A stretch of 64,000 nt of DNA from Lama guanicoe (lineage: Eukaryota). The DNA is taken from the NCBI GenBank assembly GCA_013239625.1, contig MU053881.1, positions 4,361,957 through 4,425,956 on the forward strand, in the 5' to 3' direction. The number at the start of each line of letters is the position of its first letter. The stretch's first letter is position 1. Below are positions 1-64,000 of this stretch, one piece after another. The notes below the pieces were generated by a model. That model saw only the letters and a program-made list of their open reading frames with translations. It made no database searches and was not told the origin of the DNA. The position numbers and the translations under genes are program-made.

Positions 1-1689
1 TGGGTGGCCACCATCACTGAAGTCCACGGTCCAGCTGTTTGCCCCTGGTTCTAAAGTCCATTCACACTCGCCCTTGGTGTCTCAGCGCCCCTTGCTGCAG
101 CCCCTGGGAACTTGCTGAAACCTTGCACGCCTCATGGCTGTCTCGGGCTCATGTATCCAGCTGCTGACTTCTGCACAGTCTGCACTGTCATCTCTACACA
201 GCTGCACGTGGCCTGGGGCAGCCTGCTAACGCCACTCAAGAAATCGAGACATAAGCACTCCTCCTGCCCTGCCCCATCCTCTGTTCTCAGGATCCTCCAC
301 CCCACCTGGATGTGTCCACCATGGCCTCCTTTGGGGGTCCTCTCTGATCTGGGAAAACCAGACACATCCATCTGGCCCCTTCATCACACTGGCTTCTTCT
401 CTGTGGAACAAGCACAAGGGAGCAGAAGGGGCTGGCCTCCCCTTCCTCCCCTCCCTCAGCTCGGGACTTTGTGGCAATTTAATCTCCTCTATCCTGGGCT
501 GGTCCCACTCCTTCCATGAGGCCACGACAGACGGGCAACAGGCAGACCACAAGAACAATTCCTACAGCTTGCCAATCAATAATAGAAGACTGGCAAATAT
601 TATGCTGCTTTCCATTGCTTTCCCAAAGCTTTCGAAGGGCTCCGCAGAGCAAAGGGCCCCTAGTTAAGAGTCACCATCTTCCTGTTGTCAGTCAGGGTGA
701 GAAATGACCATTTTTTTTCATACCTTGTGATTATGACATCCAGGGGTGATGATTATCACGTTAGTTATTCGTTTAGTCAGCCACGGAAGAAAGGAAACAC
801 ACAAACAATGCAATTAAGAAATGCGCTTGGTGTTGGCTTATAAGCCTCCTTCTCGTCTTGTGCCTCGTGAGGCATGGTGGAAACCCACTTCCACGCCCGG
901 TCCCTGCAGTCACAATCTCCTGCCCCCTCCCTTCCTTCTCTCTCCCCAAGATACTTCATTTTAATCCAATTTCCTCCACCGAACAACACATCATAGGAAT
1001 GGAAATTAAAACAACATTGAAGTATCAGGTCTACCTTTTCTGACAAAACACATAAAATTATGACACTCTTCAGGGTGTGAACCGTCTGACAACAGCTTGG
1101 CAGTGAACCGTGAGAGCTCTGAAAAACTGTTCCTACCTTTTGACCTAGAATTTATCCTGCAGAAATGATTCCTGAAAGGAAAAAACTGTCACACGCATGT
1201 TCATTGTGGTGATATCGCTAATAGCTCCAAATTGGTAACCTCAAAACCAAATGACAGGGGAAAGGTGAGGGAAAACACAGTACTCTGAAGCCGTGTAATA
1301 GTACGCAGTCATTAAAAATGACGGGAAGATTACATAGCAACATCAGAAGTGCTTGTAATTTGATGCTCGGCATGAAAAGGCAGCATCCCAAACTGTCTCT
1401 CTGCACATTCTCCCAGACCCCCCACAGCCTGACCAGCCTGATCTTCTGTCCCTATCTTCCTGCCCAGCCCAGTTCAAGCCCCATCATTGCTAGAACACAA
1501 AATGGAAAATTCTGAGCACAGAGATGCTCATCCTCATGACCACCTCTGGCCCCAGATGAGGCATTTTTGGAGGACAGGCACTCTGTGTTCTCTCTCTCTC
1601 TCTCTGCTACCTGGCACTTAATAAATGCTTAATTAATGTTTATTGACTTAAAGAATCAACGACAATAACTTTGATTACTGCTTCCTGGG

Positions 1690-2062
1690 CATCTGTTACG
1701 TGGCAGGCATTGTGATCGGCATGTCTCTTGTATTACTTCACATTATTTTATTCTGAGAGAAGTTGATCCTCTTACCACCCGCTTTGGTACAGATGAGGAA
1801 CTGTTGCTCAGAGAAGTTGTACCACATACTCAAGGCCATGCATTTGGTAAGGAAAGGAGACACAATTTGTTTTTATTTTTTATTGCAGTATAGTTGATTT
1901 ACAATGCTGTGTTAGTTGTATGACAAAGCGATTCCTTATACATAGACATATATATGTATTTTTTTTCAGATTCTTTTCCATTATAGGTCATTACAAGATA
2001 TTGAATATAGCTCCCTGGGGAGTCAGAATCTGAATCCAGTTCTGTCTGGCTTCTGAGCCAGT
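1690..2062 (-). mobile_element. MIR SINE, interrupted by an L1 3' end (1868-2017)
   Basis: MIR core 'acagatgaggaactgttgctcagagaagtt...actcaaggcca' at about 1790-1840. The MIR-like sequence resumes after the L1 at 'agtcagaatctgaatccagttctgtctggcttc'. Confidence 0.7.
1868..2017 (-). mobile_element. 5'-truncated artiodactyl-type L1 3' end
   Basis: T-rich tail, then 'agtatagttgatttacaatgctgtgttag...ttcagattcttttccattataggtcattacaagatattgaatatagctccctg'. This is the reverse complement of the same L1 3' end seen at 9632-9818. Confidence 0.8.
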
Positions 2063-2389
2063 GTTCTGTTTATTTCAAGATACACGTGTGTGTGTGTCTA
2101 TATCATCATATCATCCATAAAAAATGTAGAGAAAAAAATCTGGATGATTTACTTGGCTGGTGAGTAGAGAAGATGCGGAATGTTTTTGTTCTGTTTCGTA
2201 TATAATTTCTTTAAATGTTAGGGTGAGCGGAACAGAGAGGAAGCCACCTCGGTTCCAAGTTTTTCTAGGGTTGAGGCCAGTTTCCTGGATATCTTAAAGG
2301 GAGATACCAAGTTGGTCAGCTAACTCCTTCTTTGCATAATACCTTTCAGGGCCCAGGAGACATCCAGCTTCAGAGAGCTGGTGGTGTGT

Positions 2390-2720
2390 TAAGACCCGGG
2401 CCGTGATGGGAGCTAGAAGCAGAGAGCATCGTCTGCCTCGCGCCGCACGCGGGTGAGGAAGCCGGGCTCTGCCTCTGCGACCCCCGCCCTGACCCAGACC
2501 CCCCGGCCCACTGCGCAGGCGCAAGTGTTTGCTCCCCACTCCGGCCGCGCAGCTTTTGCGGCCCTTCGTGGAAGCTGCGCAGCTGAAGTTCCCGGGGGCG
2601 TCTCATCACGGCATCAGTGCTGGGTGGAGGCGGGAGCGTGGGGAGGGCGGAAGCACACACCATGGCCACGCTATTCATGGAAGCACTAAGGTTTAGAAGG
2701 CTGATGTGACGTCTGAGTTG
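2390..2720. promoter_or_regulatory. Small CpG island / candidate promoter
   Basis: Strong local CpG enrichment against CpG-depleted flanks. Motifs: NRF1 consensus TGCGCAGGCGCA (2512-2523), GC box CCCCGCCC (2482-2489), ETS core GCGGAAG (2647-2653), CRE-like TGACGTCT (2707-2714). Confidence 0.6.
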
Positions 2721-3142
2721 TAGAATTCAAAGAAGACACTCATTGCACGGGCTTAAGCTTGTGTCTCATTACTGTACCATTCTGCCCATGTGTTCTGAGT
2801 TAATATATTGAATAAATTCTGTAATTATCTTGTGAATAGCATAATTACATTGCTTTGTGTTTTTTGGTCAGTGTTGAAAGTGTGAATTTGATAAATGCAA
2901 ATGTTTAAAGACATATCATAATTTTCCAAAATTTTGTTTTAGCACATCTTCATTTAAAAAAAAAATTTACTCAGAAATACTGAAGAAAACTGAAGTGGCC
3001 CAGGGCCATTTTATTCCCAGAGAAATCAAGACTCTTGGTGTCTGAGTTTATATGGTGTAGAGACAAGCTCAGAGCTCTTAGTGTATTTTGGGCCATTGAA
3101 TGTGCTTGCAAATGGAATCTGTTCTTCATATGTTAAATAATG

Positions 3143-3172
3143 AAATAAAATAAAATAAAATAAAATAAAATA
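3143..3172 (+). repeat. (TAAAA)n microsatellite
   Basis: aaataaaataaaataaaataaaataaaata seen directly. Confidence 0.9.
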
Positions 3173-3234
3173 GGAAAAAACAGAAAATAAGATGAGAAGA
3201 AGCAAAATTTAGGTTTTAAAAAAAGAGCAGAGGG

Positions 3235-4250
3235 GGACTTTCATTTTAAAATGGAGATCAAGTCCATTCATTTGTATCTGCTTCTTTCTTAAACACCACG
3301 AAAATGACAAGGGAATATCAAAGGTATAAGTCTAGAAAAGTGCAAAAAAAAAAAGAGAACTTAGACATATCAATTAATTTTATGAAAAGGGAAAGCATTT
3401 GGGTAATAGTAATCAGCTTTGCCAACTAGAGAAAGCTTTAACCTAAGCCTACAAGAGAGAAACCAGAAGACCCCAAAGCATCTCAGGAATTGAATACCAG
3501 GTAGCTTGGAGATGGGATGAGGAGTAGATCTGAAAATAGTAGGAACGGCAGAAGCAGCAGGAGGCAGCAAGTACCACCATCACCACCAGCACAGCCATCA
3601 CCACCAGCATCACCAGCATCACCAGCATCAACAGCGAGATCACCACCACCACCATTCCCTCCCTCAACTGGTAAATCCAGACAAACATCCTTCCTCTATC
3701 ACAGCAAAACCCTGGATGTGTTGCTTTGGGGAAAGATGAATTGGAGAGACACTACTGCAGCTCAGAATAGGTGCAAAAGATTTTATTTTACAAGGGTGGT
3801 AAACGAAAGTTTCCATGTGGAGTACAGAGATCTGCCCTGGGTATCAGGACAACAGCCCCCAGGCTGGAGGTTGAAGGACTCCTTCCTAGGGAAGCTAAGC
3901 AGTCTAAGAGCAAAACCAAGTCACCACTTTTTCTGCACAATGGTGACGCTCGCTGAAATCAACAAGCCCCACTGATGAGCTTTCCAACAGCTTTTCAGCT
4001 CTTACAGATGAACACCAGCGCAAGCCACCAGACAACCAAACAAAACGAACAGAAAAGAGGAGAATCAAAAGGTGGCAGAGATGATGCTGAAGGCAGAAGC
4101 AAACTGCCAAGGAATGAAAAGAAGACCCATGGCGATAATACCCCCGGAGAGAGAGGGGCAGCTCCTCCACCCCTGAGATAAGACTAAGAGGCTATAAAAA
4201 TGAAAGGTCAGAGAGTAAGAAAAGTCCGTGTGAAAGAAAAGAAAATAGAA
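3235..4250 (+). mobile_element. Very old L1M/HAL1-like 5'/ORF1-region remnant
   Basis: A-rich, purine-skewed degenerate sequence resembling ancient L1ME 5' regions; recognised only loosely. Confidence 0.35.
3572..3655 (+). repeat. Compound (CAC/CAT/CAG)n trinucleotide repeat
   Basis: caccatcaccaccagcacagccatcaccaccagcatcaccagcatcaccagcatc...caccaccaccaccat. Confidence 0.85.
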
Positions 4251-7200
4251 GGACTCTAAAGGCCTCTGCCCTCCCAGAGTCTAGGGAGGGTAACACATCG
4301 GACGGCCATAGCTCTGGACAGCAGGACAGCTGGTTCCCATCAACCTGTGGCAAAGATGCATTTGAAAACTGGTAGGTCTGGCTACCAGATTCCTGGTGTT
4401 TATTGTTTGTTTCATCGCCACAACAATCCTTGTAGGTGTGAATTATCCTTATTTTAGACCTAGAATCTCAAAAAAGATACAGTATTCGGTTAAAACACAT
4501 ATAATAGTTTTGTAGGTCATTGCAGTTTCCACGGTTCAACCTAATATATGGTCTAAGGCCACACTGCAACTTTTTTCGCCAAAGATATAAAAGGTTAAAA
4601 GATAAAACATCATCGTCTGGGGTCTCAAATGTGACGATTTTTTCACATGTTATCCTTGAATCTAAAAGGGAAAAGAATGTATAATTTTGTAGTGGTTGCT
4701 AAAGCCCTGTTTCCAAGGTTGGTTGTGGTTGACTTGCAGCAAAACCACGGCATTAATGGTGAGTGAGTCTGTGTGTGTGCGTGTGTGTGCACGCGCGCGC
4801 TGAGTCGGGGAGGAGGGTGAAGAAATCAAATATTATCACTGTCCAAGGAGATGGCGAATGTGTGTTGGTGGGAGTATAGGTTGGATGCAGAAAGCTCATT
4901 GCTAGATCTTTCCATCAGGCTGACTGTACAGAGGTACAGTTCTTGGTAGAAAAGCGCAAGTCATTAGGTGCCAGAGACCTTCATTTTTTCTTAGGAGTGC
5001 CCTTGTAAACTGTTAACCTGATGCCGTTCTCCCCGCTGCCTGGGATAAAATCTTTGAGAGGTGGAAATTTCACCATCAATTTCATTGGTCACTCATCTTG
5101 CACAATAACAAATCTTCCCCAGACACTCATGTCCCCAGGAATGGTCTCATTTTCGTAATGAACATTTCTAGTCTGGGTAATTGAAGGAACTCCAAAATTT
5201 TATTTAAAGTGAAGTTATGCCTCCTCCCCCAAGTTGGGGTCTGCTTAGGGCTGCCTAGGTCTTCTCTGGCTCCTTCAGGTAAAATGGAGGGTGGGGTTGG
5301 AGAGAGATCACCCCTCCATGGTTCCTGGTACCCATGGTCCGTGGCTTTGGTTTCTCTTGGCTTTGGCAGAGGTTTAAGCCTGACTCTTTCTCTCCTGAGT
5401 ATTCCGTGTGTCCTTAGAAACCCTTATCATTGCAGGATCTCCCATCTGCGAGTCCTGTAAGCCATAGATTGTCTATGCTGGCTGGCTGGCTGTGTACTGT
5501 CTTCATGTCTTATAGACTCATCATTGAGGTCATTACACCTGGGTGGCCTTTTTAGAGAAGGTCTCCAGCCAGCTCTCTCTTCCGCCTGGTCCACATCACC
5601 ATGGGAAATGTTCAGTCATTCTCTGCCCCACACATGCTGGCCGTTCACAGCTCAGTGGCCCTCCCCTCCGCTTTCCTCAGCCCAACCTCTTCTTGACCAT
5701 TGATCTCTTGGATGGGGGGCCAACTCCGGCCTCATGTGTTTTTCCAAACCCCAGGGACAGAGACCAAGTTCCCGAAGTGGTCCTCTGATGGCCTCCAGCC
5801 ACAGGCTTAGGATGAGAAGGAAGTCCATCTCCTGCCTTGAGCGGGGCCTACCACAGATTCCCATAACTTTCCCCAAGATTGTCTCTCCTCCCAATGTCCT
5901 CCGTCTCAACACTTTTATACCGTAAAGTGGGGGTTGGGCTCAAGGTTAAAAAGCTAAATTTTGCCCCCCAACTCTGTAGGTCCTGCATAGGTGAAGGAGC
6001 TCCTTATTTTGAGGTAGAAAGGGCCCCATTTTGGTAAACCATTCAGTGTCCTCCATAAGCAAATATGCTCTTGGCAGATGTGGTTGAGTGGAAGCAGGGG
6101 CTTGTATGTGGGTCTGTTTCTGCCCGTGGGGAGTACGAGGGACCGCATGTATGTACACAGAGATGCACCTGTGTGTAGGGGGCGTGGAAATGACCTCTGT
6201 GGGTAGACACATGTTGTAAGTGTGCACCCGTGTGCGCATGTGTGTGAAGCGTGTGCTTCAGCTGTGTGTATGAGATCTGCATGGAGACCAGAGCGGGGTC
6301 CTCACCAGCCTGGATGGCAGACATAGCTTCTTCCAGCTGCATGATGCAGTGGCAGGCACACCGAGAGGGGATGGGGTCACAGGTGCCCTTTAAATAGAGC
6401 AAGGCATTGTGCGTCCCCTCACCACTGGGAGACCTAGAACAATGATTTGATTTGCCTTAAAGCAAAAAGCTCCTCTCCTGGTTTTGCCTCTTAGCTGAAT
6501 GCAGGAGCGAGAGGGCGAGAGATTTCTGCAAAGATTATCTTGTTTGCCAACCAAGCTTATTTCCCCTCCTCTTTGCATGTGAGCCGCAGGAGCAGCCCAT
6601 GTGAGTCTTAAGTCGCTGCCATGTGACTCTCTCATGTTGGTGGTGTCACGGGGCAGCTAAAGCAAAGGCCCTTTGAGGTCATTGTGTGTGCACGCATGTG
6701 TGTAGTGTGTGTGCATTTTCAGGGCCCTCGGAGGTGCCAGTGAACGTCACTGGAATATGTCTTTCTGGAGAGCCAGGGGCCCATTTCCATGGCGATGCAC
6801 AGAAAAAGCCAGGAAATCTGAGAAATATTGCCAGATGTCATGACCAAGGCAGGTTTGCCACAGTGCACAGGAAGGAAAATTCCCAGTCTGAGTGGTGGAA
6901 AGGCTTGGGAAGAGGGTCTGGGCTCCATCTGCTGCATGTAACCAGAAAACTCGGTGTCCTGGGGAGGAGCATTTGTATTTCTTCTGGCCTTTCCCCAGAG
7001 GATCCAGAACTCCACCCTGGTACCCTGGGCACACAGCATCCCTTTTAGGAAAAGTGCCAGCTAGAGGGGCTAGCTGATTGACAGGAACTTGAGGAGCTCA
7101 CTGCAGAACCTGGGGAAAAACCCAGTCAGTCTCATTCTCCAGGTTGGGCCCTGGCCATGGGATTACCCAGTACACTCACCTGGAATGGCCAGTGATGCTC

Positions 7201-7309
7201 ATTCTTCTAGGAAAGGCACAGCACAGTGAATCTCAGCCAATCACAGACTCTTAGACCTTGAGAACCCCTGCAAGTCACCATCTCTTTGCAGATGGGCACA
7301 CTGAGTTTA

Positions 7310-7790
7310 GTCATTCATTCACTGGGCACATACATACGGAGGCCCCTCCATGCTTGAGACGGGCTCTGGGAAGACAGCAGTTTAGGAATCAGGTGAGATC
7401 CTGGCCCTCAGAGAGCTGACATTTGCAGGGGGGTGGGTATTCGATGATGATCAGGATTAATAAGTGAGCTATACGGCATATTAGATAGTGAGTAGAGACC
7501 TGGAAAAGTGGAAGGAGCACACCATAGAGCCAGCAGCAGGAAGAGGGTTCTGGGTTCAGGGAGTGCAAGTGCAAAGGCCCTGGGGCAGGGGTCTGCTAAG
7601 GATGTTCAAAGAACTGCAGGAAGTCCAGAGAGGCTGGAGCACAGGGCCAGTGAGAGGGTGCTAGGCGGTAAGGTCCCAGGGTAACAGTGCCAGTTATGTG
7701 GGCCCTGAAGTCCTCTGTAAGGACTTTCTTTTTAGCGTGAATGAAAACAGAAGATATTGGGGGGGTTCGATCAGAAGAGAGATGATGTTA
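7310..7790 (-). mobile_element. L2 LINE 3' fragment
   Basis: Begins with 'cattcattca' (reverse complement of the L2 tail). Body contains 'gcaagtgcaaaggccctggggcagg...gaagtccagagaggctggagcacag'. Confidence 0.75.
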
Positions 7791-8217
7791 CTTTTTTTTC
7801 AATTTCTTCTATTGTGAAATATGCATAAAATTTACACTCTTCTTTTTAAGTATACAGTCTTCAGTCATATTAAATATTCTCATAATAGTGTCCAGCCACC
7901 ACCACCATCCATCTCCATAATTCTTTTCATTTTTTCACTGAAACTCTGTACCCATTAAACAAGAACTCCCTGTTTCCTTCTCCCACACCTTGGCAACCAC
8001 CATTCTGCTCTCTGTCTCTGGGACATTGCCTGCTCTAAGTACCTCATAGAAGTGGAGTCATACAGTATTTGTTTTTTTGTGACAGTCTTGCTTCACTCGG
8101 CATAGTGTCCTCAAGGTGATCCAGGATTTCCTTCCTTTTTAAAGCTGAACAATAGTCCATTGTATGTGTATGACCCATTTTACCTACCTATTCATTCATC
8201 GATGGACACTTGGGTGG

Positions 8218-8348
8218 CTCCAATGTTTTAGTTATTGTGAATAATACTGACATGAATATGAGTGCTGGTAATAGCTCTTTAATATCTCCAATGTTTTAGT
8301 TATTGTGAATAATACTGACATGAATATGAGTGCTGGTAATATCTCTTT
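8218..8348 (+). repeat. 68-bp-period tandem duplication inside L1
   Basis: ctccaatgttttagttattgtgaataatactgacatgaatatgagtgctggtaata is identical at 8218 and 8286. Confidence 0.95.
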
Positions 8349-8651
8349 CAATTCTTTTGGGTATATATCCAGAAGCAGAATTGCTGGATCATACGGTAAT
8401 TCTATTTTTAAATTTTTGAGGAACCTACCATATCACAGCAGCTGTCCCATTTTCCCATTTTACATCCCCACCAATAGTGCAATTGCAACAAAGGTTGCAA
8501 TTTCTTTACATCTATGCCAACACTTGCTTCTTCTTCTTCTCCTCATCCTCCTCCTCCTTCTTCTTTTTTTTTTTTTTTTTAATGTAATCATCCTAATGAG
8601 TGTGAGGTGTTAGCTAATGGTAGTTTTGATTTGCATTTCCTTAATGATTCA

Positions 8652-9006
8652 TGTCTCGGTTCATTCAGGCTGCTATAACAAAATGCATCGTCAGGGTGGC
8701 TTATAAATGATACAAATTTATTGCTCATTGTCCTGGAGGCTGAAAGTTTCCTGAGATCCGGGTGTCAGCAATGTTGGCTAAGAGTTCTCTTCCAGATTGC
8801 AGGCTTTCACTGTGCCCTCACATGGCAGACGGAGCAAGGGAGCTCTCCGGGGCCTCATTTACAAGGGCACTAATCCCGTTCATGGGGGCTCCACCCTCAT
8901 GAGACTTAAGCATCTCCCAAAGACCCACCTCCTAATATCATCATCTTTGAGAGACAGAGTTTCAACATATGAATTTTAGAGGGACACAAACATTCAGATC
9001 ATAGCA
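8652..9006 (-). mobile_element. MLT1A-type (ERVL-MaLR) solo LTR
   Basis: 'tgtctcggttcattcaggctgctataacaaaat...ggtggcttataaa...ttcaacatatgaattttagagggacacaaacattcagatcatagca', with TG...CA termini. Confidence 0.85.
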
Positions 9007-9631
9007 TTAGTGATGTTGAGCATCTTTTCATGTGCTTATCGGCCATTTATATATCTTTTTGGAGAAATGCCTGTTCAAGTCCTTTGTCCAGTTTTAAACT
9101 GGGTTGTTTGCTTTTTTTGTTGTTCTAGGAGTTCTCTCTATATTGTGGATGTATGATTCGCAAATCCGTTCCCCCCCTTCTGTGGGTTCCCTTTTTACTT
9201 TTTACATATACATTTCAGTAGTGTTCAGTATATTCACACTGCTACGCAGCAGAACTTTTCATCTTGCAAAACTGAAACTCTATACCCATTAAACAACAAC
9301 TCTCACTTCCCTTTCCCCTGAGCAACCACCACTCTACTTTCTGTTTCTATGAATTTGACTACTTTAGGTACCTCATATAAGTGGAATCATACAGTATTTT
9401 TCTTTCTGTGACTGGCACTTCACTTAGCATAATGACTTCAGGGTTCATGCATTCTGCGGCATGGGTCAGCAGTGCCTTTCTTTTCACAGCTGAATAATAT
9501 TCCATTGTATGTGTCTACCACATTTTGTTCATCCATTCAACCGTCAATGGACACTTGGGTTGTTTCTATCTTTAGCAAATAATACTGCTTGGAATATGGA
9601 TGTGAAAATCTCTCTTCAAGATCCTGCTTTC

Positions 9632-9818
9632 AGTAAACAACATGTTTCTTCTGTAGAGCACAGAGAACTGTACAACCGTATTCAATATCTTGTGGTAACC
9701 TATAATGAAAAAGAATATGAAAGCGAACATATGTATGTATATGCATGACTGAAACATGATGCTGTACACCAAAAATTAACACAACATTGTAAACGGATTA
9801 TGCTTCAATTAAAAAAAA
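9632..9818 (+). mobile_element. 5'-truncated lineage-specific L1 with poly-A and 14-bp TSD
   Basis: 'tattcaatatcttgtggtaacctataatgaaaaagaatatg...acaacattgtaaa...ttcaattaaaaaaaaaa'. TSD aagatcctgctttc at 9618-9631 and 9819-9832. Confidence 0.9.
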
Positions 9819-10147
9819 AAGATCCTGCTTTCGATTATTTAGGATAAGTACATGAAGTCCAGATTCTTAACCAGCGCCCTATCAACACGGTGATGCCTGG
9901 GGGAGGGGCAAACTTGCCTTAATGGAGCACGTTCAGCACGTCCTGAAGACGGAGCCCAGGTGTTCTGAGTGCACAAGGACTAGTATAGTAAGGGATATAG
10001 ATGGCCATGCCTACTGTGCAACCCAAAGCGGAAAAAAATGATGAAGAAGATGCAGAATCTGCCCCTGGAGATGCTCACAGAGTATTTAAAAAGGAGCCAC
10101 CCTTATTAATCAAAGGGGCTTAAACTCAACTTATAACCTTCAGATGG

Positions 10148-10246
10148 GGGTGGGGTGGGGGTATCGCTTAGTGGTAGAGCATATGCTCAGCATGCATGAG
10201 GTCCTGGGTTCAATCCCCAGTACTTCCACTAAAAAAGATAATAATA
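10148..10246 (+). mobile_element. tRNA-derived SINE (camelid Vic-1-like) with 15-bp TSD
   Basis: A-box-like 'cgcttagtggtag', B box 'ggttcaatccc', A-rich tail. TSD ataaccttcagatgg at 10133-10147 and 10247-10261. Confidence 0.9.
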
Positions 10247-10339
10247 ATAACCTTCAGATGGAGATGTCTCATGATCTTAATATACCCAGAGCAGACTGAA
10301 TCGATGCTTCAGATCTATAGTAGCAAAATAACGATGAGG

Positions 10340-10560
10340 AGGATGAAAACCTTTACTGAGTGTTTGCCCTGTGCTGCAGTTGGACACATATGATTTTACT
10401 GAATCCTTGCTACGACTGTTATTCTCATGCTTCTACAGATGAGGACACTGAAGTCGAGGGAGGTGAACCTCTTTGCCCAAGACATGCAGCTGGTGCCAGA
10501 GCTGCGGTCAAGCCAGCCCCGCCAGACTCTCAGGTCCATACCCTTGCAAGCCGCTGCCTG
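10340..10560 (-). mobile_element. MIR SINE
   Basis: 'tctacagatgaggacactgaagtcgagggaggtgaacctctttgcccaagaca' MIR core. Confidence 0.7.
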
Positions 10561-11189
10561 CTTTTGGCCCTGACGTCAGATCGCTGTGCCTTCCCCTCTT
10601 CCAGGAAGCTGGCTGAATCAGGCTCCTGGAGGGGCTGCGTGGGCCAGGCCCCATTCCTAACAGCGAGGAGCCTTTACTACTGACAGAGACACCAGCAGAT
10701 TTCAACACTCTGATTTCCTCATCTTCCTTTCCCAGCATGTGGCCCACTGCTCCGTGACGCAGTAACAGTCAGGGAGCAGAGGTCAGGGGATGAGGTGCGT
10801 AAGGAGCTAGACTTCACCTGCTGCTTGTGCGACCACATCACCTCTCCACTGCTCCCTTAGCATCCCTTGGCAATCTCCCTCTGTGCCGCACAGAGACCTG
10901 AGCAGTCTTTTTAAAGTGTAAAACAGCTACAGTCTTTTCGTGGTTTCCCACTGTTCTTAGAATAGAAGTTGCACACCCTACCCTAGCCTACGAGGTCCCA
11001 TGCGATGCTGCCCTTGCTTGCCTCTCCCATGTGATCCCACTCCACCAGGAGATCAGCCTACTCACTCACCACGGTTTGGCCAAGCAAGCTGGGTCCTGTT
11101 TTCGCCTCACTCTGATCAAATGTTCCTTCTCCAGAAAGGCCTTCCCCAATCATCTTTAGGTAAATTAGACTTCCCCTGCTAGCATATAA

Positions 11190-11730
11190 CCTTTTTAAAA
11201 AAAATCAGTAATTTTTACTGGGGTAAAATATGCATAATACGAGATTTACCATTTTAACCATTTTTTAAGTGTAAGCTACAGTCACAATTTTGTGCGACCA
11301 TCACCACCATCCCTCTCTGGAACCTTCATTATCCCCAAAAAAGAACTCTGCATCCACTAAACCTTAATTCCCCATCCCCTTCCTCTCCCAGCCCCAGTCA
11401 CCTCTATTCTAATTTCTCTTTCTACGAATGTGCCTGTTCTAAATACCTCATTTCAGTGGAATCAACTGGTATTTCTCCTTTTGGGCCTGCCTTATTTCAT
11501 ACGGCGTAATGTCTTCAAAGGTTCATCCATGTTGTAGCTTGAATCAGAATTTCCTTCCTTTTTAAGGCTGAATAGTATTCCACTATGTGTATATTTCACA
11601 TGTTGGTTATTCACTCGTCGGTTGCTGGTGATGTGTCATTTCCACCTTTTGGCTACTCTGAATAATGCTGCTATGAACACTGGCATACAACCATCTGTTA
11701 AGAGTCCCTGCTTTCAATTATTTGGGGTAT
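11190..11730 (-). mobile_element. L1MB-type 3' end (duplicated at 13815-14355)
   Basis: 'tttaccattttaaccattttttaagtgta...gttcatccatgttgtagc...tcagaatttccttcctttttaaggctgaatagtattcc...aataatgctgctatgaaca'. Confidence 0.8.
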
Positions 11731-12431
11731 CACAGAACCTTTTGAACTGTCTCTATAACACTCCACTACCCAAAATTATTTTGCTTATTCGTTTGTTTGC
11801 TAACTTGATTTCCATGCCCCTCCAGGAGTCTCCTTGGATGCAGGAAACTTGCCTGTTTGGTTCGTGGTTGTTATCACAGTTGATGGCAGGTGCTTCATAA
11901 ACATTTTTTTAAAGGGTGAATGAATGAATGAGTAACACTGCAGATGGGCCAGTCTGTTGGGCACAAGACTAGTCACTTCTAAAATGAGGACATGTCTGAA
12001 ACACTAAAATGTTGACAGGCATTCACAGACATTATTTAAATTTTTTTCCTCTTTAAAAACGCAAATTTAAATCAAAAATGACATCCATACCTCAGTCCAT
12101 GGAAACGAATAATGGCTGCCCAATCATTAAAGCATCGGGAAGTTGGAGAAATCAGAGAAATATTCTGCCGATGGTCAGCGTGTCTGCGCTGCTGGTCAGG
12201 GCAGGTGAAGGGGGGCGGTCCTGGGACAAGGGCCCAGTCTCCCCTCCCCGAAGTGAGCACATCTCTTTGCTGGCCCTGATCATCTGGACTTCCGTGAGGA
12301 GGAAGATGCTTCAGGAGAGACAGCAGCCCCTTAAACCCCAATGAAACTACCGTGTCAGGGCAGCAAGGCTGGGGCACGTCCCCAATGCCCCTCCTTACGC
12401 GTGTATGTGCACATGCGTGTGCAATATTGTA

Positions 12432-13178
12432 TGTGATACTGTGCTTTATAATAAATATATATTTGGTCTTCATCCCTGTTTCTGGCACAGAGCTCCTAAA
12501 ACCCTTAGAATTCCCCAAAGGATGCAGCAGTCTTTGGAGTTCATAACACGCCCCTTTCAACCACACCTGAGTTTGCTAATGAGGTGACTTTTGGAAAGCC
12601 CCTGAGGATGGAGGCTGGTTGTCAGGGAAACCAACCAGGATTAGAGGGTTGGAATTTTCAGGCTCACTCCCCGCCCCCCACCCAAGCTGCCATAATGAAG
12701 CCTCCATAAAACCCCAAAAGGATGGGGTTCAGAGAACTTCCGGTTGGTGAACACGTGGAGGTGCAGGGAGAGCGGTGCCCTCCCGGAGGGGCGTGGAAGC
12801 CCCTTCCCCAGCGCCTTCCCCTAGGCATCTCTTCCGTCTGGCTGTTCCTGAGTTATTTTTTCTAATGAACTAGTAAACTAGTAAGAACAATGTTTTCCCG
12901 ATTTCTGTGAGCTGCTCAAGCAGATTAATGAGACCCCAAGGAGAGAGAATCATGGGTTCTGATTTATAGCTGACAGATCGGAAGCACACGTGACAGCCTG
13001 GACTTGCGATTGGCATCTGCAAGGGAGGGTGGACTGTCTTGGAAGACTAAGCCCTTAGCCTGTGGGATCTCACGCTATTTCCAGTTAGATGGTGTCAGAA
13101 TTGAATTACATAATAGAACTTTCACTCGGTGTCCACTGAGTTTTGAGTTAATTGCCTGGTAGTGTTGGAAAATACACT
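12432..13178 (+). mobile_element. MER21-family LTR (copy 1)
   Basis: 'tgtgatactgtgctttataataaatatatatttggtcttcatccctgtttctggcacagagctcctaaaaccctt...ttagagggttggaattttcag...ggacttgcgattggcatctg...gtgtcagaattgaatt'. Confidence 0.8.
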
Positions 13179-13256
13179 ATGGAATGTGTATGTGTGTGTA
13201 TGAGTATGTGTGTGTACGTTTGTGGATGTGACTGCAAAGTGTGTATGTGTGTGTGA

Positions 13257-15880
13257 GGGCTGCGTGGGCCAGGCCCCATTCCTAACAGCGAGGAGCCTTT
13301 ACTACTGACAGAGACACCAGCAGATTTCAACACTCTGATTTCCTCATCTTCCTTTCCCAGCATGTGGCCCACTGCTCCGTGACGCAGTAACAGTCAGGGA
13401 GCAGAGGTCAGGGGATGAGGTGCGTAAGGAGCTAGACTTCACCTGCTGCTTGTGCGACCACATCACCTCTCCACTGCTCCCTTAGCATCCCTTGGCAATC
13501 TCCCTCTGTGCCGCACAGAGACCTGAGCAGTCTTTTTAAAGTGTAAAACGGCTACAGTCTTTTCGTGGTTTCCCACTGTTCTTAGAATAGAAGTTGCACA
13601 CCCTACCCTAGCCTACGAGGTCCCATGCGATGCTGCCCTTGCTTGCCTCTCCCATGTGATCCCACTCCACCAGGAGATCAGCCTACTCACTCACCACGGT
13701 TTGGCCAAGCAAGCTGGGTCCTGTTTTCGCCTCACTCTGATCAAATGTTCCTTCTCCAGAAAGGCCTTCCCCAATCATCTTTAGGTAAATTAGACTTCCC
13801 CTGCTAGCATATAACCTTTTTAAAAAAAATCAGTAATTTTTACTGGGGTAAAATATGCATAATACGAGATTTACCATTTTAACCATTTTTTAAGTGTAAG
13901 CTACAGTCACAATTTTGTGCGACCATCACCACCATCCCTCTCTGGAACCTTCATTATCCCCAAAAAAGAACTCTGCATCCACTAAACCTTAATTCCCCAT
14001 CCCCTTCCTCTCCCAGCCCCAGTCACCTCTATTCTAATTTCTCTTTCTACGAATGTGCCTGTTCTAAATACCTCATTTCAGTGGAATCAACTGGTATTTC
14101 TCCTTTTGGGCCTGCCTTATTTCATACGGCGTAATGTCTTCAAAGGTTCATCCATGTTGTAGCTTGAGTCAGAATTTCCTTCCTTTTTAAGGCTGAATAG
14201 TATTCCACTGTGTGTATATTTCACATGTTGGTTATTCACTCGTCGGTTGCTGGTGATGTGTCATTTCCACCTTTTGGCTACTCTGAATAATGCTGCTATG
14301 AACACTGGCATACAACCATCTGTTAAGAGTCCCTGCTTTCAATTATTTGGGGTATCACAGAACCTTTTGAACTGTCTCTATAACACTCCACTACCCAAAA
14401 TTATTTTGCTTATTCGTTTGTTTGCTAACTTGATTTCCATGCCCCTCCAGGAGTCTCCTTGGATGCAGGAAACTTGCCTGTTTGGTTCGCGGTTGTTATC
14501 ACAGTTGATGGCAGGTGCTCCATAAACATTTTTTTAAAGGGTGAATGAATGAATGAGTAACACTGCAGATGGGCCAGTCTGTTGGGCACAAGACTAGTCA
14601 CTTCTAAAATGAGGACATGTCTGAAACACTAAAATGTTGACAGGCATTCACAGACATTATTTAAATTTTTTTCCTCTTTAAAAACGCAAATTTAAATCAA
14701 AAATGACATCCATACCTCAGTCCATGGAAACGAATAATGGCTGCCCAATCATTAAAGCATCGGGAAGTTGGAGAAATCAGAGAAATATTCTGCCGATGGT
14801 CAGCGTGTCTGCGCTGCTGGTCAGGGCAGGTGAAGGGGGGCGGTCCTGGGACAAGGGCCCAGTCTCCCCTCCCCGAAGTGAGCACATCTCTTTGCTGGCC
14901 CTGATCATCTGGACTTCCGTGAGGAGGAAGATGCTTCAGGAGAGACAGCAGCCCCTTAAACCCCAATGAAACCACCGTGTCAGGGCAGCAAGGCTGGGGC
15001 ACGTCCCCAGTGCCCCTCCTTACGCGTGTATGTGCACGTGCGTGTGCGATATTGTATGTGATACTGTGCTTTATAATAAATATATATTTGGTCTTCATCC
15101 CTGTTTCTGGCACAGAGCTCCTAAAACCCTTAGAATTCCCCAAAGGATGCAGCAGTCTTTGGAGTTCATAACACGCCCCTTTCAACCACACCTGAGTTTG
15201 CTAATGAGGTGACTTTTGGAAAGCCCCTGAGGATGGAGGCTGGTTGTCAGGGAAACCAACCAGGATTAGAGGGTTGGAATTTTCAGGCTCACTCCCCGCC
15301 CCCCACCCAAGCTGCCATAATGAAGCCTCCATAAAACCCCAAAAGGATGGGGTTCAGAGAACTTCCGGTTGGTGAACACGTGGAGGTGCAGGGAGAGCGG
15401 TGCCCTCCCGGAGGGGCGTGGAAGCCCCTTCCCCAGCGCCTTCCCCTAGGCATCTCTTCCGTCTGGCTGTTCCTGAGTTATTTTTTCTAATGAACTAGTA
15501 AACTAGTAAGAACAATGTTTTCCCGATTTCTGTGAGCTGCTCAAGCAGATTAATGAGACCCCAAGGAGAGAGAATCATGGGTTCTGATTTATAGCTGACA
15601 GATCGGAAGCACACGTGACAGCCTGGACTTGCGATTGGCATCTGCAAGGGAGGGTGGACTGTCTTGGAAGACTAAGCCCTTAGCCTGTGGGATCTCACGC
15701 TATTTCCAGTTAGATGGTGTCAGAATTGAATTACATAATAGAACTTTCACTCGGTGTCCACTGAGTTTTGAGTTAATTGCCTGGTAGTGTTGGAAAATAC
15801 ACTATGGAATGTGTATGTGTGTGTATGAGTATGTGTGTGTACGTTTGTGGATGTGACTGCAAAGTGTGTATGTGTGTGTG
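13257..15880 (+). repeat. Tandem segmental duplication, copy 2
   Basis: See copy 1. Junction ...gtgtgtgtg-a-gggctgcgtgggcc at 13256. Confidence 0.97.
15057..15803 (+). mobile_element. MER21-family LTR (copy 2, arising from the tandem duplication)
   Basis: Identical by eye to 12432-13178. Confidence 0.8.
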
Positions 15881-16833
15881 TGTGGGGGGGTGTATTTAAC
15901 TGCATAATCTTCGGTCTCAGATCCAGTTCTGATTGAACTGGGCCACTTATAAACTTGAGACACTGGATAAGTCGCTTAAACTCTCTAAGCCTCTGGTTCT
16001 TTCGTCCATAAAACCAGATAAATAGAAACTCTCTGGCTGGGGACCTGTGAATTAAATGAGGCCACGGGGCCTGGCTCACGGTCAGTGCCAAGAAATGATG
16101 GTTGTCACTTTCGTCTTTTTCACTTTATTACTCAAATTCTTGGCCAAGAAGTCTGTTGTCGGTCACCAACAAGTTAAGCTCAACAAACTCTCCTCTGTTT
16201 CTATTCAGCTGGGGGTAGAGCACAAAGAGGGGACATTTGTGGAAGGAATGAGAGAAGATCTGATGCACAAACACATGGCAGTGCGGCACATTTTCTAGAT
16301 GTCCTCTGTGTTGTGTGTCCGTTTCCTCACTGAATCCTCAGCTGGGCCCTGTGATACCGGCTCAGCCGGTGAGGCCGCTGGGGAGACCATCCCAGGCAGA
16401 GGAGCCAGGACCCAGCACAACCGAAGGCCCGAGGAAGCGAGAAAAAGGACGCGTGTGATTCTGGAGCGCAGAGCGAATGGATGCAAAGAGGGAAGGTGAG
16501 CGAGGAGCGGATGACACAAGGGTCTGAAAGCCACACTGAGTAGTCTGGGATTTCTCCTAAGGCTGAGGGTTTTAAACAAGGAAATGAGGTCAGATGTGAG
16601 CTTAAGCAGAATGACTTTTGTACATCCAATAAAAATAAACCTACAGTTATTCCAAGGAAGAATCCAGGAGAAACAGCAGTGGCCTGGGCTGGGAAGGATG
16701 TCTCTGGGAAGTGTGTCTGAGGAAGCAACAACTCCCGGGGGGGGGGACCTGCTGGGTCCTCACGCTGACCACACCTGCCACAGCACCCTGGTCTCTAGGA
16801 GGTGGGCGTGGGCCGGGGGCTGGGACCCAGCAG

Positions 16834-16864
<31 letters not shown>

Positions 16865-17499
16865 CCCCTTGCCGCCTGGAGCCCGTTGGTCTGCGCTGCA
16901 GGCGGAGTTCCAGGAACCCACACAGAAGTCAGTGGAGGGTCTGAGCACGGAGGCCACAGGGCCTCCTGGAGAAGGGAGGTCACCAGAAGTGCGGGCACCG
17001 CAGCCACTGGGAACACTGGGAACTTGTACCATGTCAGGTTTATGGATGGGGGGTTACTTTATGTTTTGTGCCCCTATATTCACTCTTCCTTTCTCCAGTG
17101 CAAACAGGTAGCCCCTTGTGATACACAGAAGATGGCCAATGATAGCCTGCCTCCTTGGCTTCTGTATTCAAAAGCCTGAACCTGAGGTTATTACCCTACA
17201 GGGAAGAGAGGATGTCAAGTGCCTCTGAGTGCAGTAAGACAGAGGGGAGCTTCCCCATGATGGGGAAGGGGGTGGAGGCTGGGGGCACATTTAACTGAGG
17301 CCAGAGGTGCCTTCCTCTAGGGGGCCACACAGGAGGGACCAGGGGGAGACCAACAGCAGCCATGGCTGGAAGATTGCCCTGGTGACCCATTTCAGACGAG
17401 AGTCTACCATACTGGGGGCTGCGCTAAGGTAGACGGGGCCACTCAACTTGCTGACAACTGAGATCAAATTTCCAGTCACCTCGACAAGAAGGTGGACTC

Positions 17500-18340
17500 A
17501 GGGTCCGATTTAATTAGACTTCAAGGAAATAAAGTAATGCAACATTTCTTACCCGGTCAAACTGATGGAGTAGGAATTACACCCGCCGTATGTATTAATG
17601 GGACATAATCATCACACTGAGGTTTTCATCAGGAACTGTGTGGTTGCCTGGAACAGACTTTAACTTGGCAAAGTTCACATCAAAGGGAGCTGGTCACCAA
17701 GACCTGGGGCAACCTCCAGACGTGAGCTGCAGGAAGTTTGCTGGGCTTCAGGGGAGCCAACGCCTTCTTTCCGCGTCTCTCTGAGCACATGCTCCCCTCC
17801 CACTGGCAGATCCCCATCATCCGCAGGTTTTCTCTCCCTGCTCCAGCTCTGGTCCAGCTCTCCATCATGCCCTGGGGAGGCAGGAGCATGAAATGATGAA
17901 GACCTAGGTCGTATCCTATCTATGGAACTTGGTTCCTACATTTGCTGATTGAGGAATATTATCAATAAACGGCAACAATGTAGACAAATTCTACCCCCAC
18001 GTCCCTCCTTCTCCCTTCCCCGCTAAATATATCCAGTGTGTCTATATTATCGATGAGAGGCCCATAAAAAAGACTGTAAATAAGAGCTCGACCTAATGGC
18101 AGATATATGCTCATATGGTCTCAATGGAAGTCCTCCGCAGTATTCAGACCCCACGTAGATTCATTTCTTATATCCTTTATATTTTGTGCCGGTTCCAAGA
18201 AACACTATTTCATCACGAGTAGGACTTGTTTGGAATTTCTTACTGGGATTTCAGTATATAACATATTGTGTTTACATGAACAAAATAAAATGGTTTCTTC
18301 TACAAATACTTTCCAAGTATTTTCAATAGGTGTATGATGG
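17500..18340. promoter_or_regulatory. Repeat-free candidate enhancer / conserved non-coding block
   Basis: No recognisable TE. Motifs: TCF/LEF ACATCAAAGG (17677), CAAAGTTCA (17669), ATCGAT (18049), CCCATAAAA (18061), forkhead TGTAAATA (18075) and TGTTTAC (18269). Confidence 0.35.
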
Positions 18341-20221
18341 GAAATATATTTTTAATTTTTTTTCGCCTGAGAACTGGGCTATATCTCAACCAACTGCATA
18401 CCGTAACATGCCAAATATAGTAATTCACTGAATCTCAGTTTCCCTACCTGTAAAATGGGAATGCTAATAGAGCCTACTTTGCAGGGTGATGTGAGAATGA
18501 AATAAAGTTCACTGGGGAACAAGTTTGCAACAATGTTAGTTATTCTTCTTCATAGAATATTGCAGCTACAGGCTTCATCTTTCTAAGTGATCCAGGGCCT
18601 GGATCTCTTGGTTTAAATTCTGCAAAGAACCGACCTGATTGCTATGGAATATGTCTCTCCAGGGCCAGGAATCCTCTGAAATCTGGTCCGATTAGCTTGG
18701 ACAGGGCAGAGAGGTCATGAGGCACAAACATGGCCGTCTAGGCCACTCATGTGGCTGGTGGGGAGGGTGTTTGCTGAGAAACTAACTGGTTGGGTAGCTT
18801 TGCAATGACACGTGTGTCTGGAATCAACAGTCAGAGGGATTTAGAGTCCCAGAGCTGGAAAAGCAATTGAGATCATCTGGCCCAGTCGCTCCAATTTTAT
18901 AGGTTTAGATACCGAGGCTCTAAGTAACACAGTGACCTACTTGAGGTCACACAGTGAACTGGAGGCAGAGGCTGCTCCAAAAATGCAGTTTCCTTCCTAC
19001 CCATCCAGCGGGGCAGGAGCACCGACGGGCGTGGAAGGGAGCGGTAGCTGACCCTCCCTCCAAACCCCCTTCCAGGAGCCTGGGAGTTTGTCCTGTCGAC
19101 AGCCTCAAAGCCTAGGCTGCAGGAAGTATTCAGCCTCCTGGCCCTTTGCTGCCCAACCCTGGCTACCGGATTAACCAGATTCCACCCATTCCACCCAGCC
19201 AAGCAGGTCTGACCGGCATCTGTGCTCTTTCCTCTGCACCTTTGCTCAGTGAGCAGCTTCCTTTACCTGGAAGGCCCTCCTCTCCACCCATCTGAGTTCC
19301 ACTGATGGCCTCCGGCAGATGTTCCCTAGGGCATGCCCCATCACACCCTGACCTCCCAATTCCTGTGTCTTTCCCTTTCTCGTCTGCCCCAGCCAAGGAG
19401 CACATAATCACATAGTCCCTGCTGATTTTAATTTCCTTATGTGTTCTCTCTCGAGCTTAGAAACATTCCCGACACATTTTGCTTCGGCGAAGCACCCAGT
19501 GCTCAGTAAATATTTGTTGAAGGAGTGAGTGAGTAGGTGAGTGAGTGATTGGGCAAGCAAACAAGTGAATGACAGAAGTGATGGTCAGTGGGACCCCTCC
19601 TGCCCTCAGAACCCTGTGAGTTGGACCAGCAGCAGCCTTCTTGGGCCCCGGATTTCCTGGGAAAGGTGGCGAAGGCCCTGGTTTACCCGGGGACAGCAGC
19701 TGGTCAGGGAGGACTCGCCGGGATGGGTCAGGCTGGGAGTTCCACCAGCCACTGCCCACTGAGACTTACAAAGACCCTGTCATCACACCCATTTCACCAA
19801 TGAGGAAACTAATTAAGCCGGGTTTACCGGAGAGCAGAGTCAGAGAGGTGGGTGACTGGCCCAAGGCCACTCAGAGACCAGTTGGGGAACCTCCTTTCCC
19901 CGCCTCCTCTCTGACTAACCGCCTCCTTTCCACTGCCCTGCAGGGAACTCCCCTTCTAGAGGGTCGGCTCTTGGTTTCCACACATGCCCTTCTTTATTTG
20001 GCCGCCCAGCCTCTGCTCAGGACGTCCCCCCGACCTTGCCTGAATGCCCTTTCCCCACCTCAACTTTCCAAGGCCCTGGCCTGGCAGGACCCAGCCCAAA
20101 TCTCGCTTCATCTTGAAACTTCCCCAGGTCTCCTCCAATCTGAATCAACTTCTCCATCCTCCGCAAAGAATCTCTCTCTATATCATGCTCTGATTTAATA
20201 CTTCCTTAAATCAGAATACAA

Positions 20222-20374
20222 GGAGCCGAGGGTACAGCTCAAGTGGTAGAGCACATGATCAGCATATACAAGGTCCTGGATTCAATCCCCAGTACCTCCT
20301 ATAGAAATAAATAAATAAGCAAACCTTATTACCACCCCCCCACCACAAAAATAAATAAATACTAAAAAAAAAAA
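20222..20374 (+). mobile_element. tRNA-derived SINE (Vic-1-like)
   Basis: 'gagggtacagctcaagtggtagagcacatgatcagcatatacaaggtcctggattcaatccccagtacctcc' followed by an 'aaataaataa...accttattaccacccccc...aaaa' tail. Confidence 0.9.
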
Positions 20375-21439
20375 GTTAAAAATTAAAAACGGCCATAGGC
20401 AGTTAATTAGGCAATTGTAATAAACAGCTTAGAGTGATGATAGGAAAAGCCCTCTTCATGGATGATTATGGGGCAAAAAATATATATAAGTGTTTGGCAC
20501 ATCGTGGAAGCTCAGACCATACTTTCTGGGGTGAAACGGTGTTCCACAAATTTTGGCAGACTGACGGTGTGAGTGACTGAGCAAACAGGTGCCCCACCTC
20601 TCACTGGCGCGGAGAGGACTCACTTCAGTGCGCTGGCCCGCGAAGTTCCCAGCAGGCAGCGGGGCCCCCAGCAGGTGCCTGTAACCTGCTCACTGGCATG
20701 AACTGGTCTCAGGCAACGCCGTCCCCTAGGCCACGCCCAGCCTGCATAGCTGAGCTTCCTGAACGGGGCGAACGCCAACACAAGGGCCCCAGCGGGCCGG
20801 GTGCCAGGGAGCTGCACCAGAAGGGGACAGAGTCTGTGGCCCTGCCCGCCCACCCTCAGCCCTGCCAGCTCAGTGGCTGTCCTCACTGCTCCGGCTGCCC
20901 TGGGCCGAGGTTTGGGGAAGAAAAAGGAGGGAAAAAATCAAGTTCAACCAGATGACTGAGCTGTTCTTTTAATCAACACTGGTAGAGCCCTGGGGCTGGG
21001 GTCATGAGGCGTGGCTGCAAACTAGGCCAGGGTGACTTGTGGTTCTAAGAGCACAGGCCTCAGATCTGGGTTCAGAAGTACTGATCTGGGAGGGGACCAG
21101 TTGCTGTGACCCTGGGCCAGGCCATCTCCATCTCTGAGGCTCAGATGTCTCACTTACAAAATGCAAACAATACATTGCCATATGCTAAGCCACACAGATA
21201 CTGACTCGGGACAAGTTTTTACCCTTGTGAGACGTAACAGGAAAGATAATGACAATGACATGTACATATCTGTATGTGCAGATCTCTCTCTGTCACCGTA
21301 TGTAGACAGACAGATAGACATAGACAGTGACACAGACATCACCATGATAGGTTTCCAATTGCCCTCCCTTAAGAAGGATCGGCCTTTATTCTGAGAAAAT
21401 ATCTTTCCTCTATTTTTATTATTTGGGGGTTGAAAAGGC

Positions 21440-21820
21440 TAAGGGCCTTTGTTCTTCGGTTCCCCCTGCCTGGAATCCTTCACCCACCCATCTGTCCACC
21501 CACGAACTCACTCCCTGATTAGTTTCAGAACTTTACTCGAACATCAGCTCAGGAACACCTTCCCTGACCCCTATTTAAAATTACAGCCCATCTGAGATGT
21601 GCGCTGTCCCCCTCCCCCGACCTGGTTTTCCTCCATGGTCCTCACCGCCATCGGACCCATTATTTATTTCCTGGTTTGGTCCATTGTCTGTCTTTCACCA
21701 AGAGGGCAGGGATGTCTGTCTGCCTCGTTCATAGCTATATTCCAGGACCTAAAATAGTGCCTGGTACCTAGTCGGCCCTCAGTAAATATATGCCATGTGA
21801 ATAAACAATTGAATGAATAT
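21440..21820 (+). mobile_element. L2 LINE 3' fragment
   Basis: 'ccccctgcctggaat...accttccctgacc...agggcagggatgtctgtctg...atagtgcctggtacctagt...ctcagtaaatat...ttgaatgaat'. Confidence 0.75.
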
Positions 21821-24799
21821 TTGTTTTTTAATATGTTTCTTCGACAAGATTCCAGGTGAGCCACTCACTTTTCAGCTCCCCAAACTGAGCATTGGAATTT
21901 TGCTGGTCTAGGAAATCTTTAAATCCCTGAGTAAATGTAAGTAAAAGTTTTGATAAAAGTCCCTAAATGTTAATAATGATGCCCCTGGTCCCCCTGTTCC
22001 TCTCCCCCGTCTCTTCCCCTCCCTCCCTCTCTCCTCCATCCTTATCTGTCCCTCACCAGGACTGTCCCCAGCCCAGCAGAACTCACAGGAACCCTCTGGT
22101 CTCTCGATTTGCCTAATTCACTTATTTTCTTTAAAAATCTTGATTGCAGGCCTGGCTTGGGAGAACCAACCAGGCTGTAAACAGGCTTGTAATGAAAGCA
22201 GGCCTGCCCAGGAGACCTGGAAACCTGTATCGGCAAGCCTGATCGAGATCTGACTGCGTTTACGATCCCAGGTCACAGATGAAATAAATGGAAGGTTTCT
22301 GCTGGTTTGCTTACTTCTCAATTCTGGGCCTGCTGTTCAGGGAAGTCCAGGTGCTCAATTCTGAGGATCCCTGTGGCCCTGGAAGTGCGGCACCAGGCAG
22401 GAAGGCCTCGGGAAGCTGCTGAGCAACACCCGTTGGCCTGAGGAAGGGCAGGATCGGTGTTAGGACCCTGGGCCAGAGCCAGAAGGAAGGTCAGAGGTGA
22501 AATAGACCCTGTCATTTTTGCAGCTGGGAGACTGAGGTCCACAGAATTCTGGGACTGACTTGAGATCTCACTTGGAAGAAAGAAAACCAAGAACCTGATG
22601 TTTTTTTCCCGATTCCCTGTCCAGCACCCACTGACCAGGGCAAAAGGGACTTCAGCCCTGGGCCTGGCAGTTCAGAAGACCCCCCCTCTGGCCCTCTTCC
22701 TCTCCCATAAGTGAGGAGTCTTGGGGGACAAGAAGATGTGCCCAGTTGGAGCCCATGCACCTCCCCTCCAGGTGACCCTCCAGGTTCCCAGGAGTCTGGG
22801 ATTCCTGGTTAAACGTCCCGGCCCGCTTCTCAGGCCTCGGCAGGCCTCTGCCCCATCCCACCTTCCCTAGGGTGGGGCACGAGGCCAGTGGGTGCTACTT
22901 GCTGGGGGGAGGGTAGGGGAGGAGCGATGTGTGGGCTGCTGCCCGGAGGCCCCTCACAGCGCAAGAAGACACGGAGGATGGGAAGGCAGCTGCCACATGC
23001 TGGTGTAAGACTGAGGAGTTTGATCTCATCCCAGGTCATTAGGAAGCCCTGTCACATTAGACAATAGAACCCATTTCATTAGCAGTTTATTTGCTTGGGT
23101 TATAACTTTTGAAATGTGAAGACTGTGGTTTGTGACCCAATCTGGGATGAATCTGATGTCCGGCGTATCCGTCACGGCTCAGGGCAGCATCCAGCACAGG
23201 GAGAGGCAACCCCCAGGCTCCTCTGAGGAAGGCGCTGGGAGAAGTGAGGGAGCGTGGCACCCTCCCCCTCACGCAGGCGCTTTGCATACCGCATCTAGGG
23301 CCACCCACATGTCACCTTTTCAGCTGAGGGAGCTCAGGCCCACAAGGCTTTGGCCAAGGTCACACGGCCAGGAACAGATGGCCAAAGGGCTCTCACCTTT
23401 CCCAAACAAACAGCAAGATAGTTTTGAAAGGACAAAAGGAGGGGACAGAAAGAGAGGTGTCTGGCCCTCCCGGCAGACCCCTTCAGCATGAGCAGGCTGT
23501 CCTGGCTGGGCGTCTGCTTGGCTGCTTGACCCGGCCAGCTGGGATGGGCAGGGGTCATGTGCCTCTCTTCCTGCCTACTGCTATGGTCTAAACATCCACC
23601 ATGCCGTGACTTTCTGATGAAATACCCAAACCAGACGCCTCTATGGTCCCTCCCCCATTTAGAACGTCTAAACCCTGGTCCCATCCACTGCTCCAGTTTT
23701 CTCTCTTCCCATCTCCTTCCCCTGTGCCCTGGGCTCCAGTAACAGCTTCCTAAGCCACCTTTTGCTTTTGCACATGCTACTTCCCCTGGGGATGCCCTCT
23801 CCCTCCTTCCTCCAACCAGCTAGCAATTTCTCCTTCCAGAGCCAGCTGAGTCCCCATCCATCCCCCTGGCTGTGCCCCTCCCAGAGGCCCCCAGGCTGTC
23901 TCCTCTGTGCCTTCTCAGGACTCGGCCTTCCTTGTATAAAAGGACTCCACCTGCAGGCTGATTGCTACCTGCCGGTCTCCTAGAGTAACTCCTGAGCAGC
24001 TGGGGGCCAGGGACTGGATCTCATTCTCCTCTCTGTGCCCCTGAGCAGCTTGGCCTGGAATGCAGTAGGTGCTCAGGAGAGGTCAGCTGAGGGCAGGAGC
24101 CCCGCTTCCAAAGGGTGTGCTCTCAGCGTGACCTTATTTGCTATTTACTGAGCGAGGAGGACTGGCCAGAACAGCTATAATTATCCCCATTTTATCACTC
24201 TGGAGGCTGAGAACCACTTGACCATGCTCATCTCTGGGGGCTGGGACAGCTGTAAAGCAGCCCCCATCGCTCCCCTGCTCAGCTGGGGGCAGGGGAGCCA
24301 CACTGCACCGGCCACATGCTGCCCAACCCCACATGCTGCCCAACCGAAGTGCAAGGTGGCAGGTGACCGGTTTCTCAACAATTGCCAGACTTTGCCCCAG
24401 GGCGAGGAGGAAGGGTGAAATGCGAGAGCAGGGGTAAGGAGGCCAGAGACCCTCCCTCTCCCAGGGCCTGGCAGAGGTCCAGGCTTGGGGCATTTCCAGG
24501 CAGGAGCTGGGTCCAACCCCAGGGACACACTAATGCAGGGCTGCGGAGGAGGGGAAAGGTCGATTGCAAAACCCCATGTGTGGTAGCCTAGCCGCCGGCT
24601 GCTGAGTCATGTTCCTGAGGCCAGTCGAGGACTAAAGTCGGGGACTGCAGGCCTAAACCACCTGGTGAGCACTGACCCTGCTGCTTCGCTAGCCTTCCAC
24701 ATCCAGGCCCCCCCTGGGCTCTGTGAACCCCCTTCTGTAGGGCACAGCTGTTGTTTTTCATTTTCTCCCAGCGCACCCCGCTTCCTTGGGGTGACAGCA

Positions 24800-25275
24800 C
24801 TCCCGTGTTCCGGGGAGACCCTCCTCCCCACTCTCAGCCTAGGTGCAGTTGGACTGACTTCCCCCAACACTAAGGCTGGTCGCATGGCCCGGGCTCAGCC
24901 AATCAGAACATTCTCTCTTGCCCATCCTTGGCTCCAGGATGGGAAGGAACATGGTGGATGCAGATGAGACTCAGTTCCAAGGTTTTCACCAGAAACAGTG
25001 GGAAAGAGATGCTCTCTTTTGCTACAGGGATTGCTAGCTGCCTGGAGCAACGCGAGCCTCCTCATGCGAAGTCATTGCCTGAGAATAAGGTCGCCCCAGA
25101 GACAAGCAGAACCCAGAGAGGGTCCGGAAGGATGCCCAGCCTTCTAGCCATTTTTGCGAAATTCAAAATGCACCTCTTACTTCTCAGCTCCGTGGACCAA
25201 TGCTTTCCTCTGTGTTCATGCATTTTTTAAAGTTCGGTTTTTGTCATTTACAAACAAAAGATCTCTGACGAACAC
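24800..25275 (+). mobile_element. Old MaLR LTR (MLT1K/L-like)
   Basis: 'cagccaatcagaacattc...gggaaagagatgctctctttt...gcctgagaataag...ggtttttgtcatttacaaacaaaaga'. Confidence 0.55.
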
Positions 25276-25457
25276 CACCCGGATAATATTCAGTTTATCT
25301 TCCGTATCTGTGTTCTCACTCTCTGTGTCCTGGTTTAAGTTTCGTCATTGGCCTTGGCATCTCCACCCTGGATTGTTGTTCCAGATCACCAACTGATAAT
25401 TACAACCAAATAACAGTAGGAGTTGAATAACTGCCACTTATATGCACTTCCTATTTA

Positions 25458-25596
25458 GTTTTTAAATTTATTTTTATTTTTCTTTATATGATCAATTGTC
25501 TGGTTTTTTTTTTTTTTAATGGAGGTACTGGGCATTGAACCCAGGACCTCCCTCATGCTAAGCTGTACTCTCATCCCTGCGCTGTACCCAACCCCA
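25458..25596 (-). mobile_element. tRNA-derived SINE (Vic-1-like) inserted in a MIR
   Basis: 'tttaatggaggtactgggcattgaacccaggacctc...catgctaagc'. Diverged TSD gcacttcctattta / gtgcttcctgttta. Confidence 0.85.
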
Positions 25597-28500
25597 GTGC
25601 TTCCTGTTTATTACAGGGACCCTGCAAATCGATATTCTCATCTCCCTGTTGAGGAGACCGAGGGTCAGAGAGACAAGGGACTTCCACGCAGTTCGCAAGC
25701 AGCAGGGCTAAGACTGAGTCTCAGATGGTCTGACTCCAAAGTGCACACTCTTTGAACAAAACCTCATCCTGCTTCGTTGAACTTTAGGTGGACCTTGTCT
25801 CTCCCACGACAATAGCAGATTTTTAGGGCAGGGATAATCTGGTCCTTCGGAATCGTGGAGCCATGAGTGAAGCTAGACCCTGTCAAATATCCTGGGCTTC
25901 ATGGACACTTTCGAGGGGCACTGACTCTGCTTTTGGTGCATCGTTTTTCTCCTGCCTTCATTTTCCTCTCCCCCAGTTTCCATACTCGTCTTGAACTTTG
26001 CTGCCACCCTTTCACTGGCCAGGATTGGCTGGCCTGCCCAGCACCGGCCATCACTAAGGTCAGCTGTGCTGATCAGGTTGCCTTGGGTCGCAGGCTCTGC
26101 CCTGGGATCAGTGTCGCTCAGACCAGATGGGTGGAAAGTGGGGGGCTGGTTCCTCTGGGACAAATCAAGGTGCTGTTCCTAGAAGGGATAGCCACTCCTT
26201 CTCACCCCTCAGCCACCCAAATCACCGATCATTTATTTGGTTTTGCAGCATGTCAAGCACCAGGCTGAGTACTGGCAGGACAATGAGGGACTCGGCACAG
26301 ACTCAGACTCCTCACTGATCCAGGTGGTCAGGGGTCCACTGTCTGAGAGTAAGCAGACTGTGGGCTAACCACCAAAATGTGTGGGATGAGGTCAGAGCCA
26401 AGAAAGCAGAGAGCACCATGGGAACAAATCATTTGCTTGGGGATGGGGAAAGGGGCTTTGGAGAAGCCATATTGAAGAGGTAACAGTGAGCTGGGTTTCA
26501 AAGGGTGTGGCAGCTTCCGTCAAGAAGGAGTGGCAGAGGAACAGCATTTCTGGCAAAGGGGAACAGCATGTGCAGAGATGCAGAGGTGGGAGAAATCTGG
26601 TGTATTCTGGGAAGAGAGTATAGTTGGGTGACGATGCAAAACAAGGAAGGGGAGGAGGGGAAGAGAAGCTTACAAGGGAGAGGGAAAGTGGGAAATAAAA
26701 GTATAAAATCAGTCACTATTTGTTAGGGTGACTTTTTTTAGCCTTTAGCCTAAGCTTTGCTTGGACAGCTCAAGAGGAAGTTGTTACTTCCCCAAGCTGC
26801 AGCTTCCCTTGGGAGAGGAAGGGTTAATTCAGAACACGAGGAAGAAATGCCCGGAGGGGCTGATTGTGGGAGGGAAAGACCAAGGCTGCAAGAAACTTGA
26901 GCAAGGGAGAGCGGGCTGGGGAGGAGGGGGGAAGACCAAGGAAGGGGCAGGTCAGTTGCTGAACTTAATAAAAACTTTCATGCCAAGCCCTGCACGGGAC
27001 CTTGGGTATGCAGAGATCATAGGATTCCTAGGCTGGTTGGAGGGACACACAAAGAGACAGCAAAGACAATAGAGTGGGCTGAGTTCTGTGGCTTGGGTTG
27101 TCTAGGGTCAATGAGGGCACCAGAAGTACCTCCTAGAGGAGGTGACACTGGAACTGGGCCTTACAGGATGAATAGGAGTTTGCTGCCTAGAGACCTAGGA
27201 GCTTTCATAATTTCTGTATCTCCTCTTTTATACAGACCGACCACGTAGCTACTTGGCCAATGTCTGTCCTTTCTGCTGAACTCCATGGGGGTGGAGACTC
27301 TGGCTGGCTGCCTACTGAGTTTTCTCCTGTACCTAGGACAGTGCCTGGCGGAGAGGATGTGTGTGCGCACATGAGACAGCAGCCTGGGCAAGGGCTCAGC
27401 AAAGACGCAGACAGAGGTGGCAGCAAAAAGTATTGTTCGAGACCAGGCAGGTGGGACAGGCAGAGTCCAGGGCAGAAACGACCTTGATAGACCATCTGAG
27501 CAGTTTGGATTTTACCCTCTAAACAAGGAAGGACATGATTGAATTCTTATTCACTCATTTATTCGACAAATGGTTATCGAGCACCAACTAGATGCCAAGA
27601 ATCGTGTTAGGTCCTAGCGATATGGCGGGAGCAAGACTGACCCCTTCCTCACGGGAGCCACCATTCTCATGGGAAAACAGCAAACTGGTAAGCAATTAGG
27701 GAACAGTCTTCTTTTCCACTAGTGATGAAGTGCTAGTAGAAAAATAAACACAAGTGAAAGGGTAGACACTGAGAGAAGGGGGAGGCTCAGGGCTGGATGA
27801 AGGATGCATCAGATGGGATTGTGTTCAGCTGCAAGGAGCAGAAAACCTGGCTCCCGGAGCCTCGCTGTGGGAGTTTATTTTTATCTCGCAACAGGAAGTC
27901 CAAGAGGTAAGCAGCCCAGGGCTGGATGGCAACTCAGCGGTGAAGTCAAGAAACCGGGTTCCCGCATCTTCCCGTTCTGCCTCATTAGCCTTCTCTCTGA
28001 TGCTTCAACTTTTTTTCTTTTTAATGAAGAGAATGAATTCATGCATTTCATATTTCTTTAAAAGTGCATAATTAAAAACACTTACGCTGATGCTTTGCTG
28101 ACATGTAATTTCTCCATCCGGAAAAATTCAGGAAAGTCTTATGCTCACAAAAATGACTGGTATGAGTTTTAGGGGTTGAGAATAGGGAAAGGGGCCACAG
28201 CCACATCTGGGTTGATGGGGTATATGATTGGATGGCACTGGTGTGTGTACGCAAGGGATCCGATTTCTTTACCGGGCTAATTCAGCGGAAGCAGGTATTC
28301 AAAGCAAGACACGGCCATGAGAGGATGAGCCCTGTCTCCCCCTACTCTTTCCCACCAAGAGACATTTTAGGGAGAGAATCAGGCTTCCTGAATTTTATAG
28401 AATGGGAGGCATGGGACAAGCTGATGGCAACTGACACTTGACTTTTAAAAGGATCATTCTGGGGCGGTGGGGAAGATGGATTTGGGGAGGAAAGTCTGGA

Positions 28501-29767
28501 AGCAATAGTCCTGGGAGAGATGGGGAAGCCTGGATTAGGGCGGGTGATGGGACTAGAGATGAGGGCGCAGCTCTGAGAAGCGTGGGGGAGAGTGCTGAAG
28601 GCGGGGCAGCGCAGAGCTGCACGAAGAGCCGCACGGACTGAGGGGACCCCCAACGCAGCTGCGAGGATCGGGGAGCCACGCGCACATCACCAACAACGTC
28701 TGGCCCCGCCTTTGGAGAGTCGCTGGTAACCAGCAAATCCTATGATGGCTCTTCAGGCTCCCCGAATGCTAAGAGGTCTCTGAAGTCTGCCCGCCCTTCC
28801 GTTGTTGGTGGAGCCAACCAGTCATGGAATCCAAACACCCACTGGGTCCTGGGCATTCATCAGTGTCTTGGTTGCCAATGATAAATCTGTAAAAAAACAA
28901 AAGCAAGGCAGCAGATTTTCCAGTATTTGGGGGAATGCAGAGTAAGCAGGTTAGCCCTTGGGCCCTGGTCACCAGACACATGAGTTGGTCACTGACTGGG
29001 GGAGATTCTGTTGAGAGGTGGTAGAAGTTGCTCTAAGAAACTTGGGACCATGAACATCATCCCCTTAGCAAGGAAGGGAGGTTGACTAGCCTCAGAAAAG
29101 TTCCTTTCCTGTAGATTACGACCTTTATATACAGCTAGCTCAACCGGTTTTAGGTAATCGAATATTCCACCCTGCCTGCGCCAGGCACTGCTCTAAGCAC
29201 AGGGGGACAAAGCGGACAAAAACCCCTCTTCTCGGAATTCTGGTAGAGATAATCCGAAGTCCTAAGTAAATAAGCGGCCTCTACATAGTATGTGTGCTGC
29301 TTCCTTTTGTTTTTCTGTTAAGCGGTGCTCTTGGAGCTAAATCCATCCTTCACGGCATATCTCACTTATAAGTCATTCTGGCTTTTTCTTCTTCAACCAT
29401 GGAGTCAAAAGGAGATCTGACCCAGACGTATCCTAGTCCGTCAGCAGTGGGTACCTGTTGTCTCCATGTTTCTCATTCCAGTATTTGGGAGAATTCAAGA
29501 TGGGAGTCTTGAAGCCCCGGAGGTGAAATGTCCAAAGATCAGTCAGGTGACAAACAAAGACCCAGCTTTCCCAAGCCACAGGCTGAGGCAGTACAAATGC
29601 TCCATCCCCCCGATGGTAGGACCACCTGTGCTACGTCCCAGAGCAAGCTGGTGGCCCAGGGGCAGTTTGTTGGCTCATGTCTCATGGTAAAGGCGTTATT
29701 CAGTGTACAGCTCCTGATACACGACAGAGCACTTCCACATTTGTTTTCACATTTAGTAACTCCACAT

Positions 29768-30278
29768 AGACTTGCTAAATTTAGCAAACAAATTACAGGT
29801 CACCCAGTTAAATTTGAATGTGATATTTGAAATATACTTATACTAAAGAAAAAAAAATCATTGTTTGAAATGCAAACCTAATTGGGTGTCTTAGCGCATG
29901 AGGGCTGCGGTGGCAGAATACCAGAGAACAGGCGGCTGAAAAACAAAACATTTATTTCTCGTAGTCCTGCAGCCTAGAAGTCGGAGATCAAGGCACTGGC
30001 AGGTTCAGTGTCTGGTGAGAACCCTTTCTCTGGTTCACAGGCGGCTGGCTGCTCCTGCGTCCTCACATGCCAGAAAGGGTGGTGGAGCTGCCTGGGGTCT
30101 CTTTTATCAGGACCCACTGCATTCATGAAACCTCTGACCTCATGACCTGAGCACCTCCCAAAGGCCCCACCTCCTAATCCCCTTACATGGGGCCTTAGGA
30201 TTCAGCACATGAATTTGGGTGGGACACAAGCATTCGGTCCATACCACTGAACGTCCCGTCTCTTACTGGAAACCCTAA
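29768..30278. mobile_element. MER53-like hAT MITE split by an MLT1A LTR
   Basis: 'acaggtcacccagttaaatttgaat...tacttatactaaa' before the LTR and 'cgtcccgtctcttactggaaacccta' after it. Confidence 0.65.
29887..30246 (-). mobile_element. MLT1A-type solo LTR
   Basis: 'tgtcttag...gggctgc...atttatttctcgtagtcct...gatcaagg...ccaaaggccccacctcctaat...tgaatttgggtgggacacaagcattcggtccatacca'. Confidence 0.85.
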
Positions 30279-31115
30279 CCCTACAGTCCTCAGAGGCAGG
30301 CAATATCCGTGTCCCCTTCTGGTCACTGAGGATCAGAAAGTTAACTGTTTAAGGCCACTGACCAAGGCAGTGACAGAACCAGGCAGTCCCTCTCCCTTAC
30401 TGGTCCTTGGATTCCCCCCCTGGGTGTCATCTTCAAGGCATCAAGGATGCACTGGGGTGGAGTGTGGGGAGCTTGGGACTAGAAGGGATGGAAAGTGTAA
30501 GGGAAGGCCTTGGAGGGACCAACCACCACGAGTCATGGGCCCTGTGGTCTTTGTATTAGAGGATAGCGGAGAGAGGGTTTCCACTCTTAGATGCAACGTG
30601 TTCTTGGTTTTAGTTTAGTGTACCAGGGCCCTGGCACCCCAGCCAGCGAGGCTGGAAATGCAGGAAGCCATCTGGAGCTGCGTGCTGAGTCACAGGGCCC
30701 GGAGAAAAACAAGAACATCGTGACGGCAGAGGAGGGGGTGCGGAGTCACCTCCCTCGAGATCGTGGTGGGCACTGGAAATAGAAAATGCTCCCTCTGAAG
30801 CATCTGTTAGCAGGTCCAGGATCCCTCACGTGACTGCAGTCCCCTCCCTATTAAGCGCCGACTGAATGCAGAGCTCTGTTCCCTGAGAATGTCAGCATGT
30901 CAGGTGATAGAACAGAAGTGTCTAGTTTCTTTTGGGGGGCGGGCAGGGGGGAAGTGTTCGATTTTTGTTTTTTTTCTCCCAAATCCTGGCTCATCCTCTT
31001 TTATTGCCTGTCAGCCCTTGGGCAGTTTACTGAATAACTTTCTGATCCTGTTTGATCTTCAATAATATTTATCCTCTCATTAAGATAGAGTGAGGGTTTA
31101 AATAAAATCTCACTT

Positions 31116-31262
31116 CCACTTTTTTTGGGGGGTCAGGACATGCTATACGGATGCTGAGCGCTGATACCTCTTTTTCCTTTTTTAATTGAGCTGCTGGGGA
31201 TTGAACCCAGGACCTCACACCTGCTAAGCACGTGCTTTACCACTGAGATATACCCTCCCCAC
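31116..31262 (-). mobile_element. tRNA-derived SINE with atypical 3' tail, inserted in a MIR
   Basis: 'ctggggattgaacccaggacctcacacctgctaagcacgtgctttaccactgagatataccctcccc'. TSD-like taaaatctcactt (31103) / taaaatcccattt (31263). Confidence 0.85.
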
Positions 31263-31669
31263 TAAAATCCCATTTTTAAAGTGTCTTGCCAAGGTCTAGC
31301 ACACAGTAGATGGTCAAAAAATGGTCGGTTTTGTTATCAGAGAGACATAAAAATATCTTCCTGGTAGGTTGGTGTGGGGATTAAATCAGATAACACACTT
31401 TTGCTCTCAAGAGGGCACTGGACCGCGGTCTCAGCGAGGTTTCAGCTAATGACAGAGATTGCTTTTCACTTGTTTCACCCCTAGACCCCAAGATGACTGG
31501 TCCTGTCCCCCTGGGTACTGCTTAGTGAGGCTAAATACACACACAGGGAATGTTTACATGATATCTCTTCATTCTGTCCACAAATGGTTCCTTTAATATT
31601 GTGCAAGTTACTGGTTCAGCCTCTGCGGAGGTAGAGACAAACAAAATGAGGATAACTACTCCGATTTTT

Positions 31670-31890
31670 CTGTTGTTGCTTTAATAGCTGTCTGTGCCAG
31701 GCACAATGTGGAGCACCTGACACATGCTGGACTCTCAGAGCAACTCTTTCAGGTCGGTACTATTATAATCCCATTTTACTGATGGGAAAACTGAGGCTCA
31801 GAAGGATTCAATACGTTGTCCAAAGGCACAGAGCTAGTAGGTAGCAGTCGAGGCTCAATCCCAGGTCTGACTCTCCCAAAGGTCCTGACT
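31670..31890 (-). mobile_element. MIR SINE
   Basis: 'ggtactattataatcccattttactgatgggaaaactgaggctcagaagg...gtccaaaggcacagagctagtaggtagcag'. Confidence 0.8.
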
Positions 31891-34194
31891 ATATCCTACA
31901 ATGGACCAGATCCCAGAGAGGGGGAGAACCCTCAATTGGAGATTTCAACATCATTCAGGCACAAAGGGTATATAAAGGGCACAGAGTGGTGAGGTGATGA
32001 AATGCCAGAGGAGAGGTTGAGAGTCATAGTGACAGCAGCTCTGGACTGGGAGGGGCTCCCAGAGGGGCTTCCTAGAAGGTGGGGGTGGGGAGTAGCTCCA
32101 GAGCCTGGGGAAGGAGGCGGGGAAGGGGCAGAGACCGCAGGCAGCAAAGGCACACAGACCTGACCAGGCAGGGATGGGGTTCAGCGAGAGGCCAGATGGC
32201 TGTGCCCAAGGCACGTTTTGAAAGCCCAAAGAGGAATATGTCATCGGGACAGAGTCTAGCTGGGGCTAGACTGTCATTAGTTTCCAGAATGATAAACTCC
32301 TCAGCAGAGCTGAATTGATTTGCAACCTTAGCACATCACTGCTTAGAGGGTTCCTACCCATTGTGTGCGCACCTGGCCAGCAGCGCTGCAAGACGCACCT
32401 GCTGTTGGAAGGGAAAGAGGTTTCCGCAGAATCGGCAGGCAGGACCTGTCTTGCCCAGTGGCCTCGACCTTAGATCGGGAGATAATGACATTCCCTTTGC
32501 CTTCAGAAGATTCCATGAAAAAGGACAAAAACTAAGGCTCCTTAAAACCAACTCAGAGATAGCACAACTTTTCTTCAAGCCAATCTGGCAATACAGAGAG
32601 AGAGGATTTGATCCCAAGATTTTACCACTAGGATTTACTCCTAGGGAAATGGTCGTGGAGGTGTGCAAAACCAGGTGGGCACAAAGATAGCTGCTGTAGT
32701 ATCGCTTACAAACACAAGAATCAGAAATGTCCTAACTAGTCAATTACAGGGGCCTGGTTAAAAATGATGATATATCCATTCATTGGAATATTATGCTGCC
32801 ATTAAAAGTCACTGGGGGTCACATCATATTAAGTGATAATACAGTATAACCCCAGCTTGAATCTACATTAATCTGATTCATTCACTTGTTAAATAGTTCA
32901 CGTGCTGTGTGCCAGGCAATATTTTGGGCGTGGTGGGTATGGAGGGGAACAAGTTTGGTGTATTACTGGGGGCAAGTCAGACAACAAACATGTAGCCCCG
33001 GGAATAAATAAGATCATTCCTGAGACTGGTCCGTGAAGCAAATGTAAGATGGGCCAGTGCAGGGCGAGTGACGAGGGGGGGGGTTATCTGCCGCACTGAA
33101 ACTTCCACTGCCCACTTCTTGTTGGAAAACATCTAGTCGTGAGAATCTGGGAAAACGCATTTCAGGCAGAGGGACAAAGGCCAAGAGGGGCGATGCCGTT
33201 GGGGTATTAGAAAAAAAATAAAGGAAAAGAAATAGCATGTGAGCAGGGAGAGAAGGGGTGGACGAGGGGCGGGCACAGGCTGGATAATGTAGAGTCTGAA
33301 AGCCAAGGTCAAGTGTTTAGAAGCAGTTTGAATTTTATTCTAAGTGCAGTGGGGACGCTGCTGGGTTTTAAGTCAGGCAATGATTATACTTACGTTTATA
33401 TTACATTTGTAACCGGAAGGAGCTACATCAACGGTTAATAGAGGTCTTCAAGGGGTGGTGGGGTCATGAACAATTTTTTTTAATTTGTTCCTGTGTGTTT
33501 TTCTGGAACTCCCAAACTTTTGCCATGAGAAGCAAACGCTAATTTCTATTTGAAAAAAAAAAAAAAAACAGAGAGCAATTCGGGTTAATGTCAGCTGCCA
33601 TTTACACGGAGCCCCAGTCAGAAGCATCTTTGTCCACGCCACGGCATTGGATTTTCGCAATAACTCTGTGAGTTACAGTCCGATCGTTTTAATTAGCGTC
33701 ATTTTGGAGGTGAGAAAATTGAGGTTGGAAGGGGCAGAGATTCTGGCAGCAAATGTCAGAACTGGGACCAGAATCAAGTTTCTGTAGCCTTTGCCCAGGT
33801 TGGCTGGGTTTGCCAGGCAGCTGGGCCTCCGGGCGGGTCCGCCTTGGATGGACCCGGATACCCAGAGGCCCCAGACAGGAGTCTGCGGGATGGCTCCTCC
33901 CTGCTTGGGGGAGGGAGGGCAGGGAGGGACCCCCAGCCCCCAGCTGCAAATGGCTAGTGCCAGAGCACGCGTGCGCAGGAGGACGGGTGTGGCCCACGTG
34001 GTAGGTGCTGAGTGAGCACTGGGTCATTCATGAAATAGCTCGCTCTCTGGAAAATGCCGCTCGCGCTCAGGAGGCGGTTTAGCTGACTTTCCAGTTTGGC
34101 AGCCGGGTGATCTGAGGTTAGTGACCCTCCAAGCCCCGAGTCCTCCTCTGGACAATGGAGATGAGGTCCGCACTCACTCACCCACCTCTGTGCA

Positions 34195-34420
34195 GTGTGA
34201 TAGCTGGGGGCCAGACTGCCTGGGTTTGAATCTGCTTCTACCCTTTTCTAGCTTATGACTCTGTGGAGCTCTTAGCCTCCTCACACCTCAGTTTTCTCAT
34301 CTGTAAAGTGGGAGTAAGAACACGTGTCTCCCAGGGTTGCTGTTAGGACTAAATGGATGGATAGAGTACTTGGAAGAGGTCTCGGCACGTAGTATATGCT
34401 CCTTAAATATCAGATAATCT
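34195..34420 (+). mobile_element. MIR SINE
   Basis: 'gccagactgcctgggtttgaatc...cctcagttttctcatctgtaaagtggg...ggttgctgttaggactaaatg'. Confidence 0.8.
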
Positions 34421-36183
34421 TAGCATCAGCGGTCTAGGAGTGTTAAAAGGATGATGGGAGAGGCTCTCAGAAGTACAGAAGGACTTGGCACAGGGTGTCC
34501 GTAAGTGGGAGCTGCTGCTTCTGCCCGCCTACCACCATTCCCGCCATTATTACTGCTTCCATGGTTTTTCATAGGAAACATATAAATCCACTTTTTGTTC
34601 AGAAAGAAGATCCCCTTACCTGCCAGGAGGGTCTTTTGCCAGGCTAAAGGATAGATCTCCTCTCTCACATCTCAGGAGGTTCCCGTCTGTTCAAGGTCAC
34701 GAGATGAATTCCCAGGCATTTCCCAGGGTCTCTGTCTCTAACGCATTTAAGGAGCCACTTTCTAAATTTCAGGCTTGACATTTGCTGAATGACACAAACG
34801 GCGCCTTTTTGGGTGAGCAGTCTGGGGTCGTGGTACCTTCATCCCCGTTTTCAAGCTTCGATTGTTTGAGGACCACCAATAATTGTGCAATAGCTGTATA
34901 CCACTGGGTCGAGTCCTTCCTCCATTATTTTCTGTTAACTTGTCTCCCCCTGAAAACTCAAAATACATTTATTCAAAAGGGAAACATACTCATTGCCATA
35001 CGTGGTAAGCCAATGTCACTTGTCACAAAGAGAAGCTACTCATAAAAAGAAATACCATGAAAATAAAGCAGTATTAGTGAATTCTAGAAGAATAGGGTGG
35101 CCCACTGAGGACCCTGGGCTCTTGAAGCCTGTCTGATTTCCATTTAAAAGGGAGATTTGGAGAGGTAAAGAACTATTCGTCCCAAAGTAAGACCATCTTC
35201 TTGGCGTACTAAGAAAGACTGAAAGAAAATTTAAAGAGGAAAAAAAATCTCTAGCCACGCTTCAGTGTTTTTATGTCTGTGTCTGTTCACCTTCTGGAAT
35301 TTTCTCCTGCCCACCAGGACCCCCTCTTCGGTGTGATTCAGTTCTTTATTAATAAAAGCTAAGGGGAGAACAGCCCACCTTCTGCTTCTCACTGATTAGT
35401 TCATTTTTGGAAGATTCTTAGGTCTCTCTGACATGAGGGAGCTGAATTAGAGAAATGTTTTTCTCTGATGATTTCCAGGCCCCCAAAGGGGGCTTGGCTG
35501 TCCAGCAATGTTTTCTCGCCTGCTGACGGAGCAGGAGTGAAATCTACCCAGAGGATGGTCTCATGGGGTGGACTGGGTCCCTGGATCTCCGAGAGGAGCA
35601 AAGATGTGGGATTCGCTGCACAGCCACAAACGGACTCACGTTTCCCAGGGCTGGATTCTCTGCATGTTGAGCTGAGCAGAGGGTTGGGCTTGGACTGAAA
35701 AATGAAGTAGCCCCTCTCTGCCCAGCCGAGACCCTAGGAAGAAAGGGCAAGATGACTTGCTGACTTCAGGTTTCCTCCCCACCTTCAGCAGCCCCTGCAA
35801 ATGTTTCCTGTATCAGAGAGCCTGGGAGGAGTGGCCAAGGCTTCTCTCCTAAATTATTCCTTTTTTCTTGTCTCCTCCCTGCTTCTAAATCGGCCAGGAT
35901 CTGCCGCACCTGTGCTATATCTAGATTCCTTAGCCTGCCATGCAAGCCCCACGCCAGCCGAGTTCCAATCTGCAATTTCCAGCCCTGGCTGCTGGGACGT
36001 CCTTCCGTGAATCCCTCTGCTCCTGGCCAGCTGCTTCCCTGGCACATGGTAGGTGTGAAGAAATGTAATTGAATGGAAGAGTATGTCTTACGCTGGGCTG
36101 CCTCTACAGAACATTTTGACATGTATTTCTTAAGTGTCAGGGACAAATGGTGCTCAAAGACTTCGTATATTCCAGGTCCTGGT

Positions 36184-36292
36184 AGGGTGACCAGCGCCTG
36201 GATTTGCTGGGGATTTTCCTGGTTTGGGTGCTGGAAGATCACACACCAGGAAACCTCTGGGACAGAGGCCAATCGGGACAGTTGGTCACCCT
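36184..36292. mobile_element. MER94-like hAT-Blackjack MITE
   Basis: Perfect terminal inverted repeats agggtgacca (36184) / tggtcaccct (36283); internal 'cgggacagttggtcaccct'. Confidence 0.75.
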
Positions 36293-37423
36293 GCTGGGTT
36301 AGGTTTTACATCCTCTCTCTTCGTGGGACCTCCAGCACAGTGGGAGAGGATGACATTAAACAAATTATCCCACAAAGGAAAAAGTAATTACAAACCATGG
36401 TGAGTGCAAAGCAGCAGCCAGCCCTGGGCTGAGCGCTGTGGGTAAAAGAGGAAAAGGCACGGTCTCGGCCCTGCAGAACCTCCTGGTTGCAGCTGGGAGA
36501 CAGAGAGACACGCAGCTTATTTAATATCAAGTACCCAGTGCAATGGATCTGAAATCTCCACTCTCTTTTCCCTGTTCACATTGCAACTGTTTCTATTTTA
36601 ACGGAGGTTTCAAGCATCAGAAACCCACTCTGGTAAATTAAACAGATATCCATCTATCGAAAGGGCATTACAAGGAAAAGCTGAAAAACTAGGCCTTGGA
36701 AGAGACAGAAGTGATTACTTCTCAGGGAGTTGAGAGGATAAAAAATATGCCAGAACCAAAGAACATGCCTTGTTCCATTTCCATTAGAAAAATTGACTCT
36801 AGCCATTCTCTGCCCTTGGGTTTCTCTGCCCCAAGTTCTAATGCCAGGAAGAAAGAATCTGATAGCCAAGCCTAGGTCTCATGCCAGCCCCTTGGCTAGA
36901 CTAGGGGGGCACTGTGATTAGAAATTCACCGAAACAGTTTGCGCCAGGGTCCAGGGGTGGGGTGGTTGCCAGTGGAAACGAAACAGCCAGGATGCTGGGA
37001 AGGTGAGGACCTCAGCCACCGGCTCGCTCCTCTTTAAGAAGCGGCCCAGATGCTGCCTTTCCACGGGCTTCCTGCACACTGGTCACTGCCTTCCAAAGAG
37101 CTCTCTGCTGGCCAGAATATTCTATTATCATGGACAGCCCATGCTGACAGCTGCCTCCCTGGGCACACGCGTCTTATCCACTACCCTGTCTGCGATCACC
37201 TTGGAGCGTGTCCTTGGGCACAGCTGGTGCAATTCCTGGCACAGAGAAGAAACTCTAAAAGTGCTGCCGAGGACTTTTGAGAGAGTTCTAAGGAGCACAT
37301 GGCCATGATGATCCAGCCCTCTAGCCAAACCTGTCTTCTTCCTGCTTCTCACACCCTCAGCCCGCCTTGCTGTCCCTTCCAGCCATTTGCCTGCTTTGCT
37401 GACCGCGTGGCTCAGCAGTTCTT

Positions 37424-37580
37424 TTTTTTTTTAAGTTATTTTATTTATTTAGGTTTTTTTTTCATAGGGGGAGATAATTAGGTTTATTTATATATTTATT
37501 TTAATGAGGGGTCCTGGGGATTGAACCCAGGACCTTGTGCATGCTAAGCAGACACTCGACCACTGAGCTCTACCCTCCCC
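37424..37580 (-). mobile_element. tRNA-derived SINE (Vic-1-like) with perfect 14-bp TSD
   Basis: 'ggggagataattaggtttattt...ggggattgaacccaggaccttgtgcatgctaagc...ccactgagctctaccctcccc'. TSD gctcagcagttctt at 37410-37423 and 37581-37594. Confidence 0.92.
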
Positions 37581-37583
37581 GCT

Positions 37584-37700
37584 CAGCAGTTCTTAATCCA
37601 AGGCAATTTGGTCCTCCGGGGACCAATGCACCGGACAGAACCTCACAACAAAGAATTATCAGGCCCCAAACGTCCCTAGTGCCGAGGCCGAGAAGTCCAG
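37584..37700. mobile_element. MER20-like hAT-Charlie fragment (the SINE inserted at its terminus)
   Basis: 'cagcagttcttaa...cacaacaaagaattatcaggccccaaacgtc...agtgccgagg..gagaa'. Confidence 0.65.
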
Positions 37701-40195
37701 TGGAGTGACTGAACGCCCACATCTCTGCTCAAAGGTCCTCCACGCCAGGAGACTGTCTCTGACCATCCCCCCATTTCTTTCTCTCGCACCCTCTATTGTT
37801 ATTTTCTTTGTGGCATCTGATTGTCACCTAGAGTGCTTGTGTCTGGGTATTCAGTTGCTGGTCACGGGCCCATCTCCTGTATGAGAAGGTCAGCCCTCTG
37901 AGAGTGGGTCCCCATGGGCCTTGTCCCCAGCTGGTGGCCAGGCAGCACCTGGCACACCGTGCGCAGCTCAATAAAAATGTGTTGAATGAATGTTTAACAA
38001 AGGAGAGTGGCCTCAACTCCTCAAATACGGGAGGTCAGGAGGCTCGGCCACGAAGCCCAGCTCCTCCTGGGCTGGCCGTCGTTGGGTGGGTTTGTTTATT
38101 TCCCCAGCCAGTTCAAATTCAGGCTTTGGCAAATTTCTGAAGCCTGCTGGGCCTCAGTTTCTGCATCTGTTAAGTGGAGCTAGGATTTTGAGCCCCTTCC
38201 CCGCAGAGACGTGGTGGGGATGAAATACATTAACCCTCAAAACGCTGAAGAACGTGCCTGCCTCAGAAGAGCCTCGGTAAATGTCATCTCTCATCATCAT
38301 CATCGGGACGACTTGGCTGGGCTAGGCAGTGACGATGACAGACTGGGCTCTGGGGCCCTCCCAGAAGATTAGGGGATTAATGCAGTTTGCAAGGCCAAAA
38401 GCTGTCCCCACCTGGTTGTGCCAGCTCCCGCCCCATCCACGAAATAAACCGGATGAAGCCTTTATCCATCTCTTGTTTGGAGGAGGAGGCTATCAGAGAC
38501 GGTGGATTACTGCCGCAGACGGAGCTGTCCTTGAATTATGAAACCAAAGGAGGAAATTAAAGTGCTCCACAGCAACAGATACGGGCCAGCCGGGGCAGAG
38601 GGCGGGGGGTGGGGCACAAAGGAGGGAGCAGGGCGTGTCTTATCACCTCAACGATGGCTATTCTGGAGGGTCGCTGGAGTTCTACAATAATATAATTTTA
38701 CAGCCTAAAATAATTTAGGCTACCCCCCTTCATTTTATACAAGCAAATGAGGCCCAGACAGGGAAAGTGACCCCCAGGGTCACACAGCCAGTTTGTGGCA
38801 GAACAACCCACACCTCTTGTTTTATTGAACAGGGTTATTTTTGCTGCCCTAGGCCAAGCCTCTGTTCCAGAGCCTCCTGCCTTTGGGCCCATCTGCTCTG
38901 CAAAGAACTCTTTGGGAAATGCTCCCCGTGTCTCTTCCTAGCACATCAGGGGGAGTATGAGCCAGCACCCTGGAGCCATTCTGGCTGGGTCTTAGAACCT
39001 CAGTTTGCTTATCTGTAAAATGGGAATAATAGGCCCTACCTCACAGGGTCACTGTGAGAATTTGATGAGCTACTGTCATATAAAGTCATTAGCCCTGGGC
39101 TTAGCACATAGTAAATGCTCCATAAAATGTTAGTTCTTATTATGGCCCCGGGGTTGACTTTAGAATCTAATGGTCCCCAGGCTGTGAGCCCCTCTGTGGG
39201 CAGAGGCAGTGACCATCTTTGGGACATCTTTTGTCCTCTGTGCCTTGCCTGGCAATTGACACCTGCCAGGGGCTCGGTAAATGGTAGTGGTGGATGGCTG
39301 GCCCCCTGAGGGGCACCCATTTCTCAGCCGGCACCATGAAGCACCAGGAAATGCTGCCAGCAACGCATGTGACTTTTGTCACTAGTTTAGACTTTAATCC
39401 TGAGTGGATAAAGAACCCTCCTGTCCAGCGGTGAGCCTGCCTCGTGATGGGGACGCTGTTTGTTTTCCCAGCCTTCCTCGGCAGCACAGAGCCTGCTCCC
39501 AACTAGCTGTGGGCTATTTGCATATAAATTGGTTTTCTCTCATTATAGAAATCTCTTAGGTCAGCTGGAGTTTCCATTTTCCTCCGCATCAGTCTGGACG
39601 CTCCATTTCTTGCTCGAGGGTCCCTCACGCCTTCCTCCCTCTTGCTGACAGCGAGGCGTGGTCACGTGTTCTCATCCTGGAGACGGGACAGCCTGAAAAG
39701 TCCCCCAAACACCAGGCAAGCTGGGACTGTTTCTCCCAGAAGAAGGTGGGGACAGGGGGAGCGGGGCCGGAGGACTCTGGTCCCTGGAATGGCAGGAAGG
39801 AGACCCTAGGATGGTTCAGCTTCAGGATCTGGGCCTCTTTTTCTCATTTATTCAAAAACCATCAATTTACTCAGCATGATGTTGGGTGCTGGGAGTGCAG
39901 AGATGGATGAGACACACGTACTGCCTTCCAGGAGCTCCCTGTCTAGGAAAGGAGAGAGAAAAGCAAAATAATACCAAACAAAAATCATAATATAGTCAAA
40001 CAACTGCCTTAAAGAGGATCAGAATGGATTCCAGCCAGAGAACAGGCTTTCAGATAGCGCTCATCCTAAACCACGGTCACACGCATGTGCACACGTGCAT
40101 GCGCACACTAGCTAACATGCTTATAGCACTCGCCACGTGGCCAGGCACCTTCCTAAGTAGATAATATATACATCAAATATATATATGTATATATA

Positions 40196-40603
40196 CAGTC
40201 CTTTCACTATGCTTCGCTTTTTTGTGCTTTGCAGATACTGTGGTTTTTACAAATTGAAAGTTTGTGACAACCCTGCATCGAGCAGATCTATTGGGGCCAT
40301 TCTTCCAACAGCATCGTTTTAAAATTAAGGCATGTACCTTGTTCTCTTAGACACAATGCTATCGCGCCCTTAATAGACTACAGTATAGTATAACTTGTAA
40401 GTATAAAACTTTTAACTTACATAACATATAATATATATAACATATGTATCTTATATAACTTAAAAGTATATAACTTGTAACTTATATAACATAACTTATA
40501 GGCACTGAGACACCAAAAAGACTTGTGTGACTTGCTTTACTGCAATATTTGCTTTATTGTGTTGATCTGGAACCAAATCTATCATGTCTCCAAGGTGTGC
40601 CTG
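40196..40603 (-). mobile_element. Tigger1 internal-deletion derivative (TcMar-Tigger) with TA flanks
   Basis: 'gcagatactgtggtttttacaaattgaaagtttgtgacaaccctgcatcgagca...ttaatagactacagtatag...tctggaaccaaa...ctccaaggtgtgcctg', flanked by TA. Confidence 0.85.
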
Positions 40604-41779
40604 TACATTCATACATACATATAGATATATTTATACATAATATATACATATTCGTTTATTAATACATTACTTTAATCTTCATGGCAAGCCGTAATGGAAA
40701 TGCTATCTTTATCATTGTTTTCCAGATGAGGGAACTGAGGGACCGAAAGATGGAATCACTGGACCAAGGTCATTGCTAGTAAGCCTCAGAGCTAGACTTG
40801 AACCCGGGCTGCGCTGTTCATCCTATGTTATAGCCACACTTGACACACAGTGATGCACTTCTGTGTTTTCTAGTCTAGTTCTTCTTTCCGAAAGTGCTGG
40901 TTAAGACCCCTGCCCTGCTATGCTGACCCATCCATGGGCTGGACTATAGACGGAGTGCCCAAGTGTGCCTGGGAGAATCCAGGAGAGAGAAACAGGGAGG
41001 AGATGCTTGCAATGGACCTGAAAGATGACTTAAGAATTTTCCGGACAGGTAAGAGGAAGAGCAGAGTATTTCACAAAGGACAAGCTGTGCCAATCCCCAA
41101 AGCATGAGAAAGTATAGAAGTCTCGGTCTAGGGGGCCTCAACTACATGACAGTGCTCAAGTGTGGTACAGGCTGAGCAGGTGGTGAGATATGGGGCGGGG
41201 AGGCTGGCCAAGACTGGATCACGACAGGCCTTGAAAGTCATGTTCATAGGCTCTGTTCTAAGGGCAGGAGGGAGCCAGGGAGTGATTGAGCAGGAGAGAG
41301 ACATAGTGGGTTAGAAACATCACTCCAGCTCTAGTGTGGGGGGCTTCCTGGACAGGGGGGCAAAGAGACAGTATAATCAGTAGGTATAACCAAGAGGTGC
41401 AAGAGCTATAATGGACTGGCCATTATCAGTAAGCTTGGACAGGGCCTTTTTCCTGCACAGAAGCACTCCTGCCGCACACTGATGTGTGTCGTGGCGCTGC
41501 ATCTCCCCAAAGAAGATAACCTTATCTAATTCATCCAGACACCTTAGAGGCTGGTGGTGGCCCTTGTGCGTGATAGCCAAGATGGGTGGGGACAGGACTG
41601 AGCTAAGGCAATGGCATATGACAAAGAGATGGGGGATCAAATGGATGAGATACGGTGGAACAAAGGAATCTGGCCTTGGTGATCAACTTGATGTCAGAAC
41701 TGAGGGAGGATGGAGAGACTGGGTGATGCTCAGTATCCTAGTTTAGCTCCACCAGATTTAATCCCGCTTCAATCTAACA

Positions 41780-42003
41780 CAGGGATCGGCAAATTTTTTC
41801 TGTAAAGGATCAGATAGAAAATATGCTCGACTTTGCAAGCCCCGTGATCACTCTCGCAACTACTGAACTCTGCCATTACAGTGCGAAAACAGCCATAGAC
41901 AATTTGTAAGTGAACGGGCGTGGCTGTGTCTCAATAAAACTTTACTTACAAAAACAGGCTGTGGGCCAGATTCGGCCCGAGGGCTCTCATTTGCTGATCA
42001 CCG
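41780..42003. mobile_element. MER58A hAT-Charlie MITE
   Basis: 'cagggatcggcaaattttttctgtaaagg...caactactgaactctgccatt...cagccatagacaat...ggcgtggctgtgtctcaataaaactttacttacaaaaacagg'. Confidence 0.85.
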
Positions 42004-42339
42004 TCGCTCTGAGACATGAGGTGGCCCAAGTAAGATGACCAACTAAGCGTGCCAGGTGGCTGCTTAGTGAGAGAAAGGCTCACACCTCATCAGGTACAGA
42101 CAGACCATAAATCTCTCCTCGAATGATGCCCACCTGATCATAACCACTCATCCGAAATGGCAGAGTCATTCCGATGTCTAGTCCTGGGAGCCCAACGCTG
42201 GCAGGACGGAGGTAGACGTCACTGCAGAAGCTCAGTCCCTGTGACAGTCACAGAGGAGGCCCTGGTCTGATACTTCCACTGGTTACAGATACAACACAAC
42301 AGAAACAATAAATCACCTCCACTGACTACTCACCATCCA

Positions 42340-42520
42340 CCAGATGCTGAGTCAAGGGCTTTACTTGAATGAGCTCCGTTAATGCTGACAAAACCCCAAT
42401 GAGGCAGGTGTGTACTACTATGTATCCCCATTCTACAGATGAGGAAACTGAGGTACAAAGAGATTTAATATCTCTGAGGCTTGGAACCAGGCAGTCCAAT
42501 CCCAGAACTTGGATCCCCAA
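42340..42520 (-). mobile_element. MIR SINE
   Basis: 'tatccccattctacagatgaggaaactgaggtacaaagagatttaa'. Confidence 0.8.
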
Positions 42521-44035
42521 TCCCTCTCCAGGCCCACATGGCTGCCCACGGTAGTTACGGCAAACCCACATTAGCCCCGAACATAGGACAAAACTGGTCA
42601 AATAGTTGGGAGTCTTTTGTCCTCTGGCCTGTGTGGCACTATTATTAGAAACAAGCAGTGGCGATAAACCCATCTGTTTCCAAACCAACCCTAATCAGCA
42701 GCCATATCTCTCCAGGATCTCTGTTATTGAGCAAAAGGTTGTCAGAAGCGGGTCCAGATGAATAAGGTGATATCTGAAGGCACTGTATCTGAGGGCGCGG
42801 GCAGAAAATGAGAGGAGACAGTCCATCTCCACGTGCTCACTCTGCAAACATCCACAGAGGGCTCTGTGGTCCCCCGTCCCTGCCCTCCTGGAGGGCACTG
42901 GCTGGGAGGGAGTCAGACACAGAGCAGATCGTTCAAATGCCCTGGACGCCATGCACAGTGAGGTGAGTCCAGGGGTGTGCTGGGGACACGGCAGGAACAC
43001 CTGCTTTAGCCAGCGCAGAGGCACCTGGAGCCCAGCCTGGATGGTCTTGTGGGTAGAGTGGTGGTGAGGGCTGTTCCAGGGGAGAGAACAGCACCTTACA
43101 AGGCAAGGGACACTGGGGTCTGGCCGGAGTAAGGAGGTCATGTACAAGACAGGCGGCTGGAGACGGGGGAGGTCGGCCCCCAGCAGCCGGCCTGGACCAC
43201 TCTGGGCTGGAGGCCGCCTCGTTCTCAGCTCCTGTCTGCAACTAGAACAGCCTCGAGTTCTAGATGAAACGCACATTGCCTGCCAAGCATATGGTGATGC
43301 CAAGAATGCGCTGCTGATGCTGCATCTTGAAGTCGTAAAAACAAATAATCGTAAATCACTTCTATCCCATGGCCTGCTTCACCCTCACTTCCAGAGGCTT
43401 CATCTTGCTTACACTCACTGAAAGTTCGACAGTGGGCAGATATTAATATATCCATCGCCCCTGTTGTGTTATTAAAAATATTACCAGCTATCACGGGGGG
43501 CAGGGCTCACAGTGGCTAGCAGTGAGCTAAGTGCTTCTCATATAGTATCCTACTTAACTGAGAAGCAATCCGAGGCTCACAGAGGCATAATGACTTGCTG
43601 AAGGTCATATGTTCAGAAAAGAATAGAACCAGGATCCAAACCCACATCTGCCCGACCTCTGCGCCCAGAGTCTTCCCGCTTGACTTCTTTGCCTTGTTAT
43701 CCTGTGATTTAAGGACTTTGTGGATTTCTGAGAACATTTTCATCTATTGTTATATTTGCCCCTCCAAAGAACCTTCTGAATGTAGTAGATGAGGAACCTT
43801 GGCTCAGAGAGGTAAAATGTCCTCCCCAAGGTCACACAGCTTTGGAAGGGGCCAACTGGAGACTGGAACTGAGGTCTTATTATTCCAAAGCCAAAGCTCT
43901 GTCTCCTTTACCCCGGCTTCTAAGTCCACCGCAAAGAAGATGGACAGCTAAAGCTCTCCCCCTGGATGCTTCTTATTTAAAAAAAAAAACAAAAAACCCA
44001 AACTCGTGTTCTCTTAATCTTTCCATTGGCAGGTA

Positions 44036-44233
44036 TTCATCAAGCAATCAAAAGACAAACACCTAGGAGAGCAGAACGCACAGATCGCAGCCAAAATGAC
44101 ATCATAAGGAGCAGGCTGTGCCAAGCAAATCTAATTTCCTCTGACAGAGCGGCAGGCTGGGCGATAAGGCTACAGGCACTGACGTTGCTGGTGCCCTGAT
44201 TCCGAAGGACGCGTTAGGTTAGCGCCACAAAAG
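44036..44233 (+). mobile_element. Ancient CR1/L3 LINE ORF2 (RT) relic
   Basis: Conceptual translation FIKQSKDKHLGEQN / DRSQNDIIRSRLCQANLISSDRAAG resembles CR1 ORF2 'IIKQSICKHLE..NSQHGF.K.KSCQTNLISFFDRVT' (recalled consensus). Confidence 0.6.
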
Positions 44234-44260
44234 CGGCCGGGAGGCGGGGAGGGGACAGGT

Positions 44261-44690
44261 CACAGCACACACATCCACTGAGGCACACACACATAGTCAC
44301 TCACAGACACCGACACACACACACAGACAGGAAGACATATACCAAAAGGCACACACGCCCACACACACAAAGACACACACATCTCCAATGACAGACATGC
44401 GCACTGAGAGATGCACCCAAATGTGTATGCACAGACACAAATATACCCACACACCAACTCAGATACATGTGCAGTCACTCGCGCACACACACAGACACAG
44501 AGACACACACAGAGATATATAGACACATAGAGAAACATAAACACACAGACACATTTGCCTGCCTCCCCTCCTTGTGCAAACACACACACACACAGAGGTG
44601 CATGTACACGTTCACACATGCACAGAAGTAGTCATAGACACACAGACGCTCACAGACACACAGACACACACCAAGACACACCCAGCACCC
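44261..44690 (+). repeat. Long degenerate (CA)n/(CAGA)n-rich low-complexity tract
   Basis: About 430 bp dominated by acacac/acagac. Confidence 0.85.
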
Positions 44691-46614
44691 CTCGCTGCCA
44701 GTAGATGCCAACTCTGCTCAAAGTCCTGCTCTGTACCCCGCAAATTACATCCTTCCCAAATTGGAGACTCTGAAAACTGAGTATCTCTGGTGTCTGTGCA
44801 TATTCTCAGCCCTGCCCTGCCTGATGTCATCCTCCAGGAGCTTGAAACACACCCTGGCAGCTGTGTGCTGTTGACAAAGATCGCGGACTTTGGAGCCAGG
44901 CTGGTCTGTGTCACAGGTGAGAATCTGCCCGTCACTAGGTGTGGGGACCTGGGCAAGTCTCTTCATCTTTCTGAGCTTCACTTTTCTCATCTGCAGGAGG
45001 GTTGATAATGCCTATGATGAGCCTGTTGGAGTTCTGGAATTCAGCAAGGACCTATCTGTGCCAAGTATGTTCATTATGTGAATGCCTGTCTCCCTCCCCA
45101 GGCTGGAGGTACCTCAGGGGCAGAGGTCTTGCCTGTTTCCACCAAGCTCAGTTTCCGGGGCTTAGTAGTGTCTGCCTGGCACATAGTAGTGTAGTAGGTG
45201 CTCAGCAAACATTCGTGAAATGAATCAGACAAGTCTGTATCCTTAGTTCCTAACACGGGCCTGGTACAAAGGACGTGCTCAGTTACAGTTAAAGCATGTT
45301 GAATAAAGTAGTACAAGAAAGTATAATCGCAATCATAGACCAGATTCTAACTATGTGCCAGGCACGTCCTTTACTCTGTTCCATGCTCTCCATGAAACAG
45401 GCATTCATTTGTAATTGAGAAAACTGAGATCCAAAGAAGTTAAATAATTCACCCAAGGTTACCCAGCTTCCTGGGGGTGGCACTTCAAAATCAGCAATCT
45501 GATCGCTGAGTGCACGCGCAGAACCTAATGCTGGACTCCATGAGTAAATATTTCCCCCTGGTGACAAAACTCAACAGATGACATCTACAGCCAGCTCTGC
45601 CTTAGTCAGAATGCGGAGTCACTCCTTCAAGTGAATCATCATATCATCTTCGATCCCAGGTTGACTTCTCAGTATCCAGCGTCTGTCTGGAGCCCCATCC
45701 ATATGGCCATGGTGGCATGTTTAAAATGGCATAATCTCAAGCTCCTGACATCTGCATTTCTCCTTACTCCTTCTCAGCCAACACACATCCATCTATCCAT
45801 CGACTGATCTGTCTATTATCCGCCTGTCTATCCGACTCCTGCTAATCTTCCATTTGAGGGCCATTCTGTCCCAGACGTTTTTCTTCTGTGTTTGTGTAAA
45901 CCACACAGCCCCATTCCGAATCTGTCAAATCTGTTTTCCTCTCTCTTGCACTGATACAGTCACTGGGTTTAAAACTCAAACAACCTGTAGGTCAATTAAG
46001 CTCCTCTGCAAAACAACTGCATGTGGCAGGCGGTAATTGATGGTGCAGAGTTAAGCATTTGGTATACCCTGGAAGGTTCCTATCCTGGCACCACCCGTAC
46101 TTCTGCTCATCTCAAATGTGCTCCCTCCTCCCTGCCCTCCCCTCAACCAATTTCCCTGGAAAAAAAAAAAAGAGGGTTTTGTGAAGGGTATCTGCCTCTG
46201 TCTGGGCCATGCAACATGGAAACAGCCACAAGGCATGGAGGCCATAATTATCCTTCTCCACAAAGGAAAACAAAAATGTCCAAAGATAGCGGCCACCTCG
46301 CAGGCAGGCGGCCAGGGCAGGCAGCACTGACTCATCGGCCACACCAGGCAGCCACTCTGCCTCTGCAAGCAGGCTCCGCATTTACTCACAGCTTTGCAAG
46401 GCTAACCAGCAGAACAGAGGACTCTGAGGGCTGAAGGAGTTTCTATTTCTGATCGCTTGAACCTTAACATGACACAGGTGGTTTTTAAGATTTTTTTATT
46501 TTATTTTAAGTCAATCTCTTGCTTCCCAATTGTGGCTCTGTCCATTGGGACAGCCCATGTGAGAGAATAGATTGAAAATATATCTCATATATTTCATACA
46601 TAAATTTAAAATAC

Positions 46615-47375
46615 ATCTCAATAGATGTAGAAAAAGCATTTGATAAAATTCAACCTCCATTCATGATAAAAACTCTTACCAAAGTGGGTATAGAGGGAAC
46701 ATATCTCAACATAATAAAAGTTATTTGTGACAAACCCACAGCCAGCATGATGCTCAATGGTGAAAAGCTGAAAACCTTCCCACTAAAATCTGGAACAAGA
46801 TAAGGATGTTCACTCTCACCACTTCTGTTCAACATGGTATTAGAAGTCTTAGCCAGAGCAATCAGACAAGAAAAAGAAATAAAAGGGATCCAGATTGGAA
46901 GACAGGAGGTAAAATGATCACTACATGCAGATGACATGATACTATATATAGAAAACCTAAAGACTCCACACAAAAACTACCAGAGCTGATAAAGAAATTC
47001 GGCAAGGTAGCAGGGTACAAGATTTACATACAGAAATCAGTCGCCCTTATTTACACTAACAGTGAAATATCAGAAAAGGGAAGTTTTCAAAAAAATCCCC
47101 TTTAAAATCACACACATAAAAATACTTAGGAATAAACTTGACCAAGGAGGTGAAAGACTTATACTCAGAGACCTATAAAACATCGATTGAGGAAATTAAA
47201 GATGATTTAAAGAAATGGAAAGATATTCCATATTCCTAGACTGGAAGAATTAATATTGTTAAAATGGCCATACTACACAAAGCAATCTATAGATTTAATG
47301 CAATGCCTATAAAAGTACCTGGGACATTTTTCATGGAACCAGAACAAATAGTCCTAAAACTTATATGGAATCACA
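46615..47375 (+). mobile_element. L1 ORF2 internal fragment (RT domain), dead
   Basis: Translates [21 protein letters not shown]...[36 protein letters not shown]...[12 protein letters not shown]; contains stops and frameshifts. ORF 47264-47482 begins [17 protein letters not shown]. Confidence 0.93.
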
Positions 47376-50231
47376 TTATAGCAACCTACATTTTCCCTAC
47401 TCTTGCCACCACAAATTTCTCTCCCCCGCCCCTCAGCATCTGCATGAATTTCTACCATTGTCAGTTCATTTCATGGGACTGAATTTGGTCTTCTCTTGGT
47501 GTTATTCATTAAAACAGCGACTTCTCCTTGTACAGAGTAGGTGGTTGGGAAGGGAGGGGTGCTAACACAGCAAAGGAGGGGGCCACTGTGTGCCAGGAGC
47601 CGTGCCAGGCACTGTACAAAACTCATCTCCCCAAACACTCACAGTCCCTGACTGTCTCCATTTTAGAGACACTGAAAGGGACATTCAGAGAGGAGAAGTG
47701 ACCTACTCAGCATCTGTCAGGATGCAGGTCTGTTCAGCGCCAAGGACCACACGATTCCCTTGTCTCCCTATCACCTTCCAGATGTTTCACAGTCCTACTA
47801 AAATGCTGCTAGACACACCACACTTTGTCCACACTGGGATTACAGATAAATGTCACCTCAAGTGCCAATGCCAATACCCTGGTGGAACCAGGAAAATGTA
47901 ACATTTCCTGGAAAACGTCATTTCCACCAAAACGTTGAAGTTGAGGATGCTGCACGCGTCCGCTAGCAAGAGGGACCAGCACAAAGACCAAAAGTCCAGA
48001 GGACGGTGGAGCAGGAAGCAAGCTCCTGGGTCCCTGGGGGGGGTGGCTCTCTTCTTCAGTCTGTATTTTATGGCGGTCATCTGATGTTGCAACACCCTCG
48101 TTGACCACAGCCCATAGCAACTAATAGAAAGCACTGAGGCTGTCTCGTTGACACACTTCTGATGTGGGCTTTTCTGCTCCAGAACCTTCCACGAAGTTCA
48201 GAACTGGAGAACTGAGAGTCTCCCCATCTACAGAACCCTAACTTCAAACCGGACTTCAGACTAAACTCTCAGTTCCTCTCCAACCTTTTTTTCTTGGGGC
48301 TGCCGTCTTGCCAACTCAGTATATGGCACCATCCAAGTCATCCTGAACTCTTGGCTCTCCGTGTCACATCCCCTCAGACACCAAGTCCAGGTGGCCCTGC
48401 CTGCTAGTCTCCGAGGAATTGGTCCCCTGCTCGCCATCTCTTACCTGCCCACTGAGCCCCGCCTTTCCTTGCCCCCGTGGCTGCACCAGGCTCCTCACTG
48501 GTACCCTGACTCCAGCCCATCCTCCACCCTGGCTCAGAGAGAACATTCTAAAGCACAAAGCCACCCCCATCGCAGCATGCTTAAAAATCCTCCCATGGAT
48601 CTACATTTCCTGAAGATAAAATCCAAATGTCTAGACCTGACATTCAAGACCTTTTGTTACCAGATCCCCGCTCACTCCTCCAACCTTATCTAAAGCTACT
48701 CCCTGAGGCACAAAACCTGCATTCCCTTCCAACCACAGCAGCCACTCGGAGGCTGGCTCCACTCCTCCCCACCTTTAAACAGGCTCTTCTCGTGGCTGGA
48801 CGGCCCTTTCCTTGTTTATCTAACTCTTCTCATTCTTCAGCTCAGCTCTTGCCTCCCAGGCCCACCCCCTCCCGTCTGGTCAGCCCAGATGGGGCGCCTC
48901 CTCGGGGCCTCCACGCCCTCCGGCGTCACTTATCACCCGGTGTCAGGCGTCTTTCTTGGCTTTGGGGATTCTAAGAGGAGATTCTCAGGAGATTGGAAAG
49001 AACTCTTAGTTAAAAACATTTGGAGGAAGGCAGGAGCAGAGCCAGGTGCTCCCCACTCCCCTCCAGTCCTCCGAGCTGTACAGAAAAGGACCAGGAGGGG
49101 GAGGAGTGAGAAAGTGACTGTCCCAGACAAGGAGGCCTGTGTGCTCTCTCCCAGGGCCAGGTGCGGAGACAAAGGCAAAGTCCCCAGAGAGACAACCTGT
49201 CGGATCTCTGAGCAGAAGGGAAAGGGGACCCCCAGGGAGGAAGGAGGGCCCCAAAGAGCAGAAGTGTCCGCATGGCGTCTCTAGGTGATTGGGAACTCAG
49301 ACATCTCACAGAGTTTCCCACAATCCTGTGAGGCATAAGAAGTAGTATCATGAACCCCAGAATGTCACAGAGGTCACACAGTCACGTGACCTGAGAGGGG
49401 CTGCAGATAAGAACAAGGGACAGCTCCAGGGTGACCTGTGTTGGCTCAGAATGATAAATGCCACTGAAGGTGACATCAGCAACAAGTGGCCTTCCACCCG
49501 TCACCTTTGCACCCGAAGGATAGACGCAGCCTCTGGGAAAAGGAGGGGATGGACTGACTGTGATTCCGTTGTGATCCACCCCGGCTGAATGGAGGCTCAA
49601 GATAGAAACTGAACTTAGGGATGATAAAGAAATATATATGTATTCCACACCTGAGTTTGTGGACTGAAAGTCATACCCCTCATAAATGAACGAATGAATG
49701 AATATAGATGAGAAAAGCATCTTGGCCAGAAAAACACATGCATTCAGAGTTGGGCCCTTACTGGAAACAGGGGTACGTCTCTTTCCCCTATTTTGACATC
49801 TGGGGCAACCCAAGGTGAGGTGTCCGGAATCAGGGAGCTAGATCCGAAGTCTGCCTGTTTGAGGATTATGGCTACCGCAGCAAACCCAATGCAGCAAACC
49901 ATTCAAGAGGGGGAACTGAACAGTCAGGGTCCAGGCTTCTTCTTGAAGGTCACTCCCTGGGGCTACCCAGGGCAGAGACATGTTTCAGGCCCCTCTTCTT
50001 CCTGTGACTCAGAAGAAAGGTGGCCAGGAAAGGCTTCTCTGCAAAAATGAGGCTGGAGAAGAAATCTGAAAATGAATAGAATCAGGCAGGGAGGGCGGGA
50101 AGAGACACCACACAGACTGAGCTGCACGTGCAAAGGCCCTGTGGTAGGAGGAGCTGGGCTTGTTGATGGAAGGAAACAGACTCTTACATTAGGAACCCTG
50201 AGAGTGAAGGTGAGGTGAAGCAGGACATTGA

Positions 50232-50725
50232 CTGGCACTTCTAAAATGTTCCCCCTCCCTCTCCTTCAGTTTGGGCTGGACCTAGTGACTTGTTTCTGAC
50301 AGAGTAAGATAGCAGTGGAATAACGCTTCCAAGATTAGGTTATAAAAGTCTTCCCTCTTGCTCCCACTCCATCTCTGGCTTTCTCACTTGCTTGTTCAGA
50401 TGAAGCAAGCTGCCATATTGGGAGCTACCCTACAAGGATGCCCATGTGACAAGAAACTGAGGAAACCTCCAGCCGGCCAACAGCCAGCGAGGAACTAAAT
50501 CCTGCCAACAAACCGCATGAGTGAGCTCAGCTCCACCCTGAGTTGAGCCTTGAGGTGACTGCAGCCTCAGTTGCTAACTTGGTTGCAGTCTTGTGAGAAG
50601 CCATGAGCCAGAGGACCCAGCTCAGTCACACCCAGATTCCTGAACCCACAGAAATTGTGACATCGTAAACCAGTGTTGTTTTCTGTGTGGCTAAGTTTTG
50701 GGGTAACTAATGTAGCTGATAATGT
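50232..50725 (+). mobile_element. MLT1E/F-type MaLR LTR
   Basis: 'gggctggacctagtgacttg...agattaggttataaaa...gaagcaagctgccat...caacagccagcgaggaact...ccagattcctgaacccacagaaattgtga...gctaagttttggggtaa'. Confidence 0.75.
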
Positions 50726-51059
50726 AGGCAGGTGTGAGATAATGCAACATATTTTCAATTTCAGTGGTTCGTCTTAGGGTTGTGGTAAATTCTCTACATG
50801 GAACCGGTATGTAATTCACCTGAGCTTCTGCCTCTGAGCCTTTCTGATTCGTAAAAATCTATGTATCATTTGAAGTGGGATGTAAGCTAATGTTAGATTC
50901 ACTAACATTCCAGTGGGAGGTTGGAAGGGACAGGAACCAGCCTTTGCTGACCACCGACTGAGCACCAGGCTTTTGCAAGATGCTCTCCTGTTCCCATCAT
51001 TGGCCCAGGCAGACCTTTCCACTGAAATCAAAGAAGCTCTGGCATTGGCTACGGCAGGG

Positions 51060-51552
51060 ACAACACTCCCCTATTTCTCTTTGCTAATAGAACCCCTATA
51101 TCATTGCGGGGGTCCACCCACCGAGTATATTTCCCAGCTTCCCTTGCTGTAGAGGGCGGCCAATATGCTATAAGTGGAAATCATTGAGTGGACTTTCTAG
51201 TGGTTTCTTTTTTTGTTTGTTTGTTTTTAATGCTGACTCATCTGAGAGGCACACCCTCTTGCACTTCTCTTTCTCCTTCCGGGTGCCTGGAATGTGGGCG
51301 TGATGGCCAGAGCTGTGGCAGCATTTATGACCACACAATGACCCTGATGGTGGAAGCCACACTCTAAGGACAGCAGAACAAAAAGATGGAAGGAGACTTG
51401 GCTCCTTGGAGGAAATGGCTAGGGAGCCGCCACTCCAGCCCTTGACTGTTTACAGTTTCAGATGAGAGGAAAGTAAAATCTTTATTTTGTTTAAGCCACT
51501 ATTATCCAGGTTTTCTGTTACAGAAGTTGATAAGCCAGTCCTAAGTCATACA
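51060..51552 (+). mobile_element. MLT1J-type MaLR LTR
   Basis: 'tatttcccagcttcccttgc...tgcctggaatgtgggcgtgatggc...agatggaaggag...ttgtttaagccactatt...ggttttctgttac...cctaagtcataca'. Confidence 0.7.
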
Positions 51553-53472
51553 CCTGCATTCTAAGTAAGGTATTTCAGCAGGATTTGGGGATTTCACGTT
51601 AAAATCACCAAGACTCCAGGCTGTCAGAGAAAGATTTTCCCTTATGCTCCTCTTGGTTAAAAAGTTATGAATATGCTTTCCGGAGGAGAGGGGGGTACTA
51701 CAATTTCCTGAGCATCTACTCTACCCCATGCCCTGTACTCTACCCATTATTTGTACTTACCTCACAGTGTATTTGTGAGATGGGGTTATCATCCCATTTT
51801 ACAGATGAAGAAACAGAAGCTCAGACAGATTATCTCACTGTCCAGGGAACACAGCTAGGATTTCAACCCAGACCTGCTGGACCCCCATACTTTTCTGGTT
51901 GCTTTCCCCCATCTCCCAGGTCTAGTCCCAGTTCAGGCAGAAGGTGGGACCAGCCAGACCATTTTGAGGTCCCTGGTTCAGGGTCCCCAGCCCTCACCCA
52001 AATCTTCCAACTGCAGCCACTTGCTGAAGTCTTCTCTATCTCAAGGTGACTAAAGCAGACAGCCCAGCTGGTCCTCTCCCTAACTCACTGCCATCCGCTT
52101 TACTGGCCATCTGGCCCTCATCTCTGTGATTCTCCGGCTGTCCCTCCTCAAGGACCCTCTTAAAGGGACAGAGGCCCTCCTTGGTTTCATAAAAGACTTC
52201 CATCCCTAAATGAATACATTTTCAACCTTGACCACGGGCGAACTTGACACAGACAAGGCTAAAACAGCTAGGATTTCCGGTGGCAGCGGAAGTCTGTTTC
52301 TAACCTCCGAGTACAGCACCCAAAAGGGTTACCTGCTCCAAGCAAACACACTCCCACCCCCGGCAGGAATTCGATCAGAGCAGCCTGACTCCTCGGCAGG
52401 CTCCGAAACTCTCCACTGAAACCTGCTTTATTCTGTTTGAAGCTCTTCTGTCTTTCCCAGGAGAGACTAGAAATACACTCTTTCTAGGAGCTGCTGGAAA
52501 ATTAACCCACATTAGGAGAGACGTAGGTGATGCTGAATTGGGGACAGGAAGGGCCATTTGAAAGAGGGAAAAAAAATGTTCTTTGTAACCAGGACAAGGC
52601 TAAACCTGCCTTCTCTCCATTGGTCCAAATCTGTGCCAGCCTCCCACTGGCATCCGTGGGTGTGCTGAGAACAAGCTATGGATTTCTATAGAGACTGTCA
52701 CCATGGCACTAGGGGCCTTACTCTGCTATTTCAAGGGGGAAGATAATCAAAAGGTCAAAGGAACAAAATCTACCATAGGGCTTTTCAAATGATAAATATT
52801 TATTAATGCTTTAGCAAGCGCCCGGCACTACATTAGATGCCGGCCACGGCGAGATGGGCTGGGGGAACTGACCGGTCTCGCAACCCCTGTGAGTCAAGCT
52901 CAAGGCCAGGCGCTGTCCATCGTGATCTGAGTCCTCTCCCACAACAGTCTTGAAAGGGCAACAGTATCCTCCCCTTTTGTCAAATGGAGGGAAAATGAAG
53001 TTAAGTAACCTGCCCACGTGCATCCAGGAGTTGGAATCAGGAGTGCGATCCTGGGCCAGGTGGAATCCCAGTTGGAAGCAGAGAATCCACGTGGGGGAGA
53101 CTCTGAATAGAAAGTCCGGTTTCGTCTGTTCTCGGAGACGTGGGGTGAGTTAGGGAGCCGACAGGGGTGTTGAGGCAGCTGGGGGTAGTACAGAGGGATC
53201 TTCTCACTTCCTGTTGGCCCGAGGGGCAAGGAAAGAAAACAATGTTACCAGCCCAAGGGGGACTGCAGGTGAGGAAGGGGCTCTGGGCTTGGAGCAGACA
53301 GGAGTTGGGCAGAGAGTGGATGGGAAAGGGACGGCAAATGGAGAGTCACCAGCACAGCGACACCTACTGACCGCACCCGGGTCATGGTCTCCCCGCTGGG
53401 TGGTACCCAGCCCCATCCCAGCAGCTGAGGATGGGACAAGTGGGGATGCAGTCCTGTAGGAACTGGGGATTA

Positions 53473-53900
53473 CTGTGCTTATTCTGGTTAACCACCACCA
53501 AACCTGGTGGCTCGCACTAACAAGCATTTTTTTTCTTGCTCATGAATCTGAGGACAAATCGTGCCCCTGCTGGAGTTGCCTGGGCTTGGCTCCAGGCTCC
53601 GCGTTGACCTGGGTCTGCGCCATGGATTCCTCATCCCGTGTGGACCAGGAGACAGGATTTTCTCATCTCAGATGACAGGCGCACAGAAGACTAAAACCAC
53701 ATGGGCACATTTAGACCCTCTGCTTCCCTGGTGTCCATCCACATCCCATCGGTCAGTGCAAGTCTGTTGATTGAGCCCCAAAACAGTGAGTGCCAGGGGA
53801 AGGTACATTCCAGCCACTCTGCTGAGAAGCACTGAAAACACATGAATTAAGGGGACAATGTATAATTCTGTTATATGGGAATGAAGAATTAGAAGCAATA
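53473..53900 (-). mobile_element. Old MaLR LTR (MLT1H/I-like)
   Basis: 'aaccaccaccaaacctggtggctc...aacaagcatttttttcttgctcatgaatctg...cacatcccatcggtcagtgcaagtc...gagcccc'. Confidence 0.5.
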
Positions 53901-56900
53901 TTTTAATCTACCCTCTTCTCCGAAGGAAAATAAAATGTTCATCCCAAAAGAGGAACAGATGTAGGTTAAAAACAACCCAGGTCCACCACAGTGGTCTCAT
54001 ACAGTACTCATCTGCGTGAGCTGGAGAAGTTTTGTGGGGGCAGTGAGACTATGTTTGCCGGATTCCTTACTGTCTTTGGGTCAAAAGTGCTGGCCAGTGG
54101 CAGAGGCTAGAGGGAGCCAGGTCTCCAGTGGGGACTTTGGGACTCTGAACTCAACAGTGTCCTGTTCATGATAGTTATGAACGTCATGATGATCACATTC
54201 TGGAAATGACAAAGGTAGAGGTCATAGCCCAACTCGGGGTCTGGAAATACTCAGAACCGCAAGCTATTGTGAACGCCACGTGTGAGAGACTGGATCCCAT
54301 CACACGATGTTCACAGGGTAGTTGTAGGTCCTGCCCAATGGGACTCGAAACTTGACCCCAGGGGCGCCAGATTGGGGAGTTTCACTTACTTCTGTGCTTC
54401 TAACTATGGCCCCTCTCTGGGCCTCAGCTGCTTCACCAGCAGAATGGGGCTAATAAGCCTGCTTTGGAGAGATGGGGTGAGGATTTTGAACTGAGCTGTG
54501 TGAGGATTCTGAGCTCGGTTATGTGAGCCAAGCCTGAAGTCTACAAGGTGCTCAATGTACATGGGTGCCTGCACACCTCTGCCTAGGGGTTCCAGCTGAC
54601 TCCAAGCTGATGCTGCACTGGGTGCGCCCAGCAGGGAAGCTGAGAGTAAGTGCTCACTATGGAAGGTGACAAGCCTGTCACACCTGCGCTCTAGCCTTCC
54701 TCTGTAGTGGCCCATTCAATGTCAGGCATCCTGCATAAAAGGGGAGTTTGATAAAGGGTAGCAGATCCAGGAGGAATCCCAGGAAAGGGAAGGCAACTCA
54801 ACATCCTTTCTAACAAGAAGACGAAAGGAATCACGGATCTTTAGTGAGGTCACAGTCATCACGCCAAACATTTGCCAGAATGGTGTTAGAAGCGATGCCT
54901 TCTATCTCAGGAACATGGCACTCAACTCTGGATCCATTGCTGGAGGCGATTGGATGCAAATGGCTGGCTGTGAATTTGGGCTCAAAGTGGGGAGGAACTT
55001 TGAACCCATCACTGTGGCCTGAGTTTGGAATGCGCCACCTTATCGTGGGGCTTGGGTCAGACACGCCTTGATCAAATCCTGGCTTAGCTGCTGACTCCCC
55101 GTGCGACCTTGGGCAAACACATCGTCCACTTTTCTGGCTTTTGCCTGGGTCAGAGTTTTGCTCGCATAAAATGCTAAGGAAGGGGTAACAGATGGCAAAG
55201 ATTCTCTGACTCTGCCTGCCAAGAAGACTCGCTCCCCTCTCCAGAACCAGGGAGGAGGCAGAAGCCGTAGGAGGGGAATCGTTGCCGTCCTTGACACCAG
55301 GGGAGAATGAGACAAGGTGAGGGTCATTGCTTACTGCCCGCCTCCCTGCAAAACTGCGGACTTTCAGGGGAGAGGAAGGGGGAGGGCGCGGTTTGCCTGT
55401 TTGGGCTGTCCCTCCGGAACCTAGCACTAGACCTGACATCATGACGACTTTGATCAATACTGGAAAGAAAGAACGAGGGAGGGAGGGAAGATGAGGGAGA
55501 ACATTCCATGTGCTCTGTGCTCCTCTTTTACAGAATCTAATCTTCCTACGACTCTGATAAACTGGGGATTACCACCCCTCATTTTAAGCAGAAATTGCAC
55601 TTAGCAAATTGCTTTCTGCCATTTTTGAAGACTTGGGCAAGTTACTTAACTTCTCTGTGCCTCACTTTCCTCATCTGAAAAATGGAGGTGATGATAATAA
55701 CATCCAGCTCGCAGATTTGTTAAGTGAGTACTCTGTCGGCACGCGATAAATCCTGTCTAAATATTAGCTATTATTATCACATTGAAAAGGGAGCTTTGGG
55801 ACTCAGAACCCGGTATCTGATTGGAAGAGTTTTTTCCTTCCATGCCGTGTACCTGTACAAACAAATATTTAAGTGGTTCCATCACCACAATCAATGCCTG
55901 ATATATGAATTAATTTTCAGCTCTCTTTCTTCTCCCCAGTTGAAGCCTGAGCACAGGTCTGATAAACCACAGCTGTCTATGTGGCTCTCAGCCGGATATT
56001 TTTGGAGGATGGTGAAAATGAGGCGCACAGCAGAGGAGGGAAAATCACTCTCATAAAAGAGCACCAAAGCAATAAACACAGATGATGGGATTCGTGAGGA
56101 TGACAACCACCAGAGTCCATGAATATTTGATCAGGTCGGCTTCTGGGAGTGTGGTCTGGAATTTTCAGGCAGGCTGTGGTTCCGGCTTGCAAGTAATATA
56201 CACGCGGAAATGAAACTGACTCCTGCACCTGGGCAGCCCTTCCACCTGAGGTTTCTGCCGTGCCAACTCGAAGCAGGTGGTGCGTCAGCCAAAGAGACCA
56301 AGGGCCACCACCCCCTCCTCGAGTGCCCCACATGGCCAGTGGCTCCCCTGGCACTGATCTGAGATGACGCCATTAACAAGGGCCAAAAGCCACTCAGCCT
56401 GCTAGGGAGGAGCTGGGGCAGTGTGTGAAGCGACCTCCAAGCTCCAAGCTGTCCTCCAGCCTCTCTCAGGGGCAGGTCTGGGAGCAGCTCAGGTTTCTGG
56501 CTGCTGGGGCCTCTCTAAGCAGATCCCGTTACAGGGACACTCAACTGGGAGAGGCCAGCCTTAGGCGCTCTGGATCCTGGGGTGAGAGCCTGGCAATGGG
56601 GCCTGCCAGTGTCCACGCCTGCATCCAGGCCTGTTGCTGCTACCTAGAGCTGCCCTTAAGAAGGAGTGCTTGGTTTGAATCCTAGATCTGCCCCTTTCTA
56701 GTTCCGGGACTTGAGCAAATCACTTAGCCTCTCTGAGCCTCAGGTTCCTCACCTGTAAGTGTGAGGACGTTAAAATGTGCAGCTCTTGCATTCATTAGGA
56801 GACTGGGGATACAAGCCACGCAAAAATGTTTTGCACAGGGCTTGGCCCCCCTTGAGTGTTTAATGGATCTGAGCTCCTTTTATCATTTCTTCCCATTGCT

Positions 56901-58865
56901 GCTATTCAGAGTGGCTCCTAGGAGACAGAGGCCTGCACTGTATGGGCCAAGGTCATCTCTGTTAGACCAAAATGAGGCACTGAGATAGCTTAGTGTCCAA
57001 CCGTTTCTTAGGGACTGAGACCGTGGGGCCCACCAGATAAGCAACTTCCCCCAGGTCACCCAGGTAGCTGGTGGCAGAGCTGAGCCTGAATCCAGGCCTT
57101 CTGAGTCCCCCCCCATCCTCTCCTCACTGCACTATCCAGCACACAGAATGTTTGCACATGTATTTTCTCCCATCATGCCAGGCTGCTGCAGGCCCACATC
57201 TGAAGCCCCATGCAGAACAAAGGGAATCGGGTCCACGCAGCCTCGTCTCATTTGCCTTTGTCCTTTTCTCTCGCCGTGCATTCTGGGAAGCTCCTCTGAG
57301 CTCTAGGAAGCCTTGGCAATTAACAGCCTTCTGACAGACTTCTTAATATCCGAAGAAAATCAGCGCAGGCAACCTCTCCCGGATTTCAACATGCCCTTAG
57401 AGTTCAGCCCTGAGCCTCAGGAACATCGCTGTTTCTCACTCTCTCCGTTTCAAAGGAGAGCTGGAGAAACATACCTGCCTCTGGCTTCTTTTTGTGAAAG
57501 TTAACGCAAATGCTCGTGGCACAGGGGCTTTCTCCTCAAAGGAGGAGAGGACACCGAGCTTGATGCTAAAACATGAAGGTCGCCCAGGTTATTATGCATG
57601 TTATTTTTTCCATAAACCTGAACTGAATTGTAGTCCAGACAAAACAATGTTCGCCTAAAAACAAAACCAAACAAAACACCTAAACCTGTAAGCCACGAGA
57701 TACAGGATGGGGGCAGGGGGAGGGGCGCAGGAGGCACAGGCTTCGACCTCAGCCTGAGTTTGAGCCCCAGCTCTGCCATGCACTGGCCCTGAGACGTCGA
57801 CCACATCACTGTGCGTCTCTGGACCTCAGTCTTCTTATCTGAAAAATAGGGACAACACTGCCCACCTCCAAGGCTCTCTGTCAGGTGTAAAATGAGACGA
57901 TGTATGAAAAGTCCCGGACACAGGAGATACACAGTCAATAAAAGCCTTCATTAAGCGTGAGTGTCACCGTGGGGTAATTCCCCGGTGGCCTTTAAAGCAG
58001 AATCTCAGGATGGTTCTGCTGCTGGGACAATCCTTGGGAAAAAATCACTGAACCTCATTTTCCAGATGCGGAGACTGGAGTCCAGAGAGGTAAATTAGGA
58101 GGGAAGTAAGAAACAAAGCTGGAAATGACACAGAAAGCCTGTTCCAGGGCCAGTACTGCTGACCGAGGGGCCGGAGAGGGACAGACAGCCTGATCAGGAT
58201 TTTGGGGACTTATTTACAAAGCCACACCCTACAACTTGGACGCCCGTGGCATCAGCCAACTGCACCAGTTTTCAAGGCGGTGGGCGGACGGGCTGATCAG
58301 CAGAAGGAGTCTTTCGGTCAGCTTCCTTGCCGTGAAGCGAGCATAACACCGCCACCCCAGGCTCACTGTAAAGACAAATACTGTGTGGCATTTAAGAGCT
58401 GCAGACTCATCCGAGAAGCAGGCACTGTGCCCAGGGTTCCCCAAACATTCGCTCATTGGTCCCCTCACCGCCACGGGAGGCAGGACCCATCGTCTCCTCC
58501 GGTTTGAGAGACAGAGAAACTGAGTCTCGTGGAGATGAAATACCCGACTCGAGGTCACCCAGCCGCTAAGCGGGAGGAAGAGTGGGGCCTGGACCCCGGT
58601 CTGACTGTCAGACTTCCGGGTTCTCTGGGCTTGCTCCTGGTGCCGTTCCCACAAAGAAACAGCCCGAAGTTGGTCAAAGGCGAAATGCCGGTTTGCGTGT
58701 GCGTGTTCAGAAAGATGTCCACGACACAGTGTTAAGGAAAAAAAGCAAGTGGTTCTGAGAGTTGTATATACTAATCCATCTTTGTTTGAAAAATAAAGGT
58801 ACACACATGTTCAGAGATACTCTAAAAAGATGTTCAGGAGGCTATTAACAGTGATTATTCTAGAG

Positions 58866-59075
58866 CGACAGTTCTCAGCAGGGGTGATTTTGCCCCCCAG
58901 ATGCATCTGACAAAGTCTGGAGATGTCTTTGGTTGTCACAGTTTGTCTGGGGGGGGTGCCACTTACAGAGCCCCAGGATGGTTCTTCTGCTCAGATCTAG
59001 TGGGTGGAGGTCAAAGATGCACAGAGCAGCCCTACAACGAAGAATTATCTGGCTCCAAAGGAGAAACCCTGCTGG
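58866..59075. mobile_element. MER20 hAT-Charlie element
   Basis: 'cagttctcagcaggggtgattttgccccccag...tctggagatgtctttggttgtcaca...atctagtgggtggagg...acaacgaagaattatctggctccaaa...gagaaaccctg'. Confidence 0.8.
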
Positions 59076-60156
59076 AGAGATGAGGGCTCTGGAACCTGGG
59101 GACGAAGACTTATTTTTAATATCCTGCTTCTCTGATATTTGAATGTGTTACATTAACAGGAAGAGCAGCAACAAACTCTGCCCACTGTCAGCTACGAGAT
59201 CAGGCGTATGAAGCGCCAGCACGGAATAGGTGCTCAAAGGGTGTTCTTTGCACGAGCTTCGGTTTCCGCATCTGTGGAAGTGGGTGTGCTGACGCTGGCT
59301 CTCAGGGGGCGGCTGCAAGGCTCATGTAAGACAAAATGTACCAGGTCGAGGGCAACCCACAGCTCAGTGCGCTGTGGTCACTCTTCAGGGACAAGCAGAA
59401 GCAGCCCCAGCAACGCTCCGGGTGTGTCTGAGGGCAGGACCAGCAGAGTCGGAGATGAGCAACAGCAGCTTGTGCCACTGTCAGAGGCAAAGCGATGGGG
59501 GGCTCCAGGGTGGATCCCTGGAAAAACAGCCCCGTGGGCAGCCTGCCAGAACCCACTGCAGGAACAGAGGACAGAGGCTCGTTCAGCACAGAACAGAGGG
59601 CTCCGCGCGGAGGGGGCCCAGCTGGTGACTACGCACGCGCGTGAGAGCCCCCACCTGCCCATTTCAGCAAAGCAGGTCCAATAGTTTGGGGAAAAAAATT
59701 TTTTTCTTTCCTCCTAACTAGCTGACAATAAAAACCTAATATAAGGATACTTACCACTGATTCTTATATAAATATTTCATACATATGTTTTCCTACCTCA
59801 TGCTCATAGCACCCAAGAACATAGCAACCATGATTTTACAGGTGGAGAAACAGAGGTGAGAGTCCCACAGTTCAAGGTCAGTCATTCAGGCCCCGGTGGT
59901 CTGACTGAGGCTGACTCTGAGTCACTGTCCTGCCTGCGGGGGCAGCTGCCCCATATCCCTTCTGTTACTGGTTTCTCTTCTGCTGAAGATCAAGTGTCTC
60001 CACCCACCTTCCAGACCAGGGACACTTCTGAAAGATACACCCTGAGTTTGAATAGCCACATCCTTGTCTGAGACACAAGACACAGGAGCCCCATTGCTAA
60101 AAATCAACTTAGCATCCTGTGGCACTGAAGCTGACTTTGCTGGGTCCCTGTGAGAC

Positions 60157-60298
60157 AAGGCTGCCAGGTGACACACAGGACACCCTGCTAACTGTCCCAT
60201 GCAAAGAGTCCTGGGCTTAAACTATACAATTATTTGTTGTTTCTCTAAAATTCAAATTTAATCAGGTATCTAATGTTTTTGTTTGCCAAAATCGAGAA
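60157..60298. mobile_element. MER53-like MITE remnant
   Basis: 'ggctgccag...acaggacaccc...aattatttgttgtttctctaaaattcaaatttaa'. Confidence 0.5.
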
Positions 60299-60629
60299 CT
60301 CCACCATCGGAGCGAGGAGATTAACTGTTCCCTCTGTCCCAGGGAACCAGTCTCATCCGAGAAAGAGTCTGCATTTGTTTTTCACAAGAGCTCTTACTCA
60401 CTTACCAAGGATGCTTGGAGTCTGGGGGAGGCTGAGGGGGTCCCTGCCCCTGACAGTTCCTCAGGCTAGTTGGAGGGACTTTTCTGGGAGCTGTCTGGAG
60501 CAGGCACATGGAGGAGAAGGGGTTGAGAGCAGAAGGCAGAAACTACCGGAGTATAAGTTTCAGAGACCCTCTTTGCCACTGGCTCCATCTGAGACCCTCC
60601 TTCAGGTTTGTAAAAGTTTACTTTCTTTT

Positions 60630-62720
60630 CCTTCTTTCTTTTTTTAAAGACTTTATTTTTCTAGAGCAGCTTAGGTTTACAACAACAGTGAGACGGAAGT
60701 TTTTCCTGTATAACCCCTGTCTCTACATGTGAGTGGCCTCCCTCCCCTGTTATTAACACCACTCCCCAGAGGGGTACATTTGTTATCAAGGATAAACTTA
60801 CACTGACACATCATAATCCCCTGAAGTCCATTGTTGAGATTACAGTTCACCCCTGGTGGTGTACATTGTACGGGTCTGGACGAATGTCTAACGACCTGTA
60901 TCCATCATTATAATATCCTACACAGTATTTTTGTTCCCCTAAAAATTCTCTGTGTTCCACCTAACCCTGGCATCACCCCCTTCCCCCAAACCCTGGCAAC
61001 CACTTTTTATTGTCTTCATAGTTCTGCCTTTTCCAGAATGGCATATATTTGGAGTCATACAGTATGTTTTCTTTTCAGATTGGCTTCTTTCACTTAGGAA
61101 TATGCATTTAAGGCTCTTCCTTGTCTTTTCAAGGCTTGCCAGCTCATTTCTTTTTAGGGATGAACAATATTCCATTATCTGGATGTAATGCAATTTATTT
61201 ATCCGTTCACCTGCTGAAGGACATCTAGGCTGCTCCCAAGTTTTGACAATTATGAATAAAGCTGCTATAAACATCTGTGTGCAAATTTCTGTGTGTTTTC
61301 AACTCCTGTGGACAAACACCAAGGAGCAGAGCTGCTGGACTGCACAGTAAAAGAGTATGCCTGGTTTTGCAGCAAATTGCCAAACTGTCTTCCAAAGTGG
61401 ATGTGCCATTTTGCACTCCCGCCAGCAACATAAGAGAGTGCCTGTTGCCCCACATCCTCCCCAGCACTTGGTGTTGTCTGTTTGAGTTTTTAGCCGTTCT
61501 AATTGGTGTACAGTGGCACATCACAGCTGTTTTAAGGTGCATTTTCCTAACAACTTGGGATGTAGAGCATCTTTTCATACGCTTATTTGTCATCTGTGTA
61601 TCTTCTTTGCTCAGGTGTCTGTTAAGGTCTTTGCCCCATTTTTTTTTTTTAGTCAGTTTGTGTGCTTTCTTACTGTTGAGTCCTAAGACTTCTGTGTGTC
61701 TTCTGGATAACAGTCCTTCATCAGATGTGTGTTTTGCAAGTATCTTCTCCCAGTCTGTGGCTTGTCCCCTAACTCCCTGGATGCTGTCTTTTGCAGAGCA
61801 GAGTTTTTCATTTTAGCGAAGTCCAGGTTGTCAGCTGTGTCTCTGATGGTCATGCCTTTGGTGTTGTGTCTAAAGAGGTTTCACCATACCCAAGGGCATC
61901 TCGGTTTTCTCCTCTATTAACTTCTAGGAGTTTTATAGCTTTGGTTTATGACCCACTTCGGGTTAATTTTTGGGAAGGGTGTAAGGTCTATGTCTAGATT
62001 CATTTTTTTGTACATGGATGAGCAGTTTCCAGCACCGTCTGTTGAGCAGAGTACCTTTGCTCCATTGTCTGCCTTTGTTCCTTTTTCAAAAAATGGCTTC
62101 GCTGTATTTATGTGGGGCTGCTTCTGGGCTCTCTGTTCTGTTCCACTGATCAATTTGTCTGTTCCCTTGCCGATACCACACTGTCTTGATTACTTTGCAG
62201 CTTTATAGCAAGCCTGGAAGTTGGGTAGTGTCAACCTTCCAACTTTTTTTTCCCCTTCAATACTGTGTTGGTTATTCTGGGTCTTTTGTCTCTTCATATA
62301 AACTTCAGAATCATTTTGTTGAGATCCACAAAATAACGTGCTAGGATTTTAATCGGGACTGCATTAAACCTATAGATCCATTTGGGAAGAACTGACATTT
62401 TGACAATATTCATTTACTTGTTTTTTTTTATTTTGTGCATCAGTTTTGTCATTTTTCTCATATGATCTTGAACATATTTTGTTAGACTTATACCTAAGTG
62501 TTTCATTCTGGCGGGGTGCTCATGTAAATGGTATTATGTTTTTAACTTCAAATTTTACTTGCTCATTTTCCTATATATAGGAAAGCAACTGACTTGTTTT
62601 TAATCTATGCTTTTTTTTTCATAGAAGTATAGTCAATTTACAATGCTATGTTAAAGCAATTGGCTTTTATACATTAATCTTATGTCCTGCGATCTGCTGT
62701 ACTTGCTTATTAATTCCAGG
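60630..62720 (-). mobile_element. L1MC/MB-type LINE, 3' UTR plus 3' part of ORF2
   Basis: ORF 60939-61274 (FIAALFIIVKTWEQPRCPS) and ORF 61225-61593 (KRCSTSQVVRKMHLKTAVMCHCTPIR) are L1 ORF2 C-terminal remnants; typical antisense L1 DNA throughout. Confidence 0.9.
62596..62652 (-). mobile_element. Minute L1 3'-end insertion nested in older L1
   Basis: 'ttttttttcatagaagtatagtcaatttacaatgctatgtt' flanked by aaagcaactgactt (62582) / aaagcaattggctt (62653). Confidence 0.65.
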
Positions 62721-63465
62721 ATGGATGCTCTTTCTCAGATAGGGGCCACGGATTGTATAGACCTCAGGGTCCACCAAACCTGGATTGGGTCCTGGCTGAG
62801 AAGGAAGCCCCTCCTTAATCTGGGAGACCAGTGGTTGATGCTACGTGTCCAGCCCGGAGCACACCTAGCCCTCACCCCAAGGAGGAAACTGAAGCCCAGA
62901 GTGATGGAGTGCCTCCCTCAACATCACACAGCTGGGAAGTGGGCAGAGAAAGGCCTTGAACCCAGGTTGAGTTTCCTCCTTGCTGGAAGAGCAGTGTTCA
63001 GGGCCCTGCTTTCCCGTGGGACTTGCGGGAAGGAGAGAGTCTGTTCCCTGAGGGTCCCTGCTGGTTCAAGCACTTCAGGAAGGGACCGACCCCTCAGGGA
63101 GAGCCAGGGTCCTAGTCAGGGCCGGAGCAGGAGGGCATTCTAGAATCACAAATGAAAGTTACAGAATTATGTTCAACAACTAAAAATACCATCAAGCAGC
63201 CATTTTGTGCCAGGCACGGTTGCTAGGAGACTTCACAAGCATAATTTCATTGAACCCTCACAGCAGGCCTGCGAGGCCAGTTTGATTTTGAGCAGTGTTT
63301 GGCAGATGAGAGAACCAAGGCTCAAAGAGATGGTGTGGGTGCCCGAGGACACCCTGTGGGTAAGCAGACCTGGGATTTGAGGCCAGGTGTTCTGAGAGAA
63401 GGGAAGAGACTGGAGAGTCAGGAGAGAGATGGTACCGGGCTGCTGCAGGGGTAGGCGAGGGCTGC

Positions 63466-63951
63466 TGTGTTAGTTTCCTAGGGCTGCTGTAAAAACGGTC
63501 GCAAACCTAGTGGCCAGAACAATGCAGATGTAATACCTTACACTTCCGGAGGTCAGAAGCCCAAGTGGGTCTCACTGGGCTGCAATCAAGGCAGTGGCTG
63601 AGCTGTGTTCCTTCCGGAAGATTTAGGGGAGAATCCAATCCCTTTCTTTTCCAGTTCGTCAAGGTCACCTGTGTCTCTTCGCTTATGGCCTCTTCCTCCA
63701 TCTCCAAAGCCAGTAGCATAGCATCTTCTAACCTCTCTCTGACGCTCACTTTCTACCTCCTTCTTCCATATTTTAAGGACCCTTGTAATAACTAGGTCCA
63801 CCCCAAATAATTCAGGATCACCTCCCCAGCTCAAGATCCTTAACTTCATCACATCTGTAAAATCCCTTTTGCCACATAAGGCAATGTATTCATAAGTTTA
63901 GGGAACTGGGACATGGACATCTTTAGAGGGGACACTATTCTGGCTACCACA
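63466..63951 (-). mobile_element. MLT1D/C-type MaLR LTR
   Basis: 'tgtgttagtttcctagggctgctgtaa...ggaggtcagaag...aaggacccttgtaat...ctcaagatccttaact...cccttttgccacataag...ggacatggacatcttt...tattctggctaccaca'. Confidence 0.85.
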
Positions 63952-64000
63952 ACTTCCTTGGCCTGCTGTGGGCTCTGCCTCTGTTCTAGAGGTAGGGGTG

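Follow-up and report, generated by a model that had tools for sequence, protein, structure and literature searches.

Fungal RIP leaves CpA-biased C>T changes that lie densely along the whole repeat and in both copies, APOBEC3 kataegis is recognised by TC or CC motifs and by strand coordination, and AID hypermutation by the WRC motif. Biased clustered substitutions were reportedly described by Dreszer et al. in 2007. For mammals, a duplication-targeted methylation and CpG mutagenesis was described by Kricker, Drake and Radman in 1992 (cited through PMC8918686), with uninterrupted homology above about 0.3-0.4 kb given for this process (PMC8918686), and asymmetric methylation with CpG loss is reported for the daughter copies of mammalian gene promoters (PMC11683416). 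The GC bias of conversion is given as 67.3% for non-allelic events (Harpak et al., 10.1101/135152) and 68% for allelic events (Williams et al. 2015, PMC4404656), and mammalian mutations have been described as clustered (PMC3639965). Within-scaffold false duplications are reported to be common in assemblies (Ko et al. 2022, PMC9516828) and to contain more erroneous k-mers (PMC9516828).

The locus described here is a direct tandem duplicate in a 64-kb window (the whole stretch of DNA that was analysed). Its 2624-base unit exceeds the 0.3-0.4 kb homology threshold of Kricker-type mutagenesis, but 5/9 of the sites at which the copies differ are non-CpG, only 4/55 CpGs differ and CpG is no scarcer in the unit than in the window. 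As in the daughter copies of PMC11683416, all four CpG differences have the CpG missing from one and the same copy. A clustering of C>T/G>A changes within rearranged DNA is shared with APOBEC3 kataegis, with AID near rearrangement breakpoints and with fungal RIP, but here there is no TC, CC, WRC or CA preference and the density is very low; unlike breakpoint-linked APOBEC3/AID hypermutation, the cluster also lies away from the junction. Clustered weak/strong differences in one direction recall GC-biased gene conversion (gBGC) and biased clustered substitutions as these sources present them (10.1101/135152, PMC4404656, PMC3157837), but unlike in gBGC clusters the strong base looks old at the three polarisable sites, and the cluster at 12348-12423 is unpolarised. 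Adjacent near-identical copies, whose differences here may be of allelic size, are likewise found in young tandem duplications and in heterotype false duplications (PMC9516828), although, unlike the heterotype cases described there, no assembly gap separates the copies here.

Results

Self-BLAST gave the copy pair as a single ungapped 2624-base match with 9 mismatches (99.66% identity), in a direct head-to-tail repeat with a tandem period of 2625. An earlier note on this DNA had described a near-identical duplicate with nine differences, and pairwise alignment returned the same nine sites with the same bases and no indels. The features are as follows (positions of the window; copy 1 given before copy 2).

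10632 to 13255, + strand: copy 1 of the 2624-base direct tandem duplicate, A/T at 9/9 differing sites
10925 and 13550: difference 1, A and G, CpG in copy 2, not polarised
11543 and 14168, 11585 and 14210: differences 2 and 3, both A and G, both non-CpG
11865 and 14490: difference 4, T and C, CpG in copy 2, not polarised
11895 and 14520: difference 5, T and C, non-CpG, within a repeat end
12348 to 12423: differences 6 to 9, T/C, A/G, A/G and A/G, the last two CpG in copy 2, not polarised
12424 to 13255: difference-free stretch, the final 832 bases of the unit
13256 to 13256, + strand: junction, a single additional A that follows the GT-rich end of copy 1 and precedes copy 2
13257 to 15880, + strand: copy 2 of the duplicate, G/C at 9/9 differing sites

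The junction adjoins a GT repeat beside a G run, and its additional A may represent either a 1-base insertion or imperfect microhomology with the GA and G-run immediately left of copy 1. No N gap was present between the copies or anywhere else in the 64-kb window, as judged from a sequence view in which a filled or depth gap would not show. The 2.6-kb unit is apparently non-coding mammalian DNA without sign of a gene. For a 23-base sequence to the right of the duplicate there were 0 exact matches in metagenome contigs, which is uninformative either way. Open reading frames are present within the duplicated unit.

All nine differences are transitions, and the alignment bore out the claim of the earlier note that they share one polarity (9/9 for both properties), as well as its count of four CpG sites (10925, 11865, 12413 and 12423; 4/9). 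The mutation load is low, with 9/1228 C/G positions (0.7%) and 4/55 CpGs differing, and the two copies have CpG observed/expected values of 0.36 and 0.38, compared to 0.32 window-wide. Sites 11543 and 11585 sit in an old dispersed-repeat fragment at about 11210-11716, which we take to be LINE-1. Using relatives of old repeats inside the 64-kb window, 3/9 sites could be polarised and six could not. At 11585, the copy-2 base was found in 3/4 in-window alignments and the copy-1 base in 1; at 11895, the copy-2 base was found in 2/4 (relatives at 19504 and 27579 carry C at the matching position), with a third base in one poor alignment and one alignment gapped; at 11543, the copy-2 base was found in 1/3 and the copy-1 base in none. 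By comparison with these repeat relatives copy 2 looks ancestral at 11543, 11585 and 11895, where the earlier proposal that it is the ancestral copy is upheld, the other six sites being unpolarised. Three polarisable sites all with copy 1 derived have a probability of 0.29 under the ordinary-mutation model. A-to-I editing of a transcript copied back was rejected because it needs one strand and an ancestral A, whereas the sites lie on both strands with G/C old at three, and plain weak-to-strong gains in copy 2 at all nine sites are contradicted at the same three.

Given nine independent sites, the probability of 1/256 previously put on the shared polarity is correct; taken together with the finding that all are transitions, it falls to 1-4 in 10,000 under independent symmetric mutation. 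Nine transitions are a 3% event at the human Ti/Tv of 2.06 (PMC10172114); the context model of this analysis has a Ti/Tv near 3, above the published 2.06, and both values are reported. In the likelihood model, the measured share of weak-to-strong transitions not creating CpG was 0.71. Neighbour gaps of 45 bases or fewer make up 5/8 of the gaps (P about 0.001 under a uniform or CpG-weighted null, the cut being picked post hoc); cuts of 30 and 100 bases each give P about 0.03, and four sites fall inside 76 bases (12348-12423; P about 0.01). The earlier observation that the changes cluster is thus supported at cuts of 30-100 bases (P 0.001-0.03), but not at 300 bases (P 0.43), and CpG density was rejected as the source of the clustering as weighting CpG sites leaves it in place. 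Given this clustering, the nine sites may stem from fewer events, perhaps as few as four; merging sites at 45 bases leaves 4 groups with a two-sided P of 0.125 for shared polarity. The last ~830 bp, pointed out before as free of changes, are indeed empty over 832 bases, but this is not unusual (P 0.32 for the largest gap) and the tail was rejected as a signal. If 100 duplicates are examined, a 1/256 event turns up with a probability of 0.32, rising to 0.98 for 1000, while for an event at 1.6 in 10,000 the probability is only 0.15 in 1000 trials.

CpG is enriched among the differing sites (4/9 compared to a background of 0.09, P 0.006). An ordinary C>T spectrum would, at assumed rates, give a CpG share of 0.37-0.50, for which the P of exactly 4 is about 0.24, and a CpG-only process was rejected (P 0.0009 for 4/9 if 90% were CpG). 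At the nine sites no enrichment was found for the APOBEC3 motifs (TC 2/9 against a background of 0.26, CC 2/9 against 0.29), for the AID motif (WRC 0/9 against 0.23) or for the fungal RIP motif (CA 2/9 against 0.33, P 0.85 for enrichment), and APOBEC-type motif shares of 0.6-0.8 have a P of 0.025 to 0.0003 given the observed sites. The density expected of fungal RIP was not matched either, with 9/1228 C/G positions changed, the final 832 bases empty and the three polarised sites in one copy. The strands split 6:3 (six G>A and three C>T) and follow one another along the unit as three G>A, three C>T and three G>A, these 3 runs being as few as occur in 9/84 orders; strand coordination of 90-80% has a P of 0.05-0.26 given the 6:3 split.

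The copies diverge by 0.34% (95% range 0.16-0.65%), which is no larger than the 0.25-0.92% between the stretch and 19 of 24 runs holding the same locus, these being rough upper bounds from word shares which leave out five runs (three with a share of 0.00 and two unindexed). The best run holds a word share of 0.86, where an allele with one copy, exactly matching either of the two here, would keep 0.93-0.96, and word shares cannot separate one copy from two. The text of the camelid papers gave no figure for per-base heterozygosity, which their supplements or figures may contain. By our judgement the odds are about 60% that the copies are a true young tandem duplication and about 40% that they are two alleles juxtaposed by an assembler. 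The lack of an N gap between the copies counts against a false duplication.

Discussion

We consider it about an even chance (probability roughly 0.5) that the pattern reflects ordinary divergence of two copies or alleles together with luck, picked from many windows, and not a new mutation process. One 2.6-kb segment would have become a tandem pair by template switching or unequal exchange at the GT/G-run, or two alleles of one locus would have been placed side by side by the assembler; with either origin the nine differences would be ordinary germline point mutations separating two lineages about 0.34% apart. Most would be C>T or G>A changes, with the usual share at methylated CpG, falling by chance mainly on the copy-1 lineage, and any on copy 2 would be T>C or A>G. 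The uniform polarity would then be a tail event selected from very many windows, its signal inflated because clustered sites are not independent. The ordinary CpG share, the lack of enrichment of enzyme motifs and the involvement of both strands favour this, while the full pattern at only 1-4 in 10,000 under independent symmetric mutation and the clustering that persists after CpG weighting count against it. Divergent haplotypes or ordinary divergence, which the earlier note had listed as an alternative, fits best, although relative to it the likelihood ratio of all rivals exceeds 1, so that it leads on prior odds alone, which were judged.

GC-biased gene conversion that affected the copy-2 lineage more strongly is an unlikely explanation, in any of three forms: a recombination hotspot that fixed G/C and removed A/T mutations in copy 2; one-way conversion from copy 1 to copy 2 with mismatches repaired towards G/C, after which only differences with the weak base in copy 1 and the strong base in copy 2 survive; or a mixture in which 12348-12423 holds A/T-to-G/C gains of copy 2 and the other five sites are ordinary C>T changes of copy 1. 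The differences are weak/strong in 9/9 and clustered, with four within 76 bases, the published biases are 67.3% for non-allelic (10.1101/135152) and 68% for allelic conversion (PMC4404656), and with the three polarised sites counted one-way conversion is favoured over chance by a likelihood ratio of about 8-9 and allelic gBGC by one of 1.5-4.8. However, G/C looks old and not gained at those three sites, and allelic gBGC at genome-average strength gives a ratio of 1.1. The published non-allelic rate would convert only 1-4% of sites over the observed divergence, and because it is too low this reading has to assume a hotspot at the locus as well as a constant direction of conversion.

It is quite doubtful that the pattern is technical, with copy 1 or its alleles coming from a region of the assembly that has little support and keeps residual C>T/G>A errors, or with a mis-joined junction. 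At each of the three polarisable sites copy 1 seems to be the derived one, which is how errors would look, the junction lies at a GT repeat beside a G run, and false duplications are reported as enriched in erroneous k-mers (PMC9516828). Errors of noisy long reads are mostly indels, however, and the 2624 bases contain 0 indels despite their eight homopolymers of 6-8 bases, nor is there a gap between the copies.

Heavier germline methylation of copy 1, with CpG decay there and the five non-CpG sites agreeing by chance, seems improbable. Copy 2 has the CpG at all four CpG differences, the CpG enrichment (P 0.006) agrees, and there is a precedent in mammalian gene promoters (PMC11683416), but the cases described in that source are relocated promoters and not adjacent copies. 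The enrichment would also be expected if both copies were ordinarily methylated, and only four sites are covered, a CpG-only process being rejected. The same five non-CpG sites are left unexplained by the repeat-induced methylation that the earlier note had proposed, and its description of such a process as novel in mammals was overstated for methylation, as repeat-linked methylation and one-sided CpG loss are already published.

The APOBEC or RIP-like process that it had also suggested found no support, with TC, CC, CA and WRC at or below background and both strands affected. A one-off, motif-free burst of cytosine deamination in one copy and on both strands, during or after duplication (for example on single-stranded DNA from resection or template switching), would, once granted, account for the pattern better than any other reading, with a likelihood ratio of 12,000-32,000 if the process were purely C>T, and agrees with the three polarised sites, the clustering and the strand order in 3 runs, but it is very improbable given the absent APOBEC-type motifs, the weak strand coordination (6:3), a cluster at least 832 bases from the junction, the density of 0.7% of C/G positions, and six unpolarised sites at n=1 locus. 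Its prior is very low because our literature search listed no paper on such deamination in a mammalian germline duplicate.

If ordinary divergence is the right reading, the locus would be of little importance, as a short duplicate, or one doubled by the assembly, in DNA without any hint of a gene. If the deamination burst were true, it would be a copy-specific RIP-like outcome not needing CpG, and would predict a genome-wide excess of young tandem duplicates with one-sided differences. Mammals would then have the means to mark one of two new copies and to mutate it at sites other than CpG, the dating of duplicates would be biased, and the long-standing idea of mammalian RIP-like processes would be revived.

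The duplicate and its differences

Self-comparison of the whole window gave a single long near-identical pair, 10632-13255 (copy 1) and 13257-15880 (copy 2), aligning over 2624 bases at 99.66% identity with nine mismatches and no gaps; the period is 2625, with a single extra A at 13256. All nine mismatches are transitions (copy-1 positions 10925, 11543, 11585, 11865, 11895, 12348, 12385, 12413 and 12423), with copy 1 always carrying A/T and copy 2 G/C, and the alignment reproduced the list of sites and bases in the earlier note exactly. The window holds no N bases and its CpG observed/expected ratio of 0.32 is a mammal-like depletion. The longest ORF in the duplicated unit has at most 167 codons (among the ORFs of at least 110 codons listed), and the unit is probably non-coding. 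Other features are:

3573-3652: ACC/AGC-rich short tandem repeat, period 9-21, within a 156-codon stop-to-stop frame
10159-10244, 20228-20388, 25505-25563, 31171-31255, 37422-37577: set of five short interspersed repeats, related at 75-85% identity (self-comparison), presumably a tRNA-derived camelid-type SINE
about 12430-13110 and 15055-15735: LTR-like stretch within the duplicated unit, same sequence in both copies, which we take to be MER21-type
60939-61812, minus strand: two ORFs of 119 and 195 codons (ORF listing), presumably resembling the end of LINE-1 ORF2

The 60939-61812 stretch aligns weakly to a repeat fragment of the duplicated unit. A second, small tandem duplicate (68 bases, head-to-tail, 8218-8348) lies 2.3 kb away from the large one; it falls within a fragment of an old repeat and shows one G/T transversion in 63 aligned bases.

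How unusual the pattern is

As a feature of the assembly the pattern is real, and it is slightly odd, chiefly for its clustering. One polarity across nine independent sites has odds of 1 in 256, as previously calculated; nine transitions are a 3-10% event at Ti/Tv of 2 to 3.5, and the two together have odds of 1-4 in 10,000. Independence may not hold for the nine sites. Of the eight distances between neighbouring sites, five do not exceed 45 bases (P about 0.001, the 45-base cut having been picked after the data were seen), and cuts of 30 and 100 bases gave P about 0.03, which at this scale upholds the clustering claimed earlier; a 300-base cut gave P 0.43. Four sites fall inside 76 bases (P about 0.01), and the clustering P values hardly shift when CpG sites are weighted up to 15-fold. 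Merging at 45 bases leaves four site groups, with a polarity P of 0.125. The unit's final 832 bases do lack differences, as the earlier note had pointed out, but this is unremarkable (P 0.32). The chance of meeting a 1/256 pattern is 0.32 if 100 duplicates are examined and rises to 0.98 for 1000, and that of meeting the joint pattern (1.6 in 10,000) in 1000 duplicates is only 0.15.

Which copy changed

In-window relatives of old repeats were aligned to the query with the differing sites masked. G was found at 11585 in three of four relative alignments (A in the other) and at 11543 in one of three (a clean local alignment, with T and C in two poor ones), and C at 11895 in two of four (G in one weak alignment, one gapped). 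These alignments suggest that copy 2 carries the older base at these three sites, none of them CpG, the reading being firm for two and weak for the third, and to this extent the claim that copy 2 is ancestral is borne out; no in-window relatives cover the other six. Three of three favouring copy 2, given the polarity, has a probability of 0.29 under plain chance, so the three polarised sites alone add little.

Explanations weighed

Likelihood ratios were taken against symmetric independent mutation, counting polarised sites and assuming rates, and the priors of the rival models run opposite to them; the weights are our judgement across both. We give a probability of about one half to chance and ordinary divergence, that is germline mutation between two copies or alleles with one polarity by luck, which owes its lead to priors rather than to any test passed. 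Clustered mutations have been noted in the literature (PMC3639965, in part).

GC-biased gene conversion, with a published bias of 67-68% (10.1101/135152; PMC4404656, in the parts available), is an unlikely but serious alternative, with likelihood ratios of 1.5-4.8 for allelic conversion on the copy-2 lineage and about 8-9 for one-way conversion at 67% bias. The older G/C at three sites counts against nine G/C gains in copy 2. At the non-allelic rate of 2.5e-7 per base per generation (10.1101/135152), 1-4% of sites would be touched (about 6% at a slower mutation rate), so non-allelic conversion would work only at a hotspot and in a fixed direction.

A technical origin is rather less probable. 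A model that puts every one of the nine changes on a single long branch reaches a likelihood ratio of 30-53, and we know of no ordinary route to such a branch besides error or consensus building. 

The leading reading would fit either a real tandem duplication or an assembly double of two alleles. At the junction a GT repeat is joined to a G run by one A with no gap, readable as a one-base insertion or imperfect microhomology. Both are usual at real tandem duplications and both are compatible with a mis-join too. Among the false-duplication marks in the available part of PMC9516828 (gaps, half depth, discordant pairs, one-copy k-mers), a gap between the copies is absent. Of the words of 10000-16500, 0.75-0.86 are found in 19 of the 24 listed runs (five organism labels, nine studies). 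For an allele with one copy only, matching copy 1 or copy 2 exactly, the share would be 0.93-0.96, so word shares cannot separate one copy from two. The implied run-to-window distance is at most 0.25-0.92%, an upper bound because words also vanish for non-SNP reasons, and the copy-to-copy difference of 0.34% (0.16-0.65%) lies inside this range. Any date drawn from that difference is no more than illustrative, since the rate figure behind it appears in PMC11102080 as a rate per year. An exact-pattern scan of metagenome contigs gave no matches.

Methylation asymmetry between the copies is doubtful, slightly more so than a technical origin. CpG makes up 4/9 of the sites by context, the four counted before, against a background of 0.09 (P 0.006); this is what ordinary methyl-CpG decay yields under assumed rates (0.37-0.50 expected). 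A CpG-only process was rejected, 4/9 being far too few (P 0.0009). Differences occupy 9/1228 C/G positions and 4/55 CpGs, and the unit is no poorer in CpG than the window. Kricker et al. 1992 reportedly proposed homology-targeted methylation with CpG-to-TpG decay in mammals. That methylation proposal is cited in PMC8918686; in the sections available, PMC11683416 describes daughter gene copies with higher methylation and fewer CpG than parent copies, and PMC10172114 human segmental duplications with CpG transitions down 7.6%, not up.

A new deamination process is the least probable, despite a likelihood ratio of 12,000-32,000 for a model in which one copy underwent C>T changes only. On the C-bearing strand, in site order, the changed C is preceded by C, A, A, G, T, C, A, A, T and followed by G, T, A, G, C, A, T, G, G. 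TC, CC and CA each occur at 2/9 (backgrounds 0.26, 0.29 and 0.33) and WRC at 0/9 (0.23), none above background, and none of the motif preferences of APOBEC, AID or RIP shows at the nine sites, contrary to the APOBEC or RIP-like action proposed earlier. The changed C divides 6 versus 3 by strand in three runs along 10925-12423 (three minus, three plus, three minus), which is not significant (9/84 orders are this ordered). For a pure C>T process with neither motif nor strand preference, no description was found in titles and abstract openings of a mostly open-access literature.

This is one locus with nine sites, where no enzyme signature matched and ordinary explanations exist. The methylation and conversion readings are of already known kinds, and the suggested novelty in mammals is overstated for the methylation version; only a motif-free burst confined to one copy would be new.
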